DNA from: an uncultured delta proteobacterium
GTDB taxonomy: Bacteria; Myxococcota_A; Polyangia; Fen-1088
Assembly (NCBI GenBank): GCA_963767925.1
Contig: CAVYGB010000008.1
Coordinates: forward strand, 3,248,239-3,312,238
Direction of reading: 5' to 3'
Length of the DNA: 64,000 bases
The notes under the pieces were generated by a model. That model worked only from the letters and a program-made list of their open reading frames with translations. It had not been told where the DNA came from and searched no databases. Shown here piece after piece: positions 1 through 64,000 of the stretch (position 1 is its first letter; every line of letters starts with the position of its first letter). The position numbers and the translations under genes are program-made.

Positions 1-952
1 GCTGCTCGCGGCCCGGCTCGATGCCCTGCTCACGCAGAAAGCCAGCGGTCCGCATCCGGTCCCAGGCGAAGCGGGTCACCACCTCGGTCAGCTCGGCGGC
101 GAAGGTGTCGGCGGTGTCGTAGCGACAGGACCGCTCGCGGGCCAGGGCCCGGCCCACGATCCGGTCGAGCTCGGCCGGGACGCCCGCCCGCTCGCGCGAG
201 GGGGGACGCACCTTGCAGGCGCGCACCAGGGCCATGGTGTGCCGGTCGTCGTGGGCCCGGAACAGGCGGCGGGCGGTCAGAAGCTCGTGCAGCAGGACGC
301 CTGCGGCAAAGATGTCCGTCCGCCCGTCGAGCTCGAGCTCCCCCTCGAGGGCCTCGGGCGACATGTAGGCCACCTTCCCCTTGAGCGATCCGTTGCTCGG
401 CTGCTCGGCCGGGCGCGCGCCCGCCATGGCCACCCCGAAGTCCACCAGCTTGACGCTGCCGTCGTAGCCGACCATGACGTTCGAGGGGCTGACGTCCCGG
501 TGGATGATGGACAGGGGGTTTCCCTCCTCGTCCTTCAGGGCGTGGGCGTAGGCCAGGGCCAGCGCCACCTCCCGCACGAGGTAGGTGGCCATGCCGACCG
601 GCACGGGCACGCCGTCGAGCCGCTTGAGCAGCTCGGCCAGGTTGACCCCGTGGACGTATTCCATGGCCAGGTACAGCTCGCCCTCGTTCTCGGCGAACTC
701 GAAGACCTGCACGATGTTGCTGTGGTTGAGCTGGGCCGAGAGCAGGGCCTCGGCGGTGAACATCGCCACCAGCTCGGGGTCGAGGCAAAGGTGGGGCAAG
801 ATGCGCTTGACGACTACCAGTCGCTGGAAGTTCTGGGCGCCGTGGATGCGCGCCTTCCAGATCTCCGCCATGCCGCCGCGGCCGATGGGCCGGATGAGCG
901 TGTAGCGCCCGAACCGTCGGGCAATGGAGATCCTGCCCTCTGCTTCCGTCAC
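1..952 (-). CDS. Ser/Thr protein kinase (3' end lies outside the window)
   Basis: Manual translation from GTG at 952: RFGRYTLIRPIGRGGMAEIW, VVVKRILP, IIHRDVSPSN, KLVDFG, GKVAYMSPE. It is not in the ORF track because no stop falls in the window. Confidence 0.9.
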   Translation of the reverse strand, partial: MTEAEGRISIARRFGRYTLIRPIGRGGMAEIWKARIHGAQNFQRLVVVKRILPHLCLDPELVAMFTAEALLSAQLNHSNIVQVFEFAENEGELYLAMEYVHGVNLAELLKRLDGVPVPVGMATYLVREVALALAYAHALKDEEGNPLSIIHRDVSPSNVMVGYDGSVKLVDFGVAMAGARPAEQPSNGSLKGKVAYMSPEALEGELELDGRTDIFAAGVLLHELLTARRLFRAHDDRHTMALVRACKVRPPSRERAGVPAELDRIVGRALARERSCRYDTADTFAAELTEVVTRFAWDRMRTAGFLREQGIEPGREQ

Positions 953-1256
953 CGGACCCCCTCGCTGAGAACCCGCTCTGCCAAGCCAGCGTCTTGCCGG
1001 TTTCGACACCGCGGGGCCCCGGAAGTTAACACAGGCCTCCGGGCTTGAAACCGCCAACCTCGTCGGTCCCACCCTGATCCGTGGGCCTGATGGCGATGCC
1101 CCCGAGACGCATGCGCAACGAGAACGAGGGACCTTCGATCGGCGTCCCCGGACCGGTATCATCTGAGTCGACACCCGCCCGTCGCGGAGGCCGGAGAAGC
1201 GCAGTTTTTCTCCGGGCCGATCCGGTGGTAAGCAGCGGGGACGGATTTACACCCAC

Positions 1257-2801
1257 ATGCCACCCCAATTCGACGACGAGCAGCGAAGCGACACCCCCAC
1301 CGAACCGGTCCGCAAGGGTGATCCATGCACGATCGTCATCTTCGGCGCCTCGGGCGACCTCACCAAACGCAAGCTGGCCCCCGCCCTCTACAACCTCTCC
1401 CGGGAGGGTTTGCTTCCCGATTCCCTCGCGGTCGTGGGCTATGCCCGCCGCGAGATCGACAACGAGACCTTCCGGGAACGGATGCGGGCCGAGGTGGCCG
1501 AGCACACCGGGGGCGCGCTGGATGTCGAGGCCTGGCACCGACTCGAGCAGAGGCTCTATTACCAGCGGGGGGATCTCGAGTCGGCCCCCCACTTCGCCGA
1601 CCTGGAACGGACGCTGACCGAGCTCGAGACCCGCCACCAGACCCAGGGCAACATCCTCTTTTACCTGGCCACCGCCCCCGACCTGTTCGCCCCGGTGGTG
1701 CGCCAGCTCGAGGCCCGCGGGCTGACCACCGAGACCGATCACCGCTGGCGGCGCGTGGTGGTGGAGAAGCCCTTCGGGCGGGACCTGGCCTCCGCGCGCG
1801 AGCTGAACCTGGAGCTGCGGCGCGCGCTCAAGGAGAGCCAGATCTACCGGATCGATCACTACCTCGGGAAAGAGACCGTCCAGAACCTGCTGGTCTTCCG
1901 CTTCTCGAACGGGATCTTCGAGCCGATCTGGAACCGCCGCTACGTCGACCACGTCCAGATCACCGTCTCGGAGACGCTGGGGGTGGAGGGGCGCGGCGGC
2001 TACTACGACCGCTCGGGCGCCCTGCGGGACATGGTGCCCAACCACATCTTCCAGCTCATCAGCCTGGTGGCGATGGAGCCGCCGATCTCCTTCGAGGCCG
2101 ACGCCGTCCGCGACGAGCAGAGCAAGGTCCTGCGCGCGGTCAACCCGATGACCCCCGAGCAGGTGCTCCGCAGCGCCGTGCGCGGGCAATACGGGGCGGG
2201 GCGGTTCCAGGGGCGCGCGCTGGTCGACTACCGCCGCGAGCCCCAGGTCAATCCCCTCTCCAACACCGAGACCTTCGTGGCGATGCGGCTCGAGATCGAT
2301 AGCTGGCGCTGGAAGGGCGTCCCCTTTTACCTGCGGGTGGGCAAGGCCTTGCCGAAGCGCCTCTCCGAGATCGCGGTCGTGTTCCGCCGGCCTCCGTTTT
2401 CCCTGTTCCGCAACACCCCCATCGACAAGCTCGAGCCGAACCAGCTCGTGATCAACGTGCAGCCCGACGAGGGCATCCAGCTCACCTTCGGGGCCAAGAA
2501 GCCGGGGGCGGCCATGAACATCGGGCGGGTGGCCATGCGCTTCAACTACGCCGACTACTTCGGGCAGAAGCCGGCCACCGGCTACGAGCGGCTGCTCTAC
2601 GACGCCCTGCTGGGCGACCAGACCCTGTTCCAGCGGGCCGACACGGTAGAGGCCGGCTGGAGCGTGGTGACCCCGTTGCTCGATGTGTGGCAGGCCTTGA
2701 CCGCCCGCGACTACCCCAACTACGCGGCAGGCACCTGGGGGCCCAGCGCGGCCACCGAGCTGATGGCCCGGGACGGCCGGGAGTGGCGCGACGGGCGCTG
2801 A
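1257..2801 (+). CDS. zwf: Glucose-6-phosphate 1-dehydrogenase
   Basis: IFGASGDL, VEKPFG, RIDHYLGKE, WKGVPFYLRVGK and YERLL motifs; 514 aa. Confidence 0.97.
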   Translation: MPPQFDDEQRSDTPTEPVRKGDPCTIVIFGASGDLTKRKLAPALYNLSREGLLPDSLAVVGYARREIDNETFRERMRAEVAEHTGGALDVEAWHRLEQRLYYQRGDLESAPHFADLERTLTELETRHQTQGNILFYLATAPDLFAPVVRQLEARGLTTETDHRWRRVVVEKPFGRDLASARELNLELRRALKESQIYRIDHYLGKETVQNLLVFRFSNGIFEPIWNRRYVDHVQITVSETLGVEGRGGYYDRSGALRDMVPNHIFQLISLVAMEPPISFEADAVRDEQSKVLRAVNPMTPEQVLRSAVRGQYGAGRFQGRALVDYRREPQVNPLSNTETFVAMRLEIDSWRWKGVPFYLRVGKALPKRLSEIAVVFRRPPFSLFRNTPIDKLEPNQLVINVQPDEGIQLTFGAKKPGAAMNIGRVAMRFNYADYFGQKPATGYERLLYDALLGDQTLFQRADTVEAGWSVVTPLLDVWQALTARDYPNYAAGTWGPSAATELMARDGREWRDGR

Positions 2802-2887
2802 TCGATCCCGCGTCAACCCCGCCGGCCTTGCGGCGGGGTGACCGCCGTGACAGCGTCGCCCCTCCACTGCGAGGAGGAAGAAACGCC

Positions 2888-3409
2888 GTGTCGAAGCTCA
2901 GCCTGATCGGGACTCTGTCACTGGGGCTCTTCGCCCTCTCTGCTCGGGCCCAGGACAAGCCGGCGGCGCCTCCGCCCGCGCCGTCCGCCCCGGGCGCCGC
3001 CCCCGCCGCGGACAACCGCCCCAGGTGGGTGGTGGCCTGCGAAGGGGACGTCAAGAAGCTGTGCGCGGAGCAGGCCAAGTCCGGCGACGCCCGCCCCTGC
3101 CTGGCGGACAACGAGAAGGACCTCACCCAGGGCTGCAAGGACGCCTTCATCCGCCAGTACCGGATCGTCCAGCTCTGCAAGGACGACATCGAGAAGCTGT
3201 GTGGCGGGGCCAACGGCGACGGCCGGGCCATCGCCAAGTGCTTCAACGAGAAGCAGGATCAGCTCTCGCCAAAGTGCCGGGCCGCCCTCAGCCGCGGCTC
3301 GCGCGAGCACGACAAGGCCGAGGCCAAGACGGAGGCGGCGACCAAGCCGGCCGAGGAGGCCCCCAAGAAGAAGAAGGCCGTCAAGGTCAGCAAGCCCGCC
3401 GCCAACTAG
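2888..3409 (+). CDS. Secreted cysteine-rich repeat protein with Lys-rich tail
   Basis: GAGGAGG RBS, GTG start and signal peptide; two repeats (CEGDVKKLC...C...C and CKDDIEKLC...C...C). Confidence 0.75.
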   Translation: MSKLSLIGTLSLGLFALSARAQDKPAAPPPAPSAPGAAPAADNRPRWVVACEGDVKKLCAEQAKSGDARPCLADNEKDLTQGCKDAFIRQYRIVQLCKDDIEKLCGGANGDGRAIAKCFNEKQDQLSPKCRAALSRGSREHDKAEAKTEAATKPAEEAPKKKKAVKVSKPAAN

Positions 3410-3423
3410 TGCGGTGAGGCACT

Positions 3424-3604
3424 AGGGATGTCCATTTGACGGACGCGTCCGTTCGCGTCCCCGTCCCCGTCCCCGGCGGCGTCCGCACGCTTGACTGAGC
3501 ATTTCGACGACGCCGTGGCCCGGGTTGGTCCTGCTCTCCTGGCGCCTCGGGGACGGGGACGCATACGGCCACGCGCGCAGGCCCCTCCCAAATAGGGACA
3601 CCCT
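3424..3604. repeat. Intergenic palindromic element (MITE/REP-like)
   Basis: Imperfect terminal IR (AGGGATGTCCATTTG / CAAATAGGGACACCCT) plus an internal IR, (CGTCCC)n versus (GGGACG)n; lies between convergent genes. Confidence 0.5.
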
Positions 3605-3651
3605 GGCCCCGGCACACCGCGGGGAGAGGTGAGGTGACGCCCCGGTGGCCG

Positions 3652-4702
3652 TCAGCGGCTGGCGTAGACGCCGCAGGATTCGCGGACCAGGAGGCGGGAG
3701 CTGAGGACGATCTGTTCGTGGGCCCGCACGGTGGTGTCGTCGGTGATGCGGGAGATGAGGGCCTCGGCGCCCCGCTGGCCGATGAGGAAGCCGGGCTGCG
3801 CGATGGTGGTCAGGCGCGGGCGGAAGCCCTCCTGCCACTCGTAGTCGTCGTAGCTGATGATGCTGATGTCCTCGGGGCAGCGCAGCCCGCGGGCGCCGAT
3901 GGCCTGCAGCGCGCCGATGGTGAGGCGGCTGTTGGGCACGAACATCGCCGTGGGGGGCGGGCAGCTCGAGCAGCCGCTGGGTGGCGGCGAAGCCGTCGGC
4001 GGCGCTGGCGGTCACCCGGGCCATGTACGCGGAGTCGGGGCCCAGCCCCGCCTCCTGCATCGCCTGCACGTACCCTTCGGCCCGGTCGCGGTGGCTCGAC
4101 ACCTCGAGCGTTGTGTCGAGCAGGGCGATCTGCTTGTGGCCGAGGCGCTGCAGGTGGCGGACGGCGTCGCCCGAGGCGCGCAGGTTGTCCGAGACCACCA
4201 CGTCGCGTCCCGAGCCCACCTGGCGGTCCACGAAGACGAGCGGCAGCGGATAGGCCTCGAGGCGGCGCTGCCACTCGGCGTCCTCGCCGCTGCGGGGCGC
4301 GGGGATCAGCACCACCCCGTCGCAGCGCAGGCCCCGCAGGGTCTGCAGGTGCTCCCACTCGATCATGGGGTCCTCGCCGGCGTTGGCGAGGATGAGGTTG
4401 AAGCCGGCCGCGCGGGCCGCGCTGTCGACGCCCTTGACCACCTCCGGGAAATACGGATTCGTGATGTCGGGGATCACCATCCCAAGGGTCATCGTGCGCT
4501 TCATCTTCAGGCTGCGCGCGATGCGGTTGGGCAGGTAGGCCAGCTCCTTGATGGCCTCCTCGATCCGCCGCTCGGCGGCGGCGCTCACGACCTTGTGGTT
4601 CAGATAGCGCGAGACCGTCGAGATCGAGACCCCGGCCCGGCGGGCGACCTCCCGGATGTCGGCCGCCTTCTTTTCGCTATCGCCTTCGCCGGAGCTTCTC
4701 AT
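3652..4702 (-). CDS. LacI-family transcriptional regulator (one frameshift near 3950)
   Basis: IREVARRAGVSISTVSR HTH; the C-terminus (PEDISIISYDD, LTTIAQP, LLVRESC) is in ORF 3652-3945. Confidence 0.92.
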
Positions 4703-4739
4703 GAGTTGATGCGCCTGCCACCCGCCCCTCCCCGGATCG

Positions 4740-5439
4740 TCACCGGGCCGGGTTGGCCGCTTCGATGACTCGTGTTCCGGGAGGCTCGGTCCATTTGAAA
4801 AGGGAATCAGCCAGCTTGGTGTTTATCTTTACTTCGGAAAACGTGATGGCGTTGATGTCCCCTTGCGTATTTATCAGCACGCTCTGCCGGACCAGGTAGG
4901 TCTTGGGGTCGACGACGAGGTAGATCGCCTTGTACGTGGACTGTGGCTTGCGCGGCTTGAGGGCCAGGCGGTGGTCCTCGGCCTCGCCATAAGGCAACTC
5001 CTTGGCCACGGATATATCGAACTCGTCGGAGAGCTTGCCCTTGCCCATGAGGAAAGACACCGCAGCGGGTAGCTGTGATCCCTTGAGATCCTGACGGTAG
5101 GCCTGCTTGGCCTCGGGCTCGTAGACCCACAACGTGCCCTCGGAGGCCAGATACATCTGAGGCTCGGGCCCGGCGTAGTTCCAGCGCATGCGGCCCGGCT
5201 TCTTGACCAGCACCTCGCCGGTGGAGGTCCGCTCCCGCCCGGTGGCCGCATAGGTGTACTTCTGGGTGAACGTGGCGCGGTAGTCGGCCGCCGATTCGTA
5301 ACGCTTCTGGATCCGCTGGATCACCTGCGGCAGGGGCTCCGGTCTGGCGGTCGGCGGCGGCGGCGGCGGCCGGGACGCTGGCGGGACCCGCCGCAGGGGC
5401 GGCCGCCAGGGCGAACAACGCGAGTAGCCAAGTGGACAT
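4740..5439 (-). CDS. lolA: Outer-membrane lipoprotein carrier LolA (frameshift near the N-terminus)
   Basis: Signal peptide from ATG 5439; ATFTQ, KKPGRMRWNY and LWVYEP motifs; downstream of ftsK. Confidence 0.85.
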
Positions 5440-5552
5440 TTGTTGAACTCTACTTTACGACCGGGTCGAGCGGGTTCGCCCGCCGAGGCGCGATCGTTCC
5501 TCATGAATGTGACGGCGGTCGGTCCGCCGCGATTCAGGCGCCTCAGGGCGCA

Positions 5553-5795
5553 TCAGGTGTCCAGCGGCGGCGTGTCCGAAAGCAGGCCGAAGCGGGAGCG
5601 GTCCTCCTCGGTCGCGATGCGCAGGACCCGGGCCTTGGCGGGGCGCACGGTCCAGCGATCGCCCATCCACCGCCGAACGAACGGCCAGCGACCGGCGCCG
5701 AAGCAGCCGGTGTAGGTGATGGCGAGTTGCTCCGCGCGGCGGCCACGAGCCACCACGACGAGGGTTCCGGCCGGGATGCCTTCGTCCGGCTTCAT
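5553..5795 (-). CDS. Small hypothetical protein
   Basis: MKPDEGIPAGTLVVV...; fills the gap in a minus-strand gene run. Confidence 0.5.
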   Translation of the reverse strand: MKPDEGIPAGTLVVVARGRRAEQLAITYTGCFGAGRWPFVRRWMGDRWTVRPAKARVLRIATEEDRSRFGLLSDTPPLDT

Positions 5796-5829
5796 CCCAG
5801 TGCTTTCCTGGTTTTTCGGGGGGGCCAGT

Positions 5830-6552
5830 CTAACGCCCGCTGCTGCCGGGGGCACCCAGGGAGAGGCGCAGTCGCAGCGAAACCAGGTCCCGCGCCACCC
5901 CCGCGATGCGGCGCAAGCCGGTGCTCTTGCTGCGTCCTGAACGGCGAGGGAGGCAGGATATTCCCACCACCGAGGTCGGCACCCGCTGGCGCAGCATCCG
6001 GATGGGGAACTCGAAGTTGAGGAAAAACGTGTCGGGGACGAGGATCCGGGGATCGAAGAGCTCGCGCCGGAAGAGATAAGGTCCATCCGACTGCATCGGC
6101 ACCTGGAACAGCGCCCAGATCAGCCCCCGGATGCCCGCCGACAGGAGCGTCCGGTCCCAGCCATCGTCCCGGTCGCGGTAGATCGATAACACCACCGACG
6201 CGCCCCCGGTCTTCGCCGTCTCGACGAGGGTCCCGAGCGCCTCGGGCGCGATCTGACCGTCGCAGGGCAAGAAGGTGACCCAGGGCAAGCTCGCCGCGGC
6301 CACCCCGGTCTTCAGGGCGGCGCCGATGCCCCGGTTGACCGGGTGGCGCAGCACCTGGCATCCGGGGCGCCCGGCGAGCACGGCCCGCGCCGCCTCCGCG
6401 GTGCCGTCGCGGCTGCCGTCGTCGACGAAGATCAGCTCGAAGGGGGCCAGACGCGCCTCGAGCCAGGCGAGGATCTCCGGCAGGACGGTGGGGACGTTGC
6501 TGGCTTCGTTGTAAGCGAAGACCACCAGCGCAAGTGGCAGCGTCCCCGACAT
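5830..6552 (-). CDS. Glycosyltransferase family 2 (DPM-synthase-like)
   Basis: FAYNEA, IFVDDGSRDGT, NRGIGAALKTG, CDGQ. Confidence 0.9.
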   Translation of the reverse strand: MSGTLPLALVVFAYNEASNVPTVLPEILAWLEARLAPFELIFVDDGSRDGTAEAARAVLAGRPGCQVLRHPVNRGIGAALKTGVAAASLPWVTFLPCDGQIAPEALGTLVETAKTGGASVVLSIYRDRDDGWDRTLLSAGIRGLIWALFQVPMQSDGPYLFRRELFDPRILVPDTFFLNFEFPIRMLRQRVPTSVVGISCLPRRSGRSKSTGLRRIAGVARDLVSLRLRLSLGAPGSSGR

Positions 6553-6558
6553 GGGCCC

Positions 6559-7080
6559 TCAGCGGTGCCGCAGGATGCGGGCCGGGCTGCCGGCCACGAC
6601 CGCATATTCGGGCACGTCGCGGGTGACGACCGCCCCCGCCCCGATGACCGCCCCCCGCCCCACCGTCACGCCGGGCAGCAGGATCGCGCCCAGGCCGACG
6701 TCGGCGTCCTCCTCGATCACCACCGGGGCCAGGGCCAGCGGGGAGAACAGGACCGGGGTGGCCCGACCGCTCTCGCGGTGCTGGGAGGTCAGGATCTTGA
6801 CCCCCGGACCGATGCCGACGCGGGCGCCGATGGTGAGGCCCCCCGCCGAGTGGAAGAAACACTGCTGCCCGATCCAGGTCTCGTCGCCGATCTGCATCTG
6901 GTTCTGGTGGTACCCCTTGAGGATGCTCGCGTGGCCGACGTAGACGTTGCGCCCGAGGGTGATGTTCTCGGGGTGAAAGACCAGCACCCCCGTCTCGAAG
7001 ACGCAGTCGGGGCCCAGGGCCCGGAACTGCTCGGGCAGGAAGGCGCCCGTCCCGTGGCTGCGGTGTCTCGGCTTGTCCAT
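6559..7080 (-). CDS. Hexapeptide-repeat acyltransferase
   Basis: Starts MDKPRH; left-handed beta-helix repeats; ILLPGVTVGRGAVIGAGAVVTRDVP...GSPAR. Confidence 0.9.
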   Translation of the reverse strand: MDKPRHRSHGTGAFLPEQFRALGPDCVFETGVLVFHPENITLGRNVYVGHASILKGYHQNQMQIGDETWIGQQCFFHSAGGLTIGARVGIGPGVKILTSQHRESGRATPVLFSPLALAPVVIEEDADVGLGAILLPGVTVGRGAVIGAGAVVTRDVPEYAVVAGSPARILRHR

Positions 7081-7082
7081 CG

Positions 7083-7746
7083 TCAACCTCCCGCCACGTA
7101 GTGAGCCCCGAGGGCGATCCCGAGCTGCCCCGTCCAGTAAAAGGCCAGGTTCATCGTCTGCTGCATCGGCAGGGGCTGCCGGAAGCGGCCCCAGGCCAGG
7201 ATGGCGTCGCTGAGATAAAACGAGACCGCCCCGGCCGTGATGGGGACGGTGACGTAAAAGGGCCAGGGCCCGCCGAGCAGCACGTAGGCCGCGCCCACCA
7301 TGACGGTGATGGCCAGGCCGTACAGCAGGATCGGCGCTCGCAGCCCCCCGTCGACGCGCGGCCAGAGCCGGCGCAGCAGCCAGGTCGTCGCGAGGGTCAT
7401 CACCGCCAGTCCAACGAGCGCCGTCGGATCGAAGGGCCCCCGCCCGCCCCCCAGCAGGAAGGCGGAGGTGAAGGCGGCGTGGGCCAGCAAGAAGAGCAGC
7501 AGGCCGGCGAGGAAGAAGCCCGCCGCTCTCGACCAGCAGGGCGGTGTCGCCGAGGGCCGAGAGGAGCAGCGCCCCCACAACGAGGACGCCGAACCGATCC
7601 TGGGAGGGCATGCCGGTGACGAGGAGCAGGGACAGGGTCGCGGCGGGCTTGGTGAACAGGAACAGCCAGCGCCACCGCCCATCGGCGGAGATGAGCGCGA
7701 TAAGCGCCAGGGCCCCGAAGATGAGCAGGGCCAGGGGGAGCTCCAC
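7083..7746 (-). CDS. YhhN/lysoplasmalogenase-family membrane protein (frameshift near 7525)
   Basis: FTKP, SALGDTALL, GLLLFLLAH, FYLSDAILAW and YWTGQ motifs split over two frames. Confidence 0.85.
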
Positions 7747-7811
7747 CCCTTCATTTTATGCCCTTGCGACAGGGCGGTCACCGAAAAGGTGTCCGCACCG
7801 ACGGTGGCGGC

Positions 7812-10832
<3,021 letters not shown>

Positions 10833-10958
10833 CTCGCTACCTACTTTATCCTACATTGGAATCTAAAGCCTACATCCCAGGGTAAACCGGCTGGCGGTCC
10901 CGTCAAATTTCCCGCCCGCGGCCGCGGGGTTCCCCCGAGGGCGTCGCCCTGGCGGCTG

Positions 10959-13242
<2,284 letters not shown>

Positions 13243-13432
13243 GGGCAAAGCGGACACGACATTATAGTAGTACGTCTGCCCACATCTTCGCGTCGAGCGC
13301 GCCGTCACCACCCGTCCGGGCAGGGCCGGACCGGGCACAAATTCGCCGGAGGGCCGGCTGCCGCGGGTGGGGGTCGAGGTGTCAGAAGCTCCGGACGCGC
13401 GTGCCTACACGGGTTATGATTAGGGCCAACTC

Positions 13433-14116
13433 ATGAGCTGGGAAACCATCCGAGACCTCGTCCGCGACGAGTGGTTGATTCTGTCCCTCCTGCTGCTCTG
13501 GTCGCTGGTGGGGCTCACCATCATCTGCGAGCGGGTTTATGCATTGTGGAACGTGCTCCCCAAATCGGAGGCGTTCAAGAACAAGGTCGTCGGCGCCATC
13601 GAGGCGGCGATCTCGCCAAGGCCACCGCCCTGTGCGAGACGGCCAGCGAGCCGCTCGCCGACGTGTTCGAGCGGGGCCTGAAGATGTTCCGCAAACGCTC
13701 GGGCAAGGTCACCGAGGCGGTCAACTCGCAGCGCCTGGTTGTCGTCGGATCCTTCAGGCGCTACCTCTGGCTGCTCGGCACGGTGGGCTCGTCGGCGCCC
13801 TTCGTCGGTCTGTTCGGCACGGTGGTCGGCATCCTCAAGGCCTTCCAGTCGATGTCGGTGGCCGGCTCGGCCGGGTTCAAGGTCGTCTCCCAGGGCATCG
13901 CCGCCGCGCTGGTGGCCACCGCCGCCGGCCTGCTTGTCGCGATCTACGCCATCATGGCCTACAACTACTTCGTCGCCCGGGTGAACGCGATCGTCGGTGC
14001 AGTACAAGCTGCACGCCGAGGAGTTCCTGAACGCGCTGGCCGAGCACGGGCCGGTCAAGGCGGCGGCGCCCGCTCCGGCCGCGGCCGGCGGCGAGGGCCC
14101 CGTCGCGTCCGCCTGA
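13433..14116 (+). CDS. MotA/TolQ/ExbB proton channel protein (frameshifted)
   Basis: SAPFVGLFGTVVGI and ALVATAAGLLVAI motifs; directly upstream of an ExbD-like gene. Confidence 0.9.
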
Positions 14117-14134
14117 TCGAGAGGGAGACAAACC

Positions 14135-14608
14135 ATGGGTATGAACGTCAACCTCGACGACAGCTCGTCTTCGATGGACGAGTCGGACGGCCCGGAGTCC
14201 GTGGTCGCGGAGATCAACATCACCCCGCTGACCGACGTGTTCCTCGTGCTGCTGATCATCTTCATGGTCACCGCCACCGCGGCGGTGGACGCGGAGAAGG
14301 CCGCCCGCGAGGGCGTGAAGGTGGCCCTGCCCCAGGCCGACGCCGCCGGGCCGGTCACGACCAAGCGGGCGGTGCCGGTGTTGACCATCACCGCGGCCAA
14401 CGAGATCTTCCTGTTTTCGCGCAAGCTCGACCCCAACCCGACCGTGATAGAGCAGGAGCTGAAGAAGGCCCTGACCGAGGGGAACTCCGACACCCTCCTA
14501 CTCCGCGGCGACAAGCAGGTCATGCTGGGATCGGCGGTCGACATCATGTCGATCGCCAAGCGGGCGGGCGCGAAGAACATCGGCATCCTGACGCAACCAG
14601 GCAAGTAG
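14135..14608 (+). CDS. ExbD/TolR biopolymer transport protein
   Basis: EINITPLTDVFLVLLIIFMV and LRGDK motifs. Confidence 0.93.
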   Translation: MGMNVNLDDSSSSMDESDGPESVVAEINITPLTDVFLVLLIIFMVTATAAVDAEKAAREGVKVALPQADAAGPVTTKRAVPVLTITAANEIFLFSRKLDPNPTVIEQELKKALTEGNSDTLLLRGDKQVMLGSAVDIMSIAKRAGAKNIGILTQPGK

Positions 14609-14803
14609 CGGGCTCGTCCAAACCGCCCCACGATCGGGCGTGGTCGCATCCAAACCGCCCCACGGATCGGCCGGCGATTTTCCCGGCCACCTGAAATTTT
14701 CGAGCTCTGGGCGGGCAGCAGCGCCACCGGGCGCCAGGCACATCCCCTGCAGGTAGAGAGGACGGCTGGAACGCCAGCCCGCCCGTACCAAAGGAGATTG
14801 TCT

Positions 14804-15025
14804 ATGAAGCTGACCCGTACGCTCATTCTCGGAATCGCCTTCCTCATGCCGTCCACGGCGCTGCTCGCCCGCGCGGATGACAAGCCGGCCGCCGACAAGG
14901 CCGCTCCGGCCGAGGGCGCCGCTCCCGCCGAAGGCGAGAAGAAGGCCAAGAAGAAGAAGGCCAAGAAGGAAGACAAGAAGGAAGAGGCCCCCGCCGCCCC
15001 GGCCGCCGAGCCCGAGAAGAAGTAA
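14804..15025 (+). CDS. Small secreted Lys/Ala/Glu-rich protein
   Basis: AAGGAG RBS, signal peptide, low-complexity mature part, own terminator. Confidence 0.75.
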   Translation: MKLTRTLILGIAFLMPSTALLARADDKPAADKAAPAEGAAPAEGEKKAKKKKAKKEDKKEEAPAAPAAEPEKK

Positions 15026-15048
15026 CACCTCCCTCAGCCGAGGTAGAA

Positions 15049-15087
15049 AGGACCCCCGGGAGCGATCTCTCGGGGGTCTTCGTTTTT
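15049..15087 (+). terminator. Rho-independent terminator
   Basis: GACCCCCGGGAG-CGAT-CTCTCGGGGGTC stem-loop followed by TTCGTTTTT. Confidence 0.85.
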
Positions 15088-15185
15088 CAAAGGCTTCGCG
15101 CCGAGCGAGCTCGGCGGCAGCTCCGCACGCGTGGCTGGGGTTTTCGCGTTAGGATCGAATCGAGGCGAGGGCTGAGACGAGGAAC

Positions 15186-16762
15186 ATGACGGTCCGGACC
15201 AAGGTCTGGTTGCTGGTCGCAGCGGGGGTCGCCGTCGATCGCGGGCGCCACCGGGTGGCTGCACACCTACGCCCTGCGGCGCGAGCTGACCAAGCAGACC
15301 CGCGACGCCGCCTCGGCGGTGGTCAAGGAGATCGCCGACGCCCTGGTCGCCCTCGACGCCGACGCCGAGGACCACGACCTGGCCCACGTGCTGTCCACCT
15401 ACAGTGTGCGGCACGCCCGCATCCAGCGGATCGAGCTGCACGTCGAGCGCGAGGACCTCGGCTCCGCGCTGAGCATCGTCGCCCCCCGGGGCGATCGAGC
15501 CGGAGATCCGCCGGCTGGGGCCGGCCTATCCGGCTGCCCGAGCACCGCTTCACCCGGGTCGAGACCGGCGCCGACACCTACGAGCTCCAGGAGCCGGTCG
15601 ATCTGCAGGGGCCCTGGAAGGCCACCTTGCTGCTGCACTGGAGCCTGGGGGCGGTCGAGTCGGTGCTGCGCGAGTCGGAGCGCTGGGCGATCGACGCTGG
15701 GGGCCCTGCAGCTGGTGGCGCTGGTGCTGCTGGTCGGCTTCCTGGTCGACCGGGCGGTGGTGCGGCGCCTCGAGGTGCTGGCCCGGGCCATGCGCGACGT
15801 CGAGGAGGGCGACCTCGACGCGGCGGGTGCCGGTGGCCTCCGACGACGAGGTCGGGCGGCTGTCCCACGGCTTCAACCGCATGCTCGACCAGCTGTCGGC
15901 GCGCCGACCGGGAGATCCGGGCCTTCAACCAGCGGCTGGCCCAGGAGATCGACGCCGCCACCCAGGATCTGTCACAAGAAGAACGTCGCCCTGGCCCAGT
16001 TGAACCGGCTGCTGATCGACCTGCGCCGGGAGAACGCCTCCCGGGTGCGGCTGGCGACCCTGGGGCAGCTGGCCGCCCAGCTGGCCCACGAGATCGGCAC
16101 GCCGCTGTCGTCGGTCTCGGGGCACCTGCAGCTGGCGCTGCTGCGAGCGGGAGCTGCTGCCCGGGGTGCGCGAGCGGCTGGAGGTGTCGGTCGCGCGAGA
16201 TCGGTCGCATCGGGCGCATCGTGCGCGACTACCTCGACTCGACCCGCTCGCTCGAGCCCGAGCGCAAGCCCAGCTCGCTCCGACAGATCCTGACCGAGGC
16301 GGTCGAGCTGACCGGCGGCCTCGACCGCGGCGATGGCGCCCGCATCGAGGTCTCGCTGGCCGACGACCCGGCCGAGTTCGTGACCGACCCGGGGCTGCTG
16401 CGCCAGATCGTGATCAACCTGCTGACCAACGCCCTCGACGCGGTGGAGCCGGGCGGGCGCATCGTGGTGGGGGCCCGGGTCACCGAGGCCGAGGTCATCA
16501 TCACCGTCAACGACACCGGCAGCGGCATCTCCTCGGAGGACCTGCGGCGGATCTTCGAGCCGTTTTACACGACCAAGGGGCGCGGCAAGGGGACCGGGCT
16601 GGGGCTGGCCATCTGCCGCGAGCTGGTGGCGGCGCTGGGCGGGCAGATCGGGGTGCGAGAGCACGCCGGGCCAGGGCTCCACCTTCACCGTGCGCCTGCC
16701 CCTGCGGGGCGCGCCCCAGGGGACCGAGGCGCGACCGTACGCGGCGGCCGGGGGCCAGCGCG

Positions 16763-16766
<4 letters not shown>
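15186..16766 (+). CDS. HAMP sensor histidine kinase (multiple frameshifts)
   Basis: LAHEIGTPL, QIVINLLTNA, DTGSG, FYTTK and GTGLGLAI across frames. Confidence 0.88.
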
Positions 16767-18148
<1,382 letters not shown>

Positions 18149-18152
18149 CCGC

Positions 18153-19664
18153 TCAGGCGCCGAACAGGCCCTGGGCGGGGGTCAGGACGTTGTCGGGGTC
18201 GAAGCGGGCCTTGGCTCGGAGCAGGAGGTCCCAGCGGGGGCCGAAGTGCTGTTGCCAATCGGCGGGGGTGAAGTCGGGGACGGCGCCGATCACGTAGCGC
18301 CGGCCGCCGAGGGCGACCGCCTGATCGTGGAGGGCGCGGTTGTCGGCCAGCATGCCCGCCACCTGGGCGGGATCGGCCTCCGGAAGGCGGAGCAGGCTGA
18401 GGTGGAAGGCCGCCGGCTCGTCGGGCACCCGGAACAGCGGCTGCCGGGTGCGGGCGGTGGCGAAGGGGTAGAGCAGGGCCGGGCCCATCACCCCCGGCAC
18501 CAGCACCCCCAGGTCGGCCGGGTCGAGCTGGGCCACCAGGTTGCCGATGAAGCCGGCTGCCTGCGAGGCGGGGAGGAACAGGCTCAGCCAGGGGTGGGCG
18601 GTGTTCCAGCGGCCGAGGCTCTTGATGAAGCCGATCACGGGGTCGATCCGGAAGGCGAAGTCCCGGTAGGCGACGGTGGCGATCTGGGCCTCGGCCCGGG
18701 CGTCGCGCAGCCCCGCCAGCAGGGCGGCGTCGTCGGGCACCTGGGGGGGCGAGAAGTAGGTCGCGGCCTCGATCTGGTAACGCCAGCCGCTGTCGGCGGG
18801 GGTGCGCACGATCTGGCCCTCGAGGTAGCTGAAGCGGCCGTCGGCCAGCAGCAGGAGCTGATCCTGCAGGTAGGTGGCGAGGTCCTCGTAAAACAGATTG
18901 TAGACCCGGGTCTGGGTGGGGGCGGCGACGAGGCGGACCCGGGCGCGCGCGATGATCCCGCACTGGCCCACCCCGGCCAGCACGGCGTGAAACAGGCCGG
19001 GGCGCTGGCCGGGCGAGCAGATCACCCGCCGGCCCTGCCCGGTCACCACCTCCAGCTCCAGCACGGTGTCGACCTGGGCGCCGGCCCGCGAGGTGGAGCC
19101 GCCGATGCCGCCCACGCTGAGGGTCCCGCCGATCGACAGGTGCAGGTAGTCGGTCAGCACGGGGGGCGTGAGGCCAAGCGAGGCGGCGGCGTCGAAGAGC
19201 TGCGACCAGTGCACGCCGGCGTCGACGAGGGCGCTGTCGTTCGAGAGGTCGTGGATGGTGGCCAGCGCGCCGGCGTCGATGACCACCCCACCGGGCGCCT
19301 GGGCCTGGCCGGAGGTGGAGTGGGACTCGCGCAGGTCGGGCGTGCCGGCCTGGCCGTTCATCGACACCTTCAGCCCGTGACGGCGGGCGAAGCGAACCAG
19401 GGCGGCGATGTCCGCCACCGATCCGGGCCGGAGGACCGCGCAGGGCTGGCGCGTGATCAGGCGCCCGAAGTCGCCGGCGAAGGCGGCGCGGGTGGCGGGA
19501 TCGAGGTGCAGGGTCCCGTCGAGGGGCGGGAGCCGGGCGAAGTCGCAGGCCGCCGCCTCGGTGACCCAGGAGCGGGCCCGGGGGTCCCAGCCGATGACCA
19601 GCGGCAGCGGTGCCGCCCCCAGAAGGCCCTGCAGAACGCGACGACGTGAGCAGCCTGAGCCCAT
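18153..19664 (-). CDS. FAD-binding oxidoreductase, cytokinin dehydrogenase-like, with Tat-like signal
   Basis: SRRRVLQG leader; SHSTSGQAQAPGGVVID, TDYLHLSIGGTLS, YLEG, HPWLSLFLP, KARFDPDNVLTPAQG. Confidence 0.85.
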   Translation of the reverse strand: MGSGCSRRRVLQGLLGAAPLPLVIGWDPRARSWVTEAAACDFARLPPLDGTLHLDPATRAAFAGDFGRLITRQPCAVLRPGSVADIAALVRFARRHGLKVSMNGQAGTPDLRESHSTSGQAQAPGGVVIDAGALATIHDLSNDSALVDAGVHWSQLFDAAASLGLTPPVLTDYLHLSIGGTLSVGGIGGSTSRAGAQVDTVLELEVVTGQGRRVICSPGQRPGLFHAVLAGVGQCGIIARARVRLVAAPTQTRVYNLFYEDLATYLQDQLLLLADGRFSYLEGQIVRTPADSGWRYQIEAATYFSPPQVPDDAALLAGLRDARAEAQIATVAYRDFAFRIDPVIGFIKSLGRWNTAHPWLSLFLPASQAAGFIGNLVAQLDPADLGVLVPGVMGPALLYPFATARTRQPLFRVPDEPAAFHLSLLRLPEADPAQVAGMLADNRALHDQAVALGGRRYVIGAVPDFTPADWQQHFGPRWDLLLRAKARFDPDNVLTPAQGLFGA

Positions 19665-19744
19665 CGAGTCCTCCTCGTGTGTTGTGTCGCCCCCGATGCC
19701 GCCAGCGATTATTCCGGAGGTGCTTCCGCCTGGCAACCGGGGGA

Positions 19745-22700
19745 CTACCGTACTGGGGGGCCCGGGCGGAGCGGGGTCACGGGTGAGGGGGCCGGGGGGC
19801 GAGGCTCCACCGGGCCGGGCCGGGGTCCCCGGTTGGGCAGGTCGACGGTGAAGGTGGCGCCGGCGCCCGGCTTGCTCTCGACCCGCACCGAGCCGCCGAG
19901 GGCATCGACGATGGCCCGGGTGATGTAGAGCCCGAGGCCGAGGCCGCCGTACGAGGGCGAGCTGTCCACCCGCTCGAAGCGGCGGAACAGGCGGGCGATC
20001 CGCTGCGCTGGGATGCCGATGCCCCGGTCGGTCACCACCAGGGCGGTGCCATCGGGCTCGGCGCGCACCTCGACGTCGATGGGGTGGCCCCGCCCGAACT
20101 TGACCGCGTTGGACAGCAAGTTCGTGACCACCTGCTCGAGGCGGCGGCGGTCCCAGCGGCCGGCGGCGGGGCCGGGCAGGATCAGCCGCACGCGACAGCC
20201 GGCATCCTCGAGCTGGGGCTCGAAGCGGGCGGTCACCTCGCGCACCACCGCCGCCAGGTCCACCGTCTCGAGAAACATCGTGAGGTGGCCGGCGCGGATG
20301 CGCGACAGATCGAGCAGCTCGTCGATGAGGGCGGACAGCCGCTCGGTCTGGCGGGCCGCCACCCCCACCGCCCGCTCGATGCGCTGGCCGCTGGCCGGCT
20401 GCGATCCGTGCAGGAGGCCCTGCACCGCGAGCTGCAGCGCCGTCAGGGGGGTCTGCAGCTCGTGCGAGGCGACCGAGAGGAACTCCTCGCGCTGGCGGAT
20501 CGAGTCCTGGGCCCGCTCGTAGAGGCGGGCGTTCTCCACCGAGATGGCGATCTGCGAGGAGAGGAGCTGCAGCACCCGCACCCGATCGGGGGTGAAGGCG
20601 TTGTCGACGAGGTGGTTCTCCAGGTAGAGCACGCCGAGGGGTCGCCCCTGCCGGCGGATCGGCACCAGGAGGACCGACCGGGTCTGGTGCAGATCGATGA
20701 AGGGATCGGGCACCGGGCTGCCCCGGGCGGCGCTGCCCAGCACGAGGGGATCTTCGCTCCGGTGGGCGTGGCGGACCAGGGCGCGGGGCACGTCCCGGGA
20801 GGCGGCCAGCGGCGTGCGGGCCAGCGCGGCCGGCTCCCCGCTGGGCCCGGCCGCGTGCACGACGAGGTGGCCCTCCTCGTCGAGGGCCACCGCGCCCCGG
20901 GTGGCGCCGGCCACCTCGCAACAGACCGCGAGCAGCTTCTCGAGCAGGCGGTCGAGCACCACCTCGCCGGAGATGGTCTCGGCGGCCTTCAGCAGGCCGA
21001 TCAGGTCGAGGGTCCGGCCGGCCGCCGCGCCCGAGCCCACCAGGCCCGGGCGGGTGACCTCGCCCAGCTCGGCCGCCAGCAGGTCGGGGTACTCCTCCTC
21101 GAGCGCGGCCGCCTTGGCCCCCGCCCCCCAGCGGGCGTACCCCTCGACCGCGGCGCGCAGGTAGAGCCGGGCGATGCGCCGGCGGGCGCGGGCCCGGTAA
21201 AAACGTCCCGCCAGCTCGTTGCCCAGGGCCTCGTCCTGAACGAACCCGCCCCGGCGGGCGGCGTCGATGGCCTGGTCGTAAAGGCCCGCGGCCTCCTCGG
21301 CCCGGCTCTCGCAGCGGGCCAGCTCGGCCGAGACAAGCAGGTGCAGGTGCGCGAAGTTCTCCGGACAGCCGGCCGCCCAGGCGGCGAGCTGGGCCTGGTT
21401 GGCGGCGACCCGCTCGAGGTGGCGGGCCCGCACCTCGGGGGCCGCGCCCTCGGCCAGGCGGAGCAGGGCCAGCGAGGTGAACAGGTTGTGCTGGGTGAGG
21501 GGGAGGATCCCGAGCACCGCGGGGGCGTGCACGGCGGCGGCGTCGGCCGCGGCCAGCGCCTGGCGCAGGTCCCCGAACAGGAAGGAGGTGGAGAGGCGCA
21601 GGACGAAGTGGAGGAACTGGGCCAGGGGGTTGTCCGCGGCCGCGGCCAGGTGGGCCCGCTCGTCGAAGCCGTCGTCGTCGAAGGTGAAGCGCCCCCGGGT
21701 CTGCCCCTGCAGGCAGCGGATGGCCTGGCGGTAGGCGAGGAGGTAGTCGAGGCCCGCCTTGACCTTGCTCCGCCGAGCCAGGGCCACCGCGCCCTCGAGC
21801 TCGGCCAGGATGCGCGGCAGATCGAGGCCCAGGTGGTAGAGGGTCAACACCAGCACCCCGCTGGCGATGACCGCGAACTGCAGCTCGCCCCCCTCGAGGC
21901 CGCGGGCCACCCCCTGGCGCAGCAGCGAGACGCTCGCGTTGAGCGGAGCGCACCAGTGGTTCACGAAGCAGCAGAACACGTGCACGGTCCGGCACTCCAG
22001 GGCCGGATCGTCGAAGCGGCGGCTCAGCTCGACCCCCAGGCGGCCGAAGCCGTGGGCGTTGGCGTAGTCCCGGTGCAGCCCCGCCAGCAACATGCCGTAG
22101 GCGGTGTAGGCGAAGGGGGAGTGGACCGCGTTGCCGTGTTCAATCGACAGGTTGACCATGCGCCCGACGATGAGGCCAAACAGCATGGGATCGCGGACGT
22201 AGGCCGGCGACAGCAGGTTGGCCAGGAGCTGCATCCGCGCGAGCTGGACGGCGTCGAACATGAACGGCTGCTCGAGCACGTCGTGGCTGCGGCGGCCGGC
22301 CAGGCTGGCCTGCACCGCCTCCAGCTCTTGACCGACCAGCGCGGGGTTGCCCGCGGCGGGCAGGTCGAGGTCGAACAGGGCCAGCCCCCGGCGGCCCCAG
22401 GTGATGGCCTCATCCATGGCCACCCGGGTGGCGCAGGCGACGATGCGCACGTTGAACACCTCGGCCTGCTCGAACCTGGTGCGGGCGGCGGCCAGGGCCC
22501 CCTCCGCCAGCTGATCGCCAACAAGATGGTCCCCGGCGAGAAAGGCGCACTCGGCGCCCTCCCGCTGCAGGCCGAAGCGGAGGTCGTCGTGGGCCGGGCC
22601 GCTGGCGCCGGGCAGGCGCTCGAGGCCGCGGCGCAGGTAGGCCAGGGCCGGTCCGAAGGCGGAGGCCCCCTTGGCCTTGCGGCCTGCCGCGAGCTCGAGG

Positions 22701-24964
22701 CGGGCGAGCTGCTCGCGCTGGTCGGGGCCGCGGGCCAGGTCGGCCCCCCGGTCGAGCTGATCGACGATCTCGAACAGCCGCTCGTCGAGCTCGCCGGGTG
22801 AGGCGTTTTGCAGGAGCTGTTGCCCGATGGCGAGGTGGATCTGCTGGCGCGCGGGCCCGTCGAGCAGCGAAGAGGCCGCCTCCTGCACGCGGTCGTGCAC
22901 GAAGCGGTAAGAGGCGGTCAGGCCCAGCCCCTCGGACTGGTCCGGGCCGGAGCCGTCGGAGAACAGCCCCGGTCTCCGGTAGCGGGGGCCGGCCTGGTCG
23001 GGGACCAGCAACCCCTCGCGGATGGCCCCCCACAGGTCGGAGCCGATCTCTTCCTCCCGCCGCCCCGCCAGCCGGGCCAGCAGCCACAGGTCGACCCGCC
23101 CGCGCACGCAGGCCGCCATCTGCAAGAGGCGCTGGGTGGGGGCGGGCAGGTCGCGGATGGCCTCGAGCATGAGCTCGACCACGTTTTCCGTGATGCCCAC
23201 CCGTTCGATGGCCTGCAGATTCCAGGTCCAGGTCCCCGCGCCCCAGTCGAACCGGAGCAGCCCGGAGCGGTGGAGGTGGCGCAGGAAGCGGACCACGAAG
23301 AAGGCATTGCCCGCGGTCTTGCGCAGCACCAGCTCGGCCAGGGGGCGGCCGGCGTCGGGGGGGACGCGCAGCCCGTCGGCCACCAGCGCGAGCAGGGACT
23401 CGCCCCCGAGGGGGCGCAGCTCGATCGAGCTGGCGGCGGGACCGCCCCGGGCGAGCGCGGCCACCGTGGCAGCGGCGGCGCCGGTCAGGTCGGCGGGCTG
23501 GCCCCGGAGCGCGACGACGACCAGCAGATGGCGGCTGTCGGGGTGGCCGGCCAGCGCCTCCAGCAGGCGCAGCGAGCCCGGATCGGCCCACTGCAGATCG
23601 TCGAGGAAGAGGGTCAGCGGGCGCAGGCCGGCGGCCAGGGCCTGCACCAGCGCCAGAAAGGTGAGATGAAAGCGCGTCTCCGCCTCGATCGGACCCAGGG
23701 GCGGCACCGGGGTGGCGCCCCCCAGCAACGCCTCGAGCTCCGGGATCACGTCGCAGGCGACGCGGGCGTTGCGCCCGAGGGCCTGGCGCAGGCGGGATCG
23801 CCAGTCGTCCGCGGGGCGGCCCGGCTCGTCGAGCAGCCGGCCGATCAGCGGGCGGAAGGCCTCGAGGAGGGGGCCGTAGGGGACGTCGCCCTGCCGCTCG
23901 ACCGGCTTGCCCCACACGAAGCCGGGGCGCACGTCCGGCTGGCGGCCGAGCTCGTGCACGAGGGCCGACTTGCCCACCCCGGCGGCGCCCCCGACGAGCA
24001 CCACGGCGCTGGCCCCCGCCGCCGCGGCCTCGAAGGCGGCCCGCAGCCGGCGGCTCTCCCCCTCCCGGCCGTACAGCCGCTCTCCCCCGAAGGGGCTGGC
24101 GACCAGATCGGCGCGGGCCAGCTCGAAGTCCGGGATGTTCCCCCCGTCGCGCCAGGCCCGCTGGCCCTCTCTCAGATCGGCGAGCAACGCCTCGGCGCTC
24201 TGGTAGCGCTCCCCGGGGGCCTTGGCCAGGAGCTTGAGCACGAGATCGGAGAGGGTGCGGGGCAGCGCCGGGAGGATGCTGGTGAGGGGGACGGGGGCCT
24301 TGGCCAGGTGGGCGTGGACGATCTCGCCCGGATCACCGGCCGGAAAGGGGGGCGACCCGCTCAGCATCTCGTAGAAGGTGGCGCCCAGCGCGTAGATGTC
24401 GGCCCGGTGATCGACGACCCCGCCGGTGCGGCCGGTCTGCTCGGGGGCGATGTAGAGCAGGGTGCCCTCGAGCTCGCCCGGGACGCCCCTGGGGGCGGCC
24501 CCCGAGACCCGGGTGGCGGCGTCGAAGTCGATGAGGGTCACCCGCTGGCCGTCGCGGCCCACCACGACGTTGAAGGGGTTGAGGTCGCGGTGGATGAGGT
24601 TGCGGCGGTGCAGGTCGGCGACGATCCGGGCGAGCTCGACCGCCATCGCCAGAAAGGCGCCCGGGTCCATCGGCTTGCGCCGCAGCCACTCGCGCAGGTT
24701 GTGGGGCCCGGCGTCGGCCAGGACCAGGGCGGGGACCTCCCCCAGCCGGTCGAGGGCCAGCGCCTGGACCACGCCGGGCAGATCGAGGCTGGTCAGCACC
24801 GCGTGCTCGTGGCGCAAGCTGGCCGCGTTCGCGGGCGAGGCGGTGGCGGGATCGATGGTCTTGAGCACCAGGGGGCGATCGTCGTCCGCCCAGCGGGCGC
24901 GGAACACGACGTGCCGCCGGCCCCGGTGCACGAGTTGCAGATCCTGGAAACCTCCCCGCGCCAT
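19745..24964 (-). CDS. Hybrid Ser/Thr kinase - AAA ATPase - GAF - histidine kinase
   Basis: IHRDLNP, YIAPEQTGR, GAAGVGKS, LDDLQWAD, GVLYLEN (GAF), SHELQTPL, NAVKF, GLGLGL; ~1740 aa, uninterrupted. Confidence 0.93.
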   Translation of the reverse strand: MARGGFQDLQLVHRGRRHVVFRARWADDDRPLVLKTIDPATASPANAASLRHEHAVLTSLDLPGVVQALALDRLGEVPALVLADAGPHNLREWLRRKPMDPGAFLAMAVELARIVADLHRRNLIHRDLNPFNVVVGRDGQRVTLIDFDAATRVSGAAPRGVPGELEGTLLYIAPEQTGRTGGVVDHRADIYALGATFYEMLSGSPPFPAGDPGEIVHAHLAKAPVPLTSILPALPRTLSDLVLKLLAKAPGERYQSAEALLADLREGQRAWRDGGNIPDFELARADLVASPFGGERLYGREGESRRLRAAFEAAAAGASAVVLVGGAAGVGKSALVHELGRQPDVRPGFVWGKPVERQGDVPYGPLLEAFRPLIGRLLDEPGRPADDWRSRLRQALGRNARVACDVIPELEALLGGATPVPPLGPIEAETRFHLTFLALVQALAAGLRPLTLFLDDLQWADPGSLRLLEALAGHPDSRHLLVVVALRGQPADLTGAAAATVAALARGGPAASSIELRPLGGESLLALVADGLRVPPDAGRPLAELVLRKTAGNAFFVVRFLRHLHRSGLLRFDWGAGTWTWNLQAIERVGITENVVELMLEAIRDLPAPTQRLLQMAACVRGRVDLWLLARLAGRREEEIGSDLWGAIREGLLVPDQAGPRYRRPGLFSDGSGPDQSEGLGLTASYRFVHDRVQEAASSLLDGPARQQIHLAIGQQLLQNASPGELDERLFEIVDQLDRGADLARGPDQREQLARLELAAGRKAKGASAFGPALAYLRRGLERLPGASGPAHDDLRFGLQREGAECAFLAGDHLVGDQLAEGALAAARTRFEQAEVFNVRIVACATRVAMDEAITWGRRGLALFDLDLPAAGNPALVGQELEAVQASLAGRRSHDVLEQPFMFDAVQLARMQLLANLLSPAYVRDPMLFGLIVGRMVNLSIEHGNAVHSPFAYTAYGMLLAGLHRDYANAHGFGRLGVELSRRFDDPALECRTVHVFCCFVNHWCAPLNASVSLLRQGVARGLEGGELQFAVIASGVLVLTLYHLGLDLPRILAELEGAVALARRSKVKAGLDYLLAYRQAIRCLQGQTRGRFTFDDDGFDERAHLAAAADNPLAQFLHFVLRLSTSFLFGDLRQALAAADAAAVHAPAVLGILPLTQHNLFTSLALLRLAEGAAPEVRARHLERVAANQAQLAAWAAGCPENFAHLHLLVSAELARCESRAEEAAGLYDQAIDAARRGGFVQDEALGNELAGRFYRARARRRIARLYLRAAVEGYARWGAGAKAAALEEEYPDLLAAELGEVTRPGLVGSGAAAGRTLDLIGLLKAAETISGEVVLDRLLEKLLAVCCEVAGATRGAVALDEEGHLVVHAAGPSGEPAALARTPLAASRDVPRALVRHAHRSEDPLVLGSAARGSPVPDPFIDLHQTRSVLLVPIRRQGRPLGVLYLENHLVDNAFTPDRVRVLQLLSSQIAISVENARLYERAQDSIRQREEFLSVASHELQTPLTALQLAVQGLLHGSQPASGQRIERAVGVAARQTERLSALIDELLDLSRIRAGHLTMFLETVDLAAVVREVTARFEPQLEDAGCRVRLILPGPAAGRWDRRRLEQVVTNLLSNAVKFGRGHPIDVEVRAEPDGTALVVTDRGIGIPAQRIARLFRRFERVDSSPSYGGLGLGLYITRAIVDALGGSVRVESKPGAGATFTVDLPNRGPRPGPVEPRPPAPSPVTPLRPGPPVR

Positions 24965-25047
24965 GAAAGTCGTATCGTAGGGCGATTTCGCCGGGCGCAC
25001 CTCCCCTTCTGCGTACTGGATGGTGCTGTTTCAGTCGATGCGGGGTC

Positions 25048-27328
25048 TCACTGACCGCGACGGCGGCGGCCCAGGAACCCGGCGAGCGCGAGCAGCAGCC
25101 AGAGCCCGGGCGAGCCGGCGCCGGCCGCCCCGCCGAGGGCACAGCCACCCTTCGGGCCCGGAGGAGGGGCCTGATCGCAGGCCGGCAGGTTGGAGGTGAT
25201 CTCCAGATCGTCGATGGCCGCCTCGACGCCGCCGTTGCTGAGGTTGGCGTCCTCGGCGACGAAGCGGAACTGGACCGGGCGGCCGACCAGCTCCGCCGGC
25301 AGCGGCACCGAGCGCAGCACCCAGCCGCTCGGTGATCTGGTTGGTCAGGCGATCGATCTCCATCCAGCCGGCGGCCCCGCCGTCGCCGCCCGCGCCGCGC
25401 GCCTGCACCACGAGGCGGGAGTCGGGGCTCACGACCACCCCGGTGCCGCTGGCCGCCGCCTCGAGCCCGGCGAAGCTAATCCAGTAGCGCACGCGCGGCT
25501 GCCGCCAGCCCGCCCCCTCGAACACGGGGGACTGCAAGGTGGTGCGACCGCCGCGCACGAAGAAGTCCCGCGCGCCGGCGCGGGCCGCCAGGCCGGTGAC
25601 CCAGGCCGCCGCGCCGCCGTGGGCCCCCGCGGGCTGCACGGCGCTGCCCACCGTGATCTCGGTGCGCTCGGGGGTGCCCCGTTCCCACACCGCCCCGGCC
25701 GAGCTGTCGGTGCCGTCGGGATTGACCTGCCAGCCGCTGTCGGACTCGAAGCCGTCCCCGGCGGCCGCCTCGGCCCCCAGCACGAGCTGCTGGCGCTTGC
25801 GGTGGTAGTGAAAGTCGCTCTGGGTGACGGCCTTGATCGAGACCTCGGCGCCGCAGGGGTGGCCCCGCAGGTCGAGCGCCAGGCTCGTCGAACGTTTGCC
25901 CCCGGCGGGCAAGGCCCCGATCGCCTGCGACTGGCTGATGGTCTTGCCGTCGACCCGGGCCTCGAGGTCGATCCGGACCCCGGTGGCCTCGCGCTGGCCC
26001 GGGTTGTCGAGGTCCACCTCGACCGCCAGGGGACCCCAGGCGGGCGGCTGGCGGGTCGGGTTGAAGCGCAGGTCGACGACGTCGGAGCGGGCGTCGCCGC
26101 AGTCCTGCGAGACCAAGGTGCAAACAACCATCCGGTTGCCGGTGGCGGCGCGCATCCATTGCTCCCAGAGCAGGCGGGCCCGATCGATGCGCCCGGCGAC
26201 CTGGACGGCCAGGGGGCTGTCCGCGGTCTCGCCCGGGCGGGTGACAACCACCTGCACCTCGCGGAAGTAGTCCTGGCGGGCTCCCGCCAGCAGCTCGTCG
26301 AAGGCGGGGACCCGGGGGCCGTTGGCCGCCACGATGTCGTCGATGGTGACCTCGACCCGGGTGCCGGTGATGGTGTTCTGCAGGGGCTTGGGGGTGCTGG
26401 CGTACTGGCCGCAGCCGGCCCGCCGGTAGCCGGGGATGTCGTCGATGAAGAAGAAGCTCGGCATCTCGTCGGGGGGCAAGAGGCCCATGCCGTAGAGATC
26501 GAGGTTGCCGAAGCGGAAGGTGCGGTCGGACCCGGCGGAGAAGGTGCCGTCCCGGTTGTCGGTCCAGGCGAGCCCGTCGTGCACCGAGCCCTGGGTGTCG
26601 ACGAAGCGGCTGTAGTGCGAGCAGTCGCGACCGAGCAACACGTCCGAGCTGAGGCCGGTGCGCGGGTCGCGCACCGACATGAACATCATCCAGCGGTGGC
26701 CGCTCTCCTGCCCCCAGATCTCGAGCAGGGGGCGCCAGGCCACCTCGGTGTCCTGGTTCACGCCCTGCCAGACCCGCTTCATGTTGAGGATCGAGCGCAA
26801 GGTCCCGGCCGAGCCGTACTGGCGGCCGGCGTCGCGGGGGTTGATGCCCAGACCGCGCACGTCGGCCTTGACCGTGAACTCGTAGGCCCCGGCGTCCTGG
26901 GTGGCGGTCTCGTCGAAGGTGAGCCAGAGGGTCATGGCCGAGAAGTTGTCGCCGAAGCGCTCGAGCACCTTGCGGGCCACCTCGGCCATGCGCACCCCCA
27001 CCCGGTTGCCGTCGGTGGCGACGGTCTGCTCGCTGCCCTCGACGACAACCACCTCCCCCACCTGGCTCACGCCTCCCTGGTCGGGGTAATAGCCAGGGTT
27101 CTGGCGGCGAAAGGCGGCCGCCCGCTCGGCGAACCCCGCGGGGACCTGGAGCTGGCCCGGGCTGCCGTCCACCCGCACCATGGTGGGCGGCTTGACGTGC
27201 ATCGCGGGGTCGTAGGCCGAGACCCAGCGCGTCTGGGCCTGCGCCGGGCGGGCGAGCCCCGGGCCGAGCAGCAGGAGCGAAAACGCGGAAAGGGCGATCG
27301 AGGAGCTGAGCGACAGCGGGCTTGGCAT
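25048..27328 (-). CDS. Secreted metallopeptidase-like protein with MYXO-CTERM-like anchor (frameshift near 25330)
   Basis: Signal peptide; GQESGHRW and LDLYGMGL motifs; C-terminal GGCALGG + hydrophobic segment + RRRR in ORF 25048-25320. Confidence 0.7.
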
Positions 27329-27397
27329 CGGCCTCCGGGGGGATCTCTTACTTGACCCCAGGAGGGTGCCCGCCGGCAAGGGCCAGGCGGGCGCCGC

Positions 27398-28264
27398 TCA
27401 GACGCCAGCGAGGAAAGCCTGGGCGGCGTGGCTCAGCGTGCGGTGGGCGGGGTGCACGAGGTGGATCTTCCGCTCGACGTGCAGCTCCTTGATGCGCACC
27501 TCGCGCAGCGCGCCCTGGGCGATCTCCTCCTCGACGCACATGCGGGGCAGAAAGGCGACGCCCTCGTCCTGCTGGACCAGCTTGCGGATGGTCTCGATGG
27601 TGGGCATCTCCACGTCGCGGTTGAGCGGGACCCGCAGGCGCTGGAACTCGCGCTCCACCACGTCGCGGTAGGGCGAGATCACGTTGTGGGCGATGAAGGT
27701 CTCCATCCCCAGCTCGGAGATGGAGACCGTCTTGCGGCGGGCCAGGCGGTGCTGGGGCGACACGACGAAGGCCAGGTGGTCGGTGTAGATCACCCGGGAG
27801 ACGAGGCGGTCGTCCTCGGGGGCGTAGCTGATCACGCCCAGCTCGAGGTCCCCCTCGATCAGCTCGGCGGGGATGCGGCTCGACAGGCTCCGGCGGATCT
27901 GCACCCGCACCCGCGGGTAACGCCGGCGGTATTCGGTGAGGTGCGGCAGCAGGTAGAGGGTCGTCGACTCGTTGGCCCCGATGGTGAGCCGGCCGCTGGC
28001 GTTGTCCCGCCGCTCGGACATGCTGGTGAGCAGCTCCTGGCGCAGGTTATCGAAGCGGCGGGCAAAATCGAGGACCATGGTCCCCGCGTCGGTCAGGCGG
28101 ACCGCCCGCCCCTGCCGGTCGATGAGCCGTTCGCCGAGCTCCTCCTCGAGGCGCTGCACCGCCAGGGAGATGGCGGGCTGGGTGCGGGCCAGGCGGCTGG
28201 CCGCCCGGGAGAAGCTCTTTTCGGTGGCGACCGCGCGGAAGACCTGCAATCCGTGAAGATCCAT
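27398..28264 (-). CDS. LysR-family transcriptional regulator
   Basis: SFSRAASRLARTQPAIS HTH, LTDAG, substrate-binding domain. Confidence 0.95.
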   Translation of the reverse strand: MDLHGLQVFRAVATEKSFSRAASRLARTQPAISLAVQRLEEELGERLIDRQGRAVRLTDAGTMVLDFARRFDNLRQELLTSMSERRDNASGRLTIGANESTTLYLLPHLTEYRRRYPRVRVQIRRSLSSRIPAELIEGDLELGVISYAPEDDRLVSRVIYTDHLAFVVSPQHRLARRKTVSISELGMETFIAHNVISPYRDVVEREFQRLRVPLNRDVEMPTIETIRKLVQQDEGVAFLPRMCVEEEIAQGALREVRIKELHVERKIHLVHPAHRTLSHAAQAFLAGV

Positions 28265-28302
28265 GTTCAAGCCGTTCGATGAGAATTGAAAGAAGACGGA
28301 GG

Positions 28303-28335
28303 ATAAGTTTCGCTTATAGAATAAGCAAAACCTAT
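28303..28335. promoter_or_regulatory. Tandem LysR-type T-N11-A boxes
   Basis: ATAAG-TTTCG-CTTAT palindrome (28303-28317) and imperfect ATAAG-CAAAA-CCTAT (28321-28335) in the AT-rich divergent intergenic region. Confidence 0.7.
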
Positions 28336-28421
28336 AGATGCCGACACAATAATAAATTCGTCAAATCCAGCGGACGTCTTTATCCTGGTGGAACATTCTT
28401 TTTGCAGAGGGGCCACCACTC

Positions 28422-29574
<1,153 letters not shown>

Positions 29575-29598
29575 CCCGCTCCGCGGTATGGTCCGCGG

Positions 29599-30810
29599 AT
29601 GAGGAGCTTCCTGGCGGCCGCGCTCGTGCTCGCGGCCGCGCCGGTGGCCGCGCAGCCGACGCCGGCGGTGACGACCCTGCACCCCATCTTCGCGGCGGTG
29701 CCCGAGCTGCCGCAAGGGGACGAGGCCCACACCCGCTTCGTGGCCGCGGCCAGGCGCCACGGGCTGGGGCCGGTCGAGGTGATGGATGTGCCCGGCCCGA
29801 CGCCGGCCCGGGCCAAGGCCTTGCTGCGGGTGGGACGGGCGGCGGTCGAGGCAAAGAAGTTCGGTGAGGCGGAGGCGGCGCTCGACGAGGCGGCGGCCGA
29901 CGTCAACGCCCGGGGGGCGGCCGGGTTGACCCCCCGGGAGCTGGCCGACGTCTTCCTGTTTCTGGGGATGGCCACCCAGAAGGCCGACTGGAAGGACCTG
30001 CCAGGTCCCCTGACCGCCATCACGCCGTCCAAGGCCCGGGAGGCCTACCTGAGGGCGGCGGTGCTGGACCGCGAGCGGGCGCTCTTACCCCGGGAGTTCC
30101 CGCCGCTGGCCATCGAGAGCTGGCGGCTGGCGGTCGCCGAGATCGGGCAGCGGCCGCGGGGGACCATCCTGGTGCGGGCGGCCACCAGCGCCCTCATCTC
30201 GGTCGACGGCGGACCGCTCAAGCCGGGCATCTTGCCCGCCCAGGACCTGGTATTCGGCGAGCACTGGGTGCGGGTGGAGGACGCCGGCCGCCAGCCCTGG
30301 ACGGCGGTGATCCCCCTGTCCGAGCAGTCGATGGAGGTGGACGTGCCACCCGGCAACCCCCTCGGGCTCGACGACCGGGTGGCGGCGGCGCACGCCCGGC
30401 GGCAGGGCGCCGCCTTCGCCCTCGTGGCCGAGCTGAAGCCGGGGCGGCCGGCGTCGCTCGAGCTGCGCCTCATCGAGGCGGCCGGCGGGGTCCGCCGCGA
30501 CAGCACCACCCTGCCCTTCCCCGGTGACGTCGGGCAGCTCGAGGCGGCGGTCATGCGGCTCGACGAGCACGCCCGCCGGTCGCGCCTGACCCAGCCGGCG
30601 GTGACCCGGGTGCCGGCGCCGGCGCTGGGGGCGATCTCGGTGGCGCCGGTGGTGCGCGAGCTGCCCGACGAGGCCCTGCGCAAGCCCGCCCTGCGCGACG
30701 ACCCGCGCGGCTGGGCCAGGGCGCGCTGGCCCCTGCTGACGGCGGTGGGGACGGCGATGGTGACCGCGCTGGTGCTGGGCCTCCTCGTCGCTCGCGACCA
30801 GGGCGACTGA
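29599..30810 (+). CDS. Exported protein with PEGA-like domain and C-terminal TM
   Basis: Signal peptide, helical region, ISVDG...GEHWVRVE segment, C-terminal hydrophobic anchor. Confidence 0.7.
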   Translation: MRSFLAAALVLAAAPVAAQPTPAVTTLHPIFAAVPELPQGDEAHTRFVAAARRHGLGPVEVMDVPGPTPARAKALLRVGRAAVEAKKFGEAEAALDEAAADVNARGAAGLTPRELADVFLFLGMATQKADWKDLPGPLTAITPSKAREAYLRAAVLDRERALLPREFPPLAIESWRLAVAEIGQRPRGTILVRAATSALISVDGGPLKPGILPAQDLVFGEHWVRVEDAGRQPWTAVIPLSEQSMEVDVPPGNPLGLDDRVAAAHARRQGAAFALVAELKPGRPASLELRLIEAAGGVRRDSTTLPFPGDVGQLEAAVMRLDEHARRSRLTQPAVTRVPAPALGAISVAPVVRELPDEALRKPALRDDPRGWARARWPLLTAVGTAMVTALVLGLLVARDQGD

Positions 30811-30853
30811 CCCGCACCCACCGGGCCCCACAGCGCCCTCCCTCGTCGCCAAG

Positions 30854-30918
30854 AAAGCGCGAGCAAAAGCGCGAGCAAAAGCGCGAACAAGACGGCACAA
30901 GCGCGAGCAAGACGGCGC
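30854..30918 (+). repeat. Short tandem repeat (AAAGCGCGAGCA unit)
   Basis: Three 12-bp copies at 30854, 30866 and 30878 plus a fourth at ~30899. Confidence 0.85.
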
Positions 30919-30969
30919 CAGAGGACGCAAGAGCGCGCACGGGGCCCGCTCCACGCGGTAAAATGGAGC

Positions 30970-32577
30970 ATGCCCGTCCTAGGGATCGATCTCGGGACGA
31001 CCTTCTCCGCGGTCGCCTGCGTGCGCGGCGAAGAGGTGGAGATCGTCCCCGACCGGCAGGGTCGACGGCTGCACCCGTCGGTGGTGGCCTTGCTGCCCGA
31101 CGGGGGCAAGCTGTTCTCGTACGAGGCAGTTGCCCGCCGCATCGTCGACCCGTCTTACACCATCTACTCCGCCAAGCGGCTCATGGGGCAACCCTTCGCC
31201 GGCGAGGAGGCCGGGCTGGTTTCGACCCGCGTGCCCTACTTGCTGCAGGAGGGGAACAACGAGCAGGTGGTGGTGGTCGGCCCCGACCGCTCCTACAGCA
31301 TCCCCGAGATCTCGGGCCTGCTGCTGGGCTACCTGCGCGAGTGCGCCGAGCACAACCTGCAGAGCGAGGTGGAGGCGGCGGTCATCACCGTGCCGGCCAA
31401 CTTCAACAACGCCCAGAGGCAGGCGACCATGGACGCCGGGCGCATCGCCGGGCTCAACGTGTTGCGGGTGATCAACGAGCCGACCGCGGCGGCGCTGGCC
31501 TACGGGCTGGGGCGGGGCATGTCGCAGCGGATCGCGGTGTACGACTTCGGGGGCGGCACCTTCGACGTCACCGTGCTGCAGGTCGAGGGGGAGGTGTTCG
31601 AGGTGATCGCCTCGGGCGGCGACAGCTTCCTCGGGGGCGACGACATCGACGAGGCGATGATGATGCTGCTGGCCGAGCAATTCCAGGGGCAACACCGCTA
31701 CGACCCCAGCGAAGATCCCACCACCCGCTCGCGGCTGCTGATGGCGGGCGAGCAGATCAAGCGCCACCTCGGCAAGCAGAGCGAGGCCCGGGGTGAGCTG
31801 AAGCTGGGGGACGACAAGAACGGGCAGCCGCGCAGCTTCTCCTTTCACGTCACGCGGGAGCAGTTCGAGGTGGCCATCGCCCCCCTCGTGTCGCGCACCA
31901 TCCACGCCTGCGACGAGGTGCTCAACGCCGCCCAGCTCACCCGATCGCAGATCGACGAGGTCATCATGGTGGGCGGGTCGACCCGCATCCCCTACGTCCG
32001 CAAGGAGGTGGAGCGGGAGTTCGGGCGCCCGGCCCGCACCGACATAAATCCCGACGAGGTGGTGGCCTGCGGCGCGGCGGTGCAGGCGGCCAGCCTCAGC
32101 GGCGACGCGGGCGGGCTGGCCCAGCGGCCGGTGCTGCTGGACGTGACGCCCCGGGCGCTGGGGATCGCGGTGGCGGGCGGGTTCGCCGAGCCGATCGTCG
32201 AGCGCAACGTCCCCCTGCCGGTGGAGCAGACCCGCATCTTCGGCACCTCCTCGGACCAGCAGACGAAGGTCGTGATCCAGGTCTGCCAGGGCGAGTCGCG
32301 CCGGTTCGAGGAGAACGCCGCCCTGGGCGAGCTGTCGCTGCACGGGCTGCGGCCGGGCCGCCGGGGGCAGGTGAAGATCGAGGTGACGTTCAAGGTCGAC
32401 ACCAACGGCATCTTGCGGGTGCGGGCCCGGGATCCCGAGACCGACTCGGCCACCGAGGCGGCGGTCAACGTGCGGGGGACCATGAGCGAGGACGAGATCG
32501 AGGTGGCCGCCGGCCGCCAGGCCGAGAGCGTCTCGAGCGACGCGCCGGCCGTGCCCGCGCCGGAGGCCCCGGCCTAG
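30970..32577 (+). CDS. Hsp70/DnaK-family protein lacking the C-terminal lid
   Basis: [38 protein letters not shown]; 535 aa. Confidence 0.95.
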
Positions 32578-32591
32578 CGGCCGGATTCGCC

Positions 32592-33149
32592 ATGGCCGCC
32601 AGCCCGTCGCCGGCGTCGTATGTCGAGGCGCTGCGCACCTTCGCCGAGCGCATCTTCCCCACCCTCGAGCAGCACAGCTACTACCAGCTCCTCAACGTGC
32701 CGCCCGAGTCGGACCTCGCGGCGATCCGGGGGGCGTTTTACCGCCTCGCGCAGCAGCTCCACCCCGATCGCTTCCACGCCCTCGGGGAGACCGGGATCCG
32801 GCAGCAGCTCGAGACCATCTATGCGCGCATCTGCGAGGCCTACCGGGTGCTCGCCAACCCCGAGCGCCGGGCGGCCTACAACAAGTCGCTGGCCGCGGGG
32901 AAGAAGCGGCTCGACCTGGTGAGTCGAGAATCCGGCGGCCCGAAGAACCCGGAAGACGGCATCAAACACCCCGAAGCCAAAAAGTTCTTTCGACTCGGGA
33001 TGGTCTGCCTGGGTAAGAAGGACTGGCGGGGCGCCGTCATGAACTTCAACTTTTCGCACGGCTTCGAACCCTCCTCGCAGCTCGTGGCGGACAAGCTGGC
33101 CGAGGCCCAGTCCGCCGCCGCTGCCGGCAAGGGCGGAGGAGCCAGATGA
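32592..33149 (+). CDS. J-domain protein
   Basis: YYQLLNV, LHPDRF, EAYRVL...RAAY; short TPR-like C-terminus. Confidence 0.9.
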   Translation: MAASPSPASYVEALRTFAERIFPTLEQHSYYQLLNVPPESDLAAIRGAFYRLAQQLHPDRFHALGETGIRQQLETIYARICEAYRVLANPERRAAYNKSLAAGKKRLDLVSRESGGPKNPEDGIKHPEAKKFFRLGMVCLGKKDWRGAVMNFNFSHGFEPSSQLVADKLAEAQSAAAAGKGGGAR

Positions 33150-33155
33150 GCCGGC

Positions 33156-35012
33156 ATGAGCGGTGTCGGCGAGGGTGATGCACCCGGCATAGCCGGCGAC
33201 GGCGGTCCCACCGAGACCATCCGGGCGGCGGTGGTGCCGCGGCTGGGCGGCAAGCTGGGCCGCCACGAGCTGCTGGAGGTGGTGGGCCACGGGGCCATGG
33301 CCACCGTGTTCCGGGCGCGCGACACCCAGCTCGGGCGCGAGGTCGCGGTCAAGGTGATGAGCCTGGCGGTGGCGGCGCGGGCCGAGTCGGCCGAGCGGTT
33401 CCGGCGCGAGGCCCAGGCGGTGGCGGCGGTGAAGCACCCCGGGATCGTCGAGATCTTCGACTTCGTGGGGGCCACCGAGACCGAGCCGGCCTACATCGTG
33501 AGCGAGCTGATCTCGGGGCCGACCCTGCGGAAGTTCCTCGACAGCCGCCGGGGGCGGCTGCTGCCCGAGTCGGCGGCGCTGATCGCGATCCCGATCGCGG
33601 AGGCGATCCGGGTGGCGCACGGGCGGGGCATCGTCCACCGCGACATCAAGCCGGACAACGTCATGCTCGACCGGGGCGGGGGCAAGTGCCGGGTGGTGGT
33701 GACCGACTTCGGCGTCGCCCATATCACCGGGATGGAGACCATGACCGCCACCGGCGCGCTGGTGGGGTCGCCCGCCTTCATGTCGCCCGAGCAGGCCCGC
33801 GGGCACGGGGTGGGCCCGGCCTCCGATATGTGGGCCCTCGGCGTCTTGCTCTACGAGATGGCCACCGGGCACCTGCCCTTCCCCGGCAAGGACGCGCTGC
33901 TGGTCGTGGCGGCCATCGCGCGCGGGCTGTACAAGCGCCCCTCGCTGATCAGCGGCTACGCGGGCAGCGGGCTCGATGAGATCTGCGGGCGGTGCCTGCG
34001 GGTGCTGCCAGGCGATCGCTATCCCGACCTGGGGGTGATGGCCAGCGACCTGCGGGCGTTCTGCCGCGCGGGAGGGCTGGAGCCGGACGACCGGAGCCTG
34101 TTCGATCTGCTGACCGATCCCGAGCGGTTCGAGGCCGGGCTGCGGCCCCGGGTGGCCGACGCGGCGGTGGCCCAGGCCCGGCGGCACAGCCGGCGGGGGG
34201 AGCTGGGGCGGGCGCTGGGGGAGCTGGCGCGCGCCACCGCCTACGTGCCCCGGCACGCCGAGGCGGAGAAGCTGGTGGCGTCGATCTCCTGGCGCCGGCG
34301 CTGGCTGAAGGTAGCCGGCGCGGCGGCGGCGGCGGTGGCGGTGGCGGGGGCGGCGGTGTACCTCGGTCCGCGGACCCGGGACTGGCTGGCGCGGCTGCAG
34401 GACCGGCCGGCGGCGCCCGCGGTGGCGCCGGCGCCGATCGCCGCGCGGACGATGCCGCCGGCGTCGCCCGCGGTTGGGACGGCGGTGACCCCCGTGACTC
34501 CGCCGGTCCGGACGGTCGAGGTGGAGGGGGCGCGCTCGCGCGAGTCGAGCCGGCGGGCGCGCGCGCGCAACCTGGCCCGGACGCAGCCGACCCCGGAGGC
34601 GGAGGCGGAGGTGGAGGCGGCGCCGGCCGCGGAGGACCGGCCGGCGGAGGTGGAGGAAGTCGTCGCGCCGGCGGCGCCGCGAAAGGTGGCGGTGGAGATC
34701 TTTGCCCCCTACGCGTTCTGCAACCCCAGCCTCGACGACGCTCGCCCGCAGATGTCACCGGCCCGCTACCGGGGCGCGGCCGCGGTGGCCGAGGGACCTC
34801 ACCAGGTGTACTGCACGATGCCGGGGGGGATGAGGGTGCTTGTCGGAACGGTGGAGGTGACGGCGCCTCCGCAGGGCGGCGTCTACGAAGTACGCCTGCG
34901 CAAGAGCGACCAGGGCAAGCCGATCATCGTGTCCCCGGGGACGACGAAACTGCGACAGGGGGATCCGGCTGCCCCGAGAATTCCGGCCCCGCCGTCGCCG
35001 CGGGCCCGGTAA
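33156..35012 (+). CDS. Membrane Ser/Thr protein kinase
   Basis: GHGAMATV, VAVK, HRDIKPDN, TDFG, FMSPEQ; TM segment near residue 390. Confidence 0.93.
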   Translation: MSGVGEGDAPGIAGDGGPTETIRAAVVPRLGGKLGRHELLEVVGHGAMATVFRARDTQLGREVAVKVMSLAVAARAESAERFRREAQAVAAVKHPGIVEIFDFVGATETEPAYIVSELISGPTLRKFLDSRRGRLLPESAALIAIPIAEAIRVAHGRGIVHRDIKPDNVMLDRGGGKCRVVVTDFGVAHITGMETMTATGALVGSPAFMSPEQARGHGVGPASDMWALGVLLYEMATGHLPFPGKDALLVVAAIARGLYKRPSLISGYAGSGLDEICGRCLRVLPGDRYPDLGVMASDLRAFCRAGGLEPDDRSLFDLLTDPERFEAGLRPRVADAAVAQARRHSRRGELGRALGELARATAYVPRHAEAEKLVASISWRRRWLKVAGAAAAAVAVAGAAVYLGPRTRDWLARLQDRPAAPAVAPAPIAARTMPPASPAVGTAVTPVTPPVRTVEVEGARSRESSRRARARNLARTQPTPEAEAEVEAAPAAEDRPAEVEEVVAPAAPRKVAVEIFAPYAFCNPSLDDARPQMSPARYRGAAAVAEGPHQVYCTMPGGMRVLVGTVEVTAPPQGGVYEVRLRKSDQGKPIIVSPGTTKLRQGDPAAPRIPAPPSPRAR

Positions 35013-35082
35013 TCGGCCGGTCGAAACGGCGATTTCGTGGCCTGGGCATTGCACAACAACGTGTTGTGCTACGGTCCAGGTC

Positions 35083-36201
35083 GTGTCGCGGTTCCGCTGC
35101 CAGATTTTCGCAGCGTTCCTTTCGTTGTGCAGCTCGGCAGGATGCCTGCTGTACACGGACACGTTCAACGTGCCGCCCAGGGTCGATTTGATCGCGCCGG
35201 ATCAAATGCTCAAGGGAAAGGCAGCCACCTTCAGCGTGCGCGCGCAGGACGACAGCCAGCGCGCCGAGGACCTCGGCGTGCTCTGGTACGTGCGCGAGGG
35301 GGGCCTCTGCCCGGAGAAGGTGGCGCAGGCCCAGGCCTTGTCGCGCGAGGCGGGCGTGATGCAGGTGGGGGCGCAGCCGACCCTCGAGCTCATCCGGCAG
35401 CAGTTCGGACGGTTCTGCATCTGGGTGCTGGTGACCGATCGGGCGGGCGCCGTGGCCCTGGCCTGGAAGCCGTTCGAGGTGACGAATCAGCCCCCGAACG
35501 CGGCCCTCGAGCTGCTCGCCCCGACGCCGCTGCGCCGGGTGGGCAGCACCGCCTACCTGCCCCTGTACAGCGACGTGCGCATCTCGGCCGACGCCTCGGT
35601 CGACCCGGAGGCGGAGGCGCTCGAGTTCCGCTGGAACATCACCGGCCGCAGCGGCGAGCGCATCGCCCCCGCGCCCTGCAGCGCCGGCACCCCCAACCAG
35701 CTCTGCCACCGGTTCGACGCCGCCGGGGACTACCGCTTCGAGCTGCGCACCTGGGACGGCGAGAAGATGAGCGCGGCGGCCGAGCTGCCCCTGCTGGTCA
35801 TGGCCGACGCGCCCCCGTGCATCGAGCAGACCGAGCCGCCTTACCAGCTCACCCGGGTCGTCGTGCTGGCCACCGAGCAGACGAACCTCAGCGTGGTCGA
35901 GATCAGCGACGACGGCGACGCCTTCCCCGCCTTGCCCGGCCAGACGCCCCGGACCTCCTTCATCTGGCGCTACCGCTACGTGGGGACGCCGGACTTCACC
36001 CGGCGGGCGGTGACCGATGTGCCCTCCCTGAGCTTCGCGCCGGACGCCTACCGTCCGGGCGACGAGCTCGAGGTGCGGCTCGACGTGCTCGACCGGGTGA
36101 CCGATCGGGACTTCGGGGTGTGTGAGGGGCAGCCAGAGTGCAAGATCGATCCGGATCGCGAGTGTCGGCAGCGGGTGACCTGGAGGGTGAGGTACCTATG
36201 A
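35083..36201 (+). CDS. Putative lipoprotein with PKD/Ig-like domains
   Basis: SAGC lipobox; NQPPNA and ISADASVDPE segments. Confidence 0.7.
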   Translation: MSRFRCQIFAAFLSLCSSAGCLLYTDTFNVPPRVDLIAPDQMLKGKAATFSVRAQDDSQRAEDLGVLWYVREGGLCPEKVAQAQALSREAGVMQVGAQPTLELIRQQFGRFCIWVLVTDRAGAVALAWKPFEVTNQPPNAALELLAPTPLRRVGSTAYLPLYSDVRISADASVDPEAEALEFRWNITGRSGERIAPAPCSAGTPNQLCHRFDAAGDYRFELRTWDGEKMSAAAELPLLVMADAPPCIEQTEPPYQLTRVVVLATEQTNLSVVEISDDGDAFPALPGQTPRTSFIWRYRYVGTPDFTRRAVTDVPSLSFAPDAYRPGDELEVRLDVLDRVTDRDFGVCEGQPECKIDPDRECRQRVTWRVRYL

Positions 36202-38207
36202 GGGCACGGTGGATGGCGGTGGTGGTGGCGGTGGCCGTGGCGGCCGCGGGCTGCGCGGGAGAGCTGGACGGCAACCGAGGCAACAACCAGGCGCCGCCGG
36301 GCTCGGGGGCACCGTCGCCCGCCCCGCCCCCGGTCGTTTATCCCCCGGGGGCGCCGCCGCCGGCTGCGCCGCCCGTGATGGCGCCGCCAACGGCTCCGCC
36401 GGCCCCGGCGCCAACGCCTCCCCCCCCCGCCTCGCAGCCGCCCGCGCCTGCGCCGCCCGTTGTCGATCCCGCGCGTGGCTGCGTGGTGACCATCGTCCCC
36501 CAGAACCCGCCGCACGACCTGCGCGAGCTGCTGGCCGGGCCGGAGTCGCGCCTGCGGGTGCGGGCCCAGGTCTCGGGTGCGCTGGCCCCGGCCACGCCGT
36601 CCTGGACCTGGGAGGTCTCGTTCGGCCAGGTCTCCCCGGTCAGCCCGACCGAGGTCGGGAGCGCCGACGTGATCGAGTTCCCCCTGCGCTCGCCCGGCGC
36701 CTACTACATCCGGGCACAGGCGGCGCCGGGGTGCACCGGCGAGATAACCGCCACCGCGGCCAGCGCGAGCGACCGCATCCTGAACTTCTGGGTGCGGATC
36801 ACCCCGCCGCGCGCCTCGGGCCTGCCGCCCCAGGACAACATGATCGTCGTCGGCGGGCGAAACACCCCGGCCAAGATCATCGCCCTGCTCCGCGGCCAGC
36901 TCGTGCGCATCGATCCGCACGACCGCAACAACAACGCCATCGACTCGTACATCCGGGTGAGCTCGTCGCAGTCGACCGTGCGCTTCGAGGGCCACAACAA
37001 GGACAGCAACGCCGGCTTCTTCCCGTCGCTGCTGCCGCTGCTCAGCTACGACGTGCTCGTGGTGCCCGACGGCGGCATCGCCCCCGCCCTCATCCGCAAC
37101 CTGCGGCCGACCGAGCTGGTGGGCTCCCTGTTCACCCTCGACGCCGGCATCCCCGTCTCGGGCGACATCCGGGCCGGCGCCGGGGCCGGCACCCCGGTGG
37201 CTGGCGCGCGCGTCCTGCTGCGCGCCGGCGGCCTGCCGTCGACAATCGGCGCCAGCGACGCCGCCGGCGCCTACGAGCTGCGCGCCCGCACCGGCACCTG
37301 GAGCGGCGTGGTCCTGCCGCCCGCAGGGTCGGCCCTGCCCGAGGCGAACGTCGAGGGGGGCATCGCGGTGGGCGCCGCCGCCACCAACCTGCGCTTCCAG
37401 TGGCGCGCGCTGCCGAGCGCCCGCCTGGACGTGGCCATCACCGAGCCGACCGGAGTGGCCAGCACCCGCGCCGTGCGCGTGCGCATCGAGGCCGAGCCGG
37501 GCGCCTTGCCCGACGTGGGCAGCTTCCAGGTGGGCGGCGGCCCGCCCCTGCCGGCCAGCGGCTTCCTGCGCCTGGAGACGTTGACCGGCGCGGGCGGCAT
37601 CGCCAGCTTCGCCAGCGTCCCCGCCGGGCGCTACCGGGCCTTCGCCATGCCCCCCGACTACGCCCCCGACGTGACCATGAGCACCGCCCGCATCGAGGCC
37701 GGCGCGGCCCAGGCCCAGCGCATCGCCCTGGCCCGCCCCGTCGCCCTGACCGGCCGCGTGTCGCCCGCCGCCCTGGCCCGGGGCCTGCGCGTCGTCGCCC
37801 TCGACGCCGACCTCAACTCCCCGGTCGAGTCGGTCAGCAGCACCGTCGACGAAGCCGGACAGTTCGGCATGCTGGTCGCCCCCGGCCGCAGCTACCGCGT
37901 GCAGATCGAGCCCGCCCAGGAGCGCAAGCTCCCGCGCCTGTTCCTCGGCGCCATCACCGTCGGCGGCGACACGACCCTCGGGACCATCAACATCGCCGAG
38001 GGCGTCACCTTCCTCGGCACCGTCACCGTTGAGCAGACCGTCGTCCCCGGCTCGGTCATCCAGGTCTACTGCACCGGCCTCCCCCCCGACTGCGTCGACC
38101 CCGCCGCCCCCCAGGCCGACGCCGCCCGCCCGGTCGGCGAGACCGTCACCGACGCCAGCGGCCGCTTCCAGATCCACCTCCCCGATCCCGCGAGCTGGCA
38201 CCTCTGA
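36198..38207 (+). CDS. Putative lipoprotein with Pro-rich linker and carboxypeptidase-regulatory-like beta repeats
   Basis: AAGC lipobox; repeated PVAGARV / SDAAGAY / TDASGRF motifs; ATGA overlap with the upstream gene. Confidence 0.75.
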   Translation: MRARWMAVVVAVAVAAAGCAGELDGNRGNNQAPPGSGAPSPAPPPVVYPPGAPPPAAPPVMAPPTAPPAPAPTPPPPASQPPAPAPPVVDPARGCVVTIVPQNPPHDLRELLAGPESRLRVRAQVSGALAPATPSWTWEVSFGQVSPVSPTEVGSADVIEFPLRSPGAYYIRAQAAPGCTGEITATAASASDRILNFWVRITPPRASGLPPQDNMIVVGGRNTPAKIIALLRGQLVRIDPHDRNNNAIDSYIRVSSSQSTVRFEGHNKDSNAGFFPSLLPLLSYDVLVVPDGGIAPALIRNLRPTELVGSLFTLDAGIPVSGDIRAGAGAGTPVAGARVLLRAGGLPSTIGASDAAGAYELRARTGTWSGVVLPPAGSALPEANVEGGIAVGAAATNLRFQWRALPSARLDVAITEPTGVASTRAVRVRIEAEPGALPDVGSFQVGGGPPLPASGFLRLETLTGAGGIASFASVPAGRYRAFAMPPDYAPDVTMSTARIEAGAAQAQRIALARPVALTGRVSPAALARGLRVVALDADLNSPVESVSSTVDEAGQFGMLVAPGRSYRVQIEPAQERKLPRLFLGAITVGGDTTLGTINIAEGVTFLGTVTVEQTVVPGSVIQVYCTGLPPDCVDPAAPQADAARPVGETVTDASGRFQIHLPDPASWHL

Positions 38208-38296
38208 GAGGGGTGCGCGGAGGCGCGGCGCAACGGAGCGATCTCACCGCGCTGTCGTGAACCGCCCGGCCCGGGGAGCGGGGACCTGTGGTAACA

Positions 38297-39128
38297 ATGA
38301 CGCATTCTGCTCTCGTCGTCGTTCGTCGTCCTGGTCGCCGGCCTGCTGGCGACCACCCAGCCCGGAGCCGCCGCGCCCCCCGCAGCCGAGGCCGCCGCCC
38401 GCGCGCAACCAGCCGCCCCCGCCCCCGAAACGCCGCCCACCCCCGAGCCTCCCGCCAGCCAGCCCCCACCCCCGGCCACCGCCGCCGAAGCCCTGGACCG
38501 CGCCGGCGCCGCCTACGAGTTCGGCGACATCGAGATGATGATCGCCCTCTCCCGCCTCGTCGCCGAGGGCGCCATGCCCGGCACCGACGACCAGCGCGCC
38601 GAAGCCCTGCGCCTGCTGGGAATCGGCCTCTATCTCGACGGCCGCCCCGGCGGCGCCGAACGCGCCTTCGCCGACCTGATCGCCCTGCGCCCCAGCACGA
38701 CCCTGGACCCCACCATCACCCGCCCCGAAGTCGTCGCCTTCTTCCGCGACGTCAAGCGCCGCCACGAGCCCAAGCGCCACCTCGCCCTCGCCTTCCTCCC
38801 CCCCCTGGGCCAGTTCCAGAACGACACCCCCATCCGCGGCTGGATCCTCGGCGGCCTCGAGCTCACGAGCTTCGCCGCCGCCCTCACCACCCGCCTCCTC
38901 CTCGCCGACTGGGTCGACGGAAACCGCCAGTGCAAAGGCACCGACGACCCATCCCCCTGCAACCGCCTCAAGCTGGTCAACCTCATCAGCGTCGTCACCC
39001 TCGGCGCCACCTGGACCACCGGCGTCATCGACGCCATTGTGGGCCTCCGCCGCCCCCAGGAACCCACCACCCCCCAGCCCACCCTCACCCTCCTCCCGAA
39101 CGGCGCCGCACTCACCGTTCCGTTCTGA
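38297..39128 (+). CDS. Exported TPR-like membrane protein (indel just after the start codon)
   Basis: The frame of ORF 38535 stays open back to 38301 (RILLSSSFVVLVAG, signal-like); C-terminal TM helices. Confidence 0.65.
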
Positions 39129-39159
39129 CCCACTCCCGACTAAAGTACCCCCCACCCAC

Positions 39160-39234
39160 AGGCGGGTAGCTCAGCGGCAGAGCAGGCGCTTTACACGCGC
39201 TAGGTCGCAGGTTCAATCCCTGTCCCGCCTACCA
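39160..39234 (+). tRNA. tRNA-Val(TAC)
   Basis: Acceptor stem AGGCGGG/CCCGCCT; D arm GCTC/GAGC; anticodon arm GGCGC-TTTACAC-GCGCT; T arm GCAGG-TTCAATC-CCTGT; encoded CCA. Confidence 0.96.
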
Positions 39235-39252
39235 GTTAAGTTAGCGATTCGA

Positions 39253-40437
39253 CTACGTATTGGTTCGCGCCCGCGGCTCCGTTGCCACGGCGTTGCCACG
39301 GGTGAGGGCCGAGCGCGCGCCCAACATCGCGATCACGCGTTCGTCCGGGTCGGTGATGGGGGCGCCGGCGGCCAGGACCTCCGCCGGGATGGGGCGGTGG
39401 TGGTCCTCCACGTGGTGGACGTACCGCATGGTCATGGCGATGGTGGAGTGCCCGAGCCACGCCTGCAGCCGCCACGGGTTCACCCCGAAGCGAGCTGCGT
39501 GGGTGGCGAAGGTGTGGCGTGCCGAGTGCCAGCTGCGCTCGCGCAGTCCGGCCTTCTTGCACATGCGATAGACCCCGTGCTTGAGCGCCGCCTCCGCTAC
39601 CGGCTCTCCCTTCTCCCCGCAGACGATCCGGCCCACCCGGACCTGTGGCAGCGACTTGAGCGCCGATGTCAGCGATGCCGTCATCGGTACGCTCCGCCGC
39701 CGCCCGCCCTTCGGCGTTCCCTCGATGCCCTTCCGGAGTTGCCGGGTGACGGTCAGTCGCCCGGCAACCAGGTCCACGTCCTCCCACCGCAGAGCCAGAA
39801 CCTCACCGAGCCGCAGCCCTGCGTCGCCCGCCAGAAGCGCGGACACCAGCAACCACGGCGCCACCCGCCGCGCCCCCTCGAGCAGCCGGCTCCACTCCTC
39901 GAAGTCCCACGTCTCGATCTCCGGCTTCTCGCAGCGGTAGGGCCGGATCTTCGGCACGCGGTCGATGAGATCCACCTCCTCCGCGTACCTCAGGACCTTC
40001 GAGAGCACGGCCAGGACATTGTTGCGAGTCTTGAGCGAGAGCGGCTTCCGATATCGGTTGCTGCCTTCGCTCAACTTCGCCTTCAAGCCCTGGATCACCG
40101 CCACGTCGATCTGGTCGAGCCGCATATGCCCGAGGAACCCGAGCAGATGGTGCTCGAAAATCGACCGCTTCTCTACCACCGTCCCCGGCTTGTTCTGCTG
40201 CCCCTCACACCACTCCGTCATGTATCGCCCCAGGAACCACTCCTCGAACGTGGGTACTTCCTTTCCTGCCTTGGGGTTGGTGATCGGCTCGAGAATGCGT
40301 CGGATGTGGTCCTCCTCCGCCCTCTCTGCCGCCCACCTGGTGTTGCTCGCGGGCGTGCCGGAGATCCGGCGCGTGGTGCCGTCCGGAAAGCCAACGACTT
40401 TCCGGTAGCGCCACCGTCCGCGACTGTCGCGTCGCAC
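39253..40437 (-). CDS. Phage-type tyrosine recombinase (integrase)
   Basis: AGLRLGEVLALRWEDVD, TPKG, WHSARHTFATH and LGHSTIAMTMRY give the full R-K-H-R-H-Y set; adjacent to and pointing at the tRNA. The ORF-track extension to 41178 lies inside the inserted transposon. Confidence 0.93.
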   Translation of the reverse strand: MRRDSRGRWRYRKVVGFPDGTTRRISGTPASNTRWAAERAEEDHIRRILEPITNPKAGKEVPTFEEWFLGRYMTEWCEGQQNKPGTVVEKRSIFEHHLLGFLGHMRLDQIDVAVIQGLKAKLSEGSNRYRKPLSLKTRNNVLAVLSKVLRYAEEVDLIDRVPKIRPYRCEKPEIETWDFEEWSRLLEGARRVAPWLLVSALLAGDAGLRLGEVLALRWEDVDLVAGRLTVTRQLRKGIEGTPKGGRRRSVPMTASLTSALKSLPQVRVGRIVCGEKGEPVAEAALKHGVYRMCKKAGLRERSWHSARHTFATHAARFGVNPWRLQAWLGHSTIAMTMRYVHHVEDHHRPIPAEVLAAGAPITDPDERVIAMLGARSALTRGNAVATEPRARTNT

Positions 40438-40671
40438 GGGTGTTAGCTCGCAGGTAGTTTCGTAGATCACCGCGAGGATCTTCCGGCACTGCGCCCCCGG
40501 TGAGCCGGGTGAGATGGGGGGCGAGACCGGGACGGTGTGGCGGGGAGGTATTGCGGGAAGGGCGGCACCAAGGCAAAGCTCCTGGCCGGCAGGCATGGGG
40601 CCCGCCCTCGTGATCCCCAACATAAGTTGGGCCCGCCACGGCTGGTACCCGTGCGGACCCTTGGCCGGTCT

Positions 40672-41292
40672 GTGCAGCTGCGACAGGCGTCGGCACAGAC
40701 CAGCGAGGAATACGTTAGGCAGGAAGGCTGGCGACAGGCAAGGCTCGAGCGGTGCCCGGTTCACGGCGCGGCAGCGGGGTGCGGGTTCCGCCGGCTGGGG
40801 ACGTACCAGCGGGTCAGGCCGGCCGGGATGCGGGTGGCGCGGTACTACTGCCCCACGGCCCACACGAGCTTCAGCCTGTTGCCGGACTGCCTGGCGGCGA
40901 GGCTTCCGAGCGATCTCGACGAGGTGGAGCGGGTGGTCGCGGCGGTGGAGGCGGCGCCGTCCGTGCAAGCCGCGGCGGATGAGCTGCGCCCCGACATCGA
41001 GCTGCCCGGGGCGATACGGTGGGTCCGTCGGCGGCTGGGCCCGGTGCGGGCCGCGCTGCTGGCGCTGGTGACGATGGTGCCAGAGCTGGCAGGCTCGTGC
41101 GCCCCGACCATCACCGAGGTGGGGCAGCGGCTGGACAGGCCGGTGCTCCGGCAGGTGCGGGCTCAGTTCGAGAAGCAACTCGGGAAGGTGGCCGCGCCCG
41201 TCGGATTCGGGCGTCCGCCCTCACCCCGCCGACGAGGCCGGACACCCTGCGAACACGACCCGGGGCCAGACCCGCCGACGCGATCCCGGTAG
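40672..41292 (+). CDS. Transposon accessory protein with Cys/His motif
   Basis: RCPVH...GC...GTYQR...YYCP...FSLLPDCLAARL; first gene inside the element. Confidence 0.7.
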   Translation: MQLRQASAQTSEEYVRQEGWRQARLERCPVHGAAAGCGFRRLGTYQRVRPAGMRVARYYCPTAHTSFSLLPDCLAARLPSDLDEVERVVAAVEAAPSVQAAADELRPDIELPGAIRWVRRRLGPVRAALLALVTMVPELAGSCAPTITEVGQRLDRPVLRQVRAQFEKQLGKVAAPVGFGRPPSPRRRGRTPCEHDPGPDPPTRSR

Positions 41293-41333
41293 CGGTGGTG
41301 CGTGGCGCCCACGAGGGCGCCAAGGAGGCACCG

Positions 41334-42690
41334 ATGGACATCAAGGACGACGACAAGGAGCGACGCCACGCCGTCGCGCTGTTCCGGTACGGGCTGATCG
41401 CGGACCTATTGCACTGGCCGCGAGGAAAGCGCGGGCTCGGCGAGATGATCGCCAAGAAGGCCGAGCGCGAGCACGACATTCCCGGGTCACGACGTTGCCG
41501 GGTGGCACCAGAGACGATCCGGGACTGGCTCAAGGACTACCGACAAGGCGGCTTTGATGCCCTGCTGCCCAAGCCCCGGCGGGACCAGGGGCAGGCGCGC
41601 GCCATCCCGCAGTCGGTGGTGGATCTGCTGTGCATGGTCAAGGAGGACAAGCCGGCGCTGTCGGTGCGGATGGTGATCGAAGCGGCGCGCGCCTCGGCAG
41701 AGGTGCCGCAGGACGTGGAGCTGGCGCCGGCGACGGTGCACCGGGTGCTGTCCCGAGCCGGCCTGATGGAGCGGCGGCCAGACGAGCCGACGAGCAACGA
41801 CCGGCGCCGCTTCTCCTACCTGAAGGCAGGTGAGCTGTGGATGAGCGACGTCATGCACGGACCGGCAGTCCTCGACGAGCGCAAGCGCCGGCGCAAGACG
41901 TATCTCATCTCCTTCATTGACGACGCCACGCGGGTGATCCCCTATGGGGCTTTCGCGCTCGGGGAAAATGTCGCGTGCTTTCTGCCCGTGTTCGAGCAAG
42001 CCATCCGCCGCAGAGGGATCCCGAAGCGGCTCTACGTTGATAATGGGGCGGCGTACCGGTCGAACCACCTGTCGCTGGTGTGCGCGAAGCTGGGAGTCAC
42101 GCTGATCCACGCCCGCCCGTACCAGCCTCAGGGCAAGGGCAAGCAAGAGCGTTGGCATCGCGAGGTCCGACGCCAGTGCCTCGGCATCCTCGGCGAGCAG
42201 GACACGACCAGCCTGGAGGCGCTCAACCGCAGGCTCTGGTCCTGGATCGAGGGCGAGTACCACCAGGCCCCGCACAAGGGCCTCGACGGTGAGACGCCGA
42301 TCGAGCGCTGGGCACAGGTCTCCGATGAGGTACGACTGCCCGACGCCAATATCGACGTGGGCGACCTCTTCCTCTTCGAGGAAAAGCGCAAGGTCCACAA
42401 GGACAGGACCGTGAGCCTGCGGGGCGTGATCTACGAAGTCGACGCCGCCCTCGTCGGCGACACGGTCACCCTGCGTTTCGACCCCTCCCGCCTCGGCAAG
42501 CCGGTCGAAGTCTGGGCCAAGGGGCGCAAGGTCGCACTCGCACGGCGGGTGGATGCCTACGCCAACTGCTTCGTCAGGCGCGACAACGAGGTCCGCGACA
42601 CCCTGCGGGTCGACGGCGCCTCCGCGCCGCCACCGCCCGAGGGCCTGCGTCTGCGCGACTTCGACGGCGGTAGACGAAGGAGGCCGCTGA
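41334..42690 (+). CDS. DDE transposase (integrase core plus Mu-like C-terminus)
   Basis: AAGGAGG RBS; LWMSDVMHG, IDDATR, YVDNG, GKGKQERW. Confidence 0.9.
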
Positions 42691-43487
42691 TGTACCGCAA
42701 GCACTTCGGCTTCAATCGCCATCCCTTCGGCAAGGAGATCGATCCCGACGACCTGTTTGCGTCAGGGTCCAGCCAGGAATTGGCGGCGCGGCTCGGGCAC
42801 CTCATCGACATGCGCGGCATCGGGCTCGTCACCGGCGACAGCGGAAGCGGCAAGACCACCGCCTGCCGAAAAGTCGTCTCGGCGCTGCACACCGGCCTTC
42901 ACCGCGTCGTCTACGTCGCTCACTCGACCGGCAACGTGATGGATGTCTACAAGACCATCGCCTGGGAGATGGGCCTGCCCACCGAGCGCAACCGCGCCGC
43001 CGTCTACCGCCAGATCCGGACGGAGGTGACCCGGCTGACCACGGAGGCTCGTTGCCGCCCGGTCCTCATCGTCGATGAGGCCCACCACCTGCGGCCCGAC
43101 GTCCTCGAGGACCTGCGCTTGTTGACGAACTACCAGATGGATGCCGAAAACCGTCTGTGCCTGCTCCTGGTCGGCCAGACGGAACTGCGGCGTCGCCTGG
43201 GCATGGCGGTCTACGAGGCGCTCAGCCAGCGCATCGTCGTCCGCTACCATTTCGGGGGGCTCACACGCGACGAACTGGCCGCCTATCTCGCGCACCGCTT
43301 GCGGCTGGCTGGGACCGAACTGCCCCTCTTCGAGCCCGCCGCCATCGAGGCGATCTTCCAGGCCACCGGCGGCCTGCCGCGCAAGGTGAACCTGCTGGCC
43401 CACCACGCGCTCATGGCCGCAGCCCTGGCGCGCGCCAAGACCGTCACCGCCGAGCACGTGCAGGCCGCCCTGCCGGAGGTCGGGTGA
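42690..43487 (+). CDS. ExeA-like AAA ATPase transposition helper
   Basis: Own RBS and TGATG overlap; GDSGSGKT Walker A, IVDEAH Walker B, GLPRKVN. Confidence 0.9.
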   Translation: MYRKHFGFNRHPFGKEIDPDDLFASGSSQELAARLGHLIDMRGIGLVTGDSGSGKTTACRKVVSALHTGLHRVVYVAHSTGNVMDVYKTIAWEMGLPTERNRAAVYRQIRTEVTRLTTEARCRPVLIVDEAHHLRPDVLEDLRLLTNYQMDAENRLCLLLVGQTELRRRLGMAVYEALSQRIVVRYHFGGLTRDELAAYLAHRLRLAGTELPLFEPAAIEAIFQATGGLPRKVNLLAHHALMAAALARAKTVTAEHVQAALPEVG

Positions 43488-43801
43488 TGCCCCGGCGCCA
43501 CCGCGTCCTCGACCCTGAGCCGCTGCTGCGGCCCACGCCCGGCGAGCTCACCGCCGCACCCGAGCTCGGCGTCTTGGCCGCACTCGACGCCAATCTGGCC
43601 ACGGCCGCCTACCAGCTACACGCCGAGCACCCCGACCTCACCCTCGAGGCCCTCGCGCGAGGTGACCTCCCCTCGGCCCAGGCGCGCACCGCCAGCCTCC
43701 TGCTCTTCCGCTGCGCCGACCTCAGGGCGGCCATCAGGGACTACCGCGCCATCGCCGTCGACTCCGATCCCGACGACGACCAGCTCCATCTGCCCTTCTG
43801 A
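43487..43801 (+). CDS. Small transposon accessory protein
   Basis: TGATG coupling to the ATPase; 104 aa ending DDDQLHLPF. Confidence 0.7.
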   Translation: MPRRHRVLDPEPLLRPTPGELTAAPELGVLAALDANLATAAYQLHAEHPDLTLEALARGDLPSAQARTASLLLFRCADLRAAIRDYRAIAVDSDPDDDQLHLPF

Positions 43802-43974
43802 TCGCCCGCTGACCCCACCGCCAGAGCCCCGGTCCCGAGCACTTCGGCGCCGGGGCTCTCGCTTTCTAGCCCCTGCTGATCCCGCCTGCACTCGGCGTGC
43901 AATCTGGGAAACCACCCCACTGCACGCGCGCTTTTGGCCGACAAAGCCGCGGTGAAATAGCGTGAGAGACAACA

Positions 43975-44746
43975 CCTCGTCGACCACGCCCAGCTGCGCG
44001 AGCGGCGCAATCAACTGCGCCATCCCCAGTACACCGCGCCCGAGCTCATGGCGACCGGCCCCAACCAAGCGTGGAGTTGGGACATAACGAAGCTGAAAAC
44101 CTTTCGTGAAGAGCCAGTACCTGCACCTCTACGTCATCCTCGACATCTACTCGCGCTATGTCGTCGGCTGGCGAGTCGAGACATGCGAATCCGGCGAGCT
44201 CGCCAAGGAGCTCATGGAAACCGCCTGCGAGCGGCAGAAGATCCCACCCGGCCTCCTCACCATGCATTCCGACAACGGGCCCCGCGATGATCTCTCAGTC
44301 GGTGGCCTCGCTGCTCATCACCCTCGACGTGGCCAAGAGCCACTCGCGGCCCCACGTCTCCGACGACAACCCCTTCTCCGAGGCGCAATTCAAAACGCTC
44401 AAGTACCGCCCCAACTTCCCCGAGCGCTTCGCCTCCCTCGAGCACGCTCGCGCCTTCCTGCGGGAGTTCTTCGCCTGGTACAACACCGCCCACCACCACA
44501 GCCGGTTGGCCCTGCTCACGCCCCACGACGTCCACCACGGCCTCGTTGACCAGCGGATCAGCCAGCGAGCCGCCGTCCTGGACGCCGCTTACGCCGCGAA
44601 GCCAGAGCGCTTCGTTCGCAGGGCACCGACCCCTCGCCGCCCACCGGAAACCGTTTGGATCAATCCACCCAAGCAGTCCCCCGCGACCGAGGAGACGCGA
44701 GCGTAAATTCAACAGTTGGCGCTCTCAAAGTCGTTGACAGGTTCCG
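43975..44746 (+). mobile_element. IS3-family remnant (3' part of the transposase plus right end)
   Basis: PNQAWSWDITKL, ILDIYSRYVVGW, HSDNG, DNPFSEAQFKTLKY, WYN; frameshifted; 5' part missing. Confidence 0.85.
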
Positions 44747-45226
44747 GCGGCGCTGACTCCGCCCGTCACCTTCGCTCCGCTTCCTGCGGGTGCCCGACGC
44801 TTGGTTGTCCATTCCGATCATGGGCGGATCGGTGTCCTGATCTGCAGCGAGATCCTCGAATCGGCGGCTCTGGCGAGCCTGACAGGCAAGATAGGGGTTT
44901 TGCTGGTGCCCTCATGGAACACGGACACCGGAACGTTCGAACACGTCGCGCATGCCGCAGCCAGCATGCTCGTGCACTGCTTTGTCGCCGTGGCAAACAA
45001 CGCGGAGGCCTCCGACTCACGCATCGTAGCTCCCGTGGCTGCGCCTCAGCACCTCCGTGATTGGGCACGAATTATCCATCGCGAACACAGTCGCGTAATC
45101 TGGGGGGACCTCCCGGTTGCGAATCTGCATAGTGCCCATGCGGTCCCCTCAACTCCTCCGGCCGCCCCTCAAAAGCGTGTCCCGGTCACTTTCAGACCTC
45201 TCCCTCCGGGATGGGAAGAACTTTGA
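44747..45226 (+). pseudogene. C-terminal carbon-nitrogen hydrolase fragment, RT-nitrilase (DRT1/UG1)-like
   Basis: GVLICSE, VPSWNTDTGTF, HCFVAVANN, DSRIVAP, terminal FRPLPPGW; cut at its 5' side by the IS3. Confidence 0.7.
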
Positions 45227-45893
45227 ACTTCGACTAGACACCACAGGCTCGGCGGGGCCCCGCCAGCGATGTGGCGATCACGCGGGGTGCACGTCGCTGC
45301 CGTGGTCCCGAGCTACCGGAAAGCCGAGGGATCGCACGGCTCCGAGAAACCCCACCGGCTATTTTTTTCCGTCCCTTGCAACAACCGCCGGAAAATCGCC
45401 CACCGCAGGATGAAGGACGATGACGTGACCAAGGGACAGCGGGGATGGTTGTGGTGGCGTTTCAGGTGGGGTGGACTGCTCGCGGCGATTCGAGCCGCGC
45501 TTGGATTGCCAGCATGTCGCAGTCAGCGCGCGTCCCCATACGCAGCTACTGCACGTGCCAACCAATCTACGCACGTGCGCGTCGACAAACTCCACAAGTG
45601 GATCGCCGCTCTACGGACCGACCCCGTGGCGCTCGCAATCTCCCAGAGCCGAAAGCGTCGAGGGGTCTCTCCCGCGGCGATTCTCGGGTGGCATAGGCCA
45701 CCTGCCCTTCGAGCAGACCAGCAATGTCCAGCACTCCATCAGTATTCACGGAAACAACCTCAAGATGTACCATTACCTGGTCTCCCGTTCAGGTCAGCTG
45801 CCCTGACGTGACGCGTCGTTTATGTGCCAGAGCGCTAGTTCCTTGGGCCTCGTGCTTCGGCGCCCCGATGCACCATAATGATAATGTTGTGGT

Positions 45894-46331
45894 GTGCTTC
45901 CGTCCCTCGATCCGGATACAGGTCTCCTGCCCGCCGGCGAGCACGTGGCTCCTTGGGATGAAGTGCTGGAGAGGTTTGGATGGAATGACAGGCGCCGTGG
46001 ACTACTCGATGGACTGGCTGAAGCCCTCGAATTGCTCGCGAGCGTCGGCTGCCGTCGCGTGTGGATCAACGGCAGCTTCGTCACGGCGAAGGACGAACCG
46101 GGTGACGTGGATGTCTGCTGGGACACCGCCGGAGTCGACCTGGACCGCATCGATCCCATCTTCCGCGACATGTCTCGTGGCCGAGCAGCGCAGAAGGAGC
46201 GCTTCGGCTGCGAGTTCCTCCCTAACGTCACCGAGACAGGCAGCGGCCTCGTCTTCGCAGAGTTCTTTCAACAGGAACGGGACGGTTCCCGGAAGGGAAT
46301 AGTCGTGCTGGAGCTGGGCGAACAAACATGA
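45894..46331 (+). CDS. Minimal nucleotidyltransferase-fold protein (DUF6932-like), putative toxin
   Basis: GLLPAGEH and WINGSFVTAKDEPGDVD (GS...DxD); overlaps the HTH gene. Confidence 0.75.
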   Translation: MLPSLDPDTGLLPAGEHVAPWDEVLERFGWNDRRRGLLDGLAEALELLASVGCRRVWINGSFVTAKDEPGDVDVCWDTAGVDLDRIDPIFRDMSRGRAAQKERFGCEFLPNVTETGSGLVFAEFFQQERDGSRKGIVVLELGEQT

Positions 46332-46765
46332 TCACCAACGACGTGCAGTATCGGTCCACGAAGGCCCACCTCCGGAAGTTCGAGGACGCCCTTGCGAATC
46401 TGGAGGCCGCCGCCGGGGACAAACCGACCAAGCTCCAGCGACTTGAGATCGATGCGGTGACTGCCCAGGCCGAAGACCTCCGCGCCGAGATTCGCGAGTA
46501 TGAGGCGCTGTCATCAGGAAAGATTTCGACATTCGAAGCGTCGTCGCTCGCTGGACTAGCGAGCTTGCTGATCAAGGCGCGCATCGCAAGGGGGTGGAGC
46601 CAGCGACGTCTGGCGGATGAACTGCGAGTCGCCGAACAGCAGGTTCAGCGGTACGAGGCCACCGAGTACCGCACCGCCAGCCTGGCGCGGATCGGTGATG
46701 TGGCCGCCGCGCTCGGTGTGGACATCGCCGAAACGGCGCGGCTGCGGGATCGCAGCGCCGCATGA
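46328..46765 (+). CDS. XRE HTH protein, putative antitoxin
   Basis: MITNDVQY N-terminus; ARIARGWSQRRLADELRVAEQQVQRYE. Confidence 0.85.
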   Translation: MITNDVQYRSTKAHLRKFEDALANLEAAAGDKPTKLQRLEIDAVTAQAEDLRAEIREYEALSSGKISTFEASSLAGLASLLIKARIARGWSQRRLADELRVAEQQVQRYEATEYRTASLARIGDVAAALGVDIAETARLRDRSAA

Positions 46766-46777
46766 AGGACCTCGGCT

Positions 46778-46936
46778 GTTGCCATTCCGTTGCCACGGAC
46801 CGCGGATCTCCCTGGAACTCAGCGGAACCAGCAGGAACGGGACAGGGACCGTAACCAGCGAGAAGGACTGCAAGTCGGTGCCGCACCACGGGTTTTCCGA
46901 TCTCCTTCTCGCAACTTCAATCCCTGTCCCGCCTAC
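46778..46936 (+). repeat. attR-like element, copy 1 (arm repeats + hairpin + 21-bp tRNA 3' core)
   Basis: GTTGCCATTCCGTTGCCACGG ... TTCAATCCCTGTCCCGCCTAC; the core equals 39212-39232. Confidence 0.92.
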
Positions 46937-46971
46937 GAATACAGAATGATCTCGCGGCGTTGGAGCGCCGA

Positions 46972-47008
46972 TTGACCTGGCAACACTCGTGTTCTACATT
47001 TCTGTAGA
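46972..47008 (+). promoter_or_regulatory. Sigma70-like promoter and palindromic operator of the GNAT TA operon
   Basis: TTGACC-17 bp-TACATT; TCTACA-TTTC-TGTAGA palindrome overlaps the -10 box. Confidence 0.65.
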
Positions 47009-47023
47009 GAAGAGGACGCGAGC

Positions 47024-47305
47024 ATGGCGGACACGCAAATCTCGGCATTCATCTCCGACACCACGAAGGAGCTCGTGGAGCGGTACGTGGAGGCCCACGG
47101 GGTCAAGAAGGGTCACCTCCTCGAGGAGGCACTGCTTCACCATCTGCAGGCACTCCGGGAGCTGCCGGCGGATCTGATCGTTCCCCCCAGACTCGTTGTT
47201 TCCCGGGAAAGCTTCGAGCGCGTCGCAGGGTTGGTTGAGCAGCCACGTGAGCCGACGCAGGCTATGCGAGATCTCATGACTGGCAAGAAGGCTCGACGGC
47301 CCTGA
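47024..47305 (+). CDS. Antitoxin (RHH/DUF1778-like)
   Basis: 93 aa; RLVVSRESFERV...PTQAMRDLM tail; TGATG-coupled to the GNAT gene. Confidence 0.78.
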   Translation: MADTQISAFISDTTKELVERYVEAHGVKKGHLLEEALLHHLQALRELPADLIVPPRLVVSRESFERVAGLVEQPREPTQAMRDLMTGKKARRP

Positions 47306-47823
47306 TGGCCCGTGAGGTCCGCCGGCTTCGTCCCGAAGACGACCGGTCGGGATTCCGCTCCGGGAACATCGAGCTCGACCGCTTCTTCCAGCGCTTCGCG
47401 GGCCAGAACCAGTTCCGCCATCACATAGGGACAACTTACGTGGCCGTCGACGGCGGGGCCATTCTCGGGTTTGCGACGGTTGCTCCTTCCGAGATCGCGA
47501 CGGCCGATCTGCCACCATCCCGGAGAAAGCGACTGCCGCAATATCCCCTTCCAGTCCTGCGACTGGCGCGACTCGCGACCGACGAGCGCGCCCGTGGGCA
47601 GGGTGTTGGCAGCGCTCTCTTGCGCGCGGTCTTCGCCTTGGCCCACCAACTCGCGGCCGACTACGGTTGCATCGGCGTTGTCGTCGACGCCAAGGCGGAT
47701 GCGGTCGGCTTTTATGAGCGCTTGGGGTTCCTCCCCCTCGACGTGCAAGGTGGTCAACTGGGGGAACGACCAGAACCCTTACCGATGTTCGTTGAGCTCG
47801 GCGCCATCCACCGCCCGACATGA
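47305..47823 (+). CDS. GNAT acetyltransferase toxin (AtaT/TacT-like)
   Basis: FRSGNIELDRFF, LPVLRLARLATD, GQGVGSALL, VVDAK, FYERLGF. Confidence 0.9.
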   Translation: MAREVRRLRPEDDRSGFRSGNIELDRFFQRFAGQNQFRHHIGTTYVAVDGGAILGFATVAPSEIATADLPPSRRKRLPQYPLPVLRLARLATDERARGQGVGSALLRAVFALAHQLAADYGCIGVVVDAKADAVGFYERLGFLPLDVQGGQLGERPEPLPMFVELGAIHRPT

Positions 47824-48000
47824 TCACGAGCACACGATATCGCTTCACGAAGGCTCGTCTGCGAACGTTCGAACAGGCGCTCGGCGCCCTGATAGCCGCA
47901 GCAGGGGCCAAGCCTACGAGGCTCCAGCGCCTCGAGATCGAGGCGGTGCGCGCTTTGGCCGAAGACCTTCGAACGGAGATCCGCGACCGGAAGGCGCTGC
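47820..48000 (+). pseudogene. 5' fragment of an XRE antitoxin paralog
   Basis: MITSTRYRFTKARLRTFEQAL...LQRLEIEAV aligns with the N-terminus of 46328-46765; HTH part missing. Confidence 0.8.
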
Positions 48001-48032
48001 CGTCCGAACACATTGCCACCGTGGGAGCCTCC

Positions 48033-48353
48033 ATGAAGATCGTCACGCTTCGCGACCCAAACACCGGGCGCACCTTCGACCGCGCAGCAGTGCGGACGGC
48101 CATGGAGTTGCCCGCCGACTGGCCGGACGACGCGAGCGTGATCGTCACGGTCGACGATCTAGAATGGATCCAGCCGACTGGCCAGAGGGTCGTGCGTCAC
48201 TCGGTGACCCGATGCCTGGAGCAATTCTTCGCTGGCGAGCGCTGTCTGATTCCCACACGGCGTGTTTCGGACGATGGGTTGACCCTCTGGATGGTGGTCG
48301 AGGTCGTCGTGGCGCTCCACCTCGGCGACCCTCCCACGGACGATTGGTTTTAG
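48033..48353 (+). CDS. Hypothetical protein
   Basis: GGGAG RBS and ATG; 106 aa; in frame with the preceding fragment. Confidence 0.55.
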   Translation: MKIVTLRDPNTGRTFDRAAVRTAMELPADWPDDASVIVTVDDLEWIQPTGQRVVRHSVTRCLEQFFAGERCLIPTRRVSDDGLTLWMVVEVVVALHLGDPPTDDWF

Positions 48354-48391
48354 CCAGCCCCCTGGGCGGTGCCGTCGACCGCGCGGCGGGT

Positions 48392-48453
48392 CCGTTGGGG
48401 CCGTGCCACGAAGAGGCGGTCTCGGTGGAACTCAACGGAACCAGCAGGAACGG
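48392..48453 (+). repeat. Partial attR-like element, copy 2 (no tRNA core)
   Basis: CCGTGCCACG...TCTCGGTGGAACTCAACGGAACCAGCAGGAACGG matches 46808-46840. Confidence 0.85.
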
Positions 48454-48580
48454 CCGGCCTTCCAGTGCCAGCTTGTCTCCGGAGGGATACCCGGCGAAGC
48501 AGGTCGCCGCATCAGCCGGAGCCTGTTGTCGCTTGGCTTGCCAGCCCGTCCATTCCTGGTGTTGGATGCCCGGAAGAGAG

Positions 48581-49321
48581 ATGCCAAAGGTTACCGTCGT
48601 CAATCCCTGGCACTGGCTCAATGCGGACGGCTCGTTTCCGCCGGAGCCACGCCTGCGCAAGCGAATCGCTCGCGTCGCCCAGTGCATCGAGTACGGTGGC
48701 GGCCTGCGCATCGGACAGGCCCGGCAAACGCTCATCGCGTGCCGTGGACGCGACTGTCTGGGGTTCATGGTCGTCCTGAAGCAGAAGGACGAGGCCATTC
48801 AGGCATTCTGCGCCAGCTGCACGCTGGACGAGTTCTTGATCTACGAGTGGGAGGAGACCCCTTGGGCCAAGGGGCCTCCGGTTGCCGTCGAGGTCGCCAG
48901 CCTCGCCAGCTCGAGCGGCGGCGACGCGAAATCCTCGCAGCGGTCGAGCGCGCACGACCTCACGACGACGCTTGAGCGGACGCTCACCTTGCTGGGTAGT
49001 CCTTTGTCGGCGGCCCATATTCACGAGCTGATCGCCAAGAGTGACCATCCTGGGGTGGTGGCCGAGGCGGTGATGGCCTCGATCCCTGGACCTCCACCCA
49101 CCAGGGGAGCGGTCGAACGCTTTCTCCCCGTCCTCATGAGCGTTTGGAACGAGACACCACGACCCGACCTGAAGGGCCGATCGCCGAACCAGGCCTACCA
49201 CGAAGGCCCTTCGTCGCCGCCCGAGGCAGCGCAGCCCCTGGATCTCGGACGAAATCGCCCGTGTCCTTGTGGCAGCGGCAAGAAGTACAAGCGCTGCTGT
49301 ATTTCGGCCAAGACCAACTGA
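48581..49321 (+). CDS. SEC-C motif protein with Cys-rich N-terminal domain
   Basis: C-terminal GRNRPCPCGSGKKYKRCC; internal C...C and CxxC. Confidence 0.82.
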   Translation: MPKVTVVNPWHWLNADGSFPPEPRLRKRIARVAQCIEYGGGLRIGQARQTLIACRGRDCLGFMVVLKQKDEAIQAFCASCTLDEFLIYEWEETPWAKGPPVAVEVASLASSSGGDAKSSQRSSAHDLTTTLERTLTLLGSPLSAAHIHELIAKSDHPGVVAEAVMASIPGPPPTRGAVERFLPVLMSVWNETPRPDLKGRSPNQAYHEGPSSPPEAAQPLDLGRNRPCPCGSGKKYKRCCISAKTN

Positions 49322-49480
49322 CACGGATCGCGGTGCACACGGGCAACGGGACATCACGACATCGAGCTGGAGGCCGTGCGCGCTTTGGCCGAAGAACTTC
49401 GAGCAGTCGGCGACCCTGCCCGCGGACGATTGGGCGCCCCTGGCCGATGCCCTTGGACCCGCTGCGTGTCTGCTCGGGCC

Positions 49481-49540
49481 GTTGCCATCCCGTTGCCGCG
49501 GACACCGGATCTCCGTGGAACTCAACGGAACCCAGGGACA
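49481..49540 (+). repeat. Partial attR-like element, copy 3 (no tRNA core)
   Basis: GTTGCCATCCCGTTGCCGCGGAC...GGATCTCCGTGGAACTCAACGGAACC. Confidence 0.88.
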
Positions 49541-49718
49541 CGCCCATCGACTTCGGTGCGCACCACCGTTTGAACAGCTCGGGCTTGGTCCATGCCTCGA
49601 ACACGATGCGCGCCGGAGCATTGAAGGTTCGTTTGACGACCAGGTCACGGTCGGATTTTCGGTCCACCGTCGTGCGGTTCTTCATGGGGGCGGGCTCAGC
49701 CTCTCTTCTTGCGTCCAT
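49535..49718 (-). pseudogene. Truncated SRPBCC (AHSA1-like) gene
   Basis: LVVKRTFNAPARIVFEAWTKPELFKRW, then runs into repeat copy 3. Confidence 0.82.
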
Positions 49719-50061
49719 TGACGATCTCCTTCTGTTTCAGTTCTTCGACCACCTCGTCCAACTCGTCGAAACGTGAGGCCCAGAGCTGGCGGTACCTCTC
49801 GATCCACGCCGTCTCTTCGTCCAGTCGGCGCGGGCCGAGCTTGCAGGTCCGCACACGCCCGACCTTCTCCGTGGTGACGAGACCGGCCAGTTCCAAGACG
49901 CCGACGTGCTTCTTCATACCCGTGAGGGTCATGTCGAACTTCTCGGCAAGCTGCGTGATCGAAGCGTCTGCACGTCCGAGCTGCTCCAGAACGCCGCGTC
50001 GGGTGGTGTCCGAGAGCGCGGCGAACGAGGTATCGAGGCGGGCTCTCTCCTACTGCACCAT
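49696..50061 (-). pseudogene. ArsR/SmtB regulator with premature stop at codon 4
   Basis: ATG GTG CAG TAG, then in frame LDTSFAALSDTTRR...KHVGVLE...GRVRTC. Confidence 0.8.
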
Positions 50062-50139
50062 GTGGTTCAGTATAGAGGCGCGGATGGGCGGCGTGGAAGC
50101 GCAAGCTGAGCGGTTTGGCGGTGGGAGCCTGGGGCCGGC

Positions 50140-50405
50140 CCCCCTTCCGGATCTGCCTGGTGACGGTCAGTCGTCCGGCGATCAGGTCCACGTCCTCCCA
50201 GCGGAGGGCCAGCACCTCTCCCAGCCGCAGCCCTGCATCGCCGGCCAGAAGCGCGGAGACCAGCAACCACGGCGCTACAAGATCGGAAAAACCGCGGGAT
50301 GCGCTCACGCCACCTGCTCGCTCCCGCCGATGCCGCTCCTGCAATCCGGCCTTCCGCTTCGAGTGCTCGACCGCCAGGAGACTCCTCAACGCGTTCAGCA
50401 GCTGC
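50140..50405 (-). pseudogene. Fragments of a paralogous tyrosine integrase
   Basis: VAPWLLVSALLAGDAGLRLGEVLALRWEDVDLIAGRLTVTRQIRKG is near-identical to the integrase at ~39728-39865. Confidence 0.88.
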
Positions 50406-50458
50406 CACCCCAAATTGGCCTTGTATCTAACCATCCGGTTAGGTAACCATATGGTGAG

Positions 50459-50815
50459 ATGCAGGCCGACACGTTGAGCCAGACGTTCGCCGCGCTCGCC
50501 GATCCCACCCGCCGCGCGATCTTGAAGCGGCTGGCGGCGGGACCCGCGAACGTGAAGGAGCTGTCGCGACCGTTCGACATGAGCGGTCCGGCGGTGTGCA
50601 AGCACCTGCGCGTCCTCGAGCGTGCGGGCCTGGTCCGGCGCCGTCGAGAAGCGCAGTCCCGCCCGCGCGAGCTCGATCCCGCGCCGCTCAAGGAGATCGC
50701 CGCGTGGACCGACGCGTACCGCGAGTTCTGGGACGCGAGCTTCGATCGGCTGGGTGCGTATCTGAAGCAGCTGCAACCCACCGGAGGGCGCCATGCGCGT
50801 CGCCGCAAGCGCTGA
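50459..50815 (+). CDS. ArsR/SmtB regulator
   Basis: FAALADPTRRAIL and KHLRVLERAGLV; upstream TAACCA-N2-GGTTA-like palindromes at 50428-50457. Confidence 0.92.
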   Translation: MQADTLSQTFAALADPTRRAILKRLAAGPANVKELSRPFDMSGPAVCKHLRVLERAGLVRRRREAQSRPRELDPAPLKEIAAWTDAYREFWDASFDRLGAYLKQLQPTGGRHARRRKR

Positions 50816-51314
50816 TCTGATCGACGACCGCGAGTACGCGGCGCCGCCCGAGCTGGTCTTCGAGGCGTGGACCAAGGCCGAGCACTTCGCGCGCTGGTTC
50901 GCGCCCGACAACGTCGAGGTGCCGCTCTGCGAGATCGATGCGCGCCCCGGTGGCGTGATCCGATTCCGGCATCGCTGGCCGGAGGGACAGCTCGTCTCGA
51001 TCCGCGGCGTGTTCGACGAGGTCGTGGCGCCCACGCGCCTGTCGTTCACGTTCACGTTCGTCGATTCGAACGATCGCCCGACGGTCAACGCGATGATGCC
51101 CGAGTGGCCCGTCGGGGCGCACATCGTGATGACGGTGGAGCTGGTTGCCACCGCGCGCGGGACTCGCATGACCGTAGCGCAGCGGGTCGCCGAACCGGAG
51201 CTCGCCGATTCGGCACCGATCGTGCGCCATCGGAAACTCGCAGCGATCGGTTGGAGCCAGACGGCGGAGCGTCTCGTCGCGTATCTCGAACGGAGGACAC
51301 CATGGGACTCTTGA
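50793..51314 (+). CDS. SRPBCC domain protein
   Basis: APPELVFEAWT, DARPGG, GWSQTAERL. Confidence 0.88.
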   Translation: MRVAASADLIDDREYAAPPELVFEAWTKAEHFARWFAPDNVEVPLCEIDARPGGVIRFRHRWPEGQLVSIRGVFDEVVAPTRLSFTFTFVDSNDRPTVNAMMPEWPVGAHIVMTVELVATARGTRMTVAQRVAEPELADSAPIVRHRKLAAIGWSQTAERLVAYLERRTPWDS

Positions 51315-51859
51315 CCTTCAGCATCAACGTCACCCTGGACGGCTGCGTCGACCACCAGGAGGGAATCGCCGACGACGAGACACACGCCTTCTTCACCCGC
51401 CTCATGGACGAGGGCGGGGCGATGCTGTGGGGCCGCGTCACCTACGAGATGATGGAGAGCTACTGGCCGGCGGTCGCCCGCGGCGACGAGGAGGCGCCGC
51501 CGGCGATGCGCGAGTGGGCGGTCAAGCTGGAGGCCAAGCCGAAGTACGTGGTGTCGTCGACGCGAAAGGACTTCCCGTGGACCAACAGCCACCACATCGC
51601 CGGCGACCTGCGCACGGGCGTGCAGAAGCTCAAGGACGCGACCCCGGCCGGCGTGCTCCTCGGTAGCGGCAAGCTCGCGACCGAGCTGGACCGGCTGGAT
51701 CTGATCGACGAGTACAAGTTCCTCGTCCACCCCAGGATCGCCGGCCACGGCCCGACCCTGTACCAGAGCGGGCTGCCCAGCACGCGACGGCTCGAGCTGG
51801 TCTCGGCGAAGCCGCTCCGCAGCGGCGCGGTCGCCATGCACTACCGGCGCGCGCGCTGA
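51302..51859 (+). CDS. Dihydrofolate reductase family (RibD C-terminal-like) protein
   Basis: NVTLDG, LWGRVTYE, KYVVSST, GSGKLA, LIDEY, HPRIAGHG. Confidence 0.92.
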   Translation: MGLLTFSINVTLDGCVDHQEGIADDETHAFFTRLMDEGGAMLWGRVTYEMMESYWPAVARGDEEAPPAMREWAVKLEAKPKYVVSSTRKDFPWTNSHHIAGDLRTGVQKLKDATPAGVLLGSGKLATELDRLDLIDEYKFLVHPRIAGHGPTLYQSGLPSTRRLELVSAKPLRSGAVAMHYRRAR

Positions 51860-52167
51860 CTCAGCCCCCCGAACCAGACAGCCTTCGTTGAGGAGACACT
51901 CCGCAGCGCGCTCGGGCGAATGTGTCCGGTGTGTGACGGTGCCGGTCGTATTCAGTGGGGCGCCGTCAAGGTCTCCGACTTCAGGCGGGCGGCGCTACCT
52001 CGGCTCGATCGCCAGGGGGCTGTGCAGCTCGAAGGCCTCGTTCGATTGGCTCGTGAGCTTGCGGCCAGCGAACTCGACCTTGCCACAAACGTGGACGCAC
52101 CGGGCTTCGACTTCCTGCTCAAGCGGGGCGACAGCGTCGTCATGCGCGGAAGATCCACTGCGGCCTT

Positions 52168-52325
52168 GTTGCCATTCCGTTGCCACGGCCACGGGATGTG
52201 GGTGGAACTCAACGAACCAGCAAGGAACGGGACAGGGACCGGGACCATCGGGAAGGACTGCAAGTTGGCGCCACACCAAAGTTTTCCGATCCCCTTCCCG
52301 CGTGTTCAATCCCTGTCCCGCCTAC
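52168..52325 (+). repeat. attR-like element, copy 4 (arm repeats + hairpin + 22-bp tRNA 3' core)
   Basis: GTTGCCATTCCGTTGCCACGG ... GTTCAATCCCTGTCCCGCCTAC; the core equals 39211-39232. Confidence 0.92.
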
Positions 52326-52612
52326 GATTCGAAACAGCGATCCCCTCGGGCTTCGCGGTCGCCGGGTCCGCGGAGACTATCGAAGATCCCCGCCAACTGG
52401 TGCCCGCGGAAGGCCCGGGGGGCTTCACGCGCGCGATGTAGCGTCCGAGGATGGCTGTGCCAATTCTCGGTGCCGGGACCTCCGTCAGAACACGCTACGC
52501 CAACGACCCGCCCGGCGTCGAAAAGTCAATCCGACATCGCCGAGCAGGCCGACGGCCTCGCCACCAACCAAAGCCGAGACGCGACAAGTGGCGCTCGGAC
52601 TCGTAGGGCCGT

Positions 52613-52853
52613 TTAACTCAGGATACAGCCAGTGACCGTGCTGTTGCCGAACTCCTCTTCGACGCAATCAATCTTCTTGTTCCCACCGAGGTTGCAGGCG
52701 TTCGCATCCTTGGAGTCGCCGTCGATCGCCCGGCAGTCGGCGCCCCTGACGATGGTCCTGGTGCCGCTCATCCCGGTCTTCTCGGTCGACTTGCAACAGT
52801 AGGCACCCTTCGCGAGAATCGACGGCCCTCGCTCCAGACAAGCCTTGGCCAAT
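52613..52853 (-). pseudogene. Cys-rich C-terminal gene fragment cut by IS66
   Basis: Open frame with several Cys residues abutting the IS66 end. Confidence 0.4.
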
Positions 52854-52939
52854 ATCGTACCCGCTGCACGGACCCCGTACTTCCAGCCTGACGGCATCAG
52901 AGCCAGATTGACGGGGTGACGAACACGAGCGCGAAAGGC

Positions 52940-54679
52940 TCAGGGCTGCGGACGTGGTTCCTGTTCCGCCGGCGGCTCGATCTTCGGCGGGACAGAGAGC
53001 GGGCCGAGTTCGGCGACGAGTTCGGCCGGGTTGAGGCGGTCGCGGGTGCGAGTCCAGAATTTCGGGGCCAGCTCGAGGTAGCGATCGCGCGGCCAGTGCG
53101 GCAGGACCCGGAAGAGGTCACGCAGATACTGCTCGGGGTCGAGGCTGTGAAGACGAGCCGAGGCGACGAGGGAAAACAGGTGACCGGCGGCTTGGGCGTT
53201 GTCGTCGGAGCCGACGAAGAGCCATGCCTTCCTGCCCACGGCGATGCGGCGCAACTCGCGCTCCGATCCGTTGTTCGTCGGCTCGAGCCGACCGTCGTCG
53301 AGGTAGCGCGTGAGCGCGGCTTTCTGTCGCACGCAGTAGCCGAGGGCGGTGCGGAGCAGACCGCGTTAATCTTTGACCCGCGCGAACTCTATCTGGGCCC
53401 ACTCGAAGAAGGCTTCAAGATGCGGTCGGGCATGAGTCCGGCGCAGAGCCGTTCGCTCGGTCGGCGAGTAGTTCTTCCACTGGCGCTCCAGGGCGAAGAT
53501 GCGGCCCAGGCGGGCCAGCCCTTCGCGAGCGACGGCGCTCTTGGCAATCGTGGCCTCCCACAGCTTCCTTCGCGCGTGTGCCAGGCACCCGACCTCGGTG
53601 CGCTCGGGGGGGTCAGCAGCAGCGTCGTCAGGGGGATCGTCGGGCGGGCGGAACAGGATGTCATAGACGCTCTTGGCGTCGGCCTGCACGTAGCCGGCGA
53701 AGCCCTTGAACATCTCGCCGACGGCGGTGGAGGTCTCCTTGGGCGTGTACTCGAACAAGACGTGATCGCGATCGGCGATTTGCACGAAGTAGTGGCCACG
53801 CCGGCACGGTTGGCGCCCCTTCTGGGTGTCGCGCAGCGGCTGGACCAGGACGCCGGTGGCATCGGTCGAGATGCAGAAAGCGTTAGCCATCGCGTCCTTG
53901 CGCATGGCCTCGACGACCGTAGCGCCACAGGTGGCACCGGCGTGCTCCATCCAGCGGCTCATGGTGCCCCGGTCGATCGGGACGCCGAGGCGGGCGAAGC
54001 GATTCTCCTGACGGTGCAGCGGAAGGCCGTCGCAGTACTTGTCGACAACGATGTGCGCGACCAACGAGACGGTGGCGATCGAGCGCGGAAACATCTCTGG
54101 CGGCATCGGCGCGGTGATGATCATGGTCTTCTCGGGCGCTGGGTCGGCGGCGTCGGGCCGGCGGTACTTTACCCGAGAGACGACGAGCCGGCGTGGGCCG
54201 CCACGCTGCCACACGATCTTGCTCGACTCCTCGGAGGCGCCCAGCCGCTCGGCCTTGCCCTGGGCGACGAGCGCGTCCATCTCGGGGTTGGGAATCTCGA
54301 TGTGCTCCTCGAGCATCTTGATTCGGCGCAGATCTCGGCGACCCTTGGGTCGGGGCCGGGAAGCGGTCTTGCCGTCGGCGCCGTTGCCGTTGGCTCCAAT
54401 GCCGATGGTGCCGGCAAGCTTGTCGAGTTCGGCGAGCTTATCCTTGAACTCGAGCTCAAGCTGCTTGGTGTCGACCCGCTCGGCCTTGGCGATGAAGATC
54501 CGCCGGCGCATGAGCTCGACGTCGAGCCACAAGCGATCGTAGGCAGCGCGCAGCTCGTCGCGCTCGCGGACCAGATCGGCGATCCGGGCGTCCCTGTCGG
54601 CGAGCGCAGATTCGAGCCGCGCGATCCGCGCGGCAGCGTCGGTGGGGGGCGTGCTCGTCGAGAAATCCGCGCCGGCCAT
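52940..54679 (-). pseudogene. tnpC: IS66 transposase TnpC with in-frame TAA at 53366-53368
   Basis: KYCDGLPLHRQ, GCLAHARRK, TNNGSERELR and GRKAWLFVGS in one frame. Confidence 0.9.
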
Positions 54680-54731
54680 TCAGTCTCTGAATTGATACTC
54701 GCGGGCCGATGGTTTCGTTGATTCATGATGA

Positions 54732-55082
54732 TCAATGAACGCTCGCCCGCCGACGCTTCGATTTAGCGGCCTCGACGTCGATGCCGTCGAGCAGTGCCTC
54801 CAGGGCGCGCTCGTCGATGGCCACGCTGGTGGCACGTTCGTCGAGCGGCGCGGGCAGCTTGAAGACCCCGACGTCGAGACGTTTATAGAAAACGCACATC
54901 CCTGAGCCGTCGAAGAAAAACACCTTGACGGCCGTGCGATGCTTCCCGAAGAAGATGAAGAGCGCGCCCGAGCGCGCCTCGCGGCCGATTCGCTCCTCGA
55001 CGATGCCTGCCAGCCGATCGAAGCTCCACCTCAGGTCGATGGGCTCCAGCCCGATGAACACCTCCACGCCGTGTGGGATCAT
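54732..55082 (-). CDS. tnpB: IS66 accessory protein TnpB
   Basis: PIDLRWSFDRL, LFIFFGK, DGSG...KRL. Confidence 0.92.
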   Translation of the reverse strand: MIPHGVEVFIGLEPIDLRWSFDRLAGIVEERIGREARSGALFIFFGKHRTAVKVFFFDGSGMCVFYKRLDVGVFKLPAPLDERATSVAIDERALEALLDGIDVEAAKSKRRRASVH

Positions 55083-55480
55083 CGCCCCACTCCGCGTGTC
55101 GCCCGCTGTTCCAGAATCTCCAGAACCGCCGCCAGCATCGACTCGTCGAATCCAGCCGGCACAACGATCCGCGCACCACCAACCTCGACCTGCAGCGGCG
55201 CTGGCGTCAGCGTCGTCCGGCTGCCTGCGCCAGAGGAAGCCCGCTTCGGGACTCGCACTACGCGCAGAAGGCGCATCCGGGTTGCCGCCACCTTCTTCGG
55301 CGCACGGCTAGCCGGACGCCGACGTGTCTTGCCAAGCCGCCACCCCCAGTGCCGAAGAAGTCCTGCAGAAAATCCCTTCCCTGCGCAGAAGTCTTCGGAC
55401 TTCTGGCCGCTCGCCCGCCATGCCTCTATCCGCGCTGCCCATTCGGTTGCTGTCGCCATGGCATCCAGGATGCCGGGCAC
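55079..55480 (-). CDS. tnpA: IS66 accessory protein TnpA
   Basis: WAARIEAWRASGQ...FC; VEVGGARIVVPAGFD. Confidence 0.85.
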   Translation of the reverse strand: MPGILDAMATATEWAARIEAWRASGQKSEDFCAGKGFSAGLLRHWGWRLGKTRRRPASRAPKKVAATRMRLLRVVRVPKRASSGAGSRTTLTPAPLQVEVGGARIVVPAGFDESMLAAVLEILEQRATRGVGR

Positions 55481-55521
55481 CGCTCAACTTGAGTAGAACG
55501 GGGTCCGTGCACCGGGTACGA

Positions 55522-56962
55522 CCTGACCGCGGCATTCCACCAGGAACTCAGCGCCTGCGTCTTCCTGGTCCAGGGCTGGACCCAGGGCCGCGGTCAGCTC
55601 CCGCGCCCGCTCGGGGCTGGGCACGCTCGATGAAAACGCCTCCTCCACCTCGATGATCCGGTCCTGCTCCGCCCAGGCCTGCTCGATCTCGGCTTTCAGC
55701 CGATCGCCCTCCGCGCGGCAAGCGGGCGACAGCCCGGCCGGTAGCACCAGCGCCCGGTGACGGCCGGGCGCCACGGGAGGCGCCTCGAAACGTGCTCCGG
55801 CCGGGACTGGCCCGACCTCCAGCCCGGCGAGCTGAAGATACTCCACCTCCTGCTCGAAGCCCCGGCGCGCGAGTGGATCGTGGACCGGTCGCCGCCAAAC
55901 CAACCGCTGGTCGACCACGTACCGCTCCTGGAACGCCCAGTAAACAGCGGTGCTCGGGAAGCAGCGCTGGATGTCCGGGACGGTTTCGGGCCGCATGGTC
56001 TCGACCCGACAGACGACGCCCTGGCAGCGGGTGGTCTGCTCGCAGCCGCTCCCGGCTCGCGCGAACGCCTGGTCGAGCAGGGCGGCCAACTGCTGGCTCG
56101 CGGCCGGATTCGGCGGGGAGCGCTCGAACAGACGGGCGGGCGATTCGGGACGGGCCAGCTCGCGGCGGCGGGTATCGATCTCGTCCCGCAGCGGCCGCAG
56201 GGACGGGCAGTCGATCGCGGCCGGCCTGGCCGCGGCCCGCTCGATCGCCGGAGGCCCGCCCGGAGCGAAGAGCTCGTTGATCTGGTTCATCGGCCCGGGC
56301 CGGACCGTCGACGATGACTGGGGTGCGCGCCCCTGAAGCAGCCAGGCCGCGGCCCCGAGCGCTAGGCCGACCCCCGCGGCCAGCGCCGGCCAGGTGGGCC
56401 GGGCCGCGGACATCGCGGGCGGACGGCGCTCGCGGCCGACGATCTGCAGGAGGAGCGCGCGCCACCTCCGGCGGTCACCCTGGTGTTGCTGGTCGAGCGC
56501 GCGGCGCAGCTCCTCGAGGGCGGTCTTCAGCCGCCAGCGCACGGTCCCGCCGGGGACGCCGAGCCGCCGCCCGATCTCGACCGGCTCGAGATCCTCGTAG
56601 TAGCGGAGGTGGATGACTTCGCGGTAGGCCGGCCCCAGCGCGGCGATGGCCGCCGACAGCATCTCGGCGGCCTGCACGCGTGCGGCGATCTCCTCCGGAG
56701 AGTCGGGGGGCTCGGCCAAGGCGCCCTCCCCCACCATCTCCTCGCGCCGGACCCGGCGGCCGCGCCCGCGCGCCTCGTTGCGCACGCGGTTGGAGAGCAC
56801 CGTCCCAAGCCAGCTGCGCACCGACCCGCCATGCCGGGGCGGCCGCTCGAGGACCGCGACCCACGCGGCCTGTGCCGCATCGTCGGCACCCGTACCCTCG
56901 CGCACCAGCGCGCAGGCCAGGCGCCTCAGCCAGACACCATGGGCCCTGACCAGCCCCTCCAC
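55522..56962 (-). CDS. ECF sigma factor with TM and C-terminal extension, truncated by IS66
   Basis: LRRLACAL...DDAAQAAW, SWLGTV, YREVIHLRYY, GVPGGTVRWRL; TM segment; ends at the IS66 IR. Confidence 0.85.
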
Positions 56963-57242
56963 GGACGTCTCTTACAACGGGCTCACCAGGATAGATCACC
57001 GCGGCCCGCGGATCCGTTGGGTGGCCGCGGTCACACAGACCGTGCCGCGGAGCCGAACGTCAGAGGTCAGGCATCATAGGAAGGTGGCGTCCTGGAGTAC
57101 AGCGACGGTCGAGGCGATTCTCCGCGGGGGATCGTGGTGCTTGGCGGATCGGTGGGCGTGGACCGGCCGCCGCAGTTGGCTTCGGAGCCATGCTTTAGCG
57201 GCTCGAAGAGACGCGCCAGAGCAGCTCGGCTGAACTGGCGGT

Positions 57243-57470
57243 ATGTCCTCGCGCCCGGGTAGCTCCCGACTCTATTCGGAGGTGGAAGCCAAGAGGAACC
57301 TCGCGATCGCCGGATATGCGGTGGGCGGACTGCTGAGCGCGGCCGCCATCACTCTGTTCGTGATCTCTTCAGGCAGTCGAAACCGATCGGGAAGCGATCT
57401 TGCGTGCGGGCCGTCGCCGATGCTCACGGGTGGCTTCTGCAGGATTCATTTTTGGGTGTCGAGGTGTTGA
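57243..57470 (+). pseudogene. Probable C-terminal remnant of a membrane protein
   Basis: Hydrophobic AIAGYAVGGLLSAAAITLFVI followed by C...C...F tail; no convincing N-terminus. Confidence 0.4.
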
Positions 57471-57599
57471 CCTGGCAGACGCCCCCGGGCGCGGCATCGC
57501 TGACCCGGGGGGCGCCTTGGCCTCGAACGTGGAGCGGGCGGCGGGCGTAGCCACTCTCTAGTTTCCCTGGACGTCGGGGGAAGGCGCTACATTGGGGAG

Positions 57600-58034
57600 A
57601 TGACGAAGTCCACAGGAGCCGACCGGTCACCGATCTGGAAAACCGTGCGCGCGAGACTGCTGCTGCTCGGCTGCCTGGTGGGCTGTGCGTCGGGATCGAG
57701 CAACACGGTCGCTTCGCCGGGAGCCCCGGTGGAGATAGCGCCCGAGCACGCGCGGCTGGCAGTCGACGCGAACCAGCCGCCCTACAAGCCCACTCTCCCG
57801 GCCGAGTTGAACGTCGCCGGCAATGTGATCTGGGGGCAGTTCCGGGTCTGTGCGAACGAGACCGGCGACGTTTCGGGCGTCGATATCCTCACCAGCGCGG
57901 CGCCGCAGGTGGACACCAGGTGGGTAGAGACGATCCGCAGCTGGAAGTACCAGCCCCACGTCGTCGAGGGCAGGGCGACGCCCTTCTGCTACAAGCTCCG
58001 GCTTCAGGTGCAGGGCGGAGCGCCGGCTCCGTAA
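57600..58034 (+). CDS. Putative lipoprotein with TonB C-terminal-like domain
   Basis: LVGC lipobox; VC...GDV..V.I..S...D......IRSWKYQP...G.A.PFC pattern. Confidence 0.7.
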   Translation: MTKSTGADRSPIWKTVRARLLLLGCLVGCASGSSNTVASPGAPVEIAPEHARLAVDANQPPYKPTLPAELNVAGNVIWGQFRVCANETGDVSGVDILTSAAPQVDTRWVETIRSWKYQPHVVEGRATPFCYKLRLQVQGGAPAP

Positions 58035-58110
58035 CGACGCACGACCTGGGCGGCAAGCTGTTTGGATTTCCAGCCCTACACTTGACTTGCTGGCGGCTTA
58101 GGATGCGCGA

Positions 58111-59757
58111 ATGGACGTCGCGCATCGACAAAAGTTGGCCCTCATTGAAGGATTCCGTAAGCCGAGCGCCAGCCAGGCCCATGGGACCCATCAGTCCGCC
58201 TATCTGATCTGCCAGGCGCTTGCGCGGCACGGCCGATACACCGCCCTTGATGTCTATCAGGATCTGGACCGGCGGTCGCCGGCATTCGGCGACATCGCGC
58301 TGCCGCGGACCCCGCCTACCCGCCTCTTCGAAAAGCCGTTCCTGCATTCGTCGACGGAGCAATACGCCGCCATCTACGTGGCCAACGGGGATCGAATCCT
58401 CGCCTCTCCGTACGTGCTGCGACCGCGAAACGACTGGGCTCCGGTGATCTGCAGTGTCGGCACCGCACACGCCAACGGCCAGTGGGCGAACCTGTTGCTC
58501 TCGCTGGCCGGGGGTGCTGTCCGCAGCAGCGATGCCCTGATTTTCAAGTCCCAGGCCGCGGCCAACCTGTTTCGCGAGGTCTGGAACGGCTGGTGCGCGC
58601 GGCTGGGGCTCTCGCCCGCGTTTCCGGCGCTGAGCGCGGTGGTGCCCAACGGCGTCGACGTCCAGGCCAACCAGCGCTCGGAAAGCGCTGGTCGGGACAT
58701 GCGCCGGCGGCTGGGACTGGGCGAGGACGACGTCGTCTTCCTTTCGTTCAGCCGACTCGGACCGGGGACAAAGGGAGACCCCGAGGCTTTGATCGTCCGT
58801 TTTCGGGACGTCGTGGCCGCGCTTCCCCAGGCCTTGCTGTTGCTGAGCGGGGCCGCTGCCGACCGGCCGTACCTCGCCGACCTGAGGCAGCTGGCAAGGG
58901 CAGCGGCCGTCGCCCACCGGGTGTTGATCCTCGACAACCCCTTCGAGATCGCGCAGGACGCGCGAGGCGGCCTCATGTCGGCCGCCGACGTGTTCGTGCA
59001 CCTGAGTACCGGCGTCGAGGAGGCGTCCGCGCTGGTCGTGCACGAGGCGATGGCCCACGCGCTCCCGGTCATCGCCAGCGCTTGGGCAGGCATGCCGGAG
59101 GTAGTCACGCCCGGGGCGACCGGATTCCTGGTCGCAACTCGGGCGGCGCCGTTGCCCGGCCACGTCGCCGAAACCCTGTTCGGCCAGACCGACCGCACTC
59201 ACCTGGTCCACGCGAGCAAGGTCGTCAGCTGCGACTGGCCGGCCTTCGTGCAGGCGGCCCGCGCCCTGGGAAATGCGACCACCAGGCGGTCGATGGGCGT
59301 GGCGGCCAGGGCGCGCGCCGAAGCAGGCGACATCGGACACATGGCCGATCGCTATGTCGAGATCTTCGAACAAGCCGCGGCCGCCGCCGAAAAGGACTGG
59401 AGGAAGGGACCGGCCGCCTTTCGCCCTCTGGTGGATCTCAACACCGTGCTTCGCGCGCAGGCCAGTGGTGTGCTGCGGGCGAGCGACAAGGTCCGGCTGG
59501 GCGATCCAGGACTCGCTGGACTCCTGGCAGCTGGACTCTACCCGGAGTTCGCTGAACGTGTACAGCGGGTGATCGCAGGTTTCAGGGGTCGGGACCAGCT
59601 CACCATTGGCGAGGTCGCTCAGATTTCCGCATCCGGCCTGATCCCACCGGCGCACGACCCGTCCTGTGGAAGCCTTTCCGCCGAGGAAGCCGAGCTCGCC
59701 TTTTCATCCCGGTTTCTGGTGCGCCTGTTGAACTTTGGCGTCCTCGAGCTCACCTGA
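58111..59757 (+). CDS. Glycosyltransferase family 4
   Basis: VVPNGVD, FSRLGPGTKG, ADVFVH...EEASALVVHEAMAHALPVI, GMPEVV...TGFLV. Confidence 0.9.
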   Translation: MDVAHRQKLALIEGFRKPSASQAHGTHQSAYLICQALARHGRYTALDVYQDLDRRSPAFGDIALPRTPPTRLFEKPFLHSSTEQYAAIYVANGDRILASPYVLRPRNDWAPVICSVGTAHANGQWANLLLSLAGGAVRSSDALIFKSQAAANLFREVWNGWCARLGLSPAFPALSAVVPNGVDVQANQRSESAGRDMRRRLGLGEDDVVFLSFSRLGPGTKGDPEALIVRFRDVVAALPQALLLLSGAAADRPYLADLRQLARAAAVAHRVLILDNPFEIAQDARGGLMSAADVFVHLSTGVEEASALVVHEAMAHALPVIASAWAGMPEVVTPGATGFLVATRAAPLPGHVAETLFGQTDRTHLVHASKVVSCDWPAFVQAARALGNATTRRSMGVAARARAEAGDIGHMADRYVEIFEQAAAAAEKDWRKGPAAFRPLVDLNTVLRAQASGVLRASDKVRLGDPGLAGLLAAGLYPEFAERVQRVIAGFRGRDQLTIGEVAQISASGLIPPAHDPSCGSLSAEEAELAFSSRFLVRLLNFGVLELT

Positions 59758-60019
59758 TCTTCGCGCCGCCAGACGTTTGAGTCAGCCCGTTGTATGCGAA
59801 AAATGTCAGCAGCATGAGAGGTATTGCCAGCCAAAGCATGACCACGGCGTAGTGCGCGTACCGCTTTCCGCGCTCGGTGGTTGCGCGGAGCCACCCCAGC
59901 CCGAGAAAATCAGCGAACCAGGGCTGGCCCGGCCCGGCCTTTTCCTTGGCAGCGACCATGCGGCAGTAGGTCACTGCAGCTGACCACAACGCGAGAACGA
60001 CAACCAGCGTGACGATCAA
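59750..60019 (-). CDS. Small two-TM membrane protein
   Basis: Two hydrophobic segments; directly follows a truncated ORF. Confidence 0.5.
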   Translation of the reverse strand: MIVTLVVVLALWSAAVTYCRMVAAKEKAGPGQPWFADFLGLGWLRATTERGKRYAHYAVVMLWLAIPLMLLTFFAYNGLTQTSGGAKIR

Positions 60020-60032
60020 GGCGGAACCCTCA

Positions 60033-60289
60033 TCAGTTGAGCGACATTAACATGGCGTCGATCTCTTCTGGCGTCCTGGGCCCCGTCATGACCGCGGTGA
60101 CCTCGAGCTCCGAGGTCATGCCTACCATCACGCCCACACCCGCGCCGGGTGGCGACACGCTGTAAGTGGGAGGTCCTTCCAGGCCGTTGCTGCCAACGTT
60201 CAGGCTCACCCCGGCCGAGGCAAACCCGGCTTCGACCTCCTGTCCGAAGGAGACGCCGCCCATCTTGTCCACCCCCTGTGCAGAGTACA
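60033..60289 (-). pseudogene. Gly-rich C-terminal gene fragment cut by IS
   Basis: Open frame from the IS boundary to TGA; the ORF-track start lies inside the IS. Confidence 0.45.
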
Positions 60290-61905
60290 GGGTGTAGATC
60301 TCATATTTACATGAAATCATTCAGTAATTTGGCGTACGACGTCTCGCCCGGTGACAAAATGCCCGCCCGAGCGTGGGCGTAGTTGATGGGGCAGAGCCTG
60401 CCGGAGTACTTCGAGGTTGCTCAACAACAAAGCCCTCGGAGGATGCCCCAATGGCAGGTTCTCAAATCTCGGCCTCGGTCGCAAAGTCCCAATCAGCCCT
60501 GGAAGCCCTGCTGGAGTTCGTCGAGGAGCGGCGGCACGCCCGCGGTCCGGTGATGGACCTGGAGGAGTTCGAGCGCCAGGCGCGGCGGCGCTTCATGGCC
60601 GCCGAGGCCGAGTTCGTTGGCGAGGAACTGGCCCGCTTCGACGTCAACGTTCCGGTGGTCCAGATCGACGGCGTTGCGCACCGGCAGGTTCTGCGCTGCA
60701 CGCAGGCGTACATGACGGCCGCGGGGCCGGTGACCGTCGAGCGCTCGCTGTACTCGACCCGGCAAGACGGCGAACGGGCTGTCGCCGCGATGGAGCTGCG
60801 AGGCGGCGTAGTCGAGGGGTACTTCACGCCCCTGGCCGCGCAGCACGCGGCCTGGGCGGTGGCGCACCTGACACCGCAGGAAACCGAGACGATGTTCGCG
60901 CGGCTGGGCGGCATGAACCCGTCCAAGTCCAGCCTGGATCGGCTGCCCAAGGCGCTGTCTGCCTTCTGGGAAGAAGATCGGCCCGGGCTCGAGCAGCGCC
61001 TGCGCGCCGAGGAAAAGGTGCCCAAGGCGGCCGTAACCGTCGGAGTGTCTCTGGACGGTGTCCTGGTACCGATGAAGGACGGCCAGCGCCAAGAGAAGCT
61101 GGCCCGTACGCGCGCCACGGGGCGCGTGGCCAAGGGGCCGGCAGGGTACAGCGAAGCAAGCTGTGGAACGTTGACCCTGTACGACCAGGACGGCGAGCCG
61201 CTGAACACCGTGCGCGTCGCTCGTATGCCTGAGAAGGGCAAAGCGACCCTCAAGAAGCAGATCACCGACGAGCTCAAGGCGATGCTCGCGGAAAGGCCCG
61301 ATCTGCGCGTGGTCGCCATCGCCGACGGTGTGCAAGATAACTGGTCGTTCCTTTCCGAATTGCCATGCGGCAGGGCGGACGCTCAGATTCTGGATTTCTT
61401 CCACGCTGCCGAGCATTTGCACGACGCCATGGCGGCAGCCCACGGCGAGGCCAGCGCCAGGTGCGGCGAGGAGTTCCAGAAATACCGCCACATCCTCCGC
61501 CACGATACCGATGGCGTCGAGCGGGTGATCCGGCACCTGCGCTACCTACGCGACCAGCATCGGCGGCGCAGAAAGATTGCCAACGCCCTCAACTACTTCA
61601 GGCACCACCGCAAGCGCATGCGCTATGCCAGCTTCGCCCGCCGGAAAATGCCCATCGGGTCCGGGATCGTCGAGGCCGCGTGCAAAACCTTGGTCACCCA
61701 ACGCCTCAAGCGCTCGGGCATGCGATGGCGCCATGAAGGTGGGCAGGCGATCCTGACCCTGCGTTCTCTCGAGCAAAGCGGCCGCTTCGACCGCGCCTGG
61801 AAAATGCTCGCGGCCAGCTACCGTCACGACATTCAGCTCCCCAAGAACGTCGTCGACATCCGATCACGCCGCTCGAACTGATCCGTCACGATGAGACCTA
61901 CACCC
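60290..61905 (+). mobile_element. ISKra4-like insertion sequence
   Basis: 15-bp IR GGGTGTAG(A/G)TCTCAT at 60290-60304 and 61891-61905. Confidence 0.85.
60451..61881 (+). CDS. ISKra4-like transposase
   Basis: VSLDG, IADG, LDFFHAAEHL, PIGSGIVEAACK, RLKRSGMRW. Confidence 0.9.
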   Translation: MAGSQISASVAKSQSALEALLEFVEERRHARGPVMDLEEFERQARRRFMAAEAEFVGEELARFDVNVPVVQIDGVAHRQVLRCTQAYMTAAGPVTVERSLYSTRQDGERAVAAMELRGGVVEGYFTPLAAQHAAWAVAHLTPQETETMFARLGGMNPSKSSLDRLPKALSAFWEEDRPGLEQRLRAEEKVPKAAVTVGVSLDGVLVPMKDGQRQEKLARTRATGRVAKGPAGYSEASCGTLTLYDQDGEPLNTVRVARMPEKGKATLKKQITDELKAMLAERPDLRVVAIADGVQDNWSFLSELPCGRADAQILDFFHAAEHLHDAMAAAHGEASARCGEEFQKYRHILRHDTDGVERVIRHLRYLRDQHRRRRKIANALNYFRHHRKRMRYASFARRKMPIGSGIVEAACKTLVTQRLKRSGMRWRHEGGQAILTLRSLEQSGRFDRAWKMLAASYRHDIQLPKNVVDIRSRRSN

Positions 61906-61906
61906 A

Positions 61907-63070
61907 CACGACAACCCACATCTCGAAGAGCTGTCACGCTGCCAGTACGAGAACCTGACCAGCCATGCTGCCGCCGTGGGCCTGAAAACCGGATTCGGTC
62001 GCTCAATTCTCATTGCGCACTCCCAGCCGCAGGCCAGCTGCTTGCTGGAGCGCTTTTCCGGACGCGAGCTTGAAGATGTCACCCCTTCGCAGATTCCCCC
62101 GCTCGAGGATCTCGTCATCCCGTTGCTCGCCACCCGGCGCGCCCGGAGTGAACAGGAGCTCAGGGAGCTGTTGCTATCGACGTACACGGGCCGCGTGTAC
62201 TGGGCCGATACGCCACCCAATCGACGAACCGAGAAAACCGTCGCGGAAGCCCTGAAGGCGTGCACCGAGGCTGGGCTGGTGCGCGACGGCGGCAACGCTG
62301 GTGACCTGCGCGTATCGCGCCTGGGACGGATCGCGGCCGCCCGCTCCATGCGCGTCGCGACGGTGAAGTTCCTGGCCAGCTGGGCGAGGAAGCCTCGAGC
62401 GCATCCCCCTTCGGACCTGGAGTTGCTGGCGCTGGTCGGCCAGAGCGAGGATGGCGCCCGCGTCTTCATCTGCACCAGGCCCGACGAAGACCATCGGCGG
62501 GGTTACAAGATCGAGCTGCTGGTGCGGCTCAACAGCCTCGGTGTGCGGCCCGGCCATGCCATCTTCGGGCCGTGCATGGAGGAAGGCGCTGCGCTGGAGG
62601 ACGACGAAGTGCGGGCGGTCAAGAAGACCCTGGCGTTATCGGACTGGATTGACGAGTTCCCGACACGGGTGGTCGAGGACCGCTACGACGTCAAGGCAGG
62701 TTCGCTCGAACGCATCGGTCACGACTACGCCTGGCTGCTCGATGGCCTGGCAGAGCTGTGCGCCGCCTGCGGCTGGCCGCCGGCGGAAACCCGCCGCATC
62801 GAAGGCCTCGCGCGCCGGCTCCGCTTCGGGGTCAAGGAAGACGCGGTCGAGCTGATGAACCTGCAGGTGCAGGGAATTTCTCGAGCAGTGGTTCCTTCGC
62901 TGCGCGCGGCGGGAATCCTCGAACTGGAAGCGCTCGCCCGGTCCTCCGAGGAAGCCATACGGAGCGCCTTCGGTCGAGGAACCACCATCGCCGAGGGTCT
63001 CTTCCGACATCTGCACCACCAGCCAGAGCCGATGCCGCCCTCCAGGAGGCGGCCAGCCGCCGCCGTCTGA
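61907..63070 (+). pseudogene. C-terminal half of a Ski2/Hel308-like helicase
   Basis: GRSILI, winged-helix SRLGRIAA, LSDWIDE...YDVKAGSL...AWLL, RLRFGV, HhH VQGISR; 5' part removed at the IS boundary. Confidence 0.72.
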
Positions 63071-63135
63071 GCGTGCGCGTGTTTTTCTGAGGGGAGTTCG
63101 ATCGCGTAGTCTGAGGGGCGCGGGGAGTCGAGGAA

Positions 63136-63342
63136 TCAGAAGAGGGCGTCGTCTTCGCTGGGGGGCGGGCGCAGGGGCGGGATGGGCGCGGTCGTGAGGT
63201 CGCTCCGGACCTCGTTGATGGCTTCACGGTGGGCATCCCAGATGGCGTCGATGATGTTCTCGAGGATCTCTACGACGGTGAGGGCGGTGCGGCCGTCGAG
63301 TGGCGGCAGGATCACGTGAGCGCGTGGAGGGGGTGGGCTCAT
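63136..63342 (-). CDS. Small transposon accessory protein
   Basis: ATGA overlap with the ATPase; ends SEDDALF. Confidence 0.65.
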   Translation of the reverse strand: MSPPPPRAHVILPPLDGRTALTVVEILENIIDAIWDAHREAINEVRSDLTTAPIPPLRPPPSEDDALF

Positions 63343-64000
63343 CGCTTCTTCGCCTGCGCCGGCGGGCCTTCGGGACGCGCTGGCTGCTGGAAGGACTCGA
63401 GGAAGAGCTTCTCGTCGAGGCGAGGCAGGTCGCGGTCGGCGGCGATGGCGAGGAGCTCGTCGCCAAGGTTCATGAGCACGCGGTAGTTGCCGGCGGCGTG
63501 GTCGGCCAGGGTGGCCTTGAGCTCGGTGGTCATCAGGGTAGCGTTGCCGGCGGCATGCAGGAGGTGATCGAGGCAGGCGAGCAGCTCGTCGCGGGCGGCG
63601 TACTCGAGGACGAGACGACGCCGGATGCGGCTGCCCAAGGGCAGAAGCTCTGCCGAGCGGAGGCGCTCGACGAGGCGCGCGTCGCCAGCGAGCACGACGC
63701 AGAGGAGCTGACGGGAGTCGAGTTCCTTGCTGGCCAAGACGCGCAGCTCGATGAAGACAGAAGTCATTGTCTCCTGAGCCTCGTCAATCACCAGCACCGG
63801 ACGGCTGAGGGAGGAGACGATGTGGTCGGCCCAGCGGGCGCGCAAGGCTTTGAAGCCGCCCCCATGGGTTCTGCGACTGCGATGCGGACACCGAAGAGGT
63901 CGCCGAGCTCGCGATAGAAGTCCATGGTGCGCGACTGCGGATGTTCGATGGTGCCGACGACCACGTCGCGCATGGCGGCGTTTGGTGAGCAGACGCAGGG
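63339..64000 (-). CDS. ExeA-like AAA ATPase (partial, frameshifted near 63870)
   Basis: VLVIDEAQE, LCVVLAGD, PLGSRIRRR, AGNYRVL. Confidence 0.85.
   Translation of the reverse strand, partial: LRLLTKRRHARRGRRHHRTSAVAHHGLLSRARRPLRCPHRSRRTHGGGFKALRARWADHIVSSLSRPVLVIDEAQETMTSVFIELRVLASKELDSRQLLCVVLAGDARLVERLRSAELLPLGSRIRRRLVLEYAARDELLACLDHLLHAAGNATLMTTELKATLADHAAGNYRVLMNLGDELLAIAADRDLPRLDEKLFLESFQQPARPEGPPAQAKKR

Follow-up and report, generated by a model that had tools for sequence, protein, structure and literature searches.

Related integrative islands, probably stacked in tandem and decayed, at the tRNA-Val(TAC) gene of a myxobacterium

The attachment locus and its integrase

The window analyzed here, a 64-kb stretch of DNA from an uncultured myxobacterium (class Polyangia), contains according to ARAGORN and Rfam a single tRNA gene, tRNA-Val(TAC), located at 39160–39234 on the plus strand. 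The last 21 nucleotides before CCA (39212–39232), which constitute the core of the left attachment site attL, form the 21-mer TTCAATCCCTGTCCCGCCTAC. As a preliminary description of this DNA had stated, this tRNA 3′ end recurs exactly, with copies starting at 39212, 46916 and 52305, while 100 shuffles yielded 0 matches. The island hence carries at its far end a direct repeat of the tRNA 3′ end, and the sequences rightward of the three cores are mutually unrelated.

The neighboring gene encodes a tyrosine integrase (int, 39256–40470, minus strand) of 394–405 amino acids with a GTG start at 40437 or 40470. Int is lambda-Int-like, with three domains and a full set of catalytic residues; an alignment of 35 sequences is invariant at R220, K254, H315, R318, H341 and Y350, to which catalytic roles are assigned by what is established for this family. 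Phage and plasmid integrases share less than 30% identity with it. In the AF2 model (mean pLDDT 85) the N-terminus consists of a three-strand sheet (residues 12–14, 20–27 and 33–38) and a helix (45–64). In a fold search the model matched full-length lambda Int best (1z1b_A, E 9.8e-14, 381 columns), and IntI4 ranked 22nd, after lambda Int, XerA and Tn1549 Int. A sequence-level search with the N-terminal 100 amino acids gave no match. The model thus predicts an N-terminal arm-binding-like domain besides the core-binding and catalytic domains.

The preliminary description had also placed a GTTGCCA pair in the 3′ end of int, and indeed the direct pair GTTGCCAC (39281–39300, plus strand, 11-nt period; the P′ arm) lies 49 nt from the core within the last ~20 codons of the gene, which encode a tail predicted by AF2 to be disordered. 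The core itself is located 24 nt past the int stop codon, leaving the open reading frame unaltered by integration. Together with the arms of the right attachment sites described below, these pairs form putative arm-type repeats that flank the core on both sides and differ from it in sequence. Lambda Int and KplE1 IntS share with this system the three-domain fold with its (here modeled) arm-binding-like domain, phased direct repeats to the left and right of the core, which here lies in a tRNA 3′ end, and a Xis-like gene upstream of int, which here is found in the relatives. In KplE1, however, attL overlaps the int promoter (PMC2951348), whereas here the P′ pair lies in the last codons of int. 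As in Mx8 IntP/attP, the coding sequence of a myxobacterial integrase overlaps its own attachment site, but in Mx8 the crossover site is placed inside int, such that integration alters the C-terminus (PMC6070905, PMC4383910), whereas the int gene of the window contains the arm pair but not the core. In a comparison with 466 phage records Mx8 did not appear in the best 12, and all matches fell short of 60% identity.

The segment from the tRNA to the second core, E1 (39233–46936, 7.7 kb), carries the intact int. Directly upstream of int begin, both on the plus strand, a DUF6431-like ORF (40537–41292), in the position of the Xis-like gene of relatives, and a transposase-ATPase open frame (41019–43487) with HTH, DDE (IS481/Mu-like), Mu-transposase C and AAA_22/TnsC-like ATPase domains, which is an inserted transposon. 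On the same strand follow a frameshifted remnant of an IS3-family transposase (43997–44706), an RT-nitrilase (DRT UG5) defence gene of which a C-terminal fragment is left (44738–45226), a DUF6932 protein (45894–46331; PADLOC candidate PDC-M63A) and, as terminal gene of E1, an XRE-family HTH protein of 145 amino acids (46328–46765), the N-terminal 73 amino acids of which recur downstream.

Repeats and gene remnants between the outer cores

E1 ends in attR1 (46777–46936, arm plus core at 46916–46936), and the outermost island junction is attR2 (52167–52325, arm plus core at 52305–52325), both on the plus strand; 46777–46938 and 52167–52327 are 84% identical over 163 columns. The arm of attR1 contains the pair at 46778, three GGAAC units and an inverted core-like 11-mer at 46838–46848. 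The element of ~160 nt opening with a GTTGCCA pair that had been described is therefore real in two core-ended copies, although the whole repeated unit is longer, since remnants of the gene upstream also recur. Two further plus-strand copies, p1 (48391–48453; 82% identity over 50 nt, 48404–48453) and p2 (49477–49543; 87.5% identity over 56 nt, 49477–49532), had been listed as core-less partial copies at ~48392 and 49481. Both lack the core, and a full pair is present in p2 but not in p1, which contains the second unit only, in imperfect form. The arm copies are spaced 1613, 1090 and 2687 nt apart from start to start, in agreement with the 1.6, 1.1 and 2.7 kb given previously. A 70-nt arm profile run against the 64 kb retrieved exactly four copies (E 1e-15 to 3e-20; next match E 0.12), and for the GTTGCC...GTTGCC pair, of which 0.02 occurrences would be expected, the positions are 39281, 46778, 49481 and 52168. 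A fifth match of this pattern, at 36270, is unrelated. All three cores and four arms are in direct orientation. As the arm copies have diverged by 12–18%, they are neither assembly artefacts, which had been considered unlikely before, nor recent duplications. Right of the core at 46936 no GTTGCC pair, that is no integrase-side arm, was found; the integrase-side arms of the older elements are wholly gone.

The 5.4 kb between the two distal cores (46937–52325) retain of an integrase a 46-amino-acid remnant only, in addition to stubs of the terminal gene. A small ORF (93 amino acids) followed by a GNAT acetyltransferase gene (172 amino acids; together 47024–47823, plus strand) had been called a toxin-antitoxin pair; the GNAT gene and the toxin-antitoxin-like layout are there, but the small ORF matches no antitoxin family (best Pfam E 0.14). 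What had been taken for a hypothetical gene is in fact a fusion ORF (47820–48353, plus strand) of a 72-amino-acid XRE N-terminus remnant (63% identity over 73 amino acids) with a protein family of ~104 amino acids that occurs elsewhere as a stand-alone protein. Beyond p1 lie a SEC-C motif protein of 246 amino acids (48581–49321, plus strand, likely start ATG at 48581) and a 41-nt piece from the N-terminal part of the XRE gene (49362–49402, plus strand) that is 90% identical to 47932–47972. Remnants of one XRE-type gene thus stand ahead of the arm copies. On the minus strand, 49521–50049 holds an SRPBCC (AHSA1) fragment together with an ArsR-family gene, both of them inverted and diverged paralogues (48% and 39% amino acid identity) of members of the plus-strand operon ArsR, SRPBCC (AHSA1) and RibD_C (DHFR-like) at 50447–51859. 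Between them sits the second-integrase remnant (50141–50278, minus strand), 138 nt encoding 46 amino acids of the catalytic domain with 96% amino acid and 88% nucleotide identity to int; it adds to the earlier finding of a single complete integrase, which holds. An IS66-family element (52855–55521, minus strand) with 27-nt terminal inverted repeats adjoins the island.

Related loci

For comparison 80 related loci from Kofleriaceae/Haliangiales MAGs were collected, of which only 27 extend at least 8 kb upstream of int, the closest relatives ending at contig ends. A tRNA gene lies tail-to-tail with int in 61 of the 80 loci (at most 300 nt from the int end), with 12 kinds of tRNA being used. The exact 7-mer pair is found in the int tail of 66 loci as compared to 139 of 1526 control windows (9%), with an 11-nt period in 65 of the 66 and inside the ORF in 65 of the 66, lending strong support to the earlier proposal that these are arm-type direct repeats. 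In three loci (L038, L060, L080) the unit variants of attL and attR agree, with the pair located 130–153 nt from the core; in L004 both pair units show the identical change, and in L068 the attL unit variant recurs upstream, but no core was found. The att architecture is thus common to the family, and the tRNA 3′ end is also duplicated in L021, L034, L060, L080 and L038.

Four of the 80 loci show one attR whose pair matches, and none of the 80, 27 of them with at least 8 kb upstream of int, shows an array. That relatives carry one attR each had been put forward as an observation that would count against a cassette array, and it does so in part only, as the flanks span at most 10 kb and the relatives are distant. 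Neither the arm module nor any of the cargo genes of the window recurs in a relative, except for a weak transposase match (L036, E 9e-8), so that the independent arrival of each stub cannot be demonstrated.

Tandem integration and decay

How did such a row of repeats arise? With high probability related integrative islands, all of which targeted the 3′ end of tRNA-Val(TAC), inserted here in tandem and then decayed. A lambda-type (heterobivalent) tyrosine integrase would recombine an attP of ~230 bp with the tRNA gene, the P arm being a GTTGCCA pair ~138 nt ahead of the core, the core the 21 nt from T-loop to discriminator, and the P′ arm a GTTGCCA pair 49 nt past the core within the last int codons; Int would presumably bind to these pairs. 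Each integration would restore the tRNA gene and move the old 3′ end outward. E1, the newer element, would have entered the regenerated tRNA gene and displaced older relatives, which deletions and insertions would then have cut down to right-end stubs: XRE-type remnants with a core-less arm at ~48.4 and ~49.5 kb, the 46-amino-acid integrase remnant at 50.1 kb and attR2 at 52.3 kb. With the older relatives reduced to stubs, the 5.4 kb from attR1 to attR2 would represent an integrase-less att-bounded remnant (CIME), which could move only jointly with E1. Related elements integrating in tandem and then collapsing was one of the two options offered originally, and it fits all evidence, including stubs and second-integrase remnant.

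Against it stand the lack of arrays among the 80 related loci, of which 27 reach at least 8 kb upstream of int, and the complete loss of the integrase-side arms of the older elements. A further observation is not predicted by random deletion: p1 loses its similarity at attR1 coordinate ~46840 and p2 at about the same coordinate, within ~3 nt. Judged from their sequences, p1 and p2 could be one duplicated stub instead of two arrivals. It could be imagined, albeit with rather low probability, that only two integrations took place, E1 and one older island, and that the core-less arms were generated by segmental duplication or rearrangement inside the latter. The common end point would agree with this, as would similarities that are absent from attR1 and attR2, namely the 90% identity of the two XRE stretches and an extra similarity upstream of both arms of 70% over ~130 nt (48322–48442 versus 49407–49532). 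However, in the arm p1 and p2 are roughly as divergent from one another as either is from attR1 and attR2 (82–93% identity), the sequences immediately right of the break are unrelated, and of the pair p1 has lost the first unit whereas p2 retains both.

The other option offered originally was an integron-like platform, in which the single integrase takes up integrase-less mini-cassettes, each terminated by an att arm, and mobilizes them in trans. There is a likeness to integrons in that one tyrosine recombinase, the only complete one, stands beside a row of small accessory units bracketed by four arms and three cores in direct orientation. Moreover, the attR arm can be folded into an imperfect palindrome of ~95 nt that contains the core, that is the crossover region, and is closed by the inverted core-like 11-mer; attR1 and attR2 show one compensatory change in it. 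Yet arm-to-core complementarity was not significant in four relatives (p 0.18–0.43, Fisher 0.28), and Int scores far below the cut-offs of integron-integrase models (TIGR02249, 51.7 bits versus 265; NF011946, 23.9 versus 435). Whereas an integron cassette always ends in a full attC recombination site, two of the four arms, p1 and p2, are core-less, and instead of ORFs that mostly stand singly, lack promoters and point the same way the units contain 2–6 genes or gene fragments, including regulators and minus-strand genes, and stubs both of the same terminal gene and of a second integrase. As furthermore the integrase-side arm right of the core at 46936 and a Xis-like gene are missing, and just one attR is present in each relative in which it could be resolved, mobilization of mini-cassettes in trans is very improbable.

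Mobility and relation to known composite islands

Within the decayed tandem array, the integrase might still act. In a composite that is still active, Int would excise E1 (attL × attR1, 7.7 kb) or E1 together with the remnant (attL × attR2, 13.1 kb), consistent with the intact int, the identity of the three 21-nt cores and the complete arms at attL, attR1 and attR2; mobilization in cis of such tandems is documented in other systems (PMC5704250). Against this stand the transposase genes with which E1 is riddled and the searches for mobility functions. In 61 of the 72 related loci with sufficient room an HTH_17-like (Xis-like) gene precedes int by at most 700 nt, but none was found across the whole window, and by this comparison E1 has lost the Xis-like gene of its family. 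Among the 170 ORFs of 39.2–57 kb no Pfam family of relaxases, coupling proteins or other transfer genes was detected, and the 170 ORFs scanned include no replication or packaging genes. Continued activity of the composite is therefore unlikely. Still less likely is a working accretion platform, in which Int would excise E1 with or without the 5.4-kb remnant and re-use the stubs as cargo, the inverted 11-nt motif of attR would be functional, and recombination or processing at this motif would have made both core-less arms.

The decayed array most resembles the ICESt1/CIME model of Streptococcus thermophilus and the tandems of Islander/TIGER. PMC5704250, which presents a three-step accretion and CIME model, and PMC4383910 describe elements of the same specificity that repeatedly enter one tRNA 3′ end; in the former, older copies are integrase-less, direct att repeats separate the segments and the remnant is movable only in cis. 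Tandems at tRNA genes are on record, with 125 of at least two islands and 4 of at least three among 3919 islands in the data given in PMC4383910. In Islander every member of an array needs an integrase and a tRNA fragment of its own, so that the present locus would not qualify. In contrast to ICESt1/CIME the host is a myxobacterium, conjugation and mobilization genes are absent, and decay has proceeded further, with two internal att sites devoid of the core and the integrase-bearing element devoid of a Xis-like gene.

The composite of an integrase-bearing island and a CIME is of a known kind, and islands piled up here by a known route, not as a new integron-like system. With the Xis-like gene lost and the DUF6431-like and transposase-ATPase ORFs located directly upstream of int, the array is probably fixed in place, and the region would now be immobile.

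The tRNA-Val end and its repeated attachment elements

The sole tRNA gene in the window, tRNA-Val(TAC) (39160-39234, + strand), ends in a core of 21 nt before the CCA that recurs exactly at 46916-46936 and 52305-52325. Each distal core closes an element of about 160 nt (46777-46938 and 52167-52327, 84% identical over 163 columns), which starts with a pair of GTTGCCA units in an 11-nt period. A search of the window for this pair yielded five matches, four of them at 39281, 46778, 49481 and 52168, and a profile built on the opening ~70 nt of this element detected four copies and no other match in the 64 kb. Two of these are complete with arm and core, attR1 and attR2; the other two, p1 (48391-48453) and p2 (49477-49543), hold nothing past arm position ~46840, the core included. 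The copies start 1613, 1090 and 2687 nt apart, in a region of 61-70% G+C as compared to 72-80% in its flanks. Exact matching, shuffles, alignment and profile thus bear out the cores, ~160-nt elements and spacings of the preliminary description, which was correct apart from details: of the pair, p1 retains one unit, the second, in imperfect form. A chance origin of the repeats is ruled out, as the core had no match in 100 shuffles and the pair was found five times against 0.02 expected. Assembly duplication is rejected because the copies differ by 12-18%. It could also be imagined that the arm is a mere downstream or regulatory region of the XRE-family gene next to it, which is ruled out by the presence of the pair in the tail of the integrase gene and by co-variation between attL, the tRNA-side site, and attR in relatives. 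On their right sides, the three cores are flanked by sequences that show no similarity to one another.

Outside the repeats, an IS66-family element (52855-55521) has 27-nt inverted repeats (93%) and a transposase frame that is interrupted at 53366. On the right, the element extends over the final ~35 nt of a sigma-70-family ORF (55487-56971), and its insertion may have changed this ORF. A 1761-aa protein (19748-25030, - strand) combines Ser/Thr kinase, AAA_16 ATPase, GAF and histidine kinase domains, a combination that is ordinary for myxobacteria and backs the assignment of the DNA to this group.

The integrase family and its att architecture

The one intact integrase gene, int (39256-40437 or 40470, minus strand), encodes a tyrosine integrase with all catalytic residues. 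In an AF2 model (mean pLDDT 85), a three-strand sheet and a helix at the N-terminus are followed by a helical core-binding domain and then the catalytic domain, with predicted disorder in tail residues 391-405; in the fold search full-length lambda Int ranked first (E 1e-13). The N-terminal 100 aa gave no meaningful match to PDB sequences, and matches in phage and plasmid collections were confined to the integrase and were all below 30% identity. Among 8000 candidates scored, 584 proteins are homologues at E ≤ 0.001, those with a named source coming from 'Polyangia bacterium'. One scan of genome contigs provided 80 related loci, nearly all in Kofleriaceae, Haliangiales or Myxococcales MAGs.

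A tRNA gene, of 12 kinds overall, lies tail-to-tail within 300 nt of the integrase end in 61 of the 80 loci (72 with enough sequence). Moreover, the int tail contains an exact 7-mer direct pair in 66 of the 80 loci versus 139 of 1526 control windows; the period is 11 nt in 65 of these 66 pairs, GCCAC is present in 47, and 65 of 66 lie within the ORF, where their median distance to the stop is 62 nt. In locus L004 both units carry the identical change at the cost of amino-acid changes. Where attR is findable (L038, L060, L080 and L021), the pair is situated 130-153 nt before the core, and in the first three its unit variant is identical to that in attL. The int-tail pairs and the attL/attR unit match support the earlier proposal that GTTGCCA-type pairs are arm-type sites, to which the integrase would bind. 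Phasing, int-tail location and attL/attR match together suggest an attP of about 230 bp. An HTH_17 (Xis/AlpA-like) gene is found within 700 nt upstream of int in 61 of the 72 loci with room for it.

The small islands of this family carry defence and toxin-antitoxin cargo, e.g. CBASS plus Shedu, AbiE and RhuM: CBASS cyclase, SAVED effector, Mrr and Shedu upstream of int in L080 (6.9 kb), RhuM in L038 (3.3 kb) and AbiE in L002. The L060 element contains a second integrase along with a primase-like gene (DUF3987/Toprim). At L002:7600-8000 a 70%-identical integrase, together with the pair in its tail and a core-like site, leads into non-tRNA DNA with an inverted GGCAAC pair, which could be an attP-like or a tandem junction; a circle is not established because the contig ends do not overlap.

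A palindrome in the attR arms

In both attR arms, 73 nt upstream of the core, stands CGGGACAGGGA, which reads exactly like a stretch of the core when reverse-complemented (1 of 500 shuffles). This 11-nt inverted copy matches the right half of the core and works with an inner 8-bp stem, in which attR1 and attR2 differ by one compensatory change, to enclose the crossover region in an imperfect palindrome (46833-46935 and 52223-52324). In a duplex test, arm-to-core complementarity was significant in the window only (p 0.002-0.005) and not in L038, L060, L080 and L021 (p 0.18-0.43; Fisher 0.28), leaving it unsupported as a family-wide feature. Single-strand folds had z-scores of -3.4, -0.96, -2.9, 0.0, -0.7 and -2.7. 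Similarity of both p1 and p2 ends at the left edge of the CGGGACAGGGA motif. This common breakpoint may have been inherited by both from one stub that was truncated beforehand, or it may reflect deletion stimulated by the palindrome or recombination at a core-like site.

Probable decay of the islands

E1, the tRNA-proximal island, spans 39233-46936. Directly upstream of int, a DUF6431-like ORF (atlas score 0.98) is accompanied by an 822-aa frame (together 40537-43487, + strand) that unites HTH, IS481/Mu-type DDE transposase, Mu-transposase C domain and AAA_22/TnsC-like ATPase, parts that are usually divided between two genes. Terminal repeats were not identified around this unit. Further downstream follow an IS3 remnant, an RT-nitrilase C-terminal fragment, DUF6932 and the XRE gene. 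The fragment, a 162-aa ORF (44738-45226, + strand), corresponds solely to the C-terminus of RT-nitrilase defence proteins (PADLOC RT_UG5-nitrilase, E 3e-22) and is the leftover of a defence gene that IS insertions have disrupted. The DUF6932 protein matches the PADLOC candidate PDC-M63A (E 2e-15). Its gene shares 4 nt with that of the XRE-family protein, which has a 75-aa N-terminal extension (45894-46765, + strand), and as a pair the two genes may constitute a module for defence or a toxin-antitoxin system at the island right end. A Xis-like gene is found nowhere in the window. By these features E1 is itself degraded and probably unable to excise efficiently.

The repeated unit extends beyond the arm, as upstream gene remnants recur too. 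Directly upstream of attR1 lies the gene of the XRE-family HTH protein (46328-46765), whose first 73 aa reappear with 63% aa identity at 47820, and a 41-nt XRE fragment at 49362-49402 is 90% identical to the 47820 copy. In the 177-aa ORF 47820-48353 the XRE remnant is fused to a protein of ~104 aa that occurs unfused in other records (P0123, P0125); the fusion is common to one further record (87% identical). In addition, a piece of a second integrase (138 nt, 50141-50278, oriented like int) encodes 46 aa of the catalytic domain with 96% aa and 88% nt identity to int, and is flanked on both sides by inverted, diverged ArsR-SRPBCC modules (39% and 48% aa; 49521-51314). After the core at 46936 neither a GTTGCC pair nor likeness to the integrase-side flank was found. 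Taken together, the XRE remnants, the integrase piece, the inverted ArsR-SRPBCC flanks and the lack of an integrase-side arm after this core show that the units between the repeats, previously described as small self-contained cargo, are right ends of related islands and not self-contained cassettes. No antitoxin family was found for the ORF upstream of the GNAT gene.

Probable accretion and decay at a tRNA hot spot

How could such a row of repeats have formed? Of the two options first proposed, tandem accretion with collapse holds, supported by the XRE stubs, the second-integrase piece and attR1/attR2. An island would have integrated and decayed to an integrase-less, att-bounded remnant (CIME), whereupon a further element would have entered the identical site. 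E1 is the tRNA-proximal member that retained its integrase, and from attR1 to attR2 one to three older relatives would have decayed to the present 5.4 kb. Complete sites are found only for attL x attR1 and attL x attR2. The pattern fits a three-step model of integration, CIME decay and re-integration for tandem integrative elements, as outlined in PMC5704250. Tandems at tRNA genes are on record in PMC4383910, where 3919 islands include 125 tandems with at least two members and 4 with at least three.

The alternative, an integron-like array mobilised in trans, fails on integrase type, on completeness of the sites and on cassette structure. Relatives argue against it only in part. A second copy of the tRNA end occurs within the sequence at hand in 4 of 62 tRNA-bearing loci and two copies in none, with a fifth attR among relatives in L038, element sizes of 3.3, 6.9, 10.3 and 11.2 kb, and a second integrase-like match in 1 of 80 loci, at another tRNA. 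This comparison has limits because flanks are at most 10 kb (at least 8 kb upstream in only 27 loci), because the closest relatives (64-75% identity) are ended by contig ends or have no attR within 6.5-7.7 kb, and because neither the arm module, sought with the element profile, nor the cargo genes occur in the 80 loci, save for a transposase that matches weakly in L036 (E 9e-8).

As to the question of an array, the main lesson is one of caution: a row of att-like repeats beside one integrase resembles a cassette array but can be what successive rounds of integration and decay have left behind at a tRNA hot spot. The array is a known kind of locus, and as a by-product the analysis describes how att sites are laid out in a myxobacterial integrase family that is uncharacterised. 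We judge this side result more useful than the array question: a large Kofleriaceae/Haliangiales family has a readable attP, with the core in a tRNA 3' end and an 11-nt-phased TGCCAC-type pair per arm, one inside the last codons of the integrase, and a layout that also includes a Xis-like gene upstream of the integrase. With this architecture as a guide, the ends of islands in myxobacterial genomes could be easier to map, and the integrases are candidate site-specific integration tools for hard-to-engineer myxobacteria.
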